In this document: in pieces, positions 1 to 64,000 of the stretch | Layout: every line of letters begins with the position of its first letter | Position numbering within the stretch: position 1 is the first letter of the stretch | Assembly: GCA_000091205.1 (NCBI GenBank) | Contig: AP006496.2 | Length of the DNA stretch: 64,000 bases | Source: Cyanidioschyzon merolae | Taxonomy: Eukaryota | Direction: 5' to 3' (one strand) | Translations under genes and position numbers: made by a program | Notes under the pieces: model-generated | Seen by the model: the letters and a program-made list of their open reading frames with translations, nothing else | Database searches by the model: none | Told to the model about the DNA's origin: nothing

Positions 1-213
1 CAGATGTAGTCGGCGGCGCCCGTAGGCCGCGCCATTGGCGCTGCGGCCGCTGGCGCATGATCAGGCGTCAACGGAGGAGATGGTGCCGATCGCCCGCGTG
101 CGGGTGGTGAGTGCGATCGGCGAGACGCGTGCGCGCCACCAGCGGGGTGCACGCGTGAGCGATCTTGCGATGCGGGCGATCTTGGTGCTTCAGCGATCTC
201 GCATGCCTCGGTA

Positions 214-560
214 GTGGATCGCGCGCCGTCTCCGGCTACGAGACCAGGAGACGCCCGGTGCAGATCAGAAAGTACAGCTGGCGCCGACGATAGTCTCATC
301 ACCCGACTAGTGTATATCGATAGATCGGTCTGGCATGCATTTGCAGCACTGAGTCCAGGATATGCACTGCATTCGGAAGTACAGCCACTGCTGACAGTAG
401 TCTCATCACCCGACTTGTGTATATCGATAGATCGGTCTTGCATGCATTTGGAGCGATGAGCCGAAGATACGCAGTGCATTCAAAAGCGCAGCTACCACTC
501 GCGATAGCCTCATCACCCGGATGGTGCATGCCGATACATCGGTCTCGCGTGCATCACTGC
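214..560. repeat. Tandem satellite, unit about 110-120 bp, about 3 copies (about 6 copies in arm 2 at 19860-20530)
   Basis: Repeated 'tctcatcacccgactagtgtatatcgatagatcggtc...gcatgcatttg...agcgatgagccgaagatacgc' units are visible in the sequence and in repetitive ORF translations (..SLITRLVYIDRSVWHAFGAMSRRYAQCRSEST..). Confidence 0.8.
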
Positions 561-2215
561 TGAGGACATACCTGTGAGTCTCCCAAAGTCCGGGAGCGCC
601 CGCTGAGGAGACGACATCGCGGGGCTGGGTTCCGGCGAAAATGCGTCTCGCGGAAGATTCCAGTCCTTCTCTGCGAGCTTGCAGCGGAGAGAGCGCACGC
701 GATATCACGGCTCCAACGACGGGCAGCTTACCGCAAGCTTTCAAGGGTGCAGCATGGGCTTTACGACAACAGGTGTCATAGCATCAGCGATGCGGAATGC
801 GAGATTGGCGGGATCCGATCGGCAGCGCCGCCTCCCACATATCCGGCTTGATGACCGGCGGGCCGCGAGCGGTACATCTGCTTCGTAAATGGACACTCTG
901 ACGCCTCGTGGAATGGAGTCTGCTCAGCAGCATGTTGGGTAAACGAATGGGCGATTCACAGGTTCCGCTCAGCACTGATGCGAGCAGTGTGATGACAGAC
1001 TGGACAATGTGCGTGCCCCAGCCAGCACTGCTCTATATGGTGCAACGCCGCTCGACGAGTGTCGCCCTCCGATTCCGACCGGTCTATGCTGCATTCCAGA
1101 ATGCACCATTGAAACGACCCCAAGCGCCACTGATCTATGCTCCAAATCACCGATACCACCACCGCAAGCTTCCGGTCAGCCGTGCTGAACGCGTCATGCC
1201 CGATCCACCGACGCAGAGGTGCCCGGCGCCAGTCCTGCTTCCCGCGTTACCTAGTCGTCGGGCGGCGAGCTCCGGTTGGCTCCTGGGCCTGCGGCATCAC
1301 CGCCCTGACGAGCGCCATGCGCCAGCATCCACCGCTGCCGGGCACCGCTCCGGACAGCTGCGCGCACGAGACCACGAGCGCCACGGCGGCGCCAGATACA
1401 CCGCTGCCGGGCACCGCTCCGGACAGCTGCGCGCACGAGACCACGAGCGCCACGGCGGCGCCAGATACACCAGCCGCAGCCCAGCGCCGCGATCGAGCAA
1501 TGCGCGCACAGGGCGCCCGTGCGCCGACGTGCTCATCGGATCGCGCGCTCCGTTTCAATGCGCCGCACCGATGACGCGCGCGCGCGCCAACTGGCGCGCA
1601 CGATCCGCGCACCAGCCGGCGCCAGATCGCGCCACCCGCCGGTCCCACAATCACAGCCTCGCGCTCCGTGTTCGAAACCGATCACACACGCACCAAGCAG
1701 CGCGTACCGGCTCGCGGCACGCAACGCACACCATCACCCGGAACACCCGCCGCACGCACCGCCAGCGCAGCGCTCAACGCGAACAAGCGCGCTGCCGGCG
1801 CTGCAGCAGGGCCCCGGCGCCGGTCGCACACAGGCGTCACCTCCGGCAAGCCTTGGCGCTCTCCGCCCCGCATAGAGTCCCCAGGTACTCGCAGCGATCA
1901 ACCACCGGCCAGAGGCGCGCATCCGAGTTTGCGTGCATCCCCGGCCTGTGTCTGAACCCGTCTCTCCCGCTCTCTCTGTGTGCGAGCTGCTTGTGAGCGT
2001 GTGTCTCTGTGTGTGTGCGTGCGCGCTACCCGCAGCATTTCGTCTGTGACGTTCGTGTACCGCCGCCGTGCGCATCGCGTGCTTGCGTCTGTGCGTGCGT
2101 TCTCGTTTACGATTCTCTTCGCGCGTGTGCTTGCGTTTGCGTTCTCGTTTACGCGCGCGCACGTCTACGGTTGAGCCTGTGTTTGCTCTTCTTCTGCGTG
2201 TTTGTTTGCTTGTGA

Positions 2216-2548
<333 letters not shown>

Positions 2549-3154
2549 GCGTTGTGCTCGCTGCAACCGAGTACGTAAAGACCTTTGCTTCTGCGTACAT
2601 TTCATATAAACTCTCAGTTCTATGCACAAACTTACCGCAATCTTCGCTTTTGTGTAAGCCCTGAAAACATAGATGCAGCGAGGGACATCGCATAGCGTCA
2701 TTGTTTTTTAACCTCCCCTTGGATGGACTCCAGTCGTGCGAACGCTCGCGCGGCCGCATCGCCCAGCGCCCTGAATAAAGCGCTCAGGTGGGTATCCTGT
2801 CCGAAACGTCTTGGTAGCCCTGCTAGCATCGCCGATGGCCGTACGTGGAGTATCCAGCGACCTTCCTGGAACCAAGCCGTCGAGCGCCATCGCAACGGCC
2901 TTGCGTAGCGTCTGTATATGTTGAATTGGAAACGTATACAAACCATAGCGGACGACAGCGTCTCAGTGATAGACGTCTGCACAGAAAGCATGTTCTGTAT
3001 GCAGTGTATCTCACCGTATGAAGTATCGGTTGCCGGGCAACTGCATGCCTCGACAGTTCGAGCGATCGTCTTCGGCACGCAGGGAAGGGACGGCATTCGC
3101 CGGGGACTCGGATGCTGGACGCAGGAAACAAATCGGGTTAAGCAGAACACCAGT

Positions 3155-3508
3155 TTACTCGCCTTTGGCTTTCTTCTTCGGGAGAAGCACTGCGTGGATA
3201 TTCGGCAACACGCCGCCAGACGCAATGGTCACGTCCGCCAGGAGCTTGTTCAGCTCCTCGTCGTTGCGGATCGCCAGCTGGATATGACGCGGGATGATGC
3301 GCGTCTTCTTGTTGTCGCGCGCAGCGTTGCCCGCCAGCTCGAGAACCTCGGCGGTCAGGTACTCCATGACTGCAGCGAGGTAGACGGGCGCGCCAGCGCC
3401 GATGCGCTCCGCGTACCCGCCGTCTCGCAGGTACCGGTGGACGCGCCCCACCGGAAACTGCAAACCTGCTTTGCTGGAGCGTGACTTTGCCTTGCCCTTG
3501 GGCGCCAT
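3155..3508 (-). CDS. H2A: Histone H2A (copy 1)
   Basis: C-terminal 117 aa of ORF 3155-3790: [90 protein letters not shown]... matches the H2A core. ATG at 3506-3508. The upstream ORF extension is not credible. Confidence 0.93.
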
Positions 3509-4049
3509 GGTGCTGAAAGCTTCGAGAGAGAACGCGAGAGACCGACCGCGAGAGAAACAGCAGCCGCAGCGGTATACCCGTCGACGGCAGAGAAGTGAGA
3601 CGAGAGCAGGAGCGACACAGAGCGCTGTGTCACACGGTATCAGTCGCGAGTACGAGAACGCCAAGTGTTGCAGCGGTGGTTGCGAGCGGCACAGGCGCGC
3701 CGTACCGTGGTGGCGTCTGCTGCGGGAGCCAGGGGCACGCGTTTGTTCGCGATCCGCGGCGGATGCGCGCGATGCGCAGGTGTCGATCATGGATCGCCAT
3801 CGCGCTGGAATACCGGACTGGCACCTGGTACAGAGCGGGTGATCGAGCGATCTGGCGATCGGGCGATCTACGCGGCGACACCGCGCATCGCTGCCCTGCT
3901 TCAGTCTTCGTACATCGTGTACGATCTGGCGATCTGGCGAACGACCCTGCAGCGCTATGTTTTGCTCGTGCCAGCGAATCGCTGCGATGCGTCACTCCTC
4001 GTACATCGTCTTCGATCGTCCGATCGACTGTGCGATGCTGCGTGGCTGC

Positions 4050-4560
4050 TGGTGCCGGCAACTCGCCCCTGCGCCATTCATCATCCTTCGTCAGCGATCG
4101 GGAGACCTCCCAATCGATTCGGCCAGCTCTACTGTTTCCCGGTACTCGAGACTCGCCCCTGCGCCATTCGTGGTCCTTCGTCAGCGATCGGGCGACCTCG
4201 CAATGGATTCGGCCAGCTCTACTGTTTCCCGGTACTAGAGACTCGCTCCTTCACCATACATCATCCTTCGTCAGCGATCGGGCGACCTCGCAATCGATTC
4301 GGCCAGCTCTACTGTTTCCCGGTACTAGAGACTCGCCCCTGCGCCATTCGTGGTCCTTCGTCAGCGATCGGGCGACCTCGCAATCGATTCGGCCAGCTCT
4401 ACTGTTTCCCGGTACTAGAGACTCGCCCCTGCGCCATTCGTGGTCCTTCGTCAGCGATCGGGCGACCTCGCAATCGATTCTGTAGCTCTGCTGTTTTCCG
4501 GTACTAGAGACTCGCCCCTGCGCCATTCGTCGGCCTTCGTCAGCGATCGGGCGACCGCAT
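4050..4560. repeat. 90-bp minisatellite, about 5.5 copies, in the H2A/H2B divergent intergenic (promoter) region
   Basis: Unit 'ggtactagagactcgcccctgcgccattcgtggtccttcgtcagcgatcgggcgacctcgcaatcgattcggccagctctactgtttccc' recurs head-to-tail. Confidence 0.85.
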
Positions 4561-5272
4561 GATTCAGTCTTAGGCATTGACGATGGCGCAGCACGGAGCG
4601 GGCAGGCGATAGATCTTGCTTCGCAGCCATTCTTGCAGATCACCCGGTGTCGCGCGGTCGCCAATGGCAGTGATCGGCACTGCTTTCGCACCCGATCCTC
4701 CGATGCCTCGTGAGCACTCGGGCACGCGATACCGTGCCCTCATCCGGCGCAGGTCCGCGAGTCCAGCGATCTGAAGGGCTGTCGGCAAGCGGACACTCCC
4801 GCCGGGGACCACGAGCTGATTCTTGAACGCGCGCAGGTCCGCGAGTCTCTCGATCTGCTGACAAGCGCGCTTGCGATCACGCGATCGCTGTGCTACATTC
4901 CGTGCGCACGGATCGCGCCGCTGCGCGTCCGCACCGCGCGCCAGAGATGTGCGCCGGCAGCGCGAGCACCGCCGATCGCGGCGGCTCAGATCGCGCGCGC
5001 CAGCCGATCGCGATCCGCCCTTGCCGAACGTGCGTACGCGTGCCATCCGCAGCGCCGGATGCGCAGGTGCCTCTGGGCGCTTGGCAGGCAGCGCGCCCCC
5101 GCTCTTCCGCCTTGGCGCTGTGTTACACGGTACACGCGGGTCTGCCTCGACAAGTGCCTGGCCTGTGTGCGTCTTTGTGTCCCTGCCCGCGTGTGTTTGC
5201 GCGTGCCCAGCTGTTGTTGCTCTGTAACCGTGAGCGCTATCGCTCGAGTGTGTCTGACTGCGAACCCGAGAC

Positions 5273-5629
5273 ATGGCTATGAAAGGGAAGACTGTTGCGA
5301 AGAAGGTGGCGAAGGCGCCCGCTAGTATCGACAAGAAGAAGCGCAAGCGCCTCGAGACGTACAGCATCTACATCTACAAGGTTCTGAAGCAGGTGCACCC
5401 GGACACGGGCATCAGCTCGAAGGCGATGTCTATTATGAACTCTTTTGTGAACGACCTGTTCGAGCGGATTGCGTCGGAGGCGAGCAAGCTTGCGCAGTAC
5501 AATAAGACGAAGACGCTGACGTCGCGGGAGATCCAGACTGCAGTGCGCCTGCTGCTGCCGGGCGAGCTTGCGAAGCACGCCGTCTCCGAGGGCACCAAGG
5601 CTGTCACCAAATACACCTCAAGCCAGTAA
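5273..5629 (+). CDS. H2B: Histone H2B (copy 1)
   Basis: The 118-aa ORF contains ...[96 protein letters not shown], the H2B fold and C-terminal signature. ATG at 5273. Confidence 0.96.
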
Positions 5630-5689
5630 AACGTTTACGTCGCCTGTGCATGTCTCGACTGCTGGGTGCGCTCCTGGCGGGCCGGCTGC

Positions 5690-6070
5690 CCGTGCCGGTC
5701 CGAGTGCCGGTATCCGCGTCGCTTCCAGCATACACGCTTCTTTGCTGCCCGTACCGGTCCGAGTACTGGTATCCGCGTCGCTTCCAGCATACACGCTTCT
5801 TTGCTGCCCGCGCCGGTCCGAGTACCGGTATCCGCGTCGCTTCCAGCATACACGCTTCTTTGCTGCCCGTACCAGTCCGAGTACCGGTATCCGCGTCGCT
5901 TCCAGCATACACGCTTCTTTGCTGCCCGTACCAGTCCGAGTACCGGTATCCGCGTCGCTTCCAGCGTCCATGGTTCTTTGCTGCAGGTTCCGGTCCGAGT
6001 ACCGGTATCCGCGTCGCTTCCAGCATCCATGCTTCTTTGCTGCCCGTGCCGGTCCGAGTCCCGGTACCTA
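5690..6070. repeat. 59-bp minisatellite, about 6-7 copies, 3' of H2B
   Basis: Unit 'ccggtccgagtaccggtatccgcgtcgcttccagcatacacgcttctttgctgcccgta' recurs in tandem. Confidence 0.85.
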
Positions 6071-6466
6071 TCAGAGGGTGCTGCTGATGGTGGCTGCACA
6101 GGGGCAGCGTCAGCTCACAGTTCAAGCCGCCCACTTGCAGTGCATAGCCCACTGTCGATGCCGGTGCCGCGCTCGAGGAGATACCTCCACACGCCCTTTG
6201 CGCTTTTTTGTTCCAGACACTGCAAGGTCCATGCACGCGACGGCGGCTGTCCTGCGCACGAGCTCGACATGTCGTAGCGACCTCTACTGGATGCATCGCG
6301 GATACCCGCTCGCACGACCAGTGGAAGCATCAGTGACTGGGGCGGGCGCCGCACGGCCCGTCCAACGCGTCTTCGCTGCTTCCATACACCCATCCCGTGC
6401 TCTGTGACCGCAACTTGGGTATTTCAGCGGGCGCTGGCGGTGCATGAACAGCGTTCCTTGGACGGG

Positions 6467-7093
6467 TTACCCGTCCTGTGGGTCCAGAGCTGCTGAGCCC
6501 GCTACGAGTCGTGGAAGCTCGCGCTCGAGCACGAGTCGTACCCGCTGCGCCGCAGCCTCGTCGTCGTCCAGCGAGCGAACTCCCTCCGCTGTATACGGCG
6601 GCGGCACATAGACAGAGTCAAGCACGATTATGTTCGGCTCGTCCCAGCGACACGGCAGCGTCCTGTCGAGGGCGTCGAAGACCAGTTGGCCGAGCACACT
6701 CACGCCCCGCCCGAGCTTCGAAGACCGCTCACGCGCCCGGGCTAAACTCCGACTCTCGCGCTGCCGGAGTGCCTCGATACTGAGTGCAGGAAGGGAACCG
6801 CCAGAGAATAGCGCTCGCTCGCGTCCACTCCGCCAGCGCGACTGCCGCTGACTCGCTTCGATGCCCTCGCTCAGAACCTGCACTTCTGCCACGTGCGAAG
6901 CCCGTAGAACGTGCACATCGTACAGATCTGCACCCGATGACGAAGGCGTACAAACCACCAAAAGGTTCCGACGCTCATCATACGCGAAAACAATACCCTC
7001 AATGCCAGCAGGTACCGACGGCTCCGTAGGCGCGTCCGGCACACATTCGTCCAGCACAAGGCGCACCCTCAGACCCACGAGCGGCCGATCCAT
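6467..7093 (-). CDS. LSM12: LSM12-like protein (Sm-like N-terminus plus AD domain)
   Basis: Translation aligns with human LSM12. Examples: ..LLVVCTPSSSGADLYDVHVLRASHVAEVQVL.. against LALKCPSSSGK..ILLINLQYVSEVEII, and ..DEPNIIVLDSVYVPPPYTAEGV.. against ..[21 protein letters not shown]. The start is taken at ATG 7091-7093; the ORF track starts 2 codons earlier at a GTG. Confidence 0.6.
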   Translation of the reverse strand: MDRPLVGLRVRLVLDECVPDAPTEPSVPAGIEGIVFAYDERRNLLVVCTPSSSGADLYDVHVLRASHVAEVQVLSEGIEASQRQSRWRSGRERALFSGGSLPALSIEALRQRESRSLARARERSSKLGRGVSVLGQLVFDALDRTLPCRWDEPNIIVLDSVYVPPPYTAEGVRSLDDDEAAAQRVRLVLERELPRLVAGSAALDPQDG

Positions 7094-7379
7094 GAGCACT
7101 CAACCAAAATATACACACCCAGCTTTACGGAAGGTGAACCTCCCCTGCTGGGGCTCAGTTTCGGCCTCGCCCAGCGTAGCCTAGCCCAGCGCAGCGACTC
7201 CTCCGAAAAGCGCGTCCCAGAGGTACTGTGACAGTCAAGAGCGCTGCTGCCGGTGCCGTCCTCGTGCAGGGCGAAAGCGGCTGCGCGACACACGCATGCC
7301 CGATCGACAGGGAACGCTGAACTACCCGCTTTGTTCCTACTTTTCGATCTGTATTTCGAGGGTTTCTGTAGGCATATAG

Positions 7380-9250
7380 CCTGGACATTCCAACTGGGGC
7401 AACACGAGCTTACGGATGGATACCTAGTTTGATGAATTTTTGTCGTGTTTCCGGAAGGCTCTTTCGATGGCCCACTCATGGAACTCGTAGCGTTCCTTGA
7501 GTGAGGATGCTTCGTGACGCTCTGGAGCAGGAGTTCGCAATCGAACCGATATCGATATCCAGTGCATGCGTACAGGCCTCTGTGGTTGCTCTTTGCCCGG
7601 GTATATTAAATTTAAAAGGCACACTCTTGAAGTTCTCGGTCGTTCCGTTGGAACGAGAATCATAGACCCAGCAATTCGCGCCTTTGGATTGGCGCGGATG
7701 AATTCCCGACGACGCACAAGCTCCTCACAAGCTCATGTCGAGCGTACATTGAATTTTTTAGGTCTATAATCCATTGCGCTCGAGACGCAAATCGCTCTTT
7801 CGTCGTCGCTACCTCCGATACGACATTCGAGAGCAGCATGGTATCTCTCAAAGGAGCTGGTGCCGGAGGCTCCCGTCACTTCTATTCGCATAAAGAACTG
7901 CATTGGACTCGGAGTCGAGTCATCGAAGCGACCGTTTCAAGGAGGGAATGCACCACCGTTTTCCACGGAGGGAGCGTAGACGGATCGAAAGCTTTCGACA
8001 GCATCTCCAGAATGAGTTTTCCCCGCGGTGTTTCCTTCATCGCATACAACATCGCACGCTGGAAATCCTCTAGCTAATAGCGCACCCTGCGGTTGCGCAT
8101 GCAAAAGACAGCAAACTCGCAGAACGATCCCCAGAAGAATCTCGGAATCGATTCACACGGCACCGGGTGCGGAAATCGAGAAGCGCATCGAGTGGTGCGC
8201 TCTGCACGGATCGAGGGCATGTAGCAGGCCACGAAGCAAGCGTTCACCCACTACGAAGCAGCGCTCGGCAGCGGATGAGGAGGAGGTCTGGTGCTGGTGG
8301 TGCTGGTGGTGCCCATACCGAACCGTCTGAACGAATTTACTTGTCGCCGATACGGCATCCGCACCGAGGCCTTATAAAACCTATATGCAAACGGGAAGCG
8401 ATGCGTCGATCGCGACTCGTACATGCGCACGAAACTCGTCGACATGAGCCAGAGGCGGCAAAATCAGGTCCTAAACGCCACCGCCAGAATCACTCGAACG
8501 CTGGCAGCAGTCCTGGAGAAACAGGATAGACTGGCGCATTTCATTCCAGATATAGGAGAGAGGAGAAGGATCCAGTCGCAGAAAAATCCCGCACAGGCTG
8601 ATGCGCATGACAATCGAAAGAGACCCAAACTCGAAAAAGTATATCCGGGTTGTTTCATTGGATCCGTTCCATTCTAGTCTGGACTGCGTTATGCACAAGC
8701 ACTGCTCAGTCGAACCAGGGATTCTCGAACGCGCGATTTCATTCTCGACAAGATGGGTATCGACTACGTCTCCAATTCGCAGACGTGCGTTCCACTGCTT
8801 ACTGACCAGACTTTTCCGAAACGACTCGTGATAACATCCCAGTCTACAGGTGTCGTGTCTGTCGAGTACTCTGCACTGGCTCCAGACGCGGCATTGCGAA
8901 TTCATTCTCACGGATAAAACTTCTATACAAGTCAGCCTTCCCCGAATGTGCGCTTGATCGCAGCGCGCACTGCAAGCAGCCGCCTCGAGCCGACGCCCCC
9001 CGTGCGGTACGGCGACGCCGTTCTGTCTCCGTGCAGCGACCGCACCGGCGCTATAGGCGCCATTGCGGATGCTCTCGACAGGTGCCAGGCACACACGATA
9101 GGACGTATGAAACGACCAGAATATCCGAGAAGAAGTATAGGTAATGTAACTTGGAGGTAGCGGGTTTGGTGGATATTTCACCGCACACAGGAAAAAACAC
9201 GCAAAAAAGGTGAGAAGAGAAAAATGCGCATAATCGGCGAACGCTGGCCT
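7380..9250. other. GC-poor island 1 with no convincing gene
   Basis: Base composition shifts visibly to AT-rich against a roughly 60% GC background. Only short or implausible ORFs occur. Confidence 0.5.
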
Positions 9251-9488
9251 ATGGAAACGTTTTGTCTATGGAAAAAAATGCAAAGCAGCCGCCGTTGCGC
9301 GATGATCGCCGAGGACACGCCACCAGATTCCCGCCGTAGGCGCCGGCGCAAAGCGTTTTGCTTTCAACTGCAGCCTCGACGCTCGCGGCGAGTACGCCTT
9401 GCGCCCATCTCGGTGAGCGGTGTTGTTCGCGGTTACCTGTAGGGACCTCGCTCGAACACTTGTGGGCTTTTTGGTGTTGCTGAGAGAG

Positions 9489-9953
9489 ATGGCGTCTGGG
9501 GTTTCGGTTGATCCAGCGTGCTCTGCGGAGCTTTTGACCCTTATCCGTGCGTGTCCGCGCCAGTACCGAGCGGTTATTTACCGAGTGTCGCCTGACCTTC
9601 GTACGATTATAGTGGACCGCGTTCTGCCGTCGTCGAACATCACTGGTCGGAGCGCCGTGGAAGATTGGAAGGAGTTTACGAGTGACAAGTACCTACCCCG
9701 GGACGATTGCCGGTACGCGGTCTACGACTTTGAGTTCGATACTGCGGAGACGGGAAAGAAGAACAAAATAATTTTCTTGCTCTGGTCCCCCGCTAGCGCA
9801 CCGATCCGGTCAAAGATGGTTTACACTTCTTCGAGGCAAGCGATCGTCGCAGTTCTCGACGGTGTCCAAAAGGAGGTGCAGGCGACCGACGAGGAGGAAC
9901 TCGAGTATGCATGGGTCGAGTCGCAGGTGCGCCTCGCGTCATCCGCGCGCTAG
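9489..9953 (+). CDS. ADF/cofilin-family actin-depolymerising protein
   Basis: MASGVSVDPACSAELLTL...YAVYDFEF...KIIFLLWSPASAPIRSKMVYTSSRQAIV...ELEYAW matches the ADF-H domain layout. ATG at 9489 lies inside ORF 9420-9953. Confidence 0.7.
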   Translation: MASGVSVDPACSAELLTLIRACPRQYRAVIYRVSPDLRTIIVDRVLPSSNITGRSAVEDWKEFTSDKYLPRDDCRYAVYDFEFDTAETGKKNKIIFLLWSPASAPIRSKMVYTSSRQAIVAVLDGVQKEVQATDEEELEYAWVESQVRLASSAR

Positions 9954-10873
9954 GCGGGTTTCGCCAGAAACGCTGACGGCTGTGGCGGCGCCTGTCCGAC
10001 TCTCTGGGCCCCGGCGCGTTCGCTCTTTCACAGGCAGCCGCTCCTGCTGTTGCGCGCTGGCCTCATGTCGGCGCCGAGCGCTCTGCAGTGACCTCGCAGC
10101 CCCCTTGCGATAGCTTGGTAACGTAGGGCTCGCTCTGGCTCTTCCCGGCACAATCTCGGCGACATCACCGGCTTCGCCCGCAGCGAATCCGCAATAACGT
10201 AAAAATGGCTTCTATGCACTGTACGAGCATCTTGCAGAATGTCCACGTTACCAACAACGCACGCGCGGTACCAACTTGAGCGCGTCAGTTTTTCCAAGTG
10301 CGCACGCTCAGGCCGCCCGTACGACCGAGTATCGCCTCTAAACGATCCGCCATAGGCGTCCTTGCCCAAGCTGCATCAGACTGGGCGTCCGGGTGCACTC
10401 CCTTGGGCTGGTGAGCGTACCTCACTGGCACGCACCGGTGCTCTGAGAACACTGAGGAAAACAGCGCCTCCTGGGGCGCTACGAACGCTACAGGAAGGCC
10501 CGCGCGGACACGCCGTGGCGTCGGCAGCTCGCGGCCCCTCGGGGGCCAGTGTGCCCGAGCCCCCAGCAGCAGCCACTTTCACCGGCTCTATCCAGGCTGG
10601 AAATGTACGCAAGCACTGCAAGCACTGCAAGCATTGACCCCCGCGGTGCAGTCGCGACAACACCTGCCAAATTGCTCTCCGCTGTGCATCGACTGCGACA
10701 AGAGCGGCCAACAAGCCGTTCAGTCAGCGGCAACCGCCAGGGGTACCACGTGCCCGGCCACCCATGTCACCACCAATGTTTAGCAACAGGCGAGCCGAGC
10801 GCCCCAAAACCAGTCCATTCGGCGCCGGTGCTCTATAAACCCCCGGTTTTGTGCGCCCACACACGGGGCAACA

Positions 10874-12148
10874 CTATCTCCGCATCGCCAAGGCGTTCTC
10901 CTCGAGGGCAGCCTCCCGGAATCTGCGGAGAGCGCCCTCCACAAACCGCCGGTCCAACAAATTGCTACACAGACGCCTCAGCATCTGCCGCACGATGTCC
11001 TGCTCCAGAGCGCTCAGAGATCGGTAGCGTTCACGCCAGTCCTTGCGGGATTCAGCGCATCCGCGTAGATCCCGGCCCAAAGGCGGCCCAGTGCCAGCCT
11101 CTGCGGCTTGCGCATCACTCCAGCTAGCGTTCACACACAGATCCGAATGCCGAGCGCTCTCGCCACCAGTCTCCTCGTATGGCATCAGCAAGTATGCCAA
11201 AAAGCCGTAGATAGCCCGAAAGTTAGCTGCCGAGCCCAGCGCATCCGCATGCGATGCACCCCGGTGCAGCTCAGCGATTCCCGCAGGTGCCGCGTCCGGC
11301 ACGCCCTTCAGCGATACGTTCGGCAGCCGCCGCTTCAGTGCGCGCACACCGTTTGCGCCTCCACCACTTCCAGCACCACATTCCGCTGGTGCTGCTGGTG
11401 CTGCTGGTGCTGCTGGTGCTGCTGGTGCTGCTGGTGCTGCTGGTGCTGCTGGTGCTGCTGGTGCTGCTGGTGTTGCGTCCAGCGCCACGCTGTCCAGTGG
11501 CGATGCGTGGGCACACGTGTCCGCTGATGCTGCGCGTATGCGTGCGTTTCCCGCCAATGCCCAGCGCCAGCCTCGATCGCGCGCTGCCGCATGCGCTAGC
11601 GATGCGCTGGTTGAGAAGTTTGCGCCTCCGCCCGAAGCAGACACGCTAGACACATCCTCCGCGGCGTGCGGTCTCAATAGGGTCCGTTCTTGAGGCGAAA
11701 GGGCGCTGTCCGATTCGTTTGTGGTGCGTACTGGTGCCTTGTCGACGGTTGCCGCAGTTGCGCGCGTCTCGGGTCGCGAACCCGTGCTGGAGGCCGCTCC
11801 GCCGTCACTTGCCTCGGTGCTGGCGGCGCTGCTGCCGCCGCCCGCAGTTCGTCGCTTGCGCGCTGGGGGAATCCACGCGCTCTGATCGCTCTTCTGCAGT
11901 TTCAGAAAATACTTCTGTGCATGCGACCGGATCTGTACAACCGTCTTCGTCCCTATGTGCTGCTCAATGCGCTTCCAATCCCGCTCATACAGCCGCAGCG
12001 CCTCCACGAATAGCTCGTGCTCCTCCGCTGTCCACGCTTCGCGTGGCTTCATGAGGCGGTACGGCTTGCGCGGTCGGCGCGTCACTGGCGTTAGACGAGT
12101 CCCAGACGAGCCGCATCCTGTTGTTTCCTCCGATACTGATGGCCACAT
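10874..12148 (-). CDS. SHAQKYF-class (CCA1/RVE-like) single-repeat Myb DNA-binding protein
   Basis: N-terminus reads [56 protein letters not shown] at 12146-12148. A low-complexity (PAA)n tract is encoded by a 9-bp microsatellite. Confidence 0.8.
11389..11480. repeat. 9-bp microsatellite (ctggtgctg)n, about 10 copies, coding (PAA)n inside the Myb gene
   Basis: The repeat is visible directly. Alternative-frame ORFs read (LLV)n, (CWC)n and (QHQ)n. Confidence 0.9.
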
Positions 12149-13136
12149 CCCGCTCTATTGTTCCCTACTTTTAGCCAATTGTGCGCCGTTTGAAGTGCTT
12201 ACACCAACCTGCGAACTACAGCACCAAACTGTGACCGAGTCCACGCGCCTGCACTGAGCTGCACGAAGCTTTGCGCGACTCTGAGCAAGAGCACCAAAAA
12301 GCAAGCAAGTGTGCGACCAGGTCCGTCACGAGAGAAGATTTTCCGACTCGCACCAGTCGCCACAACGATAGAGTCTCCTTTCGACACGCTGCAGCCACCA
12401 CGAGCTCCTACAGTGCACGTCGCGAGTCCCGGACACGTATCCCAGGCTCTGCAAGCCCTATCGCAAGCTGGCTACCAGAAAGCACAACGTATACCGCTGC
12501 AAACAGAGCCACTGGTTCCCGCACACCGATTCTTTTGGATGGCGTCAACCACCACCGGTGAGAGTCTCAGTGCGACTCGCCAGCGATATCCGCGCACAGC
12601 CAAAGCAACGCGCAAAGTTCGGCGGTTCGAGCGGCCGCTCCAACGCAACGCGGCACCCTGCCGGCCAGCTGCGGAGCAGCGTTTGCTGAGGCTTCTGTTG
12701 CCAGCCGCGGTACGTTCGGCTTTAGCTGGGGTTGAATTTTGAGCAGCGTCTGCCACAAGGGTCGCCTCGGGGTCGTATCCGTAGGAGCGCTGCTGCGAAG
12801 CCGCTGTGGCGGCTGTAGGCGGAACATCCGAGGGCGTTTCCCATTGCTGGACCTCTCACGCTGCGATATCCCCCGAGGCAGAGGCTCGTCGGTTCGGCGA
12901 CGGTTAGGGCGCTGCTCCGTCGCGTGTAGGCCGGGCCTTCTAGGCAGCGTGCGCGCTTCGGTTGCAGGACGGTTTCACTCCTGCGCACTTTCTGCCGTTT
13001 CGTGGGCGTGGCACTTTCTTGGAGGCACCTGGTGACGAACGGGGATCCTCTGAGCACCAAGACCGCCTGAGACGTGTGTAGGCGGGACACTGCGCGCCCT
13101 GGGTGCATATTGCCGAACTCACTGCCACAGGGCGGT

Positions 13137-13490
13137 ACGAAGAGTCTCCCGCATGGATAACGTTGAGTCATAGGACGTCGGGGATACGGTGTGTATATCA
13201 CCGGAATTGCTCCCGCCGAGCGGTACGAAGAGTCTCCCGAGTAGACAGCTAAGAGTCATAGGACGTCGGGGACACAGTGTGTATATCACCGAAATTGCTC
13301 CCGTCGAGCGGTACGAAGAGCCTCCCGCATGGATAACGTTGAGTCATAGGACGTCGGGGATACGGTGTGAATATCACCGGAATTGCTCCCGCCGAGCGGT
13401 ACGAAGAGTCTCCCGTGTAGACAGCCAAGAGTCATAGGACGTCGGGGACACAGTGTGTATATCACGGGAATTGCTCCTGCTCACAAACTG
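13137..13490. repeat. 88-bp minisatellite, 4 units of two alternating subtypes (176-bp higher-order repeat x2)
   Basis: Unit 'cggtacgaagagtctcccg...gtcataggacgtcgggga.ac.gtgtgtatatcaccggaattgctcccgccgag' recurs. Confidence 0.85.
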
Positions 13491-14684
13491 CGTATTGCGA
13501 CCTGATCATGCTGGTTTGCGCATATGCTAATACTATTCCTAACGTCTGAACAGAGAAAGCCTCTGCCCGGGGTCGTCCAGAGTCTCATGCGGCGCTGTCG
13601 AATAGTTTGCCGTGGAGTTTATTTACAGTTGGGAGTCGCGGGCGCTCCGACTCGAGCAGCTGCGTTCGCGTCCTTGGATAGCGAAAGCGCTCCATGCTAC
13701 TGGTGTTCGACTCACTCGATCATGTGTGGGCACTGAGGATACAATGTCCGACGACCTCTGACTGGCAAGCACCAGTCATGCGCGCCCTCGGCTTCTAGTT
13801 CCAGACGACAGTCTGCCCGCTGCGGGCATCGACGTGGTGAAGGTAGGCAGCCGGCTCGAGCGATCGTCCATGCTGCCACGGATGCTGTGATCCCTATTTG
13901 GGTTCAATGACTCTACCCCATACACACACGAGTGTCCGCGCGAACGAAGTGCTTCGAGCAGGCCCGGCACAGAGCTCTCGACATGCCGCGCCATTCCCCC
14001 TGGACGAAACCGCTGGGCTGCTTGTTCGGGAATCGACGCTGCAACCACCGGCTGGGTCCACAGGAAGCGCACCGTCCAGGAATACGACTGCGCTGTGCGC
14101 CTGGGACTTGTGCTGACCCGTGTCAGCGCTCACGAAGGAGCGGCTGAGACTCGGACGAGCGCCTTCGCCAGCTCGAGTAGCGTATGCGCTCCAGTGCGCT
14201 GACGTGCTCCAGTGCGCGCTGGCAAGCAGGCATGCTCTATCGTGTTTGGCGAGCATCTGGACGAGCACTGCACCCCAGCTTGGAGACGAGAACGCCTGTC
14301 GCTCCAGAAATTGTCGAATACAGTACCCGAGATGGATCAGCGCGAGGCTTCGAAGAAGACAGACGCCTGGAACAGGCACCCGTCACCACTCGAAGAGGCA
14401 ACACAGATAGCTCAGCGTTTAGGTTTCCGGTCCCGTTCAACTCTGGTCGGGTCTCCCGCGCGGCGGGCACCGCTTAATGCACGTCGCATCAGGGTAGAGC
14501 ACTGCATCCAATGCAGCGCAAAACACGAGGGGAACACATGCCTCAGAGGCATCGAAGACGACAGCGACATGAGCGTAGAACTCGCCGTAGAAAAGGCCTC
14601 TGCACGAGCCCATTGGAAAAGATCCGGCGGAGCTCGGCAACGTGCCCCTAAAATGAACAGCTACCTTGTATCGCGCCTGACCGC

Positions 14685-15473
14685 TCACGGTCGCGCCGCT
14701 CCGACACCGATAACAGGCGCTCCACCCATGACACCAGGCGCCACACCCACGGGTGCTGCCGGCATAGCCGCCGGGCCGTATGTCGTGTGTGTCGCAACAA
14801 CCTTGCCGAGCGTGTCTTCCTCCTTCGGCTCCAGAATAACGATCGAGTCCGGAAGCGGCTTCCGCGGGCCCTGACGGCCTGTCGGATCGTGCGGCAACAT
14901 GATCTTCACCTTGATCCCGAGTACGCCTTGCCGCAAGAGCACGTGCCGCACGGCGCGGTCGATAAAGTCGAGTTTCGGTTGCCCCGTCGAGATCATGTAC
15001 CCGTCCATGAACTTCATGGTCTTTGCCCGCTGCGCCCGGAGCTTCCCGGAGATTTGCACTTCGCAGCCCTTGGCCCCAGACTCCATCACAAAGCGAAGCA
15101 CGCCGTACGCCGCACGTCGCACAGCGAGCCCGCCCAGCAGTTTGTACCGCAGAGACTCGGCCTGTGCCATCGCGCACAGACCTCTGTTCGGCACGCGCTC
15201 GACAAACAGCGACACCTGGTTCTCCGGAAAGCCAAAGCGTTTCTCAACAAGCGCAGTCAGCTCACGAATGCGCCGGCCCTTCTCGCCGAGCACAGTCTGC
15301 GTCCGTGTCGCTCGGATAATGACCTCGTGGCCTCGAGGTGTCACGCGCACCTCAACGCCAGCGTACCCGTCCTCCGCCAGCTCACGCGTGAGCAGCTCAG
15401 ACAGCTCCGCGAAGAAAACGCCGTCCGCAACAAACTTGCGCTTCCAAGAAACCTGTCTACGACCAGCCTCCAT
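14685..15473 (-). CDS. RPS3: 40S ribosomal protein S3 (uS3)
   Basis: ..[72 protein letters not shown]... and ..[24 protein letters not shown].. show the KH domain and uS3 core. ATG at 15471-15473. Confidence 0.93.
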
Positions 15474-15794
15474 GATTAAAGCAGCACCCTCACGCGCTTA
15501 CGCAGAGAACCTCAAAAAAGCACAGGAACGAAGCAAGAGAGCGACAGCGTGCAGGAAGCTACACCCAGCACCACAAGGTCGCACACCGTCTCAGTTGCGC
15601 ACCTACAAGCGCTGATTCGCCAACAAACAAGCAAACCGAGTCTGTCACGACGGTGAGAAGCGCTCAGGTAACGAACTGAGCTTCGTAGAGCCTGTACAGC
15701 GCGGCGCGACGCGGCAGTGCGGCGACGAATGCGTGCGCACGGGATGCGTGCACGCGTGCAGGCCATGCGATGCGGGCAGGCGTTGATGGCATTG

Positions 15795-15870
15795 CCGTGC
15801 CGTGCAGCGCCGTGCCGCGCCGTGCAGCGCCGTGCCGTGCAGCGCCGCGCCGTGCAGCGCCGCGCACGAT
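15795..15870. repeat. GC-rich 10-bp tandem repeat (cgtgcagcgc / cgtgccgcgc)
   Basis: Visible directly in the sequence. Confidence 0.8.
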
Positions 15871-16093
15871 GTCACGTGTGACCTATTGATGCCATTGGGC
15901 AATGCGCTCGAGCATTGACGTCGACGCCTGTATGCCGAAGCCCCTGCGCCTGGAGCGTCCTTGCAGTATAGTCGTGTGGAGTTGCTTTGGCTGGCGTTGC
16001 TATTGTGCGGGACGTGCCTACACTGTGTGTTCCAACAGATATACATTGACAAACGTTGCGACTGTGCGGGGCGTGCTCGTTGTGTAGCGGTCG

Positions 16094-17698
16094 ATGCATC
16101 TCGACGCATCGCAGCTTCGTCATCTCACGGATGGCGAGCTTCGCACTTTAACGGCCGTGGAGCTGGGTATGCGGAACCACGAGCGTGTGCCCGTGGAGCT
16201 TGTTGGAGCGCTCTCGGGAAACCGTGGTGCACGTCGGGCGCTGCAGGTACTCCTTCGGCACAAGCTCGTTCACCACGAGTCGCGTCCGTACGAGTCGTAC
16301 CGGCTGACTCCGCTAGGGTATGACTACTTGGCGCTGCGCGCGCTGCGGGAGCGCTCGAGCGTCTGCTCTGTGGGCGGGCTCATCGGAACGGGCAAGGAGA
16401 GTGACGTGCACGAGGTTCTCGGCGGCGTGGATGGCTCGGAGCTGTTTGTGCTGAAGGTTCACCGTTTGGGCCGGACGAGCTTCCGGCGGGCGCGAACGAA
16501 GCGAGGTTACTGTGAACGGACGCCGTTTGTGCCCGAGGAAGCGACTTCCGACGTTGCAGCGGGGAGCTCAGGACGCTTGTTACCGACTGTGGAGGGTGTA
16601 TCCGAGAGCGAACGCGCAAGCGAGGGCGTCCCCGCAGACCGGCTCGATGGGAATATTGTTAGGTTTACGTCGCAGTCGAGCGACAGACGGGTCGTAGCGA
16701 ACTGGCTGTATCTGAGCCGACTTGCGGCCCAGCGGGAGTACGAAGCTCTAGTGTTTCTGTATGGACAGGGCCTGCCGGTGCCGGAGCCTATCGATGCGAA
16801 TCGCCACTGCGTCGTCCAGCGGCTTGTACAGGGTGCGCTGCCGCTCAGCCACGCTCGATCGCTGCGTGATCCCAGAGCAGTCTTCGAACGAATCTGGGAG
16901 TTTCAGGAGCGCCTGACTGAGCTTGGCCTGGTCCACGGCGACTTGAATGAATTTAACGTCCTGGTCGACTGTGAGACGGAACAGATCACTGTGATCGACT
17001 TTCCGCAAATGGTGCCACTCGGGCATCGAGACGCGCTGGAGATGCTGGAGCGCGATCGGCGCAGCCTAGTCAGCTTCTTTTACAACCGGTTTGGGTTGCC
17101 GCTCTGCATCGAACGCGGCCTACTCGCGGAAGCAAGCTCCGTCAGCGAGCATTTAGTGACCGCGCGCGCTGAGGACGTCACTGATGCTTCGAACGCGACC
17201 TTGAGTCTATGGCGACAAGCGGATTCCGGGGCAGAGGCCGCGTCACGCCCCGACACCGCTGGATCGGACGAGGCCACGATCTGTGGCAAGCAGCTCGCGA
17301 ACGCGGTGTCGCAGCTGGCAAGTCTGGCACACATGAGGACTCTCGGGAATGCGCCTTACATTTCTGAGTGCGCTAGTGCGTCGGTTTGGTCAGGTCTGCG
17401 CGAAGCACGGGACCCAACTCGGTTTAGTGCAGCGAACGGCAGTGCAGACGAGGCGAGCGCCCCCCTGCGAGAGGGCTGGCATGGGCGAGCTGCTTCCGTT
17501 ACAGAGGCTGACGTTGGCGTTGCGAGTGCGCGCTCAGCTGGAGTCGAGCGCAAGTTCGATACTCGCGCCATATCGAGGCAGCTCCAAGCGGAGCATGCAC
17601 GATGCCACCGGAAACTGTTGCTCCGCGAAGCAACGCGACTTGGTAAGGCACACCCCCGAGCTGCGCGGCGCGCGATACCCACCACAGACTGGAGTTGA
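16094..17698 (+). CDS. RIOK2: RIO2 serine/threonine protein kinase
   Basis: The N-terminus MHLDASQLRHLTDGELRTLTAVELGMRNHERVPVELV...LGYDYLALRAL...VGGLIGTGKESDVHEV is colinear with the human RIOK2 winged-helix and RIO domain. ATG at 16094. Confidence 0.88.
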   Translation: MHLDASQLRHLTDGELRTLTAVELGMRNHERVPVELVGALSGNRGARRALQVLLRHKLVHHESRPYESYRLTPLGYDYLALRALRERSSVCSVGGLIGTGKESDVHEVLGGVDGSELFVLKVHRLGRTSFRRARTKRGYCERTPFVPEEATSDVAAGSSGRLLPTVEGVSESERASEGVPADRLDGNIVRFTSQSSDRRVVANWLYLSRLAAQREYEALVFLYGQGLPVPEPIDANRHCVVQRLVQGALPLSHARSLRDPRAVFERIWEFQERLTELGLVHGDLNEFNVLVDCETEQITVIDFPQMVPLGHRDALEMLERDRRSLVSFFYNRFGLPLCIERGLLAEASSVSEHLVTARAEDVTDASNATLSLWRQADSGAEAASRPDTAGSDEATICGKQLANAVSQLASLAHMRTLGNAPYISECASASVWSGLREARDPTRFSAANGSADEASAPLREGWHGRAASVTEADVGVASARSAGVERKFDTRAISRQLQAEHARCHRKLLLREATRLGKAHPRAARRAIPTTDWS

Positions 17699-17857
17699 GG
17701 GGGCCGCCCAGCACGCGGCGCGCCCGACTGTTGCGGACTTGGAGAACTTTTCTCCATGCAAAGTTCAGGTGAACTGCGCGAGCCTGTGAAAGGCTCTCTA
17801 CCGGAAGCAGGACGGTAGCGGATGTACTGGGGATTATTTGCCGCACAGTGTAAGTGG

Positions 17858-21285
<3,428 letters not shown>

Positions 21286-21314
21286 GGCGGTGCTTGCTCA
21301 CAACTGGTGCCGCC
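21286..21314 (+). terminator. Conserved hairpin immediately 3' of the H3 stop codon (8-bp stem ggcggtgc/gtgccgcc, 13-nt loop). Candidate 3'-end processing or termination element.
   Basis: The 35-nt 3' flank 'ggcggtgcttgctcacaactggtgccgccgag' is all that is conserved 3' of the two H3 copies, and it folds as a hairpin. Its function is inferred. Confidence 0.35.
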
Positions 21315-23036
21315 GAGCGGGTGCAGCGTCCTGTGGGTGCCGACGAGCGTCGCGCTCGTTGGCGCTCGCGGCCTCGCCTGCAGTGTGCGAGCACTGCATC
21401 AACTCTCTCCGTAAAGCTTGCGTCGCTCTTGACACGCTACACACCCGAGCGCATATGTGTGACTTTGGAGGCGCCTGGGTCCGCCTGCGGTACTGGTGCG
21501 CGGCTGACGCGCCCGTCGTCTACGTGGAACGCGCCCAGGGGCGTCTATTTGGGCGGACTTGTAAACCTCGACAAGTGTTTATGTTTGTGTAAGCGCACCA
21601 CCGCTGTGTGGTAGGTCACGACTCTGCGCACTCGGCGGCTTGCCTTGCGCTTGTCCACTGATTCGTATCGTAAATGTCGACTGCTATTTGCAATCATTGC
21701 ACTGCAGGAACATCCCTTGGAGTCCCGGACGCTGCACGCGTCTATATGAACCGACATACATTGCGTCTTTTTCACACTTTGCCCGCTAAACAGGCCTGTA
21801 TCCATCTACATCTACGTCCGTGAAGTGCGTCGCTGCCGTGCGTCTGGCAATCCACATAGGAAACGGAGCTTCCGGTGCTTGTACACGGCGAGGCGCTTCA
21901 AAGCGCCCTCTGTCGGAATGGAGGAACGGAAGTACGCGTCTCTGTGCACTCAGTCTTGTGGAAGAGGCTGTCGCTCTGGTCTCTAAAATATCGTGCAAAC
22001 GCAGCTGCCGAGTACCGGTTTCCCGCTGTAGAGCTGTAGTGCGCAAGCACTGCTGCTCGGGGTCGCTGGGCAGGGTGTCGCGGAAGATGCCAGGTGCACC
22101 GGCTTTTGTTCAAGTACAGCGGCAGATTCTCGGAACGAGACACGGGATAAGCGCCTGAGCTCCCTGTTTCACGACGAGCTACGTCTGCGAAACAGCACGC
22201 TCCGGCACCGACGCTCACCGACAGGTCCCATCCCGCACTAGTGACGTCAGCGCTGAATAGTAGCAGGGACATTTTATAGAAATGACAAGCTGCCATACCC
22301 TTTAAAGAGGCAGCGTGCGAAGCAGAATGTCACGTCGTCTCTAGGTTCAAGCGCATCCGCTGCCGCCAGTCTTGATTTGTACTCGGAACGCTGTTCATAC
22401 ACCGCCAGCGCCCGCTGAAATACCCAAGTTGCGGTCACAGAGCACGGGATGGGTGTATGGAAGCAGCGAAGAAGCGTTGGACGGGCCGTGCAGCGCCCGC
22501 CCCCCATCACTGATGCTTCCACTGGTCGTGCGAGCGGGTATCCGCGATGCATCCAGTAGAGGTCGCTACGACATTTCGCGCTCGTGCGCGGGGCAGCCGC
22601 CGTGGCGTGCATGGACCTTGCAGTGTCTGGAACAAAAAAGCGCAAAGGGCGTGTGGAGGTATCTCCTCGAGCGCGGCACCGGCATCGACAGTGGGCTATG
22701 CACTGCAAGTGGGCGGCTTGAACTGTGAGCTGACGCTGCCCCTGTGCAGCCACCATCAGCAGCACCCTCTGATAGGTACCGGGCCTCGGACTGGTACGGG
22801 CAGCAGAGAAGAGTGGACGCTGCAAGCGACGCGGATACCGGTACTCGAACCGGAACCTGCAGCAAAGAACCATGGATGCTGGAAGCGACGCGGATACCGG
22901 TACTCGGACCGGCACGGGCAGCAAAGAACCATGGACGCTGGAAGCGACGCGGATACCGGTACTCGGACTGGTACGGGCAGCCGGCCCGCCAGGAGCGCAC
23001 CCAGCAGTCGAGACATGCACAGGCGACGTAAACGTT

Positions 23037-23393
23037 TTACTGGCTTGAGGTGTATTTGGTGACAGCCTTGGTGCCCTCGGAGACGGCGTGCTTCGCAAGC
23101 TCGCCCGGCAGCAGCAGGCGCACTGCAGTCTGGATCTCCCGCGACGTCAGCGTCTTCGTCTTATTGTACTGCGCAAGCTTGCTCGCCTCCGACGCAATCC
23201 GCTCGAACAGGTCGTTCACAAAAGAGTTCATAATAGACATCGCCTTCGAGCTGATGCCCGTGTCCGGGTGCACCTGCTTCAGAACCTTGTAGATGTAGAT
23301 GCTGTACGTCTCGAGGCGCTTGCGCTTCTTCTTGTCGATACTAGCGGGCGCCTTCGCCACCTTCTTCGCAACAGTCTTCCCTTTCATAGCCAT
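23037..23393 (-). CDS. H2B: Histone H2B (copy 2)
   Basis: The protein is identical to copy 1. Confidence 0.96.
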
Positions 23394-25075
23394 GTCTCGG
23401 GTTCGCAGTCAGACACACTCGAGCGATAGCGCTCACGGTTACAGAGCAACAACAGCTGGGCACGCGCAAACACACGCGGGCAGGGACACAAAGACGCACA
23501 CAGGCCAGGCACTTGTCGAGGCAGACCCGCGTGTACCGTGTAACACAGCGCCAAGGCGGAAGAGCGGGGGCGCGCTGCCTGCCAAGCGCCCAGAGGCACC
23601 TGCGCATCCGGCGCTGCGGATGGCACGCGTACGCACGTTCGGCAAGGGCGGATCGCGATCGGCTGGCGCGCGCGATCTGAGCCGCCGCGATCGGCGGTGC
23701 TCGCGCTGCCGGCGCACATCTCTGGCGCGCGGTGCGGACGCGCAGCGGCGCGATCCGTGCGCACGGAATGTAGCACAGCGATCGCGTGATCGCAAGCGCG
23801 CTTGTCAGCAGATCGAGAGACTCGCGGACCTGCGCGCGTTCAAGAATCAGCTCGTGGTCCCCGGCGGGAGTGTCCGCTTGCCGACAGCCCTTCAGATCGC
23901 TGGACTCGCGGACCTGCGCCGGATGAGGGCACGGTATCGCGTGCCCGAGTGCTCACGAGGCATCGGAGGATCGGGTGCGAAAGCAGTGCCGATCACTGCC
24001 ATTGGCGACCGCGCGACACCGGGTGATCTGCAAGAATGGCTGCGAAGCAAGATCTATCGCCTGCCCGCTCCGTGCTGCGCCATCGTCAATGCCTAAGACT
24101 GAATCATGCGGTCGCCCGATCGCTGACGAAGGCCGACGAATGGCGCAGGGGCGAGTCTCTAGTACCGGAAAACAGCAGAGCTACAGAATCGATTGCGAGG
24201 TCGCCCGATCGCTGACGAAGGACCACGAATGGCGCAGGGGCGAGTCTCTAGTACCGGGAAACAGTAGAGCTGGCCGAATCGATTGCGAGGTCGCCCGATC
24301 GCTGACGAAGGACCACGAATGGCGCAGGGGCGAGTCTCTAGTACCGGGAAACAGTAGAGCTGGCCGAATCGATTGCGAGGTCGCCCGATCGCTGACGAAG
24401 GATGATGTATGGTGAAGGAGCGAGTCTCTAGTACCGGGAAACAGTAGAGCTGGCCGAATCCATTGCGAGGTCGCCCGATCGCTGACGAAGGACCACGAAT
24501 GGCGCAGGGGCGAGTTGCCGGCACCAGCAGCCACGCAGCATCGCACAGTCGATCGGACGATCGAAGACGATGTACGAGGAGTGACGCATCCCAGCGATTC
24601 GCTTGCACGAGCAAAACATAGCGCTGCAGGGTCGTTCGCCAGATCGCCAGATCGTACACGATGTACGAAGACTGAAGCAGGGCAGCGATGCGCGGTGTCG
24701 CCGCGTAGATCGCCCGATCGCCAGATCGCCAGATCGCTCGATCACCCGCTCTGTACCAGGTGCCAGTCCGGTATTCCAGCGCGATGGCGATCCATGATCG
24801 ACACCTGCGCATCGCGCGCAGCCGCCGCGGATCGCGAACAAACGCGTGCCCCTGGCTCCCGCAGCAGACGCCACCACGGTACGGCGCGCCTGTGCCGCTC
24901 GCAACCACTGCTGCAACACTTGGCGTTCTCGTACTCGCGACTGATACCGTGTGACACAGCGCTCTGTGTCGCTCCTGCTCTCGTCTCACTTCTCTGCCGT
25001 CGACGGGTATACCGCTGCGGCTGCTGTTTCTCTCGCGGTCGGTCTCTCGCGTTCTCTCTCGAAGCTTTCAGCACC

Positions 25076-25429
25076 ATGGCGCCCAAGGGCAAGGCAAAGT
25101 CACGCTCCAGCAAAGCAGGTTTGCAGTTTCCGGTGGGGCGCGTCCACCGGTACCTGCGAGACGGCGGGTACGCGGAGCGCATCGGCGCTGGCGCGCCCGT
25201 CTACCTCGCTGCAGTCATGGAGTACCTGACCGCCGAGGTTCTCGAGCTGGCGGGCAACGCTGCGCGCGACAACAAGAAGACGCGCATCATCCCGCGTCAT
25301 ATCCAGCTGGCGATCCGCAACGACGAGGAGCTGAACAAGCTCCTGGCGGACGTGACCATTGCGTCTGGCGGCGTGTTGCCGAATATCCACGCAGTGCTTC
25401 TCCCGAAGAAGAAAGCCAAAGGCGAGTAA
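25076..25429 (+). CDS. H2A: Histone H2A (copy 2)
   Basis: The last 117 aa of ORF 24515-25429 are identical to H2A copy 1. ATG at 25076. Confidence 0.93.
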
Positions 25430-25661
25430 ACTGGTGTTCTGCTTAACCCGATTTGTTTCCTGCGTCCAGCGTCCGAGTCCCTGGTCACCGCCGTGCATGT
25501 TCGTCGTCGCGTTTCCCGCTCCGCATCTATCGCACGGTTTGAATCGCTCCAAGTATACGGCCTCAGATTGATACCAAAGAGGATTCGACGGTGTGCGTCT
25601 CCGCCAGCCCTGCGACACGAATGCATCGCATCGAGCAGGGCTCCCAGTTCCAGACGCGCTG

Positions 25662-26660
25662 CTACGTATGCTGTTCATAGACCCGACGAATGACGCCCCT
25701 CCTGATCGCTTCGATAGCCTCCTCGCGGCTGATACCGAGGCCATAATCGCAAAGAGGAACATGCTCCAAACTCAGGATTTGGTATGGGTGGCGTTTCACA
25801 TCGGGGTGCTCGTGTCTCCCGAGAACCTCCCAACCTGCCCACCGTTCGAGTGCCTCGAGCCCAGCCTCGTCCACCCGCTCAGGGGCTGCGGTATCCACAG
25901 CCTCGAGGGCCATCGCCGCAGCTGCTAGGTCTCGGCCTCGGAAATGCAAGCAGCCCACAGTCCCGAAACTCTTCGTCACCGCCGCCCAAGCTCGTGCGTA
26001 CACTCGCTCCCACCATGAGGCTGGGCACTCTCCGATGCAGTCGGATCGCTGCAAAAGGTCGCGTACAGCGCCAAGATACCGATACGCATGATCCATGCGG
26101 AGATCAAAGTGCGTAGCGCGGAGAAGCGCCCGCTCAGCGAACAAGAGCTGCTGTTTCTCCTCCACGAAGCGCTCGGTGCCCTCGTAGACCTCGAGGCCCC
26201 CTGGATGCGTCCTACTGTTCCGCGTGCGCGTCTTCACGCTCAGATAAATCACTTTGCTCAGAGAACAGGGGCACTCCTCCACCTTGGCGGCCAGGAAAAC
26301 CGCCGCGGATGCCATCTGGTATGGGTCGAAAGGCACCGCGGCCGGCGCCGTCCACTCACTGGTACCTCGGCCAGAGCCAGGCTCTAACTCCGCCCTCGTG
26401 ACCGGTACAATGTGATCGCTGTACAAATAGTACCGCATATAGAGCACGTGGGCCGTTGCACGCACGTAGGAACCCAGCCCCAGCTGCTTCGCAACTTCCA
26501 CCAGAAACTGCTGAACTGCAACGTGCACAGCACGGTTCGACGCTAACCCCAGCGGAGACCGTTCAATGACATCCCACTCCAACAGCCAGTCTTCGGGTCT
26601 CGGTTTCGGCGGCAGCCTGTGTCTCTGGATGTAGTCCGCCTCTTCAGTATCAACGTCCAT
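25662..26660 (-). CDS. Cyclin, transcriptional C/K/L/T-type
   Basis: A cyclin-box-like segment is present: ..RATAHVLYMRYYLYSD....DPYQMASAAVFLAAKVEECP.., with a second helical repeat after it. ATG at 26658-26660. Subfamily not resolved. Confidence 0.6.
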   Translation of the reverse strand: MDVDTEEADYIQRHRLPPKPRPEDWLLEWDVIERSPLGLASNRAVHVAVQQFLVEVAKQLGLGSYVRATAHVLYMRYYLYSDHIVPVTRAELEPGSGRGTSEWTAPAAVPFDPYQMASAAVFLAAKVEECPCSLSKVIYLSVKTRTRNSRTHPGGLEVYEGTERFVEEKQQLLFAERALLRATHFDLRMDHAYRYLGAVRDLLQRSDCIGECPASWWERVYARAWAAVTKSFGTVGCLHFRGRDLAAAAMALEAVDTAAPERVDEAGLEALERWAGWEVLGRHEHPDVKRHPYQILSLEHVPLCDYGLGISREEAIEAIRRGVIRRVYEQHT

Positions 26661-27994
26661 AGCGGGAGCTGAAAACGCGCAAACTCCCGGCGACTACCGC
26701 GATCGTTCTCAGTGGAGGGTCTGCTGCACTCGACATGCTCCATTCGGGCAATGCAGTCCATCGTCTTTGATCGATAAAACGTTTCCGTACTGAGCACGGA
26801 GTACAGACTGCTCGCTTGATATCAGCAATCGGAAAAGTATCTATCAGTCTTCATCCTACCTTCAAGTTCTATGACGTATACGTCCCTTCCGAGATCATCA
26901 TCATTTCGTACGTTCTGTCGAGCGCCGAGCCTACCTAGTGCGCCCGCAAGTGCACCTGGCGCATCCCAGCCTACGCGCTAGTCAGAAGCGCAGGCGTCGC
27001 CTCGTCGCCACTAACGGGACGTCGTGAGACGCCTCGTGTAGAAGGCAGAAGGCTGCTGAAGTCGGACTTGAGTCATCGCAGCGATCGCTACCGGTACAGG
27101 GTGCGTCTCCGCTTTACACGAAATGTGGGTAGACGGATCGAAGTTTCCTGACCTGTTCCCCAATCTGAATTTTACGTACGGTACCTGTTTTACCACGGAC
27201 AGCATTGCAATCCATCATTCTTCTCTCGAATCGAGCGCTCTGCGCTTACGCACGCAGCGAATAGAGCACTCGCTGAGAGGATCGCTTAGAAGAAGCCCAC
27301 GATCACTGACTACAGCCCAGAACACCTCAATGCGGAAGGGGGTATCGATTGGAGCCCCCTGTACTCGTCCAGGGCATGATGCGAGCGATGAAACAAGTGT
27401 TCACGCGCTAAAAAGCCCTGCCTTTGTGATGGAGGAGGAGGAGGAGGCGGTGAATTTTGCGCCGTATCGACCGGTGGGAACACCAAACCACAACCAAGTA
27501 TGACTGCTTCGAAGCACACACCGGGCTGTTTACAAGAAAGATGAAAAGCGCGAGCGAAGCGCAGATCACAGAATCCATCCACGCACGAAATGCGTCAATA
27601 ACGCCCGGAAGCAGCGATGTCGGGACGTGAACGCTACCGTCAACATCCCTCGACTGCTGCCAACAGAGCTACATTGAAAGTAGAGACCGCCTTATTTTTC
27701 AGCCGAATAAAAGAGCGTGGAAAATGAAACACTCGTCTTCAAGTCCGCAAAGGATGGTATAGATGAACATAGAAAAAGACCCTAACGTGAGCGTCTACAC
27801 ACCCGAGTTCCTGGATACGTTCTGTTTCATTCCCGCGAGGATGCGCAGACCCCCATACTATGAGTGCTTGTACATCGCCGTTCGCTTGTGAGGCGCCCGG
27901 CACCAGAACTCCGCACCCAGGAGGCGTCGCTCTCTTGTAAACGAACCGCTCATAGCGTCATCGTCCTCGTTGCCACCGTTACACGACGCCATAG

Positions 27995-28465
<471 letters not shown>

Positions 28466-28494
28466 GGCGGTGCTTGCTCACAACTGGTGCCGCC
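28466..28494 (+). terminator. Same conserved 3' hairpin as at 21286-21314
   Basis: Identical 'ggcggtgcttgctcacaactggtgccgcc'. Confidence 0.35.
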
Positions 28495-29049
28495 GAGCTG
28501 TCTAGATAGAAGCGTTGTTGATCTGGCTCGGGAATGGAGACCGCGACGTGGCCCCAGCAGCGGAAGTAACTGGAGCTCAGGCATTATCTGGCAGTGAATG
28601 GTCCGTTAGCCGCCTATGGCAAGGATATGTGGCCTCAGGACGGGGTGGGCGTCTGCCCTTGCGTCCCTCACAGGGACTAGCACCCGATCAAGTACCCCAA
28701 AGTAACGCGTTCGCTTGTCCTACAGAGTCCGTTTACGCGATCCGCAAATCAAGAAGGAGGAAAACAGCTAGCGCAGCAACATGCCTGTGCCAGGATACCA
28801 GCACGGGATATGCTGCAACCTGTGCGGCTGAGAGAGCCCCACGCTGGGGCGTCTCCTAGGTCAGGGCCGCGCCTTCGAGGCGCCTCAGCGCGGGCGCTGA
28901 CAGTCACCTGCAAGCGAACGCGTCGCAGAGCACCATCATCATCATCATCACCAACCTCGACAGGCGCTTCTTGTCCAGCGCCTTTGCCAGCACAGGCACC
29001 GCAGCACCCTCCGTGTCCGTCGGCGCTCGGATGCCAGTCTAAGCTGCAC

Positions 29050-30942
29050 TCACAACCGAGGAAGCACTTCAATGCCGAGGAGGCGCAGGCCAGATTCCAC
29101 GACGTATCCAGTCAGCGCACAGAGCGCAAGCCGCGAATGCCGCACCGAGTCGTCCTCCGCACCCAGAACAGGGCAGTGCTCGTAGAACTGATTGAAGCGT
29201 TGCGAGAGCTCGAACAGATACTCGCAGAGCACGTGCGGCATAAGCTCCCGCTCCAGGTCCAGCAGAACGTACGGGAAGCGGAGCAGCTGCCGTGCGAGGG
29301 CCCCCTCAGCAGGCTCCGTGACGCACAGCAATAACTGCTGCTCTGAGGCACAGTTCGCAACCAGCTCCTGCATGCACACCTCCGCGTCTGCTGGGAGGCC
29401 GGCGGCTTTCCGCGCTATCCCGCTCACGCGCGTGAAGACATACATCATATACGGAGCTGTATTCCCGTTCAGCGAGAGCATCTTCTCGTAGCTGAATCGG
29501 TAATCCGCTGTACGTGTTGTGCGTAGGTCCGCATACTTGACAGCCCCAATACCGATAGCCCGCGCTGCCCGCTCTAGGTACTCGGGCGACTCTGTGCGTC
29601 CCGGCTGCTCAGCGATTCGCTGCTCGAGATCGTGACGTGCCAGCTCGATAGCTCGCTCGAGCAGGTCCATCAGACGCACCGTGTCTCCGGATCGGGTCTT
29701 GAACTTCTTGCCGTCGTCCCCGAGAACGAGGCCAAAGGGGACATGCTCCAGCGAGACTTCCGCGGGGTCGAAGAACCCCGCTCGACGAGCGACCTGGAAA
29801 ACCTGAGCGAAATGCGTCGCCTGTCCCGCATCCGTTACATAGAGAATTCGCTGCGCACGATCCTCCTGGACGCGGTATAGAATTGCCGCCAGGTCCGTTG
29901 TCGAGTACATGTAGCCACCGTCGCTCTTCCGAACGATGAGCGGCTGCGGAGAGCCATCCCGATTCTTGAAGCCCTCCAGGAACACGCACAATGCGCCCTG
30001 GTCGACCTGCACCAGTCCTTTTCGCTCGAGGCGTTCAATCACATCGGGCAGATATGGGTTGTAGAAGGACTCGCCACGTTCCGTCAGCTGCACATCGAGA
30101 AGCTGGTATATTTTTTCAAACTCCCGGCGCGAAAGCTCGCAAAGGAGGCGCCACGCCCGCAACGACGCCTCGTCACCGGACTGCAGCTTCGTGACTTGAG
30201 CTCGTGCCGCATTCTGGAAGACTGGGTCTTCGTCGAAACGCTTTTTCGCCTGCTTATAAAATGCTACAAGGTCCCCGAGGTCCGGTGGACGCTCTCCGGT
30301 GAGCGCTTCGGGGGCCACCTCTGCGAGGTACGCGATCAACATCCCGAACTGCGTGCCCCAGTCGCCAACATGGTTCAAGCGTATCACCGTGTGGCCCAGG
30401 TATTCCAGCACCCGGCACAACGTGTCCCCGATAATCGTACTTCGGAGATGCCCCACATGCATTTCCTTCGCAATATTCGGCGAAGAAAAGTCCACGACGA
30501 TACGCTGCAGTTTCGGCGGCTCAGGAACGTTGAGCTTACCACGCGGGTCGCTCATCATCTGTCGTATGACAGAGGCCAGGTAGCCATCGCTCAGCCGAAA
30601 GTTCACAAAGCCCGGGCCCGCCACCTCCAGTGGGGTCGCGCACATGCCCGCAACTTTCTGCTCTAGGCCGACCCGCAGACGCTCCGCAACGTCTCGCGGT
30701 TTGCTTTTGAGTTGTCGCGCGAGACTCATGGCGACATTGCACTGGAAGTCACCAAACTCCGGACGCGACGAAAAGACGACCATCGGATCGACAACCTCGG
30801 GGAGCGCATCCCCGTACTCCTTAGAAAGGACCTCAATAACGCTACGCCGCAGATACTCTAACGGCCCCAAGCGGTACGACTCGGCTGGGGCGTCTGGCGC
30901 CATCCCCGCCAAACCGGCGGAATGCTTCACCTCTCGCGCCAT
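29050..30942 (-). CDS. RARS1: Arginyl-tRNA synthetase (class I, cytoplasmic type)
   Basis: ..VVDFSSPNIAKEMHVGHLRSTIIGDTLCRVLEYLGHTVIRLNHVGDWGTQFGMLIAYL.. carries the HIGH-region-equivalent of ArgRS. ..FKTRSGDTVRLMDLL.. carries the KMSK-like motif. The protein is colinear with human RARS1. The start is taken at ATG 30940-30942 (MAREVKHS...); the 786-aa ORF upstream extension is probably untranslated. Confidence 0.9.
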   Translation of the reverse strand: MAREVKHSAGLAGMAPDAPAESYRLGPLEYLRRSVIEVLSKEYGDALPEVVDPMVVFSSRPEFGDFQCNVAMSLARQLKSKPRDVAERLRVGLEQKVAGMCATPLEVAGPGFVNFRLSDGYLASVIRQMMSDPRGKLNVPEPPKLQRIVVDFSSPNIAKEMHVGHLRSTIIGDTLCRVLEYLGHTVIRLNHVGDWGTQFGMLIAYLAEVAPEALTGERPPDLGDLVAFYKQAKKRFDEDPVFQNAARAQVTKLQSGDEASLRAWRLLCELSRREFEKIYQLLDVQLTERGESFYNPYLPDVIERLERKGLVQVDQGALCVFLEGFKNRDGSPQPLIVRKSDGGYMYSTTDLAAILYRVQEDRAQRILYVTDAGQATHFAQVFQVARRAGFFDPAEVSLEHVPFGLVLGDDGKKFKTRSGDTVRLMDLLERAIELARHDLEQRIAEQPGRTESPEYLERAARAIGIGAVKYADLRTTRTADYRFSYEKMLSLNGNTAPYMMYVFTRVSGIARKAAGLPADAEVCMQELVANCASEQQLLLCVTEPAEGALARQLLRFPYVLLDLERELMPHVLCEYLFELSQRFNQFYEHCPVLGAEDDSVRHSRLALCALTGYVVESGLRLLGIEVLPRL

Positions 30943-31439
30943 GCGCAGGTTGACGGGACCTTCTAGACGTCGCACCTGCTTTCGAAACGGCCCACCGCGC
31001 GCACCGACACCAAAGCACTGATCCAGAGTCCTGCGCCCGGCTCGAGCACTGATCAGCGACCTCAGCCCGCTATGACGATAACAAACAGAAGCAGCTCTCC
31101 CTCTGCAATAAAGACTTGTCGGATGTCGCCGTGCTGACGCTCGAGTAGCTTCACAGGCAAACCCAAGCGTGCGTTGCATGCACAGATCTGCCGATGCTTC
31201 ACCAAGCGTACACGCGTTCCGGTTAAACGTCTGTTCCGCTGCTGGTCTCTTTCGGATAAGGTGCTTGCACGCGAACGTCTCACAAGTCGTGGCTTCACAG
31301 CGCCCGTGCAGCGACGTACGTCGGCGGTACAAGTCGACGGCCACCGGCCAGCGCAACTGCACTGTCGCCGTCGATCTCAGGGCGATGCCTCCTCGAGCAG
31401 TTTCTTTCATCGATTACTTGCTTGACCGATAGATGGGGA

Positions 31440-32015
31440 TCAATGACGATAGATTGCATATGTAAGTGATAGATTCCGTATATCGGTTTGATAACCTACT
31501 GGCTAGGCTGATAGATTGTGATCAACGAGTATAGATTCCGTATATCCGTTCGATGCCCTACTGGCTAGGCTGATAGATTGTGATCAACGAGTATAGATTC
31601 CGTATATCCGTTTGATACCCGACTCGCTGGGCTGATAGATTGTGATCAACGAGTATAGATTCCGTATATCCGTTTGATGCCCTACTGGCTAGGCTGATAG
31701 ATTGTGATCAATGAGTATAGATTCCGTATATTCGTTTGATACCTTACTGGCTAGGCTGATAGATTGTGATCAACGAGTATAGATTCCGTATATCCGTTTG
31801 ATACCCTACTGGCTAGGCTGATAGATTGTGATCAATGAGTATAGATTCCGTATATCCGTTTGATGCCCTACTAGCTAGGCTGATAGATTGTGATCAATGA
31901 GTATAGATTCCGTATATCCGTTTGATGCCCTACTGGCTAGGCTGATAGATTGTGATCAACGAGTATAGATTCCGTATATCCGTTTGATACCCTACTGGCT
32001 AGGCTGATAGATTTT
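31440..32015. repeat. 61-bp minisatellite, about 9.5 copies, about 500 bp upstream of ArgRS
   Basis: Unit 'tagattccgtatatccgtttgatgccctactggctaggctgatagattgtgatcaacgagta' recurs in tandem. Confidence 0.9.
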
Positions 32016-32757
32016 CATCAGCGTTTATAGAATGTGTGCAAGTGTTGCTGCATCCGCGGTCTCCTGCGTAATGCGCTATGGGCTCGCTAACCCGGCTGCA
32101 CCGGCCGTCGGAAATCACTTAGGCAATCCCCTGCTTGCTGCCGCCTTCTGAGGAGCGTCTACTGCCTAACTGGCGTCATTCCGGGAAGCTCTGGCGCAAA
32201 ACCATTGTAAACACCTGAAAAGTGCTGGTGTGCGCAGGTCACGAGTTTTCCTCTGTAGGGTCATGCATAGAGAACGGATAATCCGGCAAATGTTAGCAAG
32301 CTTCAGCGGCTTGGATTCCCGCCAACGCCATGCGTTACCCTCGTCACTGGATCGCAGTTCTCTTTCACTGACGCTTTCGACCCATAGACTAGCTCGGAGG
32401 GTCGGCGTCGGTACTGGGGCCAAACAGGTTTCGATACGGTCGCGTCCATCGGCCGGGCGCTCCGAAGAAACAAAGGGCCCGCAACACTGCAGTCGTTTCT
32501 GGTGACGACGTGCCGCTCTCGTTGTAAATGGAAGCATGAGCAGTAGGCTCCGGTGTACGCAGTAGGAGCCCGCGCACATGCTGAGCACTCACTGTGGGCT
32601 CAGGTGGTGCTTTCGCAGTTGCCGGCTGCATCGCGACCCACAAAAGGATGCAGTGCGGCGCCTATACCCTAAAGTCTGCAAGGAAACACCGCAGCATGCA
32701 GACGAGTATACATGGTGGAGCCTATCGTGCATCAAAGATGACTTCAGTACAAGCGTA

Positions 32758-34188
32758 TCAGCCTGACTGGTCGGCAAGTGAGCCTTTCTGTGGCAAATTG
32801 ACAAACGGCAGCAACGTCTCGCCACCAAGGTACGGTTGCAGGACTGCCGGAACCTCCACCCCGTTCTCTCGCTGATAATTTTCCACAATACAGCATATTA
32901 CTCTGGTGGTCGCGCACAGAGTGCTGTTCAGCATGTGCACAAACCTCTTTTCGCGGTCACCGCCCTTTTTCATACCGTAACGAGTGAGCAGCCTACGAGA
33001 CTGGTAATCCGTGCAGTTCGAGCAGCTGACGAGCTCGCGCCACGCCTTGCTGGCAGGGTACCAACCCTCGAGATCGTACTTTTTCGAAGCGGCGTTATTA
33101 AGCGCTCCACTGACAATGCTCACGATTCGGTATGGTATTCCCAGGGATTGGTAGAACTCTTCCGCGTTCCCCAGGAGGCGTTCGAGCATCTCCCAAGAGG
33201 CCCCGTCCAGTGGAGATGTCACCGCAAACTGTTCTATTTTCTCAAACTGATGCACTCGGAAAATTCCCAGCTGGTCGCGTCCATGAGCGCCGGCCTCTTT
33301 CCGGAAACAGGTCGAAAACCCTGCGTACAATAGTGGCAATGTCGACGGATCCAGCCACTCGTCAGTGTGGTAGGCACAAATTGGCTGCTCCGAGGTCGCG
33401 ATCAGATAGTATTTGTCGTCTTCGGCCGCGGCTGCCGTTGCATTCGTGCCGCCAGTTCCGGAGCTTTCTGGTTCGCCCGCTGCGGCTCCGCGAGAGCGAA
33501 CGGTCACCTTGTACAACTGCTCGTCAAAGTCAGAGAGCTGCGCACAGCGTGCCATCGCATCACTTGTCATAAAATATGGTGGTTGCATTTCACGAAAGCC
33601 GCGTTCTCGTAAAAAGTTCAACGCATACTGCACAAGCGCGAGGTTGAGGCGAACGCCAGGGCCTATCAGAAAGTAGCCCCGGCTTCCGGCAACGCGAGCT
33701 CCGCGCTCGTAGTCTGCAGCGCCGAGTGCCAACAGGAGCTCTACGTGGCTACGGTGTGCGTTCTTCACGCGTTCATCAGCGAGTTCTGGATAGCCCCAGA
33801 GACGCTCGACTCGATTGTCCGCCTCGTCCACAGAAACAGGCACACTTTCATGCACAAGGTTACCGATCTCACGCAGTAAAGCATCCCGCTCCTGCTCTAG
33901 AGCAGCGGCCTCTCGTTCCGCCGCTGGTATAGAACGCTTCAAGTCCGCTACAGACGAGATGAGCTCGCTCGCATCTGCACCAGACTTGATGAGGCCACTT
34001 ACCCGTTTCGAGGACTCGTTCAGTTCGCGCCTGAGCGCGTCCACCCGAAACTGGGCCTGCCTCCAGCGCTCGTCCAACTCAATGACGCGATCCACGAGCT
34101 TCACGTCCGCAAACCGACGGCGCTGCGACTCTCGAACCAGCTCGGGATTGCCACCCTGTTCCGCACGAAAAAGACGAATGTCTAACAT
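32758..34188 (-). CDS. SARS1: Seryl-tRNA synthetase (class II)
   Basis: The N-terminus MLDIRLFRAEQGGNPELVRESQRRRFADVKLVDRVIELDERWRQ matches human SARS1 [27 protein letters not shown].. The catalytic core is class II. The start is taken at ATG 34186-34188; the ORF track extends 4 codons further to a GTG. Confidence 0.9.
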   Translation of the reverse strand: MLDIRLFRAEQGGNPELVRESQRRRFADVKLVDRVIELDERWRQAQFRVDALRRELNESSKRVSGLIKSGADASELISSVADLKRSIPAAEREAAALEQERDALLREIGNLVHESVPVSVDEADNRVERLWGYPELADERVKNAHRSHVELLLALGAADYERGARVAGSRGYFLIGPGVRLNLALVQYALNFLRERGFREMQPPYFMTSDAMARCAQLSDFDEQLYKVTVRSRGAAAGEPESSGTGGTNATAAAAEDDKYYLIATSEQPICAYHTDEWLDPSTLPLLYAGFSTCFRKEAGAHGRDQLGIFRVHQFEKIEQFAVTSPLDGASWEMLERLLGNAEEFYQSLGIPYRIVSIVSGALNNAASKKYDLEGWYPASKAWRELVSCSNCTDYQSRRLLTRYGMKKGGDREKRFVHMLNSTLCATTRVICCIVENYQRENGVEVPAVLQPYLGGETLLPFVNLPQKGSLADQSG

Positions 34189-34619
34189 AACACCAGCCAC
34201 AGTGACCTATACACACGCTAAACGCGCTCGTAACCGAGAGTTCAGTGTGGTGCAGCAGCGACAGTGGCAACGATGATCATCCCGAATGACTGGACTGGAG
34301 CTGGGAGCGGCGAAGCGCAGCGACGCCTCGAGTCGACGATGCGGGTGCGTTGAGGCCCTGCGGCTGGGGCTCACTCCAAAAAACAAAAAGACGACGACAC
34401 GTCCACACCGGGGGGTAGGCCTTAGTAGTGGGTGCTGGTCAGGCGTTCGGCACCGTTCCTAGATCGCTCAAGATCATTCTTTTATGGTCCTTATTTTCCA
34501 GGTGATGCTTTTCTGTGCGGTGCAATGCTGCCGATAAGTACGTGCTCTTCGTTACAGCTGGGCACAGACATTGATACCTCATCTGACTGGGATAGAGATC
34601 AGAGACGGTCACCGTAAAC

Positions 34620-35200
34620 GGCAGTGCTTTCCTTGATATCGCTCACTGAGAGTCCCATAAACGCATCAAGAAAGCTTATCCTTTCAGTCGTATAGAGGTA
34701 AGCAAGCTCATTGAAAGCTCCATACAAGCTCCATAAAAGCTTATCCCTTCAATCGTATAGAGATAGGCAACCTCATTGAAAGCTCCTTCAAAGTTAATCC
34801 CTTCAATCGTATAGAGATAGGCAACCTCATTGAAAGCTCCGTAAAAGCTTATCCCTTCAATTGTATAGAGGTAAGCAAGCTCATTGAAAGCTCCATATAA
34901 GCTCCATAAAAGCTTATCCCTTCAATCGTATAGAGATAGGCAACCTCATTGAAAGCTCCTTCAAAGTTAATCCCTTCAATCGTATAGAGATAGGCAACCT
35001 CATTGAAAGCTCCGTAAAAGCTTATCCCTTCAATCTTATAGAGATTGGCAAGCTCATTGAAAGCTTATCCCTTCAGTCGTATAGAGGTAAGCAAGCTCAC
35101 TGAAAGCTTCTTCAAAGTTAATCCCTTCAATCGTATAGAGATAGGCAACCTCATTGAAAGCTCCATACAAGCTCCATAAAAGCTTATCCCTTTCGTTCTA
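34620..35200. repeat. Minisatellite with about 60-75-bp variable units, in the SerRS/TIM50 divergent intergenic region
   Basis: 'gcttatcccttcaatcgtatagagataggcaacctcattgaaagctcc..' recurs 8-9 times with two unit variants. Confidence 0.85.
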
Positions 35201-35351
35201 CGATTTTTTTCGGCCGTCTGCGCGGGAGCGCTTCGATCCCTCCTCCACAGCAGCGACGTTCAAGGCAGGCTGCGAACGTCACCAGGTGCCTTGTTCAGAG
35301 CGTTCGCGGACCCACCCTTGTGCGGTCCACTTCGAGTGGCTTTCGGGGGAC

Positions 35352-36566
35352 ATGCTTGTAGATCGATACGCGGGTTTGCGTGCCCTACGGCCAATAGGGT
35401 CCGCGTTGCTCCGGCCTGGGCGCGTGCTCCGGTGTCTCACCTCGGGCAACGGTGGCCGCGCAGCTGGTGAAGCAGGGTCAAAGCCGACCTCGGGGCCGAT
35501 CCACCCAGAAGAGGGAGCAGCGGCAGCCTCGGATGGCGCGGCAGAGTCCAAGCGCCCACAGCACTCGCGATGGAGAGCTCTCTTTCGACCTGGACGTCTT
35601 CTCGGCTTCGTTGCGCTTGGCTCAGCCGCGACAGTGCTGACTTTCTGGGTCGTCGACCCCGAGGGAACGGTAGCACGTCTCGAGCGGCTACGGCACGAAT
35701 TGGAGTCGCGCATCCGCTATTACGTCGAGCCTAGTCGAGAAAAGCTCCTACCGGACCCAGTTGCTCCGTTTCCCGGCAGTCTGCCGCCACGAACGTTGGT
35801 CCTGGATCTCGACGAGACCCTTGTGCACTCAGACTGGACGCGATCGACGGGGTGGCGAACCTCAAAAAGGCCGGGCGTAGACGCCTTTCTGGCGTACATG
35901 GCGCAGTTCTACGAGATAGTGGTCTTCACGAGCGCCCTTCCCGGCTATGCGGATCCCATTCTAGACAGGATGGATCCAAACGGGTACATCACGCACCGCC
36001 TGTATAGGCATGAAACCAAATACCGCGACGGCCTGCACATGAAGGACCTTGCCAAGCTCAACCGCGATCTACGACGCACCATCATCATCGATAATGACCC
36101 TCGAGTATTCGCGCTGCAATCCGAGAACGGCATCGAAATCGCCCCGTGGAACGGCACTGACCCCGACGACAAGGAGTTGCTTCGTCTTACTGCATTCCTC
36201 GAATGGGTCGTTCGCAACGATGTCGCTGATGTACGACCGATCATCGCCACCGTTCGGAACTGTGATCGGACGACAAGCCGCAGCTTTGCCGAGCGGTTTG
36301 AGGCCTGTCGCCAGCAGGTCGAGTCCGTCCTTGCGTCACAGAAGCTCGCGGCAGTAGCCGGAGCGGCAACCGCGTCTTCAAGTTCCGCGGACGGTCATCT
36401 ATCGGGCAACGGTGTGCGCGCTCCTGTTCGAGGTCTGGGGATCTTCGCCATTCCACGCCGCGATCCCGCTGAGCAGTCAGCAACTACAACATCCGAGGCA
36501 TCTTCGCCAGCGGCTCCAGCGCAGCCGGTTCCTGATCAGAGTATCTGGACTCGTTTGCGACGATAG
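35352..36566 (+). CDS. TIM50: Mitochondrial import inner membrane translocase subunit TIM50 (FCP1/NIF-type phosphatase-like domain)
   Basis: An Arg-rich presequence and TM segment (LLGFVALGSAATVLTFWVV) precede PPRTLVLDLDETLVHSDW...EIVVFTSALPGYADPILDRMDP...HMKDLAKLNRDLRRTIIIDNDPRVFALQSENGIEIAPWNG. The ORF track starts at a TTG at 35154 inside the minisatellite. I take the first in-frame ATG at 35352. Confidence 0.8.
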   Translation: MLVDRYAGLRALRPIGSALLRPGRVLRCLTSGNGGRAAGEAGSKPTSGPIHPEEGAAAASDGAAESKRPQHSRWRALFRPGRLLGFVALGSAATVLTFWVVDPEGTVARLERLRHELESRIRYYVEPSREKLLPDPVAPFPGSLPPRTLVLDLDETLVHSDWTRSTGWRTSKRPGVDAFLAYMAQFYEIVVFTSALPGYADPILDRMDPNGYITHRLYRHETKYRDGLHMKDLAKLNRDLRRTIIIDNDPRVFALQSENGIEIAPWNGTDPDDKELLRLTAFLEWVVRNDVADVRPIIATVRNCDRTTSRSFAERFEACRQQVESVLASQKLAAVAGAATASSSSADGHLSGNGVRAPVRGLGIFAIPRRDPAEQSATTTSEASSPAAPAQPVPDQSIWTRLRR

Positions 36567-37940
36567 AGCTTTCACGAACTTTCAGATCGGAAGCGAGTCA
36601 TGCGAAAAGTTTGCGCTTTGCGTCCCCGTATCGAGCTGGTGAGTTCGCTGCGGCACGCGACGCGTCTGTGTTTTTTCTCGGGGGCGCGGGGCAAGCGTCT
36701 AGGATTGTTTACACGAATAAGAGAATCCGTCGTTGTGCGATGGATATCAGCATCAAGGAGAGCAGCAGCGATCATTGCGGAATTCAGACGTCCACGTACC
36801 TCGAATCACCACTAGCCACACTCTTCATCGCGTATAATGGATCGTTCATACGGTCGCCCAGGTGCCGAGTGCGTTCTGTGAGCGTCCAGTGTGACGCCTT
36901 TAGAGCCGGTGCAGACGCCGCACGCAGATAGAGCGGCTTTTGCGTACCACTGAGGGCGTTGGCTCTAGAACTGTCATCTAGTCGAGTGCAGGTACAGCGC
37001 GCTCGTTTCTGCCGCGACGAGCGCGCTCCTTTCGGGAACTCTGTCTGCACGCTTGCAGGTGCTGCCCAGCCTACGGAAGCTAGATATCATGAAGGGACGA
37101 TTTCGCACTTGATCATCACGCTGGTGGATGAGATTTTGCGAGACTTTGCTTTCCAGCGGGCGTCGCTGTGCATCTGGGTCTGGCGCTGCCCCAAGACTTG
37201 ACGAGGCGTCACATATGGCCGTGGTAGCTCGCCGCTGGAGCATCCACGCAATAGGAGTATGCTAGGGAGATGGCGGTAAAGGCACACCTCAGCCCGAGGG
37301 GCATTGTCGAGAGGGCTCGTCCACATCCATGTCAGAGGACGTTCATGTTTGCCATTTCGTGTTTATGCCAGTGGCGGCAGAGATGCATGACTGGGCGAGT
37401 CTCTTCAAACGACAAGGTTCGCGTGGCCTGCCGTGTAACGACAAGCGCCTGATTACACGAGTCACCAGAGGTTCCGCACCTGGCGACTCCCAACACGCAC
37501 GTGCACGAGTGGTACACCCGCATCCTCCGGGCAAACAAAGCGCACAAACGCTCATTGTACCCGGGTGTGCAGGGGCAGCAGCCGCGGTCACACGCACTCG
37601 GTGCAGTGAAACAGCGCAGGTTTCCTGTACCTGAGCGATACACCCAGAGATGGCTCTTATCGTGCGAGACAAATATCTTACGAACTCCATGTGATCAGCA
37701 AAGTACGCAAGGAAACATGGGGCACCTAGGCTCCGGGCGAAGGCCACTCAGCCGCCTCAGCGGGTGTCTTTGCCGGGGCGTCTTCCCTCGACGGAACGCA
37801 GCGTCTATTCGCATTCACCGGCACGACACCCTATTGAAGAGAAGCGCTCGCGTAGGCTCCACGCCGATAACACTCGTGATAATGTCAACGGCTGCGCAGC
37901 TAATAGCCCAGTAATGTGTGCCGCACCTGGCTCCGCTGTG

Positions 37941-38615
37941 CTACCTCTTCACCTCTATCTGCCAGAGGTCGACGTCGATGTCCACGGCACGTTCCCTATG
38001 AAACACGTACGTTGCGGGGAGATCGAAACGCAAGCGAGCGTACACCTGGGCCGTACACCCGAAACGCTCCAGCCTCCTCGATAAGTAACTGCGCGTGCTC
38101 GACTTGTGCAGAGAGTACACAAATCGGCGACTCAAGTGACATGCTACATCGAGGAAGGCGATGTCGGCGGATCGTTGTCGCGTTCCAAAGGGCGGATTAA
38201 GCACAGCGACGTCGAATGACTTTGGTGCCAATGCCAACGAGTTGGGCTGGACGTCCACCGCAGCAAACTCCAAGACTGCTCCGACGGACTGGGGACACAG
38301 TTCCCAGAGCGCTGCCGCATTGGCCCGTGCCAGCTCCAGGGCCTCGCTATCGACGTCCACTCCGAGCACGTGGTTGAGTCCAGCGAGACACAGTGCAAGA
38401 GCGAGTATTCCAGTCCCGGTGCCGAGGTCCACTGCCTGCACTGACCTCCGCTCATCTTCGTCGATGCATAGGGCAACATGGTGGGCGATTCTTGCCGCCA
38501 GATGAACCGGTGTCGTGTACTGCTCCAGGTGCACACGCGGGGACTGGAACTGGCGCCACGGAAGCTGTGAAAGCAGCGTCTCGATCTCACGAACGCTCGG
38601 CACCGAGCCACGCAT
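37941..38615 (-). CDS. METTL5: METTL5-type rRNA N6-adenosine methyltransferase
   Basis: ..AVDLGTGTGILALAL.. is the SAM-binding motif. ..VAVLNPPFGTRQ.. is the NPPF catalytic motif. ..VYSLHKSSTRSYL.. matches human VYSLHKSSTRE. The start is taken at ATG 38613-38615; the ORF track starts at a GTG at 38639. Confidence 0.85.
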   Translation of the reverse strand: MRGSVPSVREIETLLSQLPWRQFQSPRVHLEQYTTPVHLAARIAHHVALCIDEDERRSVQAVDLGTGTGILALALCLAGLNHVLGVDVDSEALELARANAAALWELCPQSVGAVLEFAAVDVQPNSLALAPKSFDVAVLNPPFGTRQRSADIAFLDVACHLSRRFVYSLHKSSTRSYLSRRLERFGCTAQVYARLRFDLPATYVFHRERAVDIDVDLWQIEVKR

Positions 38616-39059
38616 CCCAGTTCGGCAGACTTTCAGCACGCTGCGATGCCGAGTACACGTCGCTCGCAGGGCCTAGCAGGTCCGCTCCTTAAAGCCTACG
38701 CAGCGCACGCTCCAACACGCTGTTCCAGCGGACCTGTGGTTGTAATTCGGGCTTGCGGGGTGTGTCGCCCCGCTGCCGACGGTCGGTCCAGCTGCTTGTA
38801 GCACCCCCGCTACCTCCGTGGAAGCTGTTTTTCCTGCCAGCGGCGGGCGTTTGAATGAATCGTCGATAAAACACTGTCCCAGGCGCGTCGCAGTGCTCCC
38901 CAGCTGACGAGCACCCGAAGCCATTTCTGTTACCCGATGCGTCGCAGCGCTTTCGTATGGACCATCGGCGCGTTTGCTTCTAAGATGAGCATAGAGCGAA
39001 TAGATAGACTCACTCACACGCTTTCCGCAGGACTTATACGAGCGGGTGCCTGCTATGGG

Positions 39060-40460
39060 CTTTCACTCTCATCTTGTTCACTTCGAGTCTGAGAGGCTGG
39101 CCCGGAAAGTTGGCTCAAACCAGCTCCTTGGGTCTTCTACTGAGCACTGTATGTCGTCTAATGTTCATAGCAGCGTTGAAGTCTGGGATCACGAACTGGA
39201 TGCGTTTATTGTCTCTTATTAAACTCACCAATGCAAGGATCCCTCGAAATGCTGCCCTCGGTGCCATTTGGTGCTCCATCACCTCTCCAAGGTTTCCTAT
39301 TCCCAAAGTGCTCCGTTGCCTTCTCTCCATCTCGACGTTATGAAGGATACACCCCAGCACATCCATTAGATTTTTTAAACACATTTCTTTATGCCCCTAG
39401 GTGACGACCTTATAGGAGCGCGTAGGACTTGCGGAAGAAAGACGTCATGTGTCTCTGTGTACCACCGTGTTCTGAACGCTTCAGTGATTCGCCTAGTGGC
39501 GCGATCTTTACTTTTCACAATAGGAAACACTTCTTCAATGTGGTTGAACCGGAAGCGTACTGACGAATGAAATGCAGCCCTACTCCGGTAGAATTGGGCA
39601 AGGCTTCAATGCGAGGGGAATGGTGAAATTCCAAAAAGTCGAACAGAAGAACACAGCCAGACGTCAGGGAATCGTCTTCAAAGATTCTACGATGTGAAAA
39701 CTGTTGTATGAGCGTTCTCTGGAGTCGAAACTGAGGCCGCAAAAGAAATCCACTGCAGCTGGAGTAGAGAAATTCTTATGTATTTTCGATATCGATTGTA
39801 TATCCAACGGGCGCCCCTCATCGCGAATACTCATATCCACTGTGACGGTTCTGTGTGGAGCAAATCTCGTGGAATGAAAAAAACAACGTTCTTGTGGCTC
39901 ATAGCCGGCGCGATGTTTCAGGGACTGTGTTCTAGTCGCCATTTCGTTCGGACATGGCTGTGAACGATCTAGGACATTTTATGTGACTGTATGCCACTGG
40001 TTTCAGGACCATACGAAAAAGCTGTAGACAAAAACAGTCACCGGTGATGGCTGCTATCGTCGCTTTTTGTTCCCGCAAAGTCGGCAACGGGTCGTGTTCT
40101 ATCACTGACCTCATGCACGCGTCGAGAATATCCGTTTCTTTTCGCGGAGTTCATCTAATTCTTTCTCTAGTGTTCCTCGACCGTTTGAGTGTTGTTCCAT
40201 GACTGACATCAAGAATCAATACAGATCTCCTTCAAATATCCAGTATATAATATATCCTACATGAAATTCGACTTCGATATATACAGTATATTACAACGTG
40301 ATTCCCATCTCTTGCTATACATCGCAGATCGTGTCGAGTAACCATGGGTTGAAAGCCTAAAAGATCGCGGATCGCAATCCCACCACCACCGTTCTGCTGT
40401 CTGGATCGCCGAGTCGCGAACGCTGTGGAGCCACGCTGTTCAGGGACACGTGGCAGATAT
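39060..40460. other. GC-poor island 2 with frameshifted minus-strand ORF fragments
   Basis: Composition shifts to AT-rich. Three abutting minus-strand ORFs (39115-39384, 39515-39742, 39664-39942) lie in different frames. Confidence 0.5.
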
Positions 40461-40714
40461 CGAATGCTGCTGCTCCTCTAGCTCACGCATAGGTTGAGGC
40501 TATTTCGTAGCGCGGGCTGCCCCCAGGCAGTTGTGCTTTTCCCACTACCAGCAACATTGGAAAGTGATCGACGCGAGAAGCTTGTACAGTGGGGGATTGG
40601 GGGAGCGATTGTGCGTTTTCTGTAGACAGTAACTCTGGAAGCTGCTCAGCGAAAAAGCTTGTACAGCGGGGGACTTTGCAGCGATTTTGCGTTTCTCCAG
40701 AACAACAACTGCGA

Positions 40715-42154
40715 ATGCCGCTAAGTGAGGGAGGCTTGTACAGTGGGTTCCGCGCAGTTCGCGGCTCGTTCGGCGGATGCCTGCAATGGGTCCGGAAGTT
40801 CGCGACCGAAGTGCCGTTGTCGCCCACGATGCGGCGCGCTCTCGCGCTAGCGGAACGGACGGACGGAGCACTGTGCGGGCCCGACGCGTCCAAACTCGTA
40901 GTAGACCGGGCGCCCGTGGTCGACAGTTCCGGTCATTCGGTGCGTGCTCGGGAAGTTCTTGGGGTACACAGCTTTTACGCGCGGGGGTCGAACTTCCAGA
41001 TTCGACAACCCGCTGGCTCGCAGGAGTTTGGGGTCACGTTCACTGACCATATGCTCCTTGTTCGTTATCGCGGTGGCCACTGGATGGATCCGCTGATAAC
41101 CAGTCGTCGCCCGCTTGAGCTGGATCCGGCGAGCTCGAGCCTGCAGTACGGCTTGCAGATTTTTGAGGGTTTGAAGGCGTACCGGCCTGACCCGGTTGGG
41201 CCCGAGACCGAGGACGTTGTGCGGCTCTTCAGGCCCCAAGAGAACCTCCAGCGTATGTATCGCTCCGCAGCGCGCCTTGCACTCCCGCTTTTTGACACCG
41301 GCTCCATGCTGAGGCTAATCGAGGAGTACGTCCGCATCGAGGCGGACTGGGTACCAGTACGCGCGCCAGACGAGAACTTCAGAGCGGTGTCTTTGTACCT
41401 GCGGCCTTGCCTCATTTCAACGGACGCACGACTGGGTGTACGACGCGCGGAAGAGGCGCTCTTCTATGTGATCGCCTCTCCAAGCCTGGGCGGTTATTAT
41501 AGCGCAGCGAACAACGCTGGCGTCACCTTGCTCGCTACAGAGGAGTTCGTACGCGCATGGCCAGGCGGTGTTGGCGACACGAAATGTGGAGGCAATTACG
41601 CGCTGAGTCTCGTGGCTCAAGAGCTTGCACACGCGGAGGGATGCCACCAGGTGCTTTGGCTAGATCCAGACCGGAACGTTACAGAGGCAGGGGTAATGAA
41701 CTTTTTCGCTGTCACTTCTTCGGGGGAGGTGGTGACGGCGCCGCTGAGCAAAGGCCTCATTCTGCCTGGTGTCATGCGCAGCGCGGTGATCCAGCTCATC
41801 GAGCAGGGCCGTTTCCCACCAGGTGCGAACCATTCGAGCTGGCGGCTTGTCGAGCGCAGCCTCTCTGTCGATGAACTTGTGCAGGGGATTGAGCAGGGCC
41901 GCATTGTGGAAGCATTCGGAACAGGTACTGCGGCGATGATATGCCCCGTGGCAGCTGTCAAGTACCGGGGCCGCACTTTTCGCCTTCCGGAAGCCTCTGA
42001 TGCCAAGCGACGGCTAACTTGGCAGCTCAGCCGGGCACTCGAGCACCTATTCTTCGATCCGGATCCGCATTTCGCAGCACATCCGTGGATTCATACAGTT
42101 CACGTCAGCCGAATACCACAGCACGCAAGCGCATCGCACACCCAGTTCGGATAG
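40715..42154 (+). CDS. BCAT: Branched-chain amino acid aminotransferase (PLP fold type IV), likely mitochondrial
   Basis: ..FGVTFTDHMLLVRYRGGHWMDP..LQYGLQIFEGLKAYR..LYLRPCLIST.. is colinear with BCAT1/2. The start is taken at ATG 40715 (MPLSEGG..), which is uncertain. The N-terminal region is Arg-rich. Confidence 0.8.
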   Translation: MPLSEGGLYSGFRAVRGSFGGCLQWVRKFATEVPLSPTMRRALALAERTDGALCGPDASKLVVDRAPVVDSSGHSVRAREVLGVHSFYARGSNFQIRQPAGSQEFGVTFTDHMLLVRYRGGHWMDPLITSRRPLELDPASSSLQYGLQIFEGLKAYRPDPVGPETEDVVRLFRPQENLQRMYRSAARLALPLFDTGSMLRLIEEYVRIEADWVPVRAPDENFRAVSLYLRPCLISTDARLGVRRAEEALFYVIASPSLGGYYSAANNAGVTLLATEEFVRAWPGGVGDTKCGGNYALSLVAQELAHAEGCHQVLWLDPDRNVTEAGVMNFFAVTSSGEVVTAPLSKGLILPGVMRSAVIQLIEQGRFPPGANHSSWRLVERSLSVDELVQGIEQGRIVEAFGTGTAAMICPVAAVKYRGRTFRLPEASDAKRRLTWQLSRALEHLFFDPDPHFAAHPWIHTVHVSRIPQHASASHTQFG

Positions 42155-43269
42155 GCACCGCTGGGGTACCGCCGGGCGAACCATTTGTGTACATAGTCTG
42201 CAAAAGTGTTCTTAAAAATGGCCTCCCGCGCCCCGCGCATGAACCGCGTCAGGTAGGAGATATTATGGACCGTAAGCAGGTGCCCAACAACTGCCGGATC
42301 CCGGTTCACGAGCACGTGTAAGTACGCTCTGGAGTAGTGGCGGCAGCACTCGCACGGGCACTGCGGCTCTATCGGTCGCGAGTCCTTGAACATGGCAGCT
42401 GACTTGATCTTGAGCATACCGGGTGCTTCTGCATCGACCAGGGCGCTCCCGAATCGAGCCGTTCTCGCGGGATACACGCAGTCGAACATGTCGACACCCA
42501 GCGCAACGCATACGAGCAAATCCTCAGGATAACCAACCCCCATGCAATAGCGCGGCTTGTCGTGCGGTAGCTCTCTCGTGCAGAGTTGCACCACCTGCCA
42601 GAACTTGTCCTTCTCTTCGCCACCTGCGAGCCCGCCTATGGCGTACCCTGGTAGCTCCCGCGCGACGAGCTCCCGCAAACAGTACCGCCGCAGCTCGGGA
42701 CTGAGCCCGCCCTGAACGATCGCAAAGAGAAGCTGCTCACTGGGCCTTGCATGGGCGCCAATGCATCGGTCTAGCCAGCGCACCGTTCGAGCAGCTGCCT
42801 CGCGAAAGCGCTCTACGTTGCTGGCTGTCGTTGGCACCACGTCGTCGAGGGCCATAATGATATCCGCTCCAATCTGGTTTTGTAGCTGAATAGATAGCTC
42901 TGGGGTCAACAGGACCTGCGACCCATCGACTGGCGACTGAAAGTGGACACCAGCTTCGGAAACTGTCGCAAGACGAAGCAGAGATACCATCTGGAACCCT
43001 CCCGAGTCGGTGAGCACGTTTCTCGGCCAGTGTGCAAACGTGTGTACGCCACCGAGCGCACTGAGAACCTCCCCGCCGGGTCGAAGTCCCAGGTGAAACG
43101 TGTTTCCCAGAATAATATCCAGATCGAGGTCAAGAAGCTGGTCCGGGGTGAGGCCCTTCACGGTTGCCTGGGTACCGACCGGCATGAACACGGGCGTCCG
43201 CGTCGTGCCGTGTCGCAGGTGGAGGACCCCGGCCCGAGCACTTCCGTCCGTTGCCTGTAAGGTAAACAT
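42100..43269 (-). CDS. QTRT1: Queuine tRNA-ribosyltransferase catalytic subunit
   Basis: ..LHLRHGTTRTPVFMPVGTQATVKGLTPDQLLDLDLDIILGNTFHL.. and the zinc site CPCECCRHYSRAYLH match QTRT1. The start is taken at ATG 43267-43269 (MFTLQATDG..), giving 389 aa. The stop lies 55 bp inside the BCAT 3' end. Confidence 0.88.
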   Translation of the reverse strand: MFTLQATDGSARAGVLHLRHGTTRTPVFMPVGTQATVKGLTPDQLLDLDLDIILGNTFHLGLRPGGEVLSALGGVHTFAHWPRNVLTDSGGFQMVSLLRLATVSEAGVHFQSPVDGSQVLLTPELSIQLQNQIGADIIMALDDVVPTTASNVERFREAAARTVRWLDRCIGAHARPSEQLLFAIVQGGLSPELRRYCLRELVARELPGYAIGGLAGGEEKDKFWQVVQLCTRELPHDKPRYCMGVGYPEDLLVCVALGVDMFDCVYPARTARFGSALVDAEAPGMLKIKSAAMFKDSRPIEPQCPCECCRHYSRAYLHVLVNRDPAVVGHLLTVHNISYLTRFMRGAREAIFKNTFADYVHKWFARRYPSGAYPNWVCDALACCGIRLT

Positions 43270-44789
43270 CCCGCTACAGTAGACCGAGTGCAAGAGCCCA
43301 GATCGTCCAGAGGCCTGCTGGTCCTGCACGAGCACGAACGCAAACGCCGGGTGCCCGGTACTCCACGTCTGGCTGCACGGTAGCTTGTAGCCGCTCGTCG
43401 AGGTTATCGACGTCGCTGGCTCGTGCCTCAACGCCGAACTGTTCGAGAGAGGTTCCGAAGCCACCCGACAGCGCAGCGTGCTACGTCTGACGATACGGAC
43501 ACAGTCGTTCGACACGCTCTGGAGCTCGAGAGTAGAGGTTTGTCTGCGGACCAGTTGAGGATAGTGCCCGAGCAGCAACAGGCAGTGGTTGGTGAACGCG
43601 AATCAGGAGGGTTCTGGGTCGGTTCCTCTCGACCCGAAACGTTAAGGAGGTGCTCAGGCTGCACAGACAGTCAGCGCACTGCGTATACATAACAGGATAG
43701 CTTCGTGTGCCCCAGTGACGAAGGCACCAGCTTTGTCCAAGGAGTCGTTTCGCAGACGCTGGACGCACAGAGCAGCGTGCAACTGCCTCGAACAGGGTAC
43801 TGGAGTCGTTCTTCCGGAGGGCATAAGGAAATTGGCAGGTTACGCTACTCGTAGTGACGACGGCTTCGGGGACATACACCAGCGAAGTGGGGCAGTTCTG
43901 CGGCTTTTCGCGCTGCACTGGAGACGGTCTCAACGGAGATGAATGAGAACTTCTCCTTCGAGACGGACTCGGGCGGCGTAACTGAAGGGCGCTTCGCGAT
44001 AGAGGTATTTTACGGCGTGGAGTTGAAGGATCGGACCAGCTGTAGACGCGTCCGTACTAGTAGGAGACAGAGGACAAACAAGTCTGGTCTGCAAACCGCA
44101 GATCAGTGTGCGCTAACTTCGGCAGACTAGCGGCCAACCTGGACATGTAATGAGAATCTTTTAGATGCCACGCGCTGCAGTGTGTGGGCGGCGCTGTCTC
44201 GCTTGCGACTGCCCCCGGAAGAGGCCCGGTCCAGCGAGTGAGCCTGCGGACGCAACGTGTTTGGCAACGGAGCGCTTGGAGCGGCGTGACAAGGCCAGAT
44301 GAGCGCTCTACGCTATGTCGACCGTTTGCAAGGTTGGCTATATGAAGCGCTCACGCTGTACCTTGATCTGCAGTTAAACTGCGGTCGACCGTTTGCAAGG
44401 CTGGCTACGGGAAGCGCTCGCGCTCTACCTTGATCTGCAGTTAAACTGTATTCATAAATCACTCTCACTGGAAGATGCGCTGCGAGCCGTTTGACAGCGA
44501 CGGCTTCCACTAGCATCGACCGATGCTGTGGACGTCCCATGGCCGGCGGAATCAGGTGTCTAAAAGTGACACACAAGGGGCGCTGGTAGCCAGCGTTCTC
44601 GGGTTCACAAGTGCTCCCGATATCGCAGCGTGCATGCTGCAGTGAAGCACGCTGCTCTTCCTGGTGTGTGTGCCGCTCGCGTCGGAGACCGTGCGATAGG
44701 CGCAAGGTCGTCAGCAAATCCCACAGGAATGCCGCTTTCTGAGCGTCGCGCGGATATGCCACTTGTTTAGGTGTGGCCCCGGCTTAAAA

Positions 44790-44995
44790 GGCGCTACCCA
44801 TCTATTTTATAGTGTATAGGATAATCGGGGCTAAGATAGGATCTCCAAGAATGCATTTGAAACGCGGTATCCGTCTCAATGGTGTAGGATAATTCAAGCT
44901 AAGCTGGGATCCCCAGGTGCGCGTTTGAAACGCGGTATCCGTCTTAATGGTGTAGGACAATCGAAGCTATACTAGGATCCCCGACTACGCGCTTC
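44790..44995. repeat. 66-bp tandem repeat, about 3 copies, upstream of H1. A second 68-bp repeat x2 lies at 44317-44455.
   Basis: 'ggtgtaggataat.gaagctaag.tgggatcccca..tgcgcgtttgaaacgcggtatccgtct.aat' recurs. Confidence 0.7.
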
Positions 44996-45398
44996 AACCG
45001 CACCACCAGTGCCGTATCGAGGGCTGCGGTCGAGGCGAATCGCTCGATGCCCGGCACGACTGGACAGCAACGTGTAGCGCGTGCTGCTCGCTCAGGCACA
45101 GTTTCGTTGACCCCGGACGTCTGCCTCACGGCTGATCGATATCGTTACGCTTTTCGCGGCGCTTTCGAACGCGTGCTGTCCGTTTCGCGATCCCTGCGAT
45201 GAGCAAGCGGTACGCGATCTTGAAGGAAATGGCACACGCTGGGATGTCGGATCGCCGGCATCGATCTGCGCACGCGCCAGCGCGCCCTGGCGCATGCGTG
45301 CGCAACGGGCGCCTGATCAGCGGAGATTCGTGTTTTTGCTTGTTCGCAGAAGTAGCCCGCGTGCGGTTGCGATATCCTGAACCTGTGTTGCGCTCAAA

Positions 45399-45911
45399 AT
45401 GCCGGAAAAAGCGAGTCATCCGAAATATCTTGATATGGTGAAAGAGGCGATACGGAAGAATTATTCTGTGAAGGGCACAAGCCGACAGAAAATCAAGTCG
45501 TTTATTGAGCAGACGTACCATATTCAGGCCCTGAACAGCATTCTGCGAGCAACACTGGAGAAGGCTGCGACAGAGGGGGTAATTGAGAAGACGAGCGACG
45601 GCTCGCGGTACCGACTCACGAGCAAAGGACGCCTTTCCATGGAGAAGAAGAAGGAGAAAAAAATCCGTAAGCCGGCGAAAGTCACCAAGTCGGCGGTGAA
45701 GAAGGCGACTACTTCGAAAGCGAAGAAGCCGCGCAAGGCGGCCGTCAAAGTTAAGAAAGTCATCAAGCCGTCTATGAAGAAGACTTCGGCTCCGAAAGCG
45801 AAAAAGCTGGCAAAGCCTTCCAAGAAAGCAAGCGGTGCTGTGACGAAGAAGAGCGCTGCGAAACCGGCGAAGAAAGTCTCCATGAAGAAGGCGCCCAAGC
45901 CGAGCAAGTGA
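45399..45911 (+). CDS. H1: Linker histone H1
   Basis: A winged-helix globular domain (HPKYLDMVKEAIRKNYSVKGTSRQKIKSFIEQTY...) is followed by a Lys/Ala/Pro-rich tail (KKPRKAAVKVKKVIKPSMKK...). ATG at 45399. Confidence 0.85.
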   Translation: MPEKASHPKYLDMVKEAIRKNYSVKGTSRQKIKSFIEQTYHIQALNSILRATLEKAATEGVIEKTSDGSRYRLTSKGRLSMEKKKEKKIRKPAKVTKSAVKKATTSKAKKPRKAAVKVKKVIKPSMKKTSAPKAKKLAKPSKKASGAVTKKSAAKPAKKVSMKKAPKPSK

Positions 45912-46749
45912 GACAACTGGGGCTCGCGACCCAGCGATTCACCTCACAGAGGCATCGACGATACAATCCCGCCGGCGTTCAGCGACCTCTCCTCAACAGT
46001 CATTTGCACTCGGACTCTCAATTTCTCACTCCGATCCATGATAAAAAAGTCCCGCGTGGGGTCCGGTTAACCTGCGAGAACTGCCCCTCTTTTCGAATTC
46101 TACCACATGGTGCTTCCACCAGCGGTTTACACGCCGCCGCAGCAGCAGCAGCAGACAGCGCCTTGCACTAGAGCTTCTTCGGCATCGCTCGAAAATCGAC
46201 TGCCGCGTTCGCGACGCTTGCTGCGGTGTGTGCTCAAGCTTGTAGATGGCGCCGCACGGCCCAGATGAGCCAGTAGTCGTCAAGAGCGAAATGCGATGCC
46301 TTTTTCAGTGCTTGGGGGACATACGTGTGGCACGATAATGGCTCCCGACGCTCTGCCGTGTTCGAGTCGCGTATGCAAACAGATCTTCGCCCCGTCTGCT
46401 GCCGGCAAAATTGTTATTCGTTCCCGCAGTGCCTCCAACTGCTCCCAGTGCAAGTCTTTTCGACTCGTGTACAGTGCTTGGGAACGCAGGCCCTGTGCTC
46501 GTCCCAAGAGCCGTTCGGATACGCTAGCAAATCATCTGCGACTGCTTGGGATACTACGTGGGGAAGTATCGTTCTGGTTTTTTCATTCGTACCCAGAGAG
46601 CGTTTTCGCAGGGTCGCTTGTGATCTAAACCGCTCGTGGATGATGTTGGGCGCAGGTTCGCACGCCAGCGCACTGTGTGTGTGTATGTGAAGATTGAGTC
46701 ATAGTCGTCAGAGCGCCCAGCGGAGCGCGTGCTTTCGGTGAAACAGATC

Positions 46750-49700
46750 GCTTCAAGAATTGGACGCCGTCTCGAGGCCTGCCTGGTGCCTGCTCCACGT
46801 CATCCGAAAGAAACCTTCACATACGTGTTCAGCTCGAATGCTGTATTCGTAGCGTCCTCCTTATCCAATGTCATAATTAGGCCGAAAGACTGATACGTCC
46901 GCCATCAAGTTCTGTTGCCCAGCAAAAGACGTTCCAGGTGGCAGAGCAGAATCGCTTGAGCAGAGCTTTATCGGCTCCAGTCACTGCACGCTGCAAACAG
47001 TATCGATTACGAAGTAGATACACTAAGTAAAATCGAATAATGGAACACCTGTATCGTCTACAAGTTGCCTAGGAAGACCGATTCCGGTGTATCTATACGG
47101 CGCTCCAGCATCACTGGATTGCTTAACCGCACTACACCAGTGCCTTGCTTCATGCTTGGATCCAAACGTTCCCTCCTGGCCGCTGTTTCTTCATCGCATG
47201 GCTTCCGATTTTCAGCACAATGCCCGCAATGACTACGACACGACTTTTTCGATACTTCGCTTAACACAGAGTCTTGGGCGCTGCAGAAGCACGAGACATA
47301 TTCCGGATGTTGGTCGAGGCGTTGAACTCCCGGTGGAGAAAGTGCTTTTGCCCATGACTGCTGGGAAATGCGCACCGCAGTAAACCTGTCACCATAGACT
47401 ACCTTGCCAGCTGACGTGCGGTCAGCTTCACGTCCACCATGTCGTACATTCGGACCTGTTCCTCTCTGTTTCTCAAGCTGCATCATCGTGCACCTCAGCT
47501 CGTGGTGCTTTCATGTCGTCCTGAACTTGTCCAAAGGAATCCTGCACAATCGGCTCCTGCATTCGTTTTACGCTCCGAGCGAAGGAGCATGAGTCCAGCC
47601 TTTGTGTTGAACAGCACGTTCAGCGTCATAGGCCATTACCAAACGACACGACGTATCGGTTATTTCCTTTTTCAACACAGTGAGCAAATTGGTGAATGCA
47701 CGCATCTTGCGAACGTGCAACCCGAAGCGCTGACGACACCAGTACGGTATCATGAACTCCTGCTAAATCTCATTCTCATATGCAATTTTGACGCTCGCAT
47801 ACTCCCTGAATCAAGTGATGAAAGTACGCCCTCTGCACGATACGGCGCCCAGAGCGTCGGCACAGGTCCGGACGGCATTCCTCAATCTGTTGGAATGTCC
47901 CGCGGCGTCTATGATGCCCAGCTGCAGATGATACTGAACGCTGGAAACCATGAGCAGCTTCCTGTGATATCCGTTCGGATCTTTGGATCCTTCATTATGG
48001 TTTGGAGGTACGTCGACGCTCATGATATTGCTGGACCTTGGATGCACGCCCACCACGAAGAGTTTCTTATCACCTACCGTGAACAGTTGGATACGACTCG
48101 CATTGTTCGACTCATGATTCGGTTTCCGATGAATTCGATGGAGATTAAGCCTTCGTTGGTCTGCAACGTTACTGTATGCTTCGTTCCGTTTTCGCCCGGT
48201 CTAGGAGAAATCTTGAGCGAGCTCTACCAATACATTTCGCGGACTCGTTTGAACTCTTCACATTTGCTTCCGGGTGTCCGCCCTAACCCGCTGAGGAGGC
48301 CACACAACATTGTAGACACTCATCTATGGCGATGTAATGAGCATTAATGTCACACATGGAAACCACATCCAAAATAAACACCAGAGGAGACGAGGACTCT
48401 CGAATTCGGGAAGGGAGTCGACCGCGCTCTGGATGGCTCTGCTCAGGAACACGTAGTGCTTCAAGATGGAATGTAGGTAGGTAGATATCACGTCTCAATT
48501 ATACATCGGATACGACGTCCGCTGGTCCGAGGCAGAGAGCAACACGATGAGCTTGGACAGCATGAAGCGTCTCTTGCTCTCGTTAACGCATCTCTTTGAA
48601 CTTCGCGACAAACTCCATCTCGTCCGTAGCCAGCAAGCCACTTGCCTACGTCCGCACCCGAAGAATCCCTTCATGTAATCCTCACTGTTCTGAGCCTCAA
48701 TAGTGACGCTATAATGACCACAGCGTGCGCTTCATGAAGCCCCGGTCATTGGCTTGAACATGGTTTTGCTTGTTGAGGTTGTTTTGAAACTTTCTGGCAA
48801 CTGCGGCGTACATGTTCCGATGGATGATGTGTAACGGCGAGGCGTCGGGGTAGTTTTGGAAGCGTGTGTACAAATCTCTAATCCTATGAACAAGCCGAAT
48901 GGCATCTTCTATCCGAAGCATCCGTTGCTGCAAGGAGGTTTGACAGAAGATTTCCTGAGGAATGCGGACAACTGGCAGCCCAGCGTCCGCAGCGCCCCTG
49001 AGCAGTTGCTTGGCGAGGTGTGTCAAGGAGAGGTAAGCATGGCGAGCTTCCGCCGAGGTGGAAGCTGCGCGAACCTCAACGGCCAGCTGCCTCATCCTTT
49101 TTGGAAGACTCACCAGCTTGATACGTTTTCTGTGGAAAGCCTCGACAACGAGTGCAGACTGATCTATCCGCTACCACAATTTTTTCTTCTTGTCCCTCCT
49201 CGCCCACTTTTCGGAAGGATCCTTCCCCTCTTCGTCTAGTGGTTTCCTCTCCCTCTCCACAAAGCGGTGTTGGTACCGATGCGGTCGATATACTTCATAT
49301 CTGTTTTTTCTCTGGGCTGAAACAGTCTCGGCGATAGATGGCAATGAAGCTCATCTATTCTGCGTGAGTGTCGATTTCTCCTGAAGCACCTCTTTGCCAC
49401 CGTATCTGCGGGCAGCGCGCTCGCGGTGCGGGGCACGCTTTCCCCTCCCTGATGCGCTCGAGCGGAGGAGCAAACCATCAGCTCAGAGCTGGTTACCATA
49501 GAAAAACACTCGTCCGAGAACGGTCGAGCGAACGACTTCTCGACTGATCTGTGAGCATGAAAGCGGAGTCTGCCGACAGAAAATTTACCTTCAACTGTTG
49601 TGGACCGAGGAGTTCAGGCTAGCACGAAGAACAGCTCACTACCTATTGCTGCAGCATACACCCAGACCGCCTTGGATCTCTACAAAGCGACGTTGTCTAA

Positions 49701-51050
49701 GTGCATAACAAAAGAATACGGGATGATGAAAGCACGTGGCGTGCTCCAGCGAACGATGAGATGTAGAAAGCCCGTCTCTTTGGGGATACTAAATTGAACA
49801 CACATCTGAGTCGCCGCTGGGGCTGATCTTGTCGACATTTGCGCTAGAATCTTCTGTAAGAGTAGCTTTGGCCCCATCTTCGCGTACCCGTATGCAAAGG
49901 TGTACCATTTCATCCGAGTGAAGTCGCATTGAGTGAGACGAGCTCCCTTGCTTCCAGTACAGAGTGTTCGATTTCCAGCACGAAATGGAGAGTATACTGC
50001 ACAACAAGCTATCCTCTCTCAGAGACGCACGTTTCTCTGTTGTTTATCTACCCTTCGTCACCTTTCGCATCTAAGGTCCCAAAAATTCACATCCCGTAGC
50101 TTCTCTGGAAGCTTTTCTGAGAGAAATACGCAGTGGAACAGACTGACGAAGAGATTAACCTGTCCATAGAGTTTGTTACGTTCTGTTCTAGGCACACGAC
50201 GTATAATGCTTGTTCTCCGAGAAGGATGGTTCATCCACCTGCTGCCCTGTGAGTGACCGACGTGCTCCATTAAGGCCGCCTTTCGTAAGCTCTCCGTGAG
50301 CATAAAGAGTCTTTTCGCGACTTTTGTCCGATCTACATGATACATTCCTTGTATTGGATAAGTGCAAGAAAAACAAACAAAATCGGAAAGGGCGTGCTGT
50401 TACAGGTACGCCAGAATTTACTGCCAAAGTGCACATGCTGTTTCAGTTCGTTTTCGCCCCGGCGCGCGAGCATATCGATCTTGCAACTGTCCAACGATGT
50501 AGATGCACTCATTTTCGACGCGAAGTGCAAAGAAAATGCGTACTGTTCGGAACAAGCCAACCTACAGTGAACGTAAAGCCAACGAGGGAGCCGCTCTGAA
50601 TCACATCGTGCAGCCTCGGCGTGAAAGAAACGAGAGGGGCGACGTCCCGATTCCGTATCTTGTGCATACGATCGAACTACTCCGACGCGTGGTATACGGC
50701 TCTTCATGCTCTGTCAGTGGCCTTCGTGCAGGAGAACGAACAATCTTGAAAGAGATTAGATCGAAGTATTCTCCGGAATAGGCCCTAAACAAATCGGTAC
50801 GCAGTCTATCCGCAGCATCTATCGAGCAACGTGTGCTGTACCTGATCATCCTCTGGTGCGGCTTGTGCTGGAGATGCGCAGCACTCTCGCGGCGTCCGCC
50901 ATAAAGTTCTGCTTTGAGCGCTTCTAGATATATCCTCGACAATGGAGCACCATGCCCACCGCGCGAGTCTCAATGGCACGTGAATGCCTCTCAGCCGTAC
51001 TGAATGTCCACTGCTGCCTACCACACAAATCCACTAACCAACTTGCGAGC
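46750..51050. other. GC-poor island 3 (about 4.3 kb) with unassignable ORFs (47439-48347 plus; 48709-49113 minus)
   Basis: Composition shift is visible. No recognisable domain appears in any frame. Confidence 0.5.
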
Positions 51051-51417
51051 TAAGGCCATAGGTGAAGGCCCGCGCTTCACTGGCATGTAATGCCGTGCCG
51101 AGGCAATCATCAAAAGGGGCGCCACTCGCGCGTTCTGCCCCGCTTCAGTGCGCTCCACCGCGCCGAAAAGCAACTCAGCGAGTACACGGTCAACCGATTG
51201 CGGAGATCTCTTCGTCGGCACAAGCCAGTGCTCGTGAGGCGGAGTCTCAATTTTAGGGCCCCATTTGGGCCCATAAAACGGCGAACTCTAGATATTGGAA
51301 GAAACGTTCAACTTCCTCCGTTTCTCCTGCGATGCACACAGCGCAGGTCAAGAGCAAGCATCCGTAAGCATTTGTACGGCACAAGGATTCTGGCAGATTT
51401 CGCACTCCTCCACAAAT

Positions 51418-52938
51418 TCACGAAAACTCATCAGCATTCACGTGCATCTGTATGGCACAGAGATCCTCGCTCAACTCGCACACCTCGACGAGGCCAAGAA
51501 ACCCATCATCATTCACAGGGGTCGCGCGTTCCCACTGCTTTGCTCCCCCGTACTGCACCTCCGCCGCAGTCACCAAATCGTAGAGCAACGCGTCTTCTGA
51601 CCCAGAGCAGGCCTCGACGATAGTGAGCGCTTCGAGCGCAGCTCGATCAAGCGCGTCTTCAGCTCCGGTTGCACTAGCAGCTTCTGCAGCGCAGCTGGGC
51701 CCAAGCACGACAAGCGGGAGCGCATGCAGCTCGGAACGCCAGTTTGCACACTCCGGATCAAGACACTTCTGAAACATTACGCTCTGATTCAGATCAACAA
51801 CATAGATCACATGATTCGATTGGTGCTGCCGACGAACGCGTGCGCAGTAGCGATGATTCGCCATCGAAAGTAGCAGCGTGCGTGAGGAGGCGAAGTACAT
51901 CCAGTTCCGGATACGGGGCCACGTGGAGGTATCCTTCGAGCGCGCATACTCGATGACATAGTCTTCAATTGCTGGAAAAAGAGAGCGAAGACGGCCTGGT
52001 TCCAGACCAGAAACCGGCATTGGTGCACTCGGCGTATGCTTCGCAGAGTGCACGGGCGGGGCAGTGCCGCCCGTCCGCGGCAGCGGCAGCTCGAGCGAGC
52101 ACGACGTTTCATAAAATGCATTCGTCAGCATTGCAGTGCGGAGAACTTGGGCCCGCTGCTCCTCGGTGGACAAGGCACACAATATCGAGCCCATCCATCT
52201 TGCGGTCGGCTCGAAAACCTTATCGCGTCCAAACTTTTGAGAATACGGTAGTCGAAAGCACCGATTCCGCGAGTAAACACTGATATCAATGAAACCCTCT
52301 GGCAGCTCGTTCTCAAGCCGCGGAAGAACTCTGGTCCTCACAAAACAGCCAACAGCCATGTTATCATGCAGCAAAACTCCGGGAAATATCAGGTGCCGTG
52401 AGTACTTCGCCGGTATGCTAGAGTCCAGTTCCAGAACCTCGAGAAACCGACTCCCAACGTCCGCGCCTGCGCACTCTCGCACAGCCTCTCGGACAACTCG
52501 AACGAGACGCTCAACCGCAGCATCAAGCTGCTGAACAACTCGGCTGCGGTGCTCGTCCGCCCAGTCCGGGCAAAGGCGTTGTTCCAGGTCAAAGAAGAGC
52601 TTGCACGCGAAGCCCTCTCTGAGTACTTCGCTGAAGCAACGCGGAACGTAACGCCAGCTCTTGTAAAGAAACGAGTCGAGCGTGCCGACGAAGTAGTCCC
52701 GTCTGCCCGTTGCGTCTAGCTCACGAGCGAAAACAAACAGAGCCTCCGTGAGGCCAGAGTGCCGCAGCGCCCGCTCACGTTCCTCCGAAAAAGCTAGTGC
52801 GGAACTTTGCACTTCAAAGTGCCGGAAAAGTGCACGAGCGCTCCCGGTGCTCTGATTGCGCGCTTGGCTCAGGAGTCGGGCTTGGTTCGTCGGTGTGAAA
52901 TCCCTCCCATAAAACGTATACGTAGAAACGCCCGACAT
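51418..52938 (-). CDS. PRIMPOL: PrimPol-like primase-polymerase (archaeo-eukaryotic primase domain plus UL52-type zinc finger)
   Basis: AEP motif I is ..KLFFDLEQ.., motif II is ..SRHLIFPG.., and motif III is ..DISVYSRNRCFRLPYSQKFG... A C-terminal ..HRYCARVRRQHQSNHVIYVVDLNQSVMFQKCLDPECA.. is the UL52-like Zn finger. ATG at 52936-52938. Confidence 0.75.
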   Translation of the reverse strand: MSGVSTYTFYGRDFTPTNQARLLSQARNQSTGSARALFRHFEVQSSALAFSEERERALRHSGLTEALFVFARELDATGRRDYFVGTLDSFLYKSWRYVPRCFSEVLREGFACKLFFDLEQRLCPDWADEHRSRVVQQLDAAVERLVRVVREAVRECAGADVGSRFLEVLELDSSIPAKYSRHLIFPGVLLHDNMAVGCFVRTRVLPRLENELPEGFIDISVYSRNRCFRLPYSQKFGRDKVFEPTARWMGSILCALSTEEQRAQVLRTAMLTNAFYETSCSLELPLPRTGGTAPPVHSAKHTPSAPMPVSGLEPGRLRSLFPAIEDYVIEYARSKDTSTWPRIRNWMYFASSRTLLLSMANHRYCARVRRQHQSNHVIYVVDLNQSVMFQKCLDPECANWRSELHALPLVVLGPSCAAEAASATGAEDALDRAALEALTIVEACSGSEDALLYDLVTAAEVQYGGAKQWERATPVNDDGFLGLVEVCELSEDLCAIQMHVNADEFS

Positions 52939-53064
52939 GGGCGTTGTATTAGTCGCTTGTATCCACCCAGCGAAGCAACCGTTGGGAAGCGCGCGAAAAC
53001 AGCGCGCATGGAGATTTTTGCTAAGTCTTTATATACTGATTCGCGAATTGACTCATTCGATTTC

Positions 53065-53148
53065 GGGGGGCTGGCGCAACGGTAGCGCGTTTGACTCCAG
53101 TCCGCAGTGGCGATCAAAAGGTTATCGGTTCAAATCCGGTGTCCCTCA
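53065..53148 (+). tRNA. tRNA-Trp (anticodon CCA) with a 12-nt intron at the canonical 37/38 position
   Basis: Manual fold:
- acceptor GGGGGGC/GTCCCTC plus discriminator A
- D-arm GCGC-AACGGTA-GCGC
- anticodon stem TTTGA/TCAAA around loop CT-CCA-G[tccgcagtggcg]A
- variable loop AGGTT
- T-arm ATCGG-TTCAAAT-CCGGT
Coordinates may be off by 1. Confidence 0.7.
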
Positions 53149-54678
53149 CATTTTGCAAGCTCGTGCCGCTTTGGCACTAGAGGTACTGCACTACGCAGCA
53201 AGACGCTCGGGGACACTTCCTGCGGTTCGCAGCCTCAGAGCTGTGTACCGCGCATACTGCACTCAATGGAGTTGTTAGCGGGGGCGACTAACGCTCCAGA
53301 GGTTGCTTTCGTTGCTACGGTCTAGGCTTGCTGAAACTGACCAGACTCGCTCGGGTGCGCGAACGTTACCAGCGGTCAGTTTAGAAACAGTCGTTTCGCT
53401 GCGGACGCTTGGACCTTCCGCCAGCCACGGTACTGTGAAATGCCCACGGCATAGAGGCTTGTTCGACCCAGTGAACAACCGGGAGCCAAGCTATCTTAGG
53501 CACCTGCTTCAATGTTGTTGCGTAGAGCCTGACTCCTCCGGTTGTGCGAGAGCAGCCAATAACTAGTGGAGGGAGCAGCTCTGCTCTCCAGATGCGTCTG
53601 CGTTCCAGTGGCCCAAAACTTTTCTTTCCATTGGGGCATGGTTTTCAATCGATCCAGCGGCATGTGTCCGTATAGCGCCGCGTCTACCGATACTACTTGC
53701 TCCGAGGTTGGATGCGACGCCACCACGGTGACCGCACTGGAACAGAGCAGCCCCGCCGTGCCATTGCGGGTGTCGGGCCGAAGCTCTTAAACCAAATGCC
53801 CTCGGGCAGAATCCGCAGGGCCCCTGGATCTGCAAGAATGCTGAAGGGAAACGCACTCGCGAGGCCGCTTCGACGGCAGCGCGGCAAGCGACTCGGACAT
53901 GACGTCGAGTGGCCAGCCTTCAGTGACGCGCCCTGTCCGTGGCTGGGTATCCAACGCGGCAGCGCCAACCCTGCAAACCCCGGACAGCGCTCGGGTAGCA
54001 CACGCGTCACTGTGATTCTACGTATGTATCCAAATGCGCTCGGGGTTGCCAAAACCCGCAATATCCATCCGCGCTCGGTAACACGGCTGCATCGAAACGC
54101 GCGCGTTGCCTAGTCCTGAATCTTTGAAACACCTGAACCTCGTCGCGGGCTGAGAGCTAATGAAAGCGCCGCGCAACGCCTAGGAACTTGTTCCCCATTC
54201 TGACTTTCGGTATTTAGTGTGTGCTGCTCCACCCCGGGGCCGCTGTACACAACCATCCTTTCTGTCCAGCCGAAGACGCATTGCCTTCGATGTGATCGCA
54301 ATAAAGCACTGGAATACAAAGGGAAAGCAGCAGCAGCAGCAGATGATGGTGACCGTGTTCAACGTCTAACAAAGTTTCCTCATGCCTTTACTGGAGCTTT
54401 CACTGCACACGGCGAGGGATATGTGGGCGCCCCGTCAGCGTGCCCGTCTGGCTCAGCTACTAGCCCTCGCACGGGACGCATGATACCGTTGGAGTTTAGA
54501 TCGACGCTACACCATTGCAATGCAGCAACAGCCGCTGTCTATTACACTGAAATTTACCTGGTCTCAAAACCGTATCCCACTTTCCGCACGATGGACATAT
54601 ACTACAAGCGCGTTTCTGGTAGCCGTATATTTGACAAGGGTGCTTTCCTGGCACGAAAAAAAGTAATGAACAGAGTTC

Positions 54679-55167
54679 TCAAGCTGTGCAGTTCGTTGAA
54701 CTGCCAGAGCCCGACGGATCCTCGCGCAGATGACCAACTACTTCGTATTTTTGGAGAAACTTCTCAAACCACTGGTACAGCGTCTCTTTTTCGTGCTCCG
54801 TCAAATCATCAATAGCGCCACAGACTTCGCCAGGTTCCGTGCTCATCTTTGCGAGTCCTCTGCTCGCGTTCTTCCCAGCAAAGACAAAGTACGGCCCACC
54901 GGGCCCATAAAAAGACCTCGCATCGGAGACGTCGAAAACTTCAGCCCGCGCCCCAGGCCGTGGCTGTACGGCCACGTAGATCGGCTGCCCTTTTGTTCCG
55001 TTGTACTGAGCAAGCTCTTCGCCAGTGAACGCCCTCGGTGCCGGCCGTTCATGGTGCCGTGGCGGCGGCTGCACTGCAGGGTTCTCAACGTGGTTACCCA
55101 TCAAGCGAAGCGCACCCAGCACGAATACACCGCCACCCAAAAGTAACCAGAGTCCAACTGCATCCAT
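54679..55167 (-). CDS. MAPR-type membrane-associated cytochrome b5-like heme/steroid-binding protein
   Basis: An N-terminal TM segment (MDAVGLWLLLGGGVFVLGAL) precedes ..FTGEELAQYNGTKGQPIYVAVQ...VFDVSDARSFYGPGGPYFVFAGKNASRGLA.. ATG at 55165-55167. The upstream ORF extension derives from the adjacent Fanzor-like element end. Confidence 0.75.
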   Translation of the reverse strand: MDAVGLWLLLGGGVFVLGALRLMGNHVENPAVQPPPRHHERPAPRAFTGEELAQYNGTKGQPIYVAVQPRPGARAEVFDVSDARSFYGPGGPYFVFAGKNASRGLAKMSTEPGEVCGAIDDLTEHEKETLYQWFEKFLQKYEVVGHLREDPSGSGSSTNCTA

Positions 55168-55222
55168 GATAGCGTCGAAGCGTTCACCAAACGCCGTTCT
55201 AAAGTAGAACGACGCCGACCGT

Positions 55223-56422
55223 TTACAGTAGAGGAGAGAAACCCGCCCTAGACAAGAAGTCTCCAACTGATGTGCAGACGCCTCCCGTCTTTTTCGACGG
55301 GTCACCCACTACTGCTTCCAACTTCTTCTCATATAGGTCGACTTTGAGAGGTTGTCCAATAAAGTTCATTGTTGTTGACTCTGGAGGTCTCTTCTCCAGC
55401 ACCGCACATCTCCTTACATTGATGGCGGCGTTTAAGTCCCGGTTCACGAATTCCATACGTTTCGTCCCGTTGATTGTACTTACTAATGGAAGGAGTCCAC
55501 GAACTTTCGCCCTCCTTTCCATTTGCTCCTCTGCCAGCTGTCCGTACTTTGCTATTTCCTCGGGGCTCCGTTGGCACTTTTCCATCGCCACTCTCTGAAG
55601 TGTGCAACCCAGCTCGTGGTGTGTGTACGATGTTCGAAACTCATCTATAGGTATCGTGACGAAACGCCTTGCGCACTCCTTGTACGCTCTCGTCGTTGGA
55701 GCTGGTGTACACCCTTTTTGGGTCTTCCATCGCCTTGCTCCGTACGCTACTACGAGCCCTTGACGGTCGTCCTCCTTCAAGGCGCTCAACTGGTTGAAAG
55801 AATTCGCGAACGCCCGCCGCTTACCACAATACAAATTCATTCGCAAACGAGCCCACCGGGACTTGGTATACTCATCCCACAGTGCATCCCAATGAGCAAC
55901 GCGAAATTCTATGAACTCCCGAAGAGCTTTAAAGTCCGCTCCGCGGCTCGTCACCTCGCTCAAAGTTTCCAGGCGATCCTTCATTCCTGCATTCCATGTC
56001 TCGATTTTCTTCCTTGCATTCACTATATCGGATTCTCGATAGTATATTGCTCTCGAGAATCTCAACAGATGCACGTCTTTCTGACGTAAGTTGCCGTCAG
56101 TACCATCTTCCTCACGCTTCGGTGCTACGATGGTTATGATATTGGTATTCCCAGGGTCCGCGCCAACGACAAAGTCGCTATCCCGCACTTTCTGCGTCGC
56201 AGGTTCCGCCTCCTTCTTCTCTTCATGCTTCGCCGCGTAAACGATAACGTGGTTATCCTGCACTTTCTGCGTCGCAGGATCCGCCGTCTTCTTATCTTCA
56301 TCCTTCCTCACGGACGAAGCCGAAGGCGGGACTGAACGATCTGCCTTCAACCGTCGATAGTGTACACACATGGCTACTCCATCGGGTTCGATCATCCCAG
56401 TGAAAAACTTTTGCTTGATCAC
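55223..56422 (-). CDS. TnpB/Fanzor-like RNA-guided-nuclease-family protein (RuvC-I, degenerate Zn finger, RuvC-III). N-terminal REC/WED region is absent.
   Basis: [16 protein letters not shown] fits the RuvC-I GxDxGxxN motif. [22 protein letters not shown] fits the TnpB 'vdp-yTSq-C' entry to the Zn ribbon. [10 protein letters not shown] fits RuvC-III RDxNAAxNI. Only about 85 aa precede RuvC-I. There is an internal 75-bp direct duplication at about 56200-56300. The ORF starts at a GTG; the first ATG is at 56393-56395. Confidence 0.7.
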
Positions 56423-56489
56423 TTTGAGAGGTTTGAAATCGAATATATTCTTCCAGTACGTCTTCCGGTTCTTACCGGTTAACTTGCGT

Positions 56490-57326
56490 CAGAAAGACGT
56501 GCATCTGTTGAGATTCTCGAGAGCGATATACTATCGAGAATCCGATATAGTGAATGCAAGGAAGAAAATCGAGACATGGAATGCAGGAATGAAGGATCGC
56601 CTGGAAACTTTGAGCGAGGTGACGAGCCGCGGAGCGGACTTTAAAGCTCTTCGGGAGTTCATAGAATTTCGCGTTGCTCATTGGGATGCACTGTGGGATG
56701 AGTATACCAAGTCCCGGTGGGCTCGTTTGCGAATGAATTTGTATTGTGGTAAGCGGCGGGCGTTCGCGAATTCTTTCAACCAGTTGAGCGCCTTGAAGGA
56801 GGACGACCGTCAAGGGCTCGTAGTAGCGTACGGAGCAGGGCACTGGAAGACCCAAAAAGGGTGTACACCAGCTCCAACGACGAGAGCGTACAAGGAGTGC
56901 GCAAGGCGTTTCGTCACGATACCTATAGATGAGTTTCGAACATCGTACACACACCACGAGCTGGGTTGCACACTTCAGAGAGTGGCGATGGAAAAGTGCC
57001 AACGGAGCCCCGAGGAAATAGCAAAGTACGGACAGCTGGCAGAGGAGCAAATGGAAAGGAGGGCGAAAGTTCGTGGACTCCTTCCATTAGTAAGTACAAT
57101 CAACGGGACGAAACGTATGGAATTCGTGAACCGGGACTTAAACGCCGCCATCAATGTAAGGAGATGTGCGGTGCTGGAGAAGAGACCTCCAGAGTCAACA
57201 ACAATGAACTTTATTGGACAACCTCTCAAAGTCGACCTATATGAGAAGAAGTTGGAAGCAGTAGTGGGTGGCCGGTCCAAAAAGACGGGGAGGCGTCTGC
57301 ACGTCAGTTGGAGACTTTTTGTCTAG
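56490..57326 (+). pseudogene. 5'-truncated inverted copy of the Fanzor/TnpB-like gene. It lacks RuvC-I but retains the Zn-finger-like segment and RuvC-III.
   Basis: ORF 56370-57326 matches the minus copy from [11 protein letters not shown]... onward, about 99% identical. Small indels change the C-terminal frame (GGRSKKTGRRLHV against [13 protein letters not shown]). Confidence 0.6.
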
Positions 57327-57634
57327 GGCGGGTTTCTCGCCACTACTGTAAACGGTCGGCGTCGTCCGACTTTAGAACGGCGTTCGGTGTCGGTGGCCCT
57401 TTTACGAGGTTTCTTCCGACGCAACCTCCAGCTTTTGAACAGTTGACCGCGAACCGACACCCGCATCCGTTTTTTTACACAACACAACCTGAGCAAAAAG
57501 TTTGCAGAGAGTCTTACACGTTACGAAAGCGAAATATGTTGGTCCGAGCTACTTGTGCCCTGAAATCCTCGGATAATAAGCAAATACACCACGCATGGAA
57601 AAGTTGAATCTGCGTCTATTCGAACGCACTTTGG

Positions 57635-60343
57635 TTAGACATTTCCCGGGCGAGATTCGGAGCAGGCCCAGATGCGTCCAGTGCTGACATCCTGAAGCAG
57701 CTGTTGAACAGCATGGAGAACACGCGGACTTGTTGCGTGGGCTTGATTGGGACTACCAGCTGCAGCGGTGCTCGCCACGATACCAACCTGGCGCACGATA
57801 TGCTGCAGTCGCACATAGCGCCTCGCAGGGCATGCATCGCGTATAGGGAGCTGGAGCGTCGCAGCGCTTTCCAGAGAGGCCTCCGGTGGAAGCGCTCGCG
57901 CCTGCAGAAAGCGCCGAATCTTTCGTGCACGGGAGAGGATGGCGTCGGGCATCCCGTTCGCGCGGGCACAGGCCAGCGCGTAGGAGTCCAAGCAGGGCGC
58001 CCCTTCAGACAACTTGTACAGCGCGGTCAAGACCACGTCGTCGTTCTGATCTGGAGCATCACCGGTCTGGCGGTTTTCCTGCACGAGCACTTCAAGTTTG
58101 AAGAAGCGCAGCCGCGAGTTCGCGTGAGCTTGCGCGTAGAGTGTCCCGGTCACCTCATGGAAATGGGTCGCAAATAGCACCGTCATTTGCCCCGTGACGT
58201 TGGTTGCCAACTCTGAAAGCACCGCTGCCGCAAGTGCCCTTCCGTCTTCATCGGAAGTGCCTTTGCCGAATTCGTCAACAATAGCGAGCGACCTGGAAGT
58301 GGCGTACCTGAGCGTCTGCGCCATTTGGATGCAATCGTTCATGAATGTTGATGTCTCGCGGCCGGTGGAATCGAAACTCTTCACTCGGGCAAATATCCGG
58401 TCGGTCACGCCGATTCGGGCGCTACGCGCCGGCACGTAGGAGCCAACCTGTGCCATGTGTACAATCAACGCAACTTGGCGCAGAAGCACGCTCTTGCCGC
58501 TTGCGTTTGGCCCTGTGACGACACAGACATCCCCGCGCCTAACAGAGAGACTGTTAGGAACGAAAGAGTCCACGGTGAGCTCTTGAATCGGGTGGCGAGC
58601 GTCGATTACGTCGATGTGACAGGCTGATTCTGCCCCGAGGACTTGTGGACAAGTCCACTCATAGCGCATCGCAGAGAGGGCGAAGCTGAGCCAACAGTCG
58701 ATCTCTGCCAGCAAGTCGCATGTGCGACTAAGCACTGGTATCGTGGGTATCACGGCGGCCTCGAGATCTCGAATGATGCTCTTCTCGAGGTCGTTGATGG
58801 CCCCGGGCAGATCACCGAGCTCCTCATCGAGCTGACGCGTTCTGTCGTTCTTCACATATGCATCAGTATCGGTGTCGAGCGCGTGCTCCAGAGAGGCATC
58901 GGATTCCATCTGGGCAGCGTCTGAGCGGGAGATCTTCATCACATAGCCGAGGCGCGGATGAAACTGTACACAGATCGACCGCTCCGTGGCGGACGACCCA
59001 AAATACCTGCTCTTCTCCGATTGAGCCACGCTCTCGAGAAAACTGTCCAGAGATTCAAGGGCTAATCTCATATTATCAAGGTTTTCATCAAAGCCGGTCT
59101 TGACGGCTGGATTCCAGCCCGACTTGGATCCACTCATGTCGATACATGCCCCGATTCGTGTCGCGACGCTTGTGTACCATTCCGGGTCGAGCACGGGTGT
59201 CAACTCTTGCGCATTTTCTTGCAGAAAAGCGCTTCTCTCGCGCCAAACAGGCAACACGATTTGAACCAAGTCGGAGAATCCATTAAAGAGCCCCGCGACT
59301 GCCACGTTGCATCCGTGGAGCGCTGCCCAGTCTTCCGCAGTCGCTGCGCCCGAAACCAAGCGCCTCCAAAGATTTTGTGGATGATGCACAGCTTTCAGGA
59401 GCTTTCTGAACAATATCATGTCGATGCTGGCCAAGGCGCCGGCCAGGGCCTGAACCACTTCGAGACGCTCTCGAATGCGCGCAGGGTCACAGATTGGCTG
59501 CGTTAGAATCTCGCGGATTTTTCTCTGTCCGGGCGCCGAGGCCCCGAAGCTGCTAATGATCTGGTAAAGCGTGAGCCCGTGTTGATGGACTCGAGCGCCT
59601 GACCTAGGCGCGGAAACCTTGGCCGGTAGGACCCTCAGTTCTCGCAGAAGACTCATCGGCGATATAGCTAATTGCTCCATATAAAAGGGCTCTGCGCGTA
59701 CGGTGTGGATATCAACATCACAGCGCATCGCTAGAAACGACAGCAGCGCCCCTAGGCAGGTCTGCCCGACCGGCCCCTGATCATCCAATGGTGCTCGCCG
59801 GTCCGGAGACGAGCTCCCGCTTACATCTACGCTCAATTGATGCTGAGCGAAGGCGTCTACAGGATTTTGCCACCAGCGAATAGTTTCTTCTATGCGCTGA
59901 GGCGCGACATCATCCGCGGCGAGAAGAACCAGCGGCCCGCCGCCATCAGCGAGTTCGAGGCAATCGCCCAGTCCACCGGAAACGGCGGTGAGTCTTTCAG
60001 CGGGGAAAGCTTCGATTTGCTGGACTTCGCTGCGGTGCATGTCGCGGACAGCCTGTGACGCTACCCGCGTTAGCATCGCCCTGAACTCGTCGATGGCGTT
60101 TGCGGGGGTTAAAATAAGGTTCGGCTCGATCGCTCGAAGGGTGCGCTCGGTTTGCGAAAATGGCGCCGAGTCTCCTATCTCACAAAAGCGTATCACAAGC
60201 GATATCGTCGAGCACCATGCAATGCCAACACGCTGCTTCCGCACCGTCGTCATAAGGAAGATCTCTTCGCCTCCGTCAGTCTCATCGATCAAACTCTGAC
60301 GGGTTGGGGCTCCGCAACCCAGAGAATGCATAGTCGAGCTCAT
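57635..60343 (-). CDS. MSH5: MutS homolog 5 (meiotic MutS-gamma subunit)
   Basis: The ABC ATPase is ..VVTGPNASGKSVLLRQVALIVHMAQVGSYVPA..STFMNDC..LAIVDEFGKGTSDEDG.. DEFGKGT is MSH5-specific; other MutS homologs have DELGRGT. There is no N-terminal mismatch-binding domain. The N-terminus ..IFLMTTVRKQRVGIAWCS.. matches the MSH5 start. ATG at 60341-60343. Confidence 0.8.
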   Translation of the reverse strand: MSSTMHSLGCGAPTRQSLIDETDGGEEIFLMTTVRKQRVGIAWCSTISLVIRFCEIGDSAPFSQTERTLRAIEPNLILTPANAIDEFRAMLTRVASQAVRDMHRSEVQQIEAFPAERLTAVSGGLGDCLELADGGGPLVLLAADDVAPQRIEETIRWWQNPVDAFAQHQLSVDVSGSSSPDRRAPLDDQGPVGQTCLGALLSFLAMRCDVDIHTVRAEPFYMEQLAISPMSLLRELRVLPAKVSAPRSGARVHQHGLTLYQIISSFGASAPGQRKIREILTQPICDPARIRERLEVVQALAGALASIDMILFRKLLKAVHHPQNLWRRLVSGAATAEDWAALHGCNVAVAGLFNGFSDLVQIVLPVWRERSAFLQENAQELTPVLDPEWYTSVATRIGACIDMSGSKSGWNPAVKTGFDENLDNMRLALESLDSFLESVAQSEKSRYFGSSATERSICVQFHPRLGYVMKISRSDAAQMESDASLEHALDTDTDAYVKNDRTRQLDEELGDLPGAINDLEKSIIRDLEAAVIPTIPVLSRTCDLLAEIDCWLSFALSAMRYEWTCPQVLGAESACHIDVIDARHPIQELTVDSFVPNSLSVRRGDVCVVTGPNASGKSVLLRQVALIVHMAQVGSYVPARSARIGVTDRIFARVKSFDSTGRETSTFMNDCIQMAQTLRYATSRSLAIVDEFGKGTSDEDGRALAAAVLSELATNVTGQMTVLFATHFHEVTGTLYAQAHANSRLRFFKLEVLVQENRQTGDAPDQNDDVVLTALYKLSEGAPCLDSYALACARANGMPDAILSRARKIRRFLQARALPPEASLESAATLQLPIRDACPARRYVRLQHIVRQVGIVASTAAAGSPNQAHATSPRVLHAVQQLLQDVSTGRIWACSESRPGNV

Positions 60344-61888
60344 CTGTTCGATTACTTACTTTGACTCGCCGCCGACAGTGATCTCGGCTGAGCAAGAACC
60401 GGTAACCCTGCACAGAACCTGGAAAATTCTCGTCACCAACCAGATCAGGGGGCTCCTCTGAGTCCAGCACAAAACGCACAGAAAACACCAGAAAAAGCCA
60501 GTGCACCTTGGTGGACCGTGCGTGTCCTGTACACGGTCGACATGCACGCATATAAGCATGCGTGCATGCACGCATGCTTATATGCACATAATCGCGCATG
60601 AATATGTAGACATTCGCGCTCCTATGAATGCATCCATTCGTGCCTGTGTGCAAACTTTCCTGCTTGTACAAATGCATGCATTCGTGCCTGCATGAGTGTG
60701 AGCGTGCGTATATGCACACGTTCGTGCTTATATGCACATATTCGCGCTTCTGTGGATGAAACCCTGCATGCATCCGTGCATAAATACATCCATTCCTCCG
60801 TGCACGCACGCATCCATGTTTGCGTCCATGCGTGTACCCAGCGGACAGCACCGATCCTCGGTATGGGTTGCCTTGTCGAGGAGCGCTCAGCATCGCAGGA
60901 CACGTGTACCCGTGCGCAGATGCCCGAGCGGATGCCTCTGACGATCGACGCCCTACCGCCATAGATCCGATTGGAGCGCATGCATCGCAGGACACGTGTG
61001 CCCGTGCGCAGATGCCCCACGGGTATGATGTCGTGAAAGCTCGCATATGTTTAGATTCCACCTTTCATACACATGGCGACACATGAAACCGAAGAATTCG
61101 ATTCAGAAACTGAACCAGGCACATTTTAGGTTGTACAGTTTCCTGGCGTTGTCGAGCAAGTCGCGCTTTTTCGAGTGAGCGTCTTTTGGGCTCGCCTGGC
61201 AGCCACTGCGCAGCCCGCGAAATCGAAACAACAGGTGATCAGCCTACATCGCTCAGCGCGTCGCTGAATCGTGCTCAACGGGCGCTGCAACAAGTCAGGG
61301 ATTCCCGATACGATCGGGCATGCGAGTCGAGCGTTGCTGTCCAGCCATCAGCGTCAGTGCACTATCAAACACGCCTCTGGAGCAGTAGCACACAAAGGCT
61401 AGAGCTGAGACGCGCAGGCTACGCAGTTCTATGATGCTCAATCTTCGGGTGCGCTGCAGACACCTCCATCCCAAAGATGGACGTGATTTCCCCACGCCGA
61501 CGGGCGAAGGGCACTCGGGATTTTTATCATAATGGGAGATCGATGACATCGACTGGAGTCGCTCCGATGCGCAGTGCTCGACATGTCAGCGAGCGCGGAA
61601 CACTAGTGCTGCACCAGGAGCGCCGCATCGGACGCCGTCTCTCCCGATCATCGCGGCGATGGAAGCGATTCCGCTACTCCTTCGTACCTCTGTGGAGTTC
61701 GGCGACGGCGCGGGTGCGATGTGCTGCTTCCTCGGAAAGTGGTCAAATGTCGAATTTTTCATGGTCCTGCGAGTCCGTACCTCCACAACATCGCGGAACA
61801 ATGCAAGAACCCGAATCGCCTGAAAAGGGACAGAGACTCCCTGTTCAGCGCTCCAGGCGAGTCAAGTCGGAGGCGGTAAGCAGCACGT

Positions 61889-63583
61889 TTACACATCCGA
61901 CAGGAGGGCAGTCCTCGAACCGTCCGCGCGAGGGCCGGGGTCGTCCGTCTGAGCAGCCGCTCGGCGTGACCGTATGCAGCGAACTATTACAGCAGCAAGG
62001 CATAACAATAGAGCCACTGCCAGAACCAGGCCAAACAGCAAGGCCGCACTGCGCGAAACATGAAATCCAAAGATAGCGATGTCCTTAGTCGAGCCAGCGC
62101 GTGGCAACATGTCGGTCGCATTCGACGAGGTGTACACAATACCGCGATCTCCGGCTGCAGGCATTCCGCAGTTCTCTGCCGCCGGCGCGAAACCGATCCG
62201 GGAGTTCTCTCGATCAAACACTGTGACATAAGCTCGCATGAATGTGTCTCCAAGAATGACCCGTCCATTGACAAGTTCCCCCGTAACGTGCTGAATGCCA
62301 AAACAACGAAATGTTCGGCCATTTTTCTGGGCACGCAGCATATACAACTCCGGAGGAACGCTCAGTTCGACACCGCCTGCCAGCCGGATATTGATCGGTG
62401 GAAGGCGCGAAACGTGCCTGTCGGTCAGCGTTGCGCATCGACCGGTTTCGAGCCAGGTTTTTTCGCCGCATAGGCCTGGTACTTGGTCACAGTACCGGGA
62501 TTGGAGGTGCTCTCGCAATGTGCCGAAGGCGCTCGTGCTTATCACGATCAGTGTTGTGCCTGAGTCGACAATGGCGGATCGGATCTCTGGGAGACCAGCG
62601 CTCTCATCGGTGCCGAAGCGAACCGACTCGACGCCAACCTCGTAGTACGTGCGAACCGCACGATTCACCATAGGTACCCAGCGGTACTCGCCCTTGCGCA
62701 TCTCCGGGCCGGCAGCACCGCCGAACACCAAAGCCCCAGATGTGTCCGTCAAACACAGCGCAAACATATCGCGCGGGACAACCCCCGTGCGTACCATCGT
62801 GTCGAAGACTGGCGGGACACATGATGGATTACACGCCAGCGACGGGTATGCGAGACCCCAGATACCGTCCACATCAACGTGCTCAAATGATGCAGAGTCC
62901 AGGAGGATCCCACCAAAGTATGCGGGATACACTGACAACCCTGTTTGCGTAAGCGTTATACGGCCAACATGGAGCGCCCCAATGGCAAAACTGCCGTCCC
63001 CGTAAATGAGTCGAAAGCCACATGCTTTGGTGTCTACTGGAGCACAGCAGGCCTTGCTCGCTTCAGAGCACGCACCACACAGGCTATTACATGTCGACGG
63101 TTTGCAAATAGACTCATTCGAGCAGGATATGCGTGTCAAGTCGGGGTTCGCTAGAGTCACCCGACGATCGCCCTTGAGGCAGTTCTTGCACTGGCTCAGA
63201 GGAAAAGCTATTGCGGAGCTTCCTGTATCAATCTGGACGTGAACTGTCTGATTATCCACCGATATAGCAACATAGTACTCACCGACGTTCACGATTCCTC
63301 CAGCGAGCGGGTTTACGGGCAGCTTATCTTCTTGAGAGGAGCCGCCCGGGACGCCACTCACCGCTGGTCGGAGAAGCGCGGCAAGCTCGCCGTGCCTCCT
63401 TGGCGCCGAATAGATCCTTTCCACTGTTCCAGGACGCTTTTCGAGAGGCAGTACAATGCCGTCGCGTCCAGCGAGCTCTGCGACAGCTGCAGGCCCCCTG
63501 CCAAGAACCATATTGTCGAGCAGGCCTACGGCGCCTGCAAGGCAGAGGACGCTCACCAGCAATACAGCAAGCGCTCGTATCAT
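61889..63583 (-). CDS. Pepsin-like (A1 family) aspartic protease with signal peptide and C-terminal transmembrane anchor
   Basis: ..VHVQIDTGSSAIAFP.. and ..AIVDSGTTLIVIS.. are the two catalytic D-T/S-G motifs. An N-terminal signal peptide is present (MIRALAVLLVSVLCLAGAVG), and a C-terminal TM segment (ALLFGLVLAVALLLCLAAVIV). ATG at 63581-63583. Confidence 0.82.
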   Translation of the reverse strand: MIRALAVLLVSVLCLAGAVGLLDNMVLGRGPAAVAELAGRDGIVLPLEKRPGTVERIYSAPRRHGELAALLRPAVSGVPGGSSQEDKLPVNPLAGGIVNVGEYYVAISVDNQTVHVQIDTGSSAIAFPLSQCKNCLKGDRRVTLANPDLTRISCSNESICKPSTCNSLCGACSEASKACCAPVDTKACGFRLIYGDGSFAIGALHVGRITLTQTGLSVYPAYFGGILLDSASFEHVDVDGIWGLAYPSLACNPSCVPPVFDTMVRTGVVPRDMFALCLTDTSGALVFGGAAGPEMRKGEYRWVPMVNRAVRTYYEVGVESVRFGTDESAGLPEIRSAIVDSGTTLIVISTSAFGTLREHLQSRYCDQVPGLCGEKTWLETGRCATLTDRHVSRLPPINIRLAGGVELSVPPELYMLRAQKNGRTFRCFGIQHVTGELVNGRVILGDTFMRAYVTVFDRENSRIGFAPAAENCGMPAAGDRGIVYTSSNATDMLPRAGSTKDIAIFGFHVSRSAALLFGLVLAVALLLCLAAVIVRCIRSRRAAAQTDDPGPRADGSRTALLSDV

Positions 63584-63650
63584 CTAGGTTTTAAACTGAA
63601 GTTTCTGCACAGAGTTCTTGCCCTGGAACAGAATTAGAGTTTGGATCCTC

Positions 63651-64000
63651 CTAAGCGGACTTGAGCGGCAGCGCCTCGCTTCTATGCAGGGCTTGTAGCA
63701 GGCAAAACGCGCCAATACTTATTTTGTAAAACGAAAAATGCTTCGTGGACATGCAGGATAAACTAATACCGATGCGCAGACGCCTAAGAGCGTTTTTGGA
63801 CCAGTCGCCTGCTATCGGCTTCAGTTTCTCCTTGCACACTTCGAGCATCAGAGCCTGCCTCACAAAGTTGTATCGAGTCGGCTCCTGTGGTTTCATCTTC
63901 AGCACCGCACATCTTCTCTTATTGATGGCGGCGAAGTATCAGTTTGCGATCTCTTTGCATTCATTGACGCTGCTTGAGCTCACCGATGGAGGGATTCCAA
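63651..64000 (-). mobile_element. C-terminal part of a third, divergent Fanzor/TnpB-like copy running off the window end
   Basis: ORF 63651-63905 (..KMKPQEPTRYNFVRQALMLEVCKEKLKPIAGD..) aligns with ..[32 protein letters not shown].. of the 55223 copy at about 45% identity. Nucleotides 63895-63945 (cagcaccgcacatcttctcttattgatggcggcg) match 55395-55430 across the RDLNAAIN-coding segment. Confidence 0.6.

Follow-up and report, generated by a model that had tools for sequence, protein, structure and literature searches.

A probable head-to-head pair of decayed, 5'-truncated Fanzor1 transposon copies in Cyanidioschyzon merolae

A 64,000-nucleotide stretch of Cyanidioschyzon merolae DNA, here called the window, contains two open reading frames (ORFs) that face each other within a large inverted repeat. 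An earlier sequence-only reading had proposed that they are a palindromic pair of TnpB/Fanzor-like RuvC nuclease genes. Fanzor1 proteins, when intact, are RuvC endonucleases guided by an omega RNA, and the locus raises the questions of what these two genes are, whether either could still work and how the palindrome arose. Our analysis indicates that the region is very probably a head-to-head pair of decayed, 5'-truncated copies of CMe-1A, a Fanzor1 transposon of C. merolae. Both copies appear to be transposon relics, flanked by a cytochrome-b5-like gene and a MutS homologue and arranged as follows.

54679–55167, minus strand: cytochrome-b5-like host gene (162 aa), with its ATG 18 nt from the transposon end.
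55185–56480, minus strand: longer 5'-truncated CMe-1A copy, consensus positions ~1945–3169 plus 7 nt (87% identity by blastn).
55223–56422, minus strand: minus ORF (399 aa), corresponding approximately to Fanzor1 residues 347–723 of 734.
56158–56306, minus strand: tandem repeat of two 75-bp units, 84% identical, each encoding a 25-aa repeat, directly upstream of RuvC-I.
56370–57326, plus strand: plus ORF (318 aa), with its stop codon at 57324–57326 and a family-typical C-terminus.
56481–57389, plus strand: shorter 5'-truncated CMe-1A copy, consensus positions 2262–3169 plus 7 nt, with RuvC-I missing.
57635–60343, minus strand: MutS homologue, a host gene (902 aa), with its stop codon separated by 245 nt from the opposite end of the transposon.

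Searched as single sequences, neither ORF gave a relevant match in Pfam, NCBIfam or the PDB, and a profile of 31 close relatives (70–78% identical) found no PDB match. A family profile hidden Markov model built from 45 diverse relatives, on the other hand, matched the solved Fanzor1 proteins PpFz1 (9cf0, E = 2.2e-18), SpuFz1 (8gkh, 1.1e-10) and GtFz1 (9cer, 3.3e-6), and its alignment to PpFz1 reaches into the N-terminal half. PF26935 (DUF8286), the Pfam label precomputed for the relatives, offers no useful information. AlphaFold modelling of the minus ORF gives a RuvC fold at a pLDDT of 75.7, with residues 101–250 mostly above 90, as compared with a pLDDT of just 37 from a shallow alignment. 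When this model was searched with Foldseek, SpuFz1, PpFz1 and GtFz1 took ranks 1–7 (E 5e-8 to 1e-5; TM-score on the query 0.38–0.48), followed by Cas12 RuvC proteins. Both the minus and the plus ORF belong to Fanzor1, and two of the checks that the sequence-only reading had suggested, a profile search and a structure prediction, both lead to this family.

The catalytic residues point the same way. Profile alignment to 8gkh, with a constant residue offset of 394, puts the Asp of DPG, the Glu of DEF and the Asp of NRD on D383, E541 and D606, the metal-binding residues of SpuFz1 (Saito et al. 2023). The corresponding columns (D110, E282 and D350) are invariant or almost so in 50 sequences. At the locus, these elements are placed as listed here.

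56141–56164, minus strand: RuvC-I motif GADPGNTN (aa 87–94), with D89 on SpuFz1 D383 and the 'DPG' Fanzor signature.
55640–55642, minus strand: relocated RuvC-II Glu, E261 (IDEFRTS), on SpuFz1 E541; mirror codon of the plus copy at 56931–56933.
55436–55438, minus strand: RuvC-III Asp, D329 (NRD), on SpuFz1 D606; mirror codon of the plus copy at 57135–57137.

The three motifs picked out by the sequence-only reading are thus present and fall on catalytic positions, and its assignment to TnpB/Fanzor-like RuvC nucleases is borne out by profile, fold and motif alignment. What it had called a zinc-ribbon entry holds the relocated RuvC-II Glu typical of Fanzors, and the four zinc cysteines are absent here. 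This Glu, within DEFRTSYTH, fits the Fanzor signature and lies six residues ahead of where the zinc finger begins. In the profile alignment, CMe-1 has H, L, L/A and a gap in place of the four zinc Cys of SpuFz1, and the clade consensus keeps a single Cys, in 'RGLLWC'. Since Bao and Jurka class CMe-1 as Fanzor1 even though CCCC is absent, we read the absence as a clade-specific loss.

CMe-1 shares with the solved Fanzor1 proteins (8gkh, 9cf0 and 9cer) a homologous fold, DPG in RuvC-I, the Glu next to 'TS', an NRD RuvC-III and a full length of 600–740 aa, the range seen in its full-length relatives. It differs from them in sequence, with 11–17% identity in structural alignments, in the CCCC zinc finger of the TNB/NUC domain, which is absent across the whole clade, and in the 25-aa tandem repeat inserted ahead of RuvC-I; in the window copies, the part aligning with WED/REC is gone as well. 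As an observation in its own right, CMe-1 belongs to a large Fanzor1 clade without the zinc finger.

Bacterial TnpB of IS200/IS605 elements such as ISDra2 has the same RuvC D-E-D core in the same motif order, and weak, sub-threshold matches of the relatives to PF07282, the Cas12f1-like TNB model (best E = 0.0023), could be taken to mean that the locus carries a TnpB from prokaryotes (IS200/IS605 or IS607) or a Fanzor2 of viral origin, present, for example, through contamination or recent transfer. We consider this exceedingly improbable, because every top-ranking structure, whether compared by sequence or by fold, is a Fanzor1, with TnpB and Cas12f far lower or absent, because the relatives are 600–740 aa long and several sampled full-length ones start with a lysine/arginine-rich stretch, and because the flanking genes are eukaryotic and TnpA is absent. 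The best PF07282 score of any relative is 18.5 bits (cut-off 26.3), and the window ORFs themselves gave zero hits to the Pfam and NCBIfam TnpB models (OrfB_IS605, Cas12f1-like_TNB). CMe-1A is further set apart from IS200/IS605 TnpB by its relocated Glu and by a protein about twice as long. The flanks hold a linker histone, a PrimPol-like gene and the MutS homologue, and the window as a whole is intron-poor eukaryotic sequence of 51–64% G+C.

The element itself is already known: the Fanzor1 of C. merolae was catalogued in 2013, ten years before RNA-guided nuclease activity of Fanzor was demonstrated in 2023. The CMe-1A consensus is 3169 bp long, encodes the 734-aa Fanzor1 CMe-1 and has about 150 copies (Bao & Jurka 2013, Mobile DNA 4:12; PMC3627910); the family was described as old, multi-copy, without terminal inverted repeats (TIRs) and of long-lasting coding capacity, and its class was left open (PMC3627910). 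Against this consensus, the minus copy is 87.4% identical over 1053 nt and 86.9% over 252 nt, and the plus copy 88.3% over 884 nt, where about 80% is typical of CMe-1A members; the aligned blocks pair consensus 1945–3169 with 56484–55192 and consensus 2262–3145 with 56481–57361. In their protein motifs, 25-aa repeat and 3' end, the window copies are CMe-1A itself. They depart from the published element in that each has lost its 5' part and the two are joined head-to-head, which Bao & Jurka 2013 (PMC3627910) do not describe.

Contrary to what had been proposed, this pair is not the sole mobile or defence-type nuclease element in the window. A second, degenerate Fanzor1-like gene lies at ~47260–49230, further Fanzor relics lie at 39058–39438 and 63768–63953, and the window carries several pieces of CMe-1A and TE-N2_CMe. 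It matches metagenome contigs at 99%, and many intact copies of the element are present in such contigs.

How much of the Fanzor1 protein remains differs between the two copies. The sequence-only reading had correctly recognised the plus copy as 5'-truncated but had taken the minus copy as full, whereas the latter starts at consensus position 1945 of 3169 and its ORF comprises only the C-terminal 54% of the 734-aa protein. RuvC-I, the relocated RuvC-II Glu and RuvC-III are all retained in this ORF, and the longer copy holds one additional 75-bp repeat unit, the number of 25-aa repeats among family members ranging from 1 to 5. Lost with the 346 missing N-terminal residues are the nuclear localisation signal (NLS) and the half corresponding in alignment to WED/REC of solved Fanzor1 proteins; the family consensus and full-length relatives retain this half and have a KKRK/KKQKR stretch. 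Near 55286, a 1-nt deletion alters the ~21 last aa of the minus ORF. In the plus ORF, aa 1–37 are antisense read-through of the palindrome centre and Fanzor homology runs from 56481 on; the copy begins at about residue 453 of 734 and keeps only the Glu and the last Asp of the catalytic residues.

By analogy with solved Fanzor1 and TnpB, the N-terminal WED/REC half would hold the guide RNA and read the target-adjacent motif (TAM), and the C-terminal RuvC domain (Asp, relocated Glu, Asp) would cut DNA. Since the 5' truncation removes the NLS and the WED/REC-aligning half from both copies, and RuvC-I from the plus copy, we infer that neither can work as a guided nuclease. A functional Fanzor gene in one or both ORFs, and with it an active RNA-guided nuclease locus, is accordingly very improbable. 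In its favour are the complete catalytic triad of the minus ORF, an open frame of 421 codons, a dN/dS against the consensus of 0.26–0.30 and an intact hairpin in the 3' UTR of the minus copy; these are set against the lost N-terminus, which in solved Fanzor1 engages omega RNA and TAM through WED and REC, the frameshifted C-terminus of the minus ORF and the entire lack of RuvC-I in the plus ORF. The low dN/dS reflects selection that acted on the source lineage ahead of the truncation, as noted for the family by Bao & Jurka (PMC3627910). Judging from its 421-codon frame and an internal ATG, the earliest of the minus ORF lying at 56393–56395, the minus copy may still express a RuvC-only protein.

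A repeat search of the window placed the full inverted arms at 55185–56092 and 56481–57389, a slight correction to the ~0.9-kb, ~99%-identical arms that had been read from the sequence (55175–56087 and 56490–57390). The ~400-bp unique centre described there as encoding RuvC-I of the minus copy also holds up, at 388 bp.

56093–56480, no strand: unique centre (spacer) of 388 bp, equivalent to consensus 1945–2261 of the longer copy.
56478–56484, no strand: head-to-head junction, where inverted position 2262 abuts position 1945.

At the junction, a 4-nt microhomology (AGTT/AACT) can be assigned to either copy. The inner arm segments (55284–56092 and 56481–57289; 809 nt) are 99% complementary and the outer ones (55185–55286 and 57288–57389; 102 nt) 93%. 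Compared arm to arm, the inner ~745 bp are ~99.6% identical and the outer ~120 bp ~90–93%, so that the differences are concentrated in the outer 120 bp. The arms have 114 derived differences from the family consensus in common, and their likeness is therefore not due to chance; arm-private differences number 14–16 (given per arm as 4 and 10), and no other copy exceeds 87% amino acid identity to the arms. Each arm terminates at the true CMe-1A 3' end, beyond which the flanks are unrelated. Among 65 other loci, no second head-to-head pair was found.

Together, the 114 common derived substitutions, the 4-bp microhomology and the true 3' ends point to a local inverted duplication homogenised by gene conversion. 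We give a chance only a little short of even to an origin by self-template switching, in which a copying strand would have travelled from the element 3' end inward as far as position 1945, switched template onto itself at the AGTT microhomology at position 2262 and returned outward to the 3' end, leaving two arms that each carry a genuine 3' terminus. Arm-to-arm gene conversion has probably since kept the inner ~745 bp near-identical while the outer ~120 bp drifted. A simple segmental inverted duplication that included flanking DNA was ruled out, as neither arm extends past the 3' end of the element itself.

The same present-day picture would result from two independent insertions of related 5'-truncated CMe-1A copies in opposite orientations, whose interiors were later gene-converted, and we regard this as a serious possibility, although clearly below even. 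Both arms stop exactly at the family 3' terminus against unrelated flanks, conversion of two older copies would leave outer 102-nt segments at 93% around an interior of at least 99%, and 5'-truncated copies with intact 3' ends are known elsewhere (for example, at loci L053 and L057). Such insertions would have had to abut exactly, with a 4-nt overlap and zero intervening DNA; the upstream part of the first copy is not found beyond either arm, and the 65 loci lack a comparable pair. An assembly artefact, that is, a collapsed or mis-joined repeat, is highly unlikely: short-read contigs at the locus do break within the arms and one contig (L002/L068) has the centre reversed, but the 2262/1945 junction recurs in two separately assembled metagenome contigs (L002 from ENA and L014 from JGI), and L003 and L014 concur with the window on the arm adjoining the cytochrome-b5 gene. 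An empty site was sought via the cytochrome-b5 protein, and all eight metagenome contigs recovered carry the arm and break in the arm or the centre. We did not accept a flip-flop inversion from the flipped centre of L002, because short-read assembly has no means of orienting a spacer that lies between near-identical arms of 0.9 kb.

Large genomic palindromes, such as those of the primate Y chromosome, have arms homogenised by arm-to-arm gene conversion. The CMe-1A pair resembles them in its near-identical arms, unique spacer and outer-boundary divergence, and in the mosaic arms of a related haplotype, the L002 arm being a mosaic of left-arm and right-arm variants. It differs in being far smaller, with 0.9-kb arms, and in that its arms are transposon fragments.

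The ends of the element bear on how CMe-1A may have moved. A subterminal hairpin lies at the 3' end of each copy.

55190–55216, minus strand: subterminal 3' hairpin of the minus copy, GGCGUCGUUCUA CUU UAGAACGGCGUU (-14.9 kcal/mol, z = -3.5).
57358–57384, plus strand: counterpart of this hairpin in the plus copy, made less stable by substitutions (-10.2 kcal/mol, z = -0.5).

The minus-copy hairpin stops a few nucleotides short of the element end at 55185. A ~70-nt 3' UTR is conserved among copies, and its terminal hairpin is kept as two sequence variants that show a single compensatory pair between them. Across the last 230 nt of 28 copies, RNAalifold gave a weak consensus (-3.2 kcal/mol, 12 pairs), and we therefore claim no omega-RNA structure beyond the terminal hairpin; Rfam matched nothing at the locus, its only hit being a tRNA at 53065. 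Of 11 distinct full-length loci, 8 have three or more T among the final 4 nt of their 5' flank, against ~3.6% expected per locus if T occurs at a frequency of 0.22 (our estimate), and the 3' flank begins with TTY. We also asked whether the 7 nt past the consensus end (TTYGGTG) are duplicated flank, and rejected this since most other copies have TTYGYTG-like letters there.

Like CMe-1A, IS200/IS605 elements combine a 3' subterminal hairpin with a fixed short 5'-flank motif, lack TIRs and target site duplications (TSDs), and are expected to derive their guide RNA from the element 3' end. The Fanzor1-carrying Helitron2 elements CRe-1, CRe-2 and CRe-3 of Chlamydomonas (Bao & Jurka 2013, PMC3627910) likewise insert after a T-run with T on the far side, lack TIRs, and have a 3' subterminal hairpin and many 5'-truncated copies with intact 3' ends; this likeness, by insertion and end features, is a lead only, and a RepHel or other HUH transposase gene did not turn up in the retrieved loci. 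We tentatively suggest, while rating it as rather doubtful, that CMe-1A is a single-strand element (HUH, either Helitron2- or IS200/IS605-like) with T-run insertion and a Fanzor1 of the zinc-finger-less clade. The T-run insertion site would then double as the Fanzor target-adjacent motif, and the 3' subterminal hairpin could also be the last guide-RNA stem. The head-to-head truncated dimer would be a replication by-product, formed when a nascent strand snapped back during 3'-end copying, and the clade, with its more than 1000 sequence clusters, would be a natural Fanzor1 lineage lacking the zinc finger and kept under purifying selection.

As a discovery, the locus carries little weight, the palindrome call being correct but ordinary and both family and transposon already described. 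Three short motifs read by eye nevertheless gave the right family where single-sequence searches of Pfam, NCBIfam and PDB gave none. For the biology of CMe-1A, the T-run target together with the 3' hairpin may hint at its mobilisation mechanism and at the TAM of its Fanzor.

The palindrome of TnpB/Fanzor-like genes proposed in the sequence-only reading is present in the sequence, its coordinates having been 5–10 nt off. A repeat search of the window finds inner inverted-repeat arms of 809 nt that are 99% complementary (55284–56092 and 56481–57289), an outward extension of 102 nt at 93% (55185–55286 and 57288–57389), and a unique 388-bp centre between the arms (56093–56480). The features of the palindrome and its neighbourhood are as follows.

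53065–53149, plus: tRNA-Trp (CCA), 85 nt
54679–55167, minus: cytochrome-b5-like host gene, left flank, ATG 18 nt from the left arm
55190–55216, minus: subterminal 3′ hairpin, within a few nt of the end of the element
55223–56422, minus: ORF, 399 aa
56370–57326, plus: ORF, 318 aa
57358–57384, plus: similarly placed subterminal 3′ hairpin of the plus copy
57635–60343, minus: MutS homologue, 902 aa, host gene, right flank

All three motifs attributed to the minus-strand ORF occur there, with GADPGNTN (residues 87–94) lying within the centre as claimed. The first 37 residues of the plus-strand ORF come from reading the centre in antisense. Directly before RuvC-I lies a 25-aa (75-bp) tandem repeat (56158–56306), whose unit number ranges from 1 to about 5 between copies of the element (metagenome loci L004, L009, L041, L045). 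Just 18 nt (55167–55185) separate the transposon 3′ end from the downstream ATG of the cytochrome-b5-like gene, an arrangement that recurs in 8 metagenome contigs; with so short a gap, the 5′ UTR and promoter of this gene must lie within the transposon arm. The window has 51–64% G+C and long uninterrupted ORFs, metagenome contigs match it at 99%, and the genes on syntenic contigs include one for a linker histone and a PrimPol-like one. Together with the further CMe-1A and TE-N2_CMe fragments listed below, these traits suggest a Cyanidioschyzon-like red alga as the probable host. The tRNA-Trp exceeds the standard tRNA length, so an intron is probable.

Single-sequence searches of the ORFs gave no match in Pfam, NCBIfam or PDB sequences. 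Close relatives number more than 250 in a large protein collection (53–96% identical, mostly 60–80%) and are nearly all unnamed metagenome proteins; a profile built from them found no match in the PDB. Searching 1.84 billion cluster representatives with a profile yielded 1341 clusters, many of them 600–740 aa long, and a diverse profile of 45 of these proteins significantly matched three solved Fanzor1 nucleases, from Parasitella (PpFz1, 9cf0, E=2.2e-18), Spizellomyces (SpuFz1, 8gkh, E=1.1e-10) and Guillardia (GtFz1, 9cer, E=3.3e-6), with nothing else of note in the PDB. Residue counting in the 8gkh alignment yields a constant offset of 394 for the MBP fusion; with this subtracted, the catalytic residues of the family (Asp of DPG, Glu of DEF, Asp of NRD) fall on SpuFz1 D383, E541 and D606, which are reported to coordinate the two magnesium ions (Saito et al. 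2023). The corresponding columns (D110, E282, D350) are invariant or nearly so in a 50-sequence alignment headed and numbered by the window ORF. AlphaFold modelling of this ORF reached a pLDDT of only 37 with a shallow alignment and 75.7 with the diverse one (residues 101–250 mostly >90); in a Foldseek search of the PDB the latter model retrieved SpuFz1, PpFz1 and GtFz1 in places 1–7 (E between 5e-8 and 1e-5), with Cas12 proteins next. By profile, predicted fold and catalytic positions alike, the family call made from three motifs was right.

One label needs revision. Two features tell Fanzors apart from most TnpBs: the 'DPG' motif, and a glutamate that precedes the first zinc-finger position by six residues. 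The segment read as a 'Zn-ribbon entry', which does exist in the minus ORF, therefore includes the relocated RuvC-II glutamate. In contrast to TnpB and SpuFz1, the clade lacks the CCCC zinc finger between RuvC-II and RuvC-III (45 representatives; window ORF residues 261–316), retaining at most one cysteine (RGLLWC); CMe-1, the protein of the transposon CMe-1A, has a histidine at the first cysteine position.

[quoted passage not shown] Aligning the published consensus DNA and protein to the window, we found that consensus 1945–3169 corresponds to 56484–55192 (87% identity, plus one extra 75-bp repeat unit) and 2262–3145 to 56481–57361 (88%), and that the window protein is nearly word-for-word the published CMe-1 across RuvC. 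By this alignment, both copies are thus 5′-truncated CMe-1A. Truncation had been claimed for the plus copy, which starts at residue 453 and also misses RuvC-I; the supposedly complete minus ORF begins only at about residue 347 of 734, lacking both the basic stretch at the N-terminus and that half of the protein from which WED and REC are built in solved Fanzor1, and a 1-nt deletion swaps out about its last 21 residues. Given the domain roles established in Fanzor structures, we infer that neither copy can function as a guided nuclease. Their dN/dS against the consensus (0.26–0.30) fits the remark that this transposon family long retained its coding capacity (Bao & Jurka 2013, PMC3627910), and reflects selection in the source lineage, not at this locus.

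The pair is not, as had been stated, the only such element in the window, which also contains:

about 47260–49230, minus: far more diverged Fanzor1-like pseudogene, only short ORFs remaining
39058–39438 and 63768–63953, minus: Fanzor1 C-terminal (RuvC-III) coding relics, 46–50% amino-acid identity to CMe-1
8983–9160 (minus), 26773–26947 (plus) and 36864–36968 (plus): fragments of about the first 270 bp of the CMe-1A consensus, 72–80% identity

In tblastn the pseudogene matches CMe-1 residues 27–723 at 26–35% identity and representative P0159 at 31–44% in pieces (elsewhere given as 26–35%). The fragments from the start of the consensus belong to the module common to CMe-1A and TE-N2_CMe. In many copies the first 650 bp or so, this module, is replaced by a different shared 5′ module (L011, L046, L019, L052, L026; upstream of consensus position about 648–672), a pattern that indicates putative subfamilies with swapped 5′ ends.

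Alignment of the 3′ ends of 39 copies shows that the family terminates in ...GAAAGGCG and then TTYGYTG. This is precisely where each of the window arms ends, with unrelated flanks beyond. The TTY directly follows the 3′ ends of full-length copies, and a T-run, with three or more T among the final four nucleotides of the 5′ flank, lies directly upstream of full-length copies at 8 of 11 distinct loci (5′ flanks of L009, L016, L024, L032, L039, L045, L048, L021 and others). The subterminal hairpin, also seen in L013, L039, L040, L044 and others, is preserved in about half of copies and has two versions, CGTTTTTC/GAAAGGCG and GGCGTCGTTCGA/TCGAACGGCG, between which one base pair has changed in a compensatory manner. 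The hairpin may serve as a transposition signal, or it may form the final stem of the guide RNA. T-run, TTY and hairpin are reminiscent of Helitron2-type Fanzor elements of Chlamydomonas, whose target TTTT|T resembles the T-run plus 3′ flank, and recall IS200/IS605 ends. As a lead, the T-run may double as a Fanzor TAM.

Relative to the consensus, the two arms have 114 derived differences in common and 4 and 10 private ones, and the closest other copy among 65 fetched loci reaches at most 87% protein identity, which argues that one arm derives from the other or that the two are undergoing homogenisation. An assembly artefact can be rejected, since the inner junction, where inverted position 2262 abuts 1945 with 4 nt (AGTT) assignable to either side, recurs in contigs L002 (ENA) and L014 (JGI), and the copy next to the cytochrome-b5 gene is the same in L003, L014 and the window. 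An ordinary segmental inverted duplication would have included flanking DNA, but the arms stop at the element 3′ end. Arm-to-arm gene conversion would fit the data, because differences are concentrated in the outer 120 bp and the L002 arm is a mosaic of left- and right-arm variants.

For the origin we tentatively prefer, at a little under an even chance, a single event in which a strand copied inward from the element 3′ end would snap back at the microhomology and run out again. The main rival, two truncated insertions homogenised later, is possible but leans towards the unlikely. Contigs at the cytochrome-b5 locus showed neither an empty site nor a haplotype with one copy. In L002 the centre is flipped relative to the window (L002/L068 1–1411 versus 55978–57389), which could stem from flip-flop recombination accompanied by gene conversion or from ambiguity in short-read assembly; we draw no conclusion from it, because a short-read assembler cannot orient a spacer between 0.9-kb near-identical arms.

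The pair consists of dead fragments of an already known transposon, catalogued in 2013, whose nuclease family had its mechanism solved in 2023–2024.

Follow-up and report, generated by a model that had tools for sequence, protein, structure and literature searches.

[quoted passage not shown] This question is raised by a 399-aa ORF in a 64,000-nt stretch of Cyanidioschyzon merolae DNA (hereafter the window), which a sequence-only reading had described as N-terminally truncated and possibly devoid of a catalytic residue. The locus is very probably a dead, rearranged remnant of a Fanzor1 element in the 10D strain, most likely of the CMe-1A family, in which two 5'-truncated copies lie head to head: copy A on the minus strand, covering residues ~347-757 of the family protein, and copy B on the plus strand, covering residues 478-757. 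As discussed below, the absence of the canonical glutamate belongs to the family as a whole, while the short N-terminus belongs to this locus.

Layout of the locus and its neighbouring genes

The window originates from the nuclear genome of C. merolae 10D, as four of the proteins that it encodes are exact matches to entries from this strain. Two of them flank the inverted pair directly:

BAM81290: primase-polymerase
BAM81291: Cyt-b5-like 'steroid binding' protein, start at ~55167, direct flank of the inverted pair
BAM81292: MSH5, direct flank of the inverted pair
BAM81293: pepsin A

The gap between the Cyt-b5-like gene and MSH5 is about 2.5 kb long and holds both head-to-head copies. The three Fanzor-like reading frames of the window are absent from a collection of 15 billion proteins in which the annotated neighbours are present, and are therefore unannotated as genes. 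The main features of the locus are the following:

55223..56422, minus strand: flagged ORF of 399 aa, a Fanzor1 gene fragment in copy A, corresponding to residues ~347-757 of a family protein of ~757 aa
55185..56092, minus strand: inverted-repeat arm A, consisting of the 3'-most 909 nt of copy A, between the codon at 'NLRQKD' and the element's 3' end
56093..56480, minus strand: inter-arm segment of 388 nt, the part of copy A without a counterpart in arm B (ORF residues ~1-110)
56158..56306, minus strand: tandem repeat of two 75-nt units, each coding for an acidic unit of 25 aa, immediately ahead of the RuvC-I strand on the N-terminal side
56478..56483, no strand: junction of both truncated copies, a GTTAAC palindrome with the breakpoint between 56480 and 56481
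56481..57389, plus strand: inverted-repeat arm B, the second and more strongly 5'-truncated copy (family residues 478-757)
56370..57326, plus strand: mechanical ORF of 318 aa spanning arm B and opening with 37 aa of antisense read-through from the spacer

What the sequence-only reading had overlooked is that the flagged ORF forms one arm of an inverted duplication. The arms are 909 nt long each, 98.2% identical and separated by 388 nt, and the segment between them, which is the extra 5' part of copy A, carries RuvC-I and the tandem repeat. Read directly from the sequence, the truncated 5' ends of the two copies abut at 56480/56481, and each copy terminates outward at the exact 3' terminus of the family.

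The flagged ORF starts with GTG (its first ATG is codon 10), harbors an Arg at a conserved Gly/Ala position in AYGA[GA], close to an invariant Gly, and ends with 29 aa that are frameshifted and unrelated to the family, following a 1-nt deletion near 55287 that costs copy A the consensus C-terminus GGRSKKTGRRLHVSWRLFV. Copy B retains the family-consensus C-terminus and stop. Fanzor homology in its ORF begins only at 56481, with 'NLRQKD', and arm B is therefore without RuvC-I, the RuvC-I Asp being absent and the alternative Glu and RuvC-III Asp retained.

Fanzor1 homology and the catalytic site

The flagged ORF has 261 homologues (the longest of 593 aa), at least 339 copies of the family occur in JGI metagenome contigs, and a library clustered at 50% identity yields 1365 representatives at E<=1e-3, many with a length of 600-700 aa. 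Pfam scans of the flagged ORF and seven close homologues returned no Pfam family, and searches of PDB sequences gave only noise, both with the flagged ORF alone (phmmer) and with a narrow profile of 23 family sequences. The Fanzor link becomes visible solely with a broad profile (A3), composed of 73 diverse full-length relatives that are 25-41% identical to its first sequence, P0017, to which the flagged ORF is 75% identical. This profile matches two solved Fanzor1 structures, those of Parasitella parasitica (PpFz1, 9cf0; E=2.6e-22) and Spizellomyces punctatus (SpuFz1, 8gkh; E=3.5e-13), and thus bears out the earlier label 'Fanzor-like'. On sequence grounds the family is assigned to Fanzor1, because of this strong homology and because Bao & Jurka had described a CMe-prefixed Fanzor1 family from C. 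merolae. The alignment extends to the N-terminal region ahead of RuvC-I, where residues 641-981 of PpFz1 align with positions 146-453 of the family profile. The WED/REC region is present in full-length relatives and missing from the window copy; the family therefore qualifies as Fanzor, whereas the locus holds a fragment of a gene rather than a Fanzor protein. AlphaFold2 prediction on P0017, with a shallow family alignment, reached a mean pLDDT of 36 and a pTM of 0.23.

The residues that bear on catalysis are located as follows:

56156..56158, minus strand: codon of D89, the RuvC-I Asp in VVGADPG, present in copy A only and aligned to SpuFz1 D383
55739..55747, minus strand: codons of A226-Y227-G228, at the canonical RuvC-II position, without Glu
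55640..55642, minus strand: codon of E261, the alternative catalytic Glu in IDEFRTS (arm B equivalent 56931-56933)
55436..55438, minus strand: codon of D329, the RuvC-III Asp in VNRDLNAA (arm B equivalent 57135-57137)

For P0017, the A3 profile alignment gives the following correspondences, the numbering of 8gkh in the alignment being offset by 394 owing to its MBP tag:

P0017 D318: SpuFz1 D383
P0017 G320: SpuFz1 N385
P0017 E490: SpuFz1 E541
P0017 D559: SpuFz1 D606

The sequence-only reading had counted about 85 residues ahead of RuvC-I, close to the 88 that precede D89, with which the D-X(125,275)-[TS][TS] motif opens, as expected for RuvC-I. Its quotation of the RuvC-II region (LVVAYGAGHW) was misplaced, since this string does not occur in the flagged ORF and comes from the partial copy on the opposite strand (ORF 56370..57326). 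The flagged ORF nevertheless lacks a glutamate at the corresponding position, where G228 aligns to the Gly of SpuFz1 'VVMGDW', and this Gly is invariant in all 73 relatives. Further downstream, E261 aligns to SpuFz1 E541, and R328-D329 to SpuFz1 R605-D606. In P0017 numbering, D318, G457 (of A-Y-G) and E490 (of DEFRT) are invariant in 73 of 73 relatives, and D559 is present in each of the 71 that have this column. The Gly and the alternative Glu are separated by 33 residues in the family (G228/E261) vs 36 in SpuFz1.

Such an arrangement has been described before. In SpuFz1, D383, N385, E541 and D606 coordinate two magnesium ions (Saito et al., PMC10432273), and Fanzor1 proteins share a conserved Gly/Glu pair, exemplified by G500/E536 of SPu-1-1p (Bao & Jurka 2013, Mob DNA 4:12; PMC3627910). 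A passage of Jiang et al. (PMC10530073) describes Fanzors with an inert Pro or Gly at the position of the TnpB RuvC-II Glu, and with an essential alternative Glu ~45 aa away from the canonical position. Judged from the alignments, the family-wide absence of the canonical RuvC-II Glu is this published Fanzor norm: given the invariant Gly and the aligned downstream Glu throughout the family, the 'missing glutamate' corresponds to the normal Fanzor state and not to a lesion. The earlier suspicion thus holds as a description of the sequence and fails as a diagnosis of decay, and the Fanzor1-type rearranged site, one of the two explanations then put forward, applies, with an invariant Gly at RuvC-II and an invariant Glu 33 residues downstream in DEFRT[ST]. 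Copy A itself retains all three acidic residues (D89, E261 and D329). In intact members, the site comprises the Asp of DPG (RuvC-I), the inert Gly, the compensating Glu in DEFRT[ST] and the Asp of NRDxNAA (RuvC-III), and these members would presumably act as RNA-guided RuvC nucleases.

The 75-bp duplication noticed ahead of RuvC-I, together with the near-repeat that it encodes, is recovered by TRF at 56158-56306 (period 75, 2.0 copies, 83-84% matches, score 214). It is not specific to this locus, since the number of 25-aa units ranges from 1 to 6 among 48 family members. Within each unit, DNDFVVxA mimics the first RuvC strand, as a decoy from which DPG is absent.

A second peculiarity concerns the C4 zinc finger (OrfB_Zn_ribbon / TNB), which is part of the Fanzor/TnpB motif and lies between [TS][TS] and RD (Bao & Jurka, PMC3627910). 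The window copies and 71 of the 73 relatives have no CxxC pair in the interval from the alternative Glu to RuvC-III, and the CMe copies conserve HHx3Cx9C in its stead. The C4 finger is treated here as typical of Fanzor1 and not as universal, and its absence as a real departure.

How does the family compare with systems characterized elsewhere? With SpuFz1 (8GKH) and PpFz1 (9CF0) it shares profile homology over the upstream N-terminal region and RuvC-I, the Gly at RuvC-II, the alternative Glu in DE[FY][RK]T[ST], and [NR]RD at RuvC-III. In contrast, both structures have a CxxC...CxxxxC zinc finger where the CMe family has HHx3Cx9C, neither carries the acidic 25-aa tandem repeat just before RuvC-I, and SpuFz1 elements are bordered by 30-nt TIRs (PMC10432273), of which the present family has none; in the window copy, moreover, everything N-terminal to residue 347 is gone. 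The likeness to TnpB of IS200/IS605 elements (e.g., ISDra2 TnpB) consists in a split RuvC nuclease on a mobile element and a 3' end that is conserved and sharply delimited, at the point where a guide-RNA scaffold would stop. The rearranged Glu is the same arrangement as that of TnpB2/Fanzor in the passage of Jiang et al. (PMC10530073). The family differs from IS200/IS605 TnpB by its eukaryotic nuclear host, a much longer N-terminal region and the lack of a TnpA partner, and shows no direct sequence or Pfam match to it, PF07282 being merely sub-threshold in 2 of 10 relatives (E=0.0023 and 0.071).

Origin of the inverted pair and ends of the element

How did two truncated copies come to lie head to head? 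Of the 16 positions at which the arms differ, 5 belong to the proximal 790 nt and 11 to the distal 119 nt, i.e., a divergence of 0.6% vs 9.2% (binomial P=4.5e-7). In the proposed scenario, two related truncated copies, initially more diverged than they are today, would later have been homogenised by gene conversion or recombination. That the arms were first more diverged and then homogenised in this manner is probable: gene conversion fits better with the uneven distribution of the differences and with the fact that both arms end at the 3' boundary of the element. A syntenic metagenome contig (L003), 99.3% identical to the window over 8.9 kb, combines variants of arm A with variants of arm B in a mosaic, a pattern suggestive of exchange between the two.

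The best-placed alternative, though a doubtful one, is that one truncated copy was duplicated locally and in inverted orientation (fold-back) in one step. This would account for an arm-to-arm identity of 98.2%, compared with 86% for the best other family copy examined and a median of 82% (these comparison copies being metagenomic and possibly from other species), and the GTTAAC palindrome at the junction could prime such a fold-back. However, the contrast between proximal and distal divergence, the mosaic of arm variants in L003, and the termination of both arms at the 3' terminus of the element, where a random segmental duplication need not stop, all speak against a single step. The origin of the head-to-head arrangement would thus lie in two homogenised copies. 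No empty site was encountered, as every contig with the Cyt-b5-like gene or MSH5 already has an element arm.

Two more general rules of mobility were considered and rejected. A head-to-head dimer as the normal transposing unit was recognised in just two more cases (L009 and L039) among the 80 loci fetched, a frequency that, by a rough estimate, is about that of chance proximity between copies. As for 5'-truncation as a rule of the family, as in Helitrons or retrotransposons, no pattern emerges, the 3' end being absent from the remaining fragments of the window.

The outer ends of both arms are shared, followed by five similar bases and then by unrelated DNA:

55190..55298, minus strand: conserved 3'-terminal segment of arm A, ending in ...TTTAGAACGGCGTT, followed by TGGTG and then by the start of the Cyt-b5-like gene
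57275..57384, plus strand: conserved 3'-terminal segment of arm B, ending in ...GAACGGCGTT, followed by CGGTG and then by unique DNA before MSH5

The last 110-130 nt of the element are conserved up to a sharp boundary and are a candidate omega-RNA region, and the 3' segment of arm A may represent the right end of the element together with the end of an omega-RNA scaffold. These nucleotides can fold into a long-range helix and a terminal hairpin. In a structure built by hand, with 19 pairs, 89% of cells are paired, vs 29-71% in slid registers and 88% in shuffles; double (compensatory) changes occur at 3 pairs only, and covariation is weak. RNAalifold found no consensus structure for the 3' 230 nt of 28 copies, and another run on the 3' end found the long-range helix only. 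Rfam models, scanned over the whole window, returned one tRNA only. A 2.6-kb core (L001 3395-5997) is common to nearly all loci and can be preceded by one of three alternative modules of ~0.2, 0.44 and >1.8 kb.

Might the locus still do something? It is conceivable, if very unlikely, that its outward 3' ends are transcribed as putative omega-RNAs, that recombination between the arms flips the 388-nt segment, or both. In the first case, the guides would be the flanks themselves, i.e., the start of the Cyt-b5-like gene and the 3' region of MSH5, and intact CMe-1 Fanzor proteins from elsewhere in the genome would load these RNAs in trans. In the second, recombination between the 909-nt arms would move the RuvC-I segment from one arm to the other, and one metagenome contig hints at such an event: in L003 the 388-nt segment is reversed relative to the Cyt-b5 flank, while contigs L092 and L093, which come from the MSH5 side, show the same orientation as the window. 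A flip of the spacer is possible in L003 since short reads cannot resolve near-identical arms of 909 nt. If either were true, the locus would be a functioning guide-RNA-only or invertible Fanzor locus instead of inert debris. Contig L092, for its part, switches inside the tandem repeat to a copy of 78% identity and then to another locus, which represents either a strain rearrangement or a chimeric assembly.

A probable dead remnant and its family

The reading of the locus as a dead remnant is favoured by what copy A has lost, namely residues 1-346 out of ~757, a start ATG and a native C-terminal tail. The N-terminal truncation that the sequence-only reading had proposed is therefore real, and the portion that is gone would, by analogy with solved Fanzor1 proteins, include WED/REC. 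Without this N-terminal portion, a start ATG and a tail in frame, copy A does not encode a working Fanzor. Other copies do have a full N-terminus: a fuller one (L001 3659-5935) encodes ~757 aa with a basic N-terminus and 455 residues ahead of RuvC-I, and itself carries two in-frame stops. When compared with the full-length protein, copy A matches residues 347-757 only and copy B residues 478-757 only. The alternative raised earlier, that an acidic residue elsewhere takes the catalytic position and that a form of ~390 aa is the norm of the family, is thus correct in its first half and wrong in its second. The persistence of a 399-aa ORF in a dead copy is mildly unexpected and counts to that extent against the remnant reading; intact-looking stretches are frequent in this family.

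Could this persistence reflect domestication, either of a RuvC-only mini-nuclease or of the inverted pair as a regulatory repeat between two genes? Along with the retained frame, copy A has its three catalytic residues intact, and the locus is 98-99% identical in several metagenome contigs of close relatives. These contigs represent near-identical strains, however, and their conservation therefore says nothing about selection. The unannotated ORF lacks a start ATG, its C-terminal tail is frameshifted, and an Arg takes the place of a small conserved residue beside the invariant Gly. Furthermore, according to published structures (PMC10432273), Fanzor1 depends on its N-terminal domains for holding the omega-RNA and the target DNA. 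Nothing in the data favours domestication, which is highly improbable.

A gene that is intact but split, with WED/REC in spliced upstream exons and the 399-aa ORF as its last exon, was a legitimate suspicion as long as only one ORF was in view, all the more so as introns occur in Fanzor genes of other eukaryotes, according to a passage in PMC10530073. At this locus, the match of copy A to the full-length protein ends at 56485, beside the 56480/56481 junction where the inverted copy B begins, and the 3' end of MSH5 sits past copy B. Searches by tblastn, in which the full-length protein as well as five diverse relatives served as queries, yielded no N-terminal segment of the family near the locus. 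Related full-length copies have a contiguous, intronless N-terminus. The genome of C. merolae is, in general, intron-poor. Because the homology ends at the junction, with MSH5 beyond and no N-terminal segment nearby, the idea of hidden exons fails and is almost certainly wrong.

Finally, it is hardly credible that the inverted duplication results from misassembly, as a fold-back chimera of one real truncated copy. Palindromic structures are a recognised class of artefact, and the spacer of L003 faces the other way with respect to the Cyt-b5 flank. The arms, however, are told apart by 16 differences and by unique flanks of their own; the 56480/56481 junction recurs in three independent metagenome contigs from other assemblies (L003, L092 and L093), which argues against an artefact in the window; and in all eight contigs with the Cyt-b5-like gene the break falls inside the arm, as a real repeat predicts.

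To which element does the remnant belong? CMe-1A of the red alga C. merolae has been reported with ~150 copies of ~3 kb, ~80% identical to their consensus, without TIRs or recognisable TSDs and of unknown class; its 5' 635 bp are shared with the repeat TE-N2_CMe, and some copies still encode an intact Fanzor1 (Bao & Jurka, PMC3627910). The present family resembles it in being a single-ORF Fanzor1 element of ~3 kb and high copy number in the same organism, with a 2.6-kb core and upstream modules of 0.2-0.44 kb, a median copy identity of 82% (vs ~80% as published), no TIRs, a modular 5' part and some intact copies remaining. The locus thus most likely belongs to the published Repbase family CMe-1A, a match that is circumstantial; it differs from the published element in consisting of two 5'-truncated fragments head to head instead of a complete element. 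In addition, the window contains a second Fanzor-like copy, at 47.3-49.2 kb, with a protein identity of just 31%, which suggests more than one Fanzor1 family in C. merolae, whereas the paper lists a single one.

Taken together, the locus is an ordinary one, as both the family and the catalytic rearrangement are already published. The apparent loss of the RuvC-II Glu was a false alarm, being the normal Fanzor arrangement with its compensating Glu intact, and the short N-terminus is accounted for by the copy being dead and rearranged, in an element family known since 2013. By-products of the analysis, i.e., the loss of the zinc finger, the 25-aa repeat and the structure of the ends, may help to classify a transposon listed as of 'unknown' class. 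For Fanzor specialists, they point to an algal Fanzor1 clade with an invariant catalytic triad that has yet lost the cysteines of the C4 zinc finger, with an acidic 25-aa repeat of variable number right ahead of RuvC-I, and with a sharply defined 3' end combined with interchangeable 5' modules.

Metagenome contigs over the inverted pair

Metagenome contigs run into the inverted pair of Fanzor1 copies, whose arms (A, 55185-56092, minus; B, 56481-57389, plus) are separated by a 388-nt spacer. One of them, L003 (ENA ERZ27247235 k141_656230), was compared over positions 1-1411 with window 55978-57389, and it is 99% identical to the window, but the 388-nt inter-arm segment is reversed with respect to the Cyt-b5 flank. 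Arm-A and arm-B variants are mixed in the contig's arm, giving a mosaic. This pattern represents either a recombination flip between the arms, or a short-read assembly path beyond resolution. Another contig, L092 (ENA ERZ27247228 k141_135344, 12026-15762), agrees with the window at MSH5, across arm B and over 205 nt of the spacer; within the 75-nt tandem repeat it changes to a copy with 78% identity, and from there it continues to another locus (ribosomal protein L17). This switch is due either to rearrangement in a strain or to chimeric assembly.

Ends of the element and upstream modules

The 3' junctions of 31 family copies were examined, including those at window 55185-55189 and 57385-57389. 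The bases immediately following the terminal GGCGTT are biased (T in 21, G in 21, K in 28, T in 21 and G in 22 of the 31), and are followed by a TTGG-like stretch. This bias reflects either a true element end located 5-10 nt further out, or a target-site preference. A solo 3'-terminal fragment of ~95 nt, devoid of the coding part, lies on metagenome contig L052 (3517-3611); 3.3 kb downstream of it is a full copy that is oriented the same way.

At least three unrelated modules recur upstream of the 2.6-kb Fanzor core (which begins at 3395 in contig L001, with equivalents in L006, L016, L018 and others), and may be related to the published TE-N2_CMe 5' module:

Module 1: ~441 nt
Module 2: ~200 nt, with a poly(A)-like run at its end (...ATGAAAAAAA)
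Module 3: >1.8 kb, containing an antisense reverse-transcriptase element

Other Fanzor1 copies and neighbouring genes

Further Fanzor1 sequences and neighbouring genes in the window are as follows:

47276-49227, minus: second Fanzor1-like copy, near full-length, decayed, of a different subfamily
39055-39438, minus: short Fanzor1 fragment, family residues ~606-739
63768-63938, minus: short Fanzor1 fragment, family residues ~698-753
54679-55305, minus: mechanical ORF of 208 aa, the Cyt-b5-like gene BAM81291 plus an extension
53065-53149, plus: tRNA gene (Rfam, 53.2 bits)

The decayed copy spans family residues ~27-714 with ~31% protein identity, and no long ORF was found for it on the minus strand; a single Fanzor1 family has been given for C. 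merolae (Bao & Jurka, PMC3627910). Both short fragments lack the 3' terminus of the element. BAM81291 itself is 162 aa long (ATG at ~55167), and the spurious 46-aa N-terminal extension of the 208-aa ORF is a read-through of the Fanzor element's end, an identical start error being present in some metagenome gene calls (195-208 aa). The tRNA is an 85-nt tRNA-Trp (CCA) according to ARAGORN.

The zinc-finger region in the family

Whereas C4 zinc-finger cysteines are typical of TnpB and Fanzor proteins, they are absent between the alternative Glu and RuvC-III (residues 262-328 of the window ORF) from 71 of the 73 diverse full-length relatives in our alignment. Despite this loss, the catalytic triad is invariant in the same alignment, and CMe copies conserve an HHx3Cx9C motif in place of the C4 zinc finger.

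Follow-up and report, generated by a model that had tools for sequence, protein, structure and literature searches.

The Fanzor-like sequence upstream of an aspartic protease gene at the edge of a 64,000-nucleotide stretch of Cyanidioschyzon merolae DNA (the whole stretch is called the window here) is a neutrally decaying copy of a non-autonomous transposon. A separate tendency, real and family-wide, was found in the published Fanzor1 family CMe-1A, the right end of which abuts co-oriented host start codons. As an overall explanation it is highly probable that the sequence beside the protease gene is a dead relic whose proximity to the ATG is incidental, and that the start-codon tendency belongs to CMe-1A.

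The window derives from C. merolae 10D, and its housekeeping proteins match those of that strain exactly. A giant-virus origin was rejected on the strength of these exact matches, and a kinetoplastid-style polycistronic context was rejected because genes are carried on both strands. The start codons of the protease gene (63583) and of the MAPR gene (55167) both agree with NCBI annotation, and a MutS-homologue gene, whose MutS domains are recognised by Pfam, is convergent to the second CMe-1A copy with its stop at 57635. The relic sits in a 3.3 kb spacer full of decayed repeats that is flanked by two tandem aspartic-protease paralogues. Rfam searches of the window returned only spurious miRNA matches, in a low-complexity tract (60531-60744).

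Table. Fanzor-like copies in the window, their component parts and the neighbouring host genes.
Feature	Position	Strand	Evidence and remarks
Decayed composite-repeat copy, 3′ part (DDE_3 transposase remnant, then internally deleted Fanzor1 gene); the relic	63673..64000	-	Family-model nhmmer covers 63999-63673, E 3.8e-90
CMe-1A-homologous segment of the relic	63768..63953	-	CMe-1A consensus nt 2904-3092, Fanzor1 C-terminal residues ~673-728; blastn 70% over 190 nt
Inactivating changes in RuvC-III of the relic	63936..63941	-	Frame translation against family alignment and CMe-1 consensus
84-aa ORF	63651..63905	-	ORF list; Fanzor C-terminal homology over codons 1 to ~52, then read-through
Spacer from end of repeat homology to protease ATG, ~89 nt	63584..63672	-	nhmmer extent; not repeat-derived, no CMe-1A right-end similarity
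Aspartic protease gene (‘pepsin A precursor’, membrane-anchored)	61889..63583	-	BAM81293 / XP_005537329, 564 aa; exact NCBI match; Pfam Asp 2.3e-39
CMe-1A copy 1, 5′-truncated	55192..56484	-	Consensus nt ~1945-3169; blastn 87%; tblastn to CMe-1 78%
Terminal stem-loop of copy 1, 9 bp	55192..55213	-	Fold of copy 1
Spacer between copy 1 and MAPR, 24 nt, TTTGGTGAACGCTTCGACGCTATC	55168..55191	-	Right-end alignments
MAPR gene (membrane-associated progesterone-receptor-like cytochrome b5 protein)	54679..55167	-	BAM81291, 162 aa; exact NCBI match; Pfam Cyt-b5
CMe-1A copy 2, 3′-complete	56481..57382	+	Consensus nt 2262-3169; nhmmer; tblastn to CMe-1 84%
Divergent broken Fanzor1-like relic, near full length	47204..49230	-	tblastn 26-35% aa identity to CMe-1; family HMM hits
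Second composite-repeat copy in the window	38907..40300	-	Colinear alignment and nhmmer; next co-oriented ORF ~290 nt downstream

The relic runs past the edge of the window to ~65135, that is for about 1.1 kb more, as seen in locus L001, which shares 99.7% identity with the window and carries the sequence further. An earlier note on this DNA had seen homology between the 84-aa ORF and the C-terminus of copy 1, and this is borne out by 50% identity over 46 aa (E 3e-12 pairwise, 1.5e-8 by tblastn in the window); the ORF also aligns to residues 222-279 of the 281 of copy 2. The relic matches the Fanzor family HMM at positions 395-450 of 453 (E 4.5e-14) and the published CMe-1 consensus protein at 50% over 56 aa (E 7.7e-10, tblastn). 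In blastn searches it matches the CMe-1A consensus at nt 2904-3092 only, and the family HMM found no further Fanzor homology upstream of this C-terminal segment in L001.

A complete RuvC-like nuclease of the CMe-1 lineage carries three catalytic residues, the D of GADPGN, the E of VDEFRTS and the D of VNRDFNAAIN. The relic is without RuvC-I and RuvC-II, and its RuvC-III, VNRDFNAAIN in the family, reads AN*YF-AAIN (N-stop-Y), with an in-frame stop at the Arg position (63939-63941) and a Tyr in place of the catalytic Asp (63936-63938). Because of these two changes, and because no right-end hairpin is recognisable, the stretch, judged by its sequence, encodes no nuclease. Neither nhmmer nor local alignment detected the last 77 nt of CMe-1A, comprising the 3′ UTR and the terminal hairpin, in the relic; over the 184 nt that precede the protease ATG the alignment to this right end was not significant and no better than shuffled sequence, as 14 of 500 shuffles reached its score and the match was not colinear. 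As the right-end hairpin cannot be recognised, it is most likely that the relic produces no omega-RNA.

In the relic the family stop codon maps to ~63750-63752; the ORF continues to 63651 by read-through, and blastp alignment of the 84-aa ORF to family members stops at residue ~77. The description of this copy as 3′-complete in the earlier note thus fails on the RuvC-III stop and Tyr, on the overrun of the family stop and on the undetectable last 77 nt of CMe-1A. The note’s distances of 67 nt (stop 63651 to ATG 63583) and 55 nt (stop 55223 to ATG 55167) are correct as counted, but the relevant boundary is the end of the element, which lies 24 nt from the ATG for copy 1 and ~89 nt for the relic. 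The 67 nt is an accident of the ORF, since the ORF overruns the family stop.

The relic belongs to a composite repeat of ~1.5 kb, in which a Tc1/mariner-type DDE_3 transposase remnant is followed by a Fanzor gene without residues ~50-640 (~590 codons). It is colinear with the second copy in the window (38900-40400, minus strand) and with two further loci (L025 and L044), at 66-71% identity over ~1.5 kb. One deletion junction occurs in at least four colinear copies, including the one at 38907-40300, and the four-copy family consensus joins the Fanzor N-terminus MGMEVED..GP.SPAAGK to ..VAQRARVLG..VNRDFNAAIN. The junction being common to at least three other colinear copies, a complete Fanzor ORF was probably never present at the locus of the relic. 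In the four-copy consensus the DDE_3 domain (PF13358) scores 57.8 bits with E 1.5e-15, above the cut-off of 28.6, and spans positions 4-140 of the 146 in the profile; the copy at the relic’s locus alone scores 26 bits (E 9e-6), and a weak HTH_33 match lies upstream of DDE_3 in the consensus. No terminal inverted repeats (TIRs) were found in three composite copies, nor were TA duplications, the ends of the element being poorly defined. At least seven copies were recovered by nhmmer. The earlier note’s view of the relic as a separate subfamily and not a recent duplicate stands, for another reason: the existence of a distinct DDE_3 and deleted-Fanzor family with a common junction. The window holds two more Fanzor-like relics (38907-40300 and 47204-49230).

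The Fanzor part of the relic comes from the CMe-1 protein lineage, with the N-terminus MEKEVEDPGGPVSPAAGKK and the C-terminus VNRDFNAAINIRRCAVL, whereas the DDE_3 region upstream, the ~590-codon internal deletion and a different, non-alignable 3′ end set it apart from CMe-1A. The composite family resembles PUl-1 of Pythium ultimum, a Mariner/Tc1-type Fanzor1 element with 24-bp TIRs, TA duplications and intact ORFs (PMC3627910), in that a DDE transposase ORF precedes a Fanzor1 ORF on the same strand and the DDE motifs match (DETSF .. LLLDN..HHS .. YS..NPIE). Unlike PUl-1, it shows no TIR or target site duplication (TSD), both of its ORFs are broken and its Fanzor is internally deleted. A Tc1/mariner-associated Fanzor1 is not known to have been listed for C. 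merolae. The ancestor was probably a Tc1/mariner-type element in which an HTH and DDE_3 transposase preceded a CMe-1-lineage Fanzor1 gene; a derivative without Fanzor residues ~50-640 was later copied to several places. The DDE_3 and Fanzor composite suggests a Tc1/mariner-type transposon as the original carrier of the CMe-1 lineage.

Chance most likely accounts for the ~89 nt gap between the relic and the protease ATG, as the other copies of the composite family show no gene-start bias. Of seven copies, one has a co-oriented ATG no more than 100 nt away, in a sample too small to exclude a weak bias; the seven downstream neighbours comprise three co-oriented genes at 89, 291 and 1163 nt, three convergent genes, and one case in which the copy abuts another transposable element. 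A working or recently working divergent Fanzor, with an omega-RNA overlapping the 3′ end of the ORF and a guide read from the 5′ end of the protease gene, can hardly be entertained at this locus: the C-terminal homology is genuine, the frame is open to 63651 and the protease gene lies on the same strand, but only ~60-80 C-terminal codons are left, RuvC-I and RuvC-II are absent, RuvC-III carries the stop and the Asp-to-Tyr change, the internal deletion is common to the relatives, and neither the right-end hairpin nor the CMe-1A 3′ UTR is detectable. The omega-RNA and flank-derived guide that the earlier note had envisaged find no support in the relic, where the CMe-1A right end and hairpin are undetectable and the catalytic residue has gone; for copy 1, which has a stem-loop right end 24 nt before the MAPR ATG, they could formally apply. 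Co-option of the 3′ part of the relic as a promoter or 5′ leader of the protease gene, which would explain its survival beside the ATG, is somewhat easier to imagine and still improbable. The shared strand, the short distance, the identical arrangement in six near-identical strains and the right-end/ATG adjacency of the related CMe-1A family are in keeping with it, but other copies of the composite family show no such adjacency, the entire 3.3 kb spacer consists of decayed repeats and the 89-nt spacer is not derived from the repeat. Retention among the strains is uninformative, since they are 99.7% identical, and no empty site was found at the protease locus, the relic being present on every protease-bearing contig.

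CMe-1/CMe-1A is a published Fanzor1 family of C. merolae with a consensus of 3,169 bp and a protein of 734 aa (Bao & Jurka 2013, PMC3627910). About 150 copies are described there, without TIRs or determinable TSDs and of unknown classification, and the position of CMe-1A relative to host genes is not addressed (PMC3627910). The Fanzor-like copies of the window are members or derivatives of this family. Copies 1 and 2 are plain CMe-1A members (87-88% to the DNA consensus; 78% and 84%, respectively, to the CMe-1 protein) with the same 3′ end ...TTTTGAAAGGCG; they form a head-to-head pair with an inverted repeat of 98.2% identity (55185-56092 / 57389-56481). The ORF of copy 1 (55223-56422) has all three RuvC motifs (D-E-D) and a frameshifted tail, and its right end was placed at 55192 by a 77-sequence alignment and nhmmer. 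Copy 2 is without RuvC-I through 5′ truncation. Between its right end and the 3′ end of the MutS-homologue gene, which it faces, lie 252 nt, and this 3′-complete copy beside a convergent gene was overlooked when the earlier note spoke of both 3′-complete copies as lying upstream of start codons. The junction of copy 1 with MAPR is repeated in the orthologous locus L007, the only retrieved locus that overlaps the window, and in eight independent contigs; no empty MAPR site was found, the element being present on every contig with the exact MAPR protein.

Orthologous Fanzor copies differ by 71:191 synonymous to non-synonymous substitutions, distributed 98/91/116 over the three codon positions. 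In-situ selection on the Fanzor ORFs was rejected, since the substitutions between orthologous copies look neutral. Searches of Pfam, NCBIfam and PDB sequences (for PDB, both a single protein and a family profile served as queries) gave no TnpB/OrfB, Fanzor or Cas12 match; Fanzor-like homologues carry PF26935 only, a family outside the Pfam set searched here. The putative membership of CMe-1 in the TnpB/Fanzor superfamily rests on the published alignment. Modelled with AlphaFold2 from 45 aligned family sequences, P0025 reached a mean pLDDT of 40 and a pTM of 0.27, values too poor for fold comparison.

At the right end of CMe-1A, conservation falls sharply 56-63 nt after the stop codon (56 nt to the published end at 57382, ~63 nt to the drop in the alignment at 57385-57392). 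The terminal stem-loop of copy 1 is a candidate for the 3′ stem of an omega-RNA or for a cis-element of transposition. Among 43 CMe-1A copies, 60% have a stem of 7 bp or more within their final 40 nt; the figure is 12% for shuffled sequences and likewise 12% for flanks. At least five different stem sequences are represented. RNAalifold on 44 right-end regions returned one invariant 3-bp stem only, folding z-scores of the whole right-end region are unremarkable (median -1.0), conservation of the 3′ UTR does not exceed that of codon position 3 or synonymous sites, and Rfam gave no informative match for the right end. If an omega-RNA is made, the 24-nt spacer TTTGGTGAACGCTTCGACGCTATC would be the flank equivalent to a guide; RNA-guided, TAM-dependent DNA cleavage by CMe-1 is a putative activity. 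Set against TnpB/IS200-IS605 OMEGA systems and characterised Fanzors (Saito et al. 2023, PMC10432273), copy 1 is similar in its RuvC D-E-D residues and in having, at the boundary of the element, a non-coding 3′ end that is conserved and closes with a stem-loop. CMe-1 differs in matching no TnpB/Fanzor profile or PDB sequence and in a Zn-finger region that is not canonical CxxC..CxxC, and the relic has none of the OMEGA- or Fanzor-like features of copy 1.

A census of Fanzor-like copies, proposed in the earlier note, was run on metagenome contigs of C. merolae-like populations rather than on the reference genome, with the 80 best-scoring 3′-intact copies and with genes called as the longest ORFs from the first ATG. 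An excess of CMe-1A near co-oriented ATGs emerged: at 17 of 43 distinct loci (40%) the first ATG of a co-oriented gene lies no more than 100 nt downstream of the right end, where random-insertion nulls predict 4-20% (p 3e-3 to 1e-11), so that the enrichment under the most conservative null (20%) is about 2-fold (p = 0.003). The right-end neighbour is co-oriented at 32 of the 43 loci, and five convergent genes end at a stop codon no more than 50 nt away from this end of the element. Left ends are near an ATG in none of seven full-length copies and in 2 of 24 overall, well-defined left ends being available from only eight full-length copies. All eight ORF starts tested gave exact database proteins, seven of them of the same length as in the 10D annotation, and the junctions recur in independent assemblies for most multi-member groups. 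The genes for ATP synthase beta, PCCB (BAM80995) and GGPPS (BAM80451) each have a CMe-1A element 16-95 nt before the ATG. The earlier suggestion of insertion near gene starts is thus upheld, as a matter of position, for CMe-1A and not for the family of the relic (1/7).

Insertions of the P element, Mutator, mPing, Tf1 and Hermes are also enriched just upstream of coding regions, a preference that is usually independent of orientation and spread over hundreds of bp. The CMe-1A bias differs: it concerns the right end alone and the sense orientation, and the distance to the ATG is often 16-60 nt. It probably arises from orientation-dependent insertion into, or survival in, a short region just upstream of start codons, and sense transcription leaving the 3′ end of the element would keep the host gene expressed. 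We tentatively propose, at somewhat less than even chances, that CMe-1A is placed or kept in sense orientation directly upstream of host start codons, so that a putative omega-RNA would read as its guide the start or 5′ leader of a housekeeping gene, with the 3′ end of the element lying in the host leader or promoter.

As to the cause, two readings are equally possible, each being rather doubtful when taken singly. Strand-specific targeted integration into promoter-proximal or 5′-leader DNA, for example through a motif or through single-stranded or open DNA at transcription starts, would account for right ends, but not left ends, being enriched and biased in orientation; the full-length copies all lie between divergent genes, and a pyrimidine-rich ‘TGATTT..’ tract precedes their left ends. 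This tract may equally be unrecognised element sequence, however, CMe-1A is without a known transposase or target duplication (PMC3627910), and the interval between right end and ATG holds no common motif. Alternatively, insertion may be unbiased and the surviving copies may be those in which sense transcription from the 3′ end keeps the downstream gene expressed, by donation of a promoter or by read-through. Adjacency in sense orientation only, with all 17 cases within 100 nt co-oriented, and the tolerance of an element so close to the ATG by the housekeeping genes named above point this way; so does the neutral decay in place of the Fanzor copies, because of which the Fanzor protein is not the retained trait. 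Against this, selection alone predicts tolerance and not an excess over a uniform null, five convergent genes end close to the right end, and the 3′ UTR is not conserved above synonymous sites. An artefact of short intergenic regions, first-ATG calls and the sampling of assembled 3′-intact copies is unlikely. The most conservative null already predicts 20%, intergenic medians are only 260-500 nt, and the six full-length copies with both neighbours known lie at 1-58% of the gap (mean ~30%), a modest skew; yet the excess is significant even under that null, the starts tested equal NCBI annotation in seven of eight cases, the right/left asymmetry occurs inside the same elements, and the junctions of most multi-member groups are reproduced in independent assemblies. 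If the proposed sense placement of CMe-1A is true, it would mean either strand-specific integration coupled to transcription starts or systematic donation of promoters or leaders by a Fanzor-bearing transposon in a compact eukaryotic genome.

The relic beside the protease gene is ordinary and functionally unimportant, and recognising it as a dead fragment guards against the mistaken idea of a third Fanzor guided to a host gene. The modestly novel lead lies in the CMe-1A bias. Unclassified since 2013, CMe-1A gains a candidate classification through its DDE_3-linked relative. C. merolae can be transformed by homologous recombination, and the orientation-specific link between right end and start codon, found at 40% of 43 loci including the essential gene for ATP synthase beta, is a testable clue to the integration, persistence or transcription of Fanzor1 elements.

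CMe-1A, the element beside the MAPR gene, belongs to a Fanzor1 family described from Cyanidioschyzon merolae by Bao and Jurka in 2013 (PMC3627910). Its Fanzor-like protein has no match in Pfam, NCBIfam or PDB sequence searches, and 261 relatives were found in metagenomes. For CMe-1A, the 2013 study counts about 150 copies that are each about 80% identical to a 3,169-bp consensus, and it gives no TIRs, no determined TSDs and no classification (PMC3627910). Copies 1 and 2 of the window were compared with the supplementary consensus DNA and 734-aa protein of that study (PMC3627910), and match CMe-1A, so the family had already been published as Fanzor. The same authors list only one Fanzor1 family for C. 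merolae; a nearly full-length, broken Fanzor1-like relic in the window is a further divergent lineage. The first ~250 nt of CMe-1A, which match three short fragments, are part of a separately reported ~635-bp element, TE-N2_CMe. Copies 1 and 2 are arranged head to head as an inverted pair. Five other loci (L013, L028, L044, L066 and L068) also carry such pairs, with inner breakpoints at similar positions (consensus nt about 2093 / 2262), so the palindromic dimer may itself be a multicopy unit. Breaks in assemblies tend to fall inside the dimer. The rest of the window is intron-poor and ordinary, with both strands coding (ArgRS, SerRS, TGT, RIO2, a MutS homologue, a PrimPol-like gene and others).

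Elements, host genes and other features of the window
Feature	Position	Strand	Remarks
CMe-1A fragment	8983-9160	-	matches first ~250 nt of CMe-1A
CMe-1A fragment	26773-26947	+	matches first ~250 nt of CMe-1A
CMe-1A fragment	36864-36968	+	matches first ~250 nt of CMe-1A
Methyltransferase-like ORF	37941-38639		judged by eye from sequence; next ORF co-oriented with second composite copy, start about 290 nt downstream
Second composite copy	38907-40300	-	DDE_3 transposase and internally deleted Fanzor
Fanzor1-like relic	47204-49230	-	26-35% identical to CMe-1 over residues 27-723
MAPR-like cytochrome b5 protein	54679-55167	-	BAM81291, 162 aa; exact C. merolae 10D match; Pfam
Inverted pair, copies 1 and 2	55185-57389		909 bp arms, 98.2% identity
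Copy 1	55192-56484	-	87% DNA, 78% protein identity to published consensus
Copy 2	56481-57382	+	88% DNA, 84% protein identity to published consensus
Low-complexity tract	60282-61061		CA/TG-rich; long spurious ORFs on both strands; weak sub-threshold Rfam miRNA-family matches
Aspartic protease	61889-63583	-	BAM81293, 564 aa; exact C. merolae 10D match; Pfam
Flagged copy	63673-64000	-	decayed Fanzor-like relic

The flagged copy upstream of the protease gene is a dead relic. Its ORF, 63651-63905(-), is present and shows homology to the Fanzor C-terminus in its upstream half (50% identity to copy 1 over 46 aa; E 4.5e-14 against positions 395-450 of 453 of the family HMM), and the copy has 70% nucleotide identity to CMe-1A consensus nt 2904-3092. 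The earlier note gave correct stop-to-ATG distances for the protease (67 nt) and MAPR (55 nt) genes; its description of the copy as 3'-complete does not hold, nor is the C-terminus intact. The RuvC-III motif VNRDFNAAIN reads AN-stop-YF-AAIN directly upstream of the ORF, the family stop codon aligns at about 63750 in a frame that stays open for ~33 codons beyond it, and a search of the 184 nt that precede the protease ATG did not find the final 77 nt of CMe-1A, its 3' UTR and terminal hairpin. In speaking of both 3'-complete copies, the note also left out copy 2, which is 3'-complete with its right end (the element end 3' of the Fanzor ORF) 252 nt from the 3' end of the convergent MutS-homologue gene.

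The surroundings of the relic can be followed past position 64000 in L001, a metagenome contig with 99.7% identity to the window, where the family HMM finds no further Fanzor homology upstream, and a DDE_3-type transposase remnant lies 220 nt further upstream. The ~1.5 kb block is colinear with window 38900-40400(-), L025 and L044 at 66-71% identity, and nhmmer finds at least 7 copies of this composite family. A four-copy consensus encodes an HTH region, then a DDE_3 domain (Pfam 57.8 bits, E 1.5e-15; motifs DETSF .. LLLDN..HHS .. YSTCFNPIEGVF), and a Fanzor start, MGMEVED..GP.SPAAGK, homologous to the CMe-1 N-terminus, which after about 50 codons is fused to ..VAQRARVLG..VNRDFNAAINMRR.AVLK.. 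and a C-terminal tail. The copies have in common an internal Fanzor deletion of roughly residues 50-640. The flagged sequence is thus one copy of a non-autonomous derivative, and the view that it represents a separate subfamily and not a recent duplicate was therefore right in substance. This locus probably never carried a complete Fanzor. Judged by its domains, the parent appears to be a Tc1/mariner-type element carrying a CMe-1-like Fanzor, the architecture known from PUl-1 and other oomycete elements. TIRs and TSDs of the composite element were looked for and not found; by nhmmer its homology extends to near 63673, which leaves about 89 nt to the protease ATG. A tandem paralogue of the protease gene lies 3.3 kb upstream, beyond the window edge (L001 5296-6723 and 10001-11695), and the spacer is packed with decayed repeats, the relic among them.

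The right end of CMe-1A was located by aligning the 3' regions of 80 related loci with the window copies. Conservation drops from about 0.75-0.9 to about 0.3-0.45 at 57385-57392 in copy 2, equivalent to about 55185-55192 in copy 1; two independent lines agree with this boundary, the limit of multi-copy blastn coverage and the terminal bases given in the published consensus, ...TTTTGAAAGGCG. This puts the right end of copy 1 at 55192, with 24 nt between it and the MAPR ATG. Some copies at different loci share 10-16 nt past the consensus end (GTGGTGGCTTGTCCAT, TTGTTTCCAGGGG, TGTTGGTGCG; L020/L041, L026/L073/L076, L021/L032/L084), which means that in some subfamilies the element extends further at its right end and lies even closer to ATGs.

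The last ~25 nt of CMe-1A fold as a stem-loop. An uninterrupted stem of at least 7 bp occurs in the last 40 nt of 60% of 43 copies, compared with 12% of shuffles and 12% of flanks, and its sequence varies among copies (e.g. GCGTCGTTCGA.. and AACGTTTTTC..). RNAalifold recovers one invariant stem of 3 bp, 3' UTR conservation is not above that of third codon positions, and Rfam returned nothing for the candidate omega-RNA. Apart from the terminal stem-loop, the case for the 3' end as omega-RNA is weak. In the Fanzor model, the omega-RNA has its 3' flank as guide (PMC10432273); the guide-equivalent of copy 1 would be the MAPR 5' leader, a consequence of position that says nothing about function.

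The position close to gene starts that the earlier note described is supported as a pattern for CMe-1A and is not seen as a trend in seven copies of the flagged copy's composite family. The 80 loci are 3'-intact copies from metagenome contigs that represent C. merolae-like populations, and grouping by flank identity left 43 distinct insertion sites. Genes were called from ORFs, the longest non-overlapping ones on the downstream side of a right end being taken as its neighbours. In 32/43 loci the first of these is co-oriented (binomial p = 0.002 vs 0.5); a co-oriented first ATG is found no more than 100 nt from the consensus end in 17/43 (40%) and no more than 60 nt from it in 13/43 (9, 16, 19, 20, 24, 27, 40, 40, 41, 42, 42, 52 and 56 nt). 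From intergenic intervals of the same contigs, the expected co-oriented, within-100-nt fraction is 4-9% if insertion is proportional to intergenic length and 14-20% if every interval is equally likely (p from 1e-11 to 3e-3); the most conservative of these nulls leaves an excess of only about two-fold. The genes next to the right ends are ordinary host genes, some named by eye from translated ORFs (ATP synthase beta, phosphoglucomutase, phosphoserine phosphatase) and others confirmed by database names (PCCB, GGPP synthase, PTH2, a PEP-translocator-like transporter); all 8 neighbour ORFs looked up are exact proteins in the collection, 7 with the same length as in the NCBI 10D annotation. Starts are not the only gene ends found close by: in five convergent genes the stop codon is within 50 nt of a CMe-1A right end. 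The composite family shows no trend toward co-oriented ATGs, its downstream neighbours being co-oriented at 89, 291 and 1163 nt, convergent in three cases and, for one copy, another TE that it abuts.

The bias may arise from strand-specific targeting of promoter-proximal DNA, or insertions may persist only where their sense transcription continues into a host gene. Left ends were anchored on consensus position 1 in eight full-length copies; the upstream neighbour, known for seven, is always a divergent gene with its ATG 187-2006 nt off. An ATG lies within 100 nt of 0/7 left ends vs 5/8 right ends of these copies (Fisher p = 0.026), and of 2/24 vs 17/43 overall (p = 0.01). A pyrimidine-rich tract lies in the 60 nt before position 1, in many cases with TGATTT about 10 nt upstream (L009, L025, L029, L032, L034, L037, L056, L063), which would be either a target (TAM-like) motif or an unrecognised element extension. 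Among paralogous copies, conservation is about 0.73 at codon position 3 vs about 0.88-0.92 at positions 1 and 2, as would be expected if the protein was under selection during family spread. Orthologous copies at the same locus in different populations differ by codon position as 98/91/116, with 71 synonymous vs 191 non-synonymous codon changes; CMe-1A copies appear to decay neutrally in place, and the resident Fanzor protein is not what keeps the elements beside start codons. In two orthologous pairs (L013 vs L058, L028 vs L062) the Fanzor ORFs differ at 25-45 per 843 nt and the unique flanks at 0-4 per 300 nt, which suggests ectopic conversion among copies or chimeric repeat assembly.

The start-codon bias is unreported in PMC3627910, in the Auxenochlorella paper (the two papers of the searched library that name both Fanzor and Cyanidioschyzon) and in the further Fanzor literature surveyed. 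The position of the flagged relic near the protease ATG is best read as incidental; the adjacency of copy 1 and the MAPR gene reflects a real property of CMe-1A.
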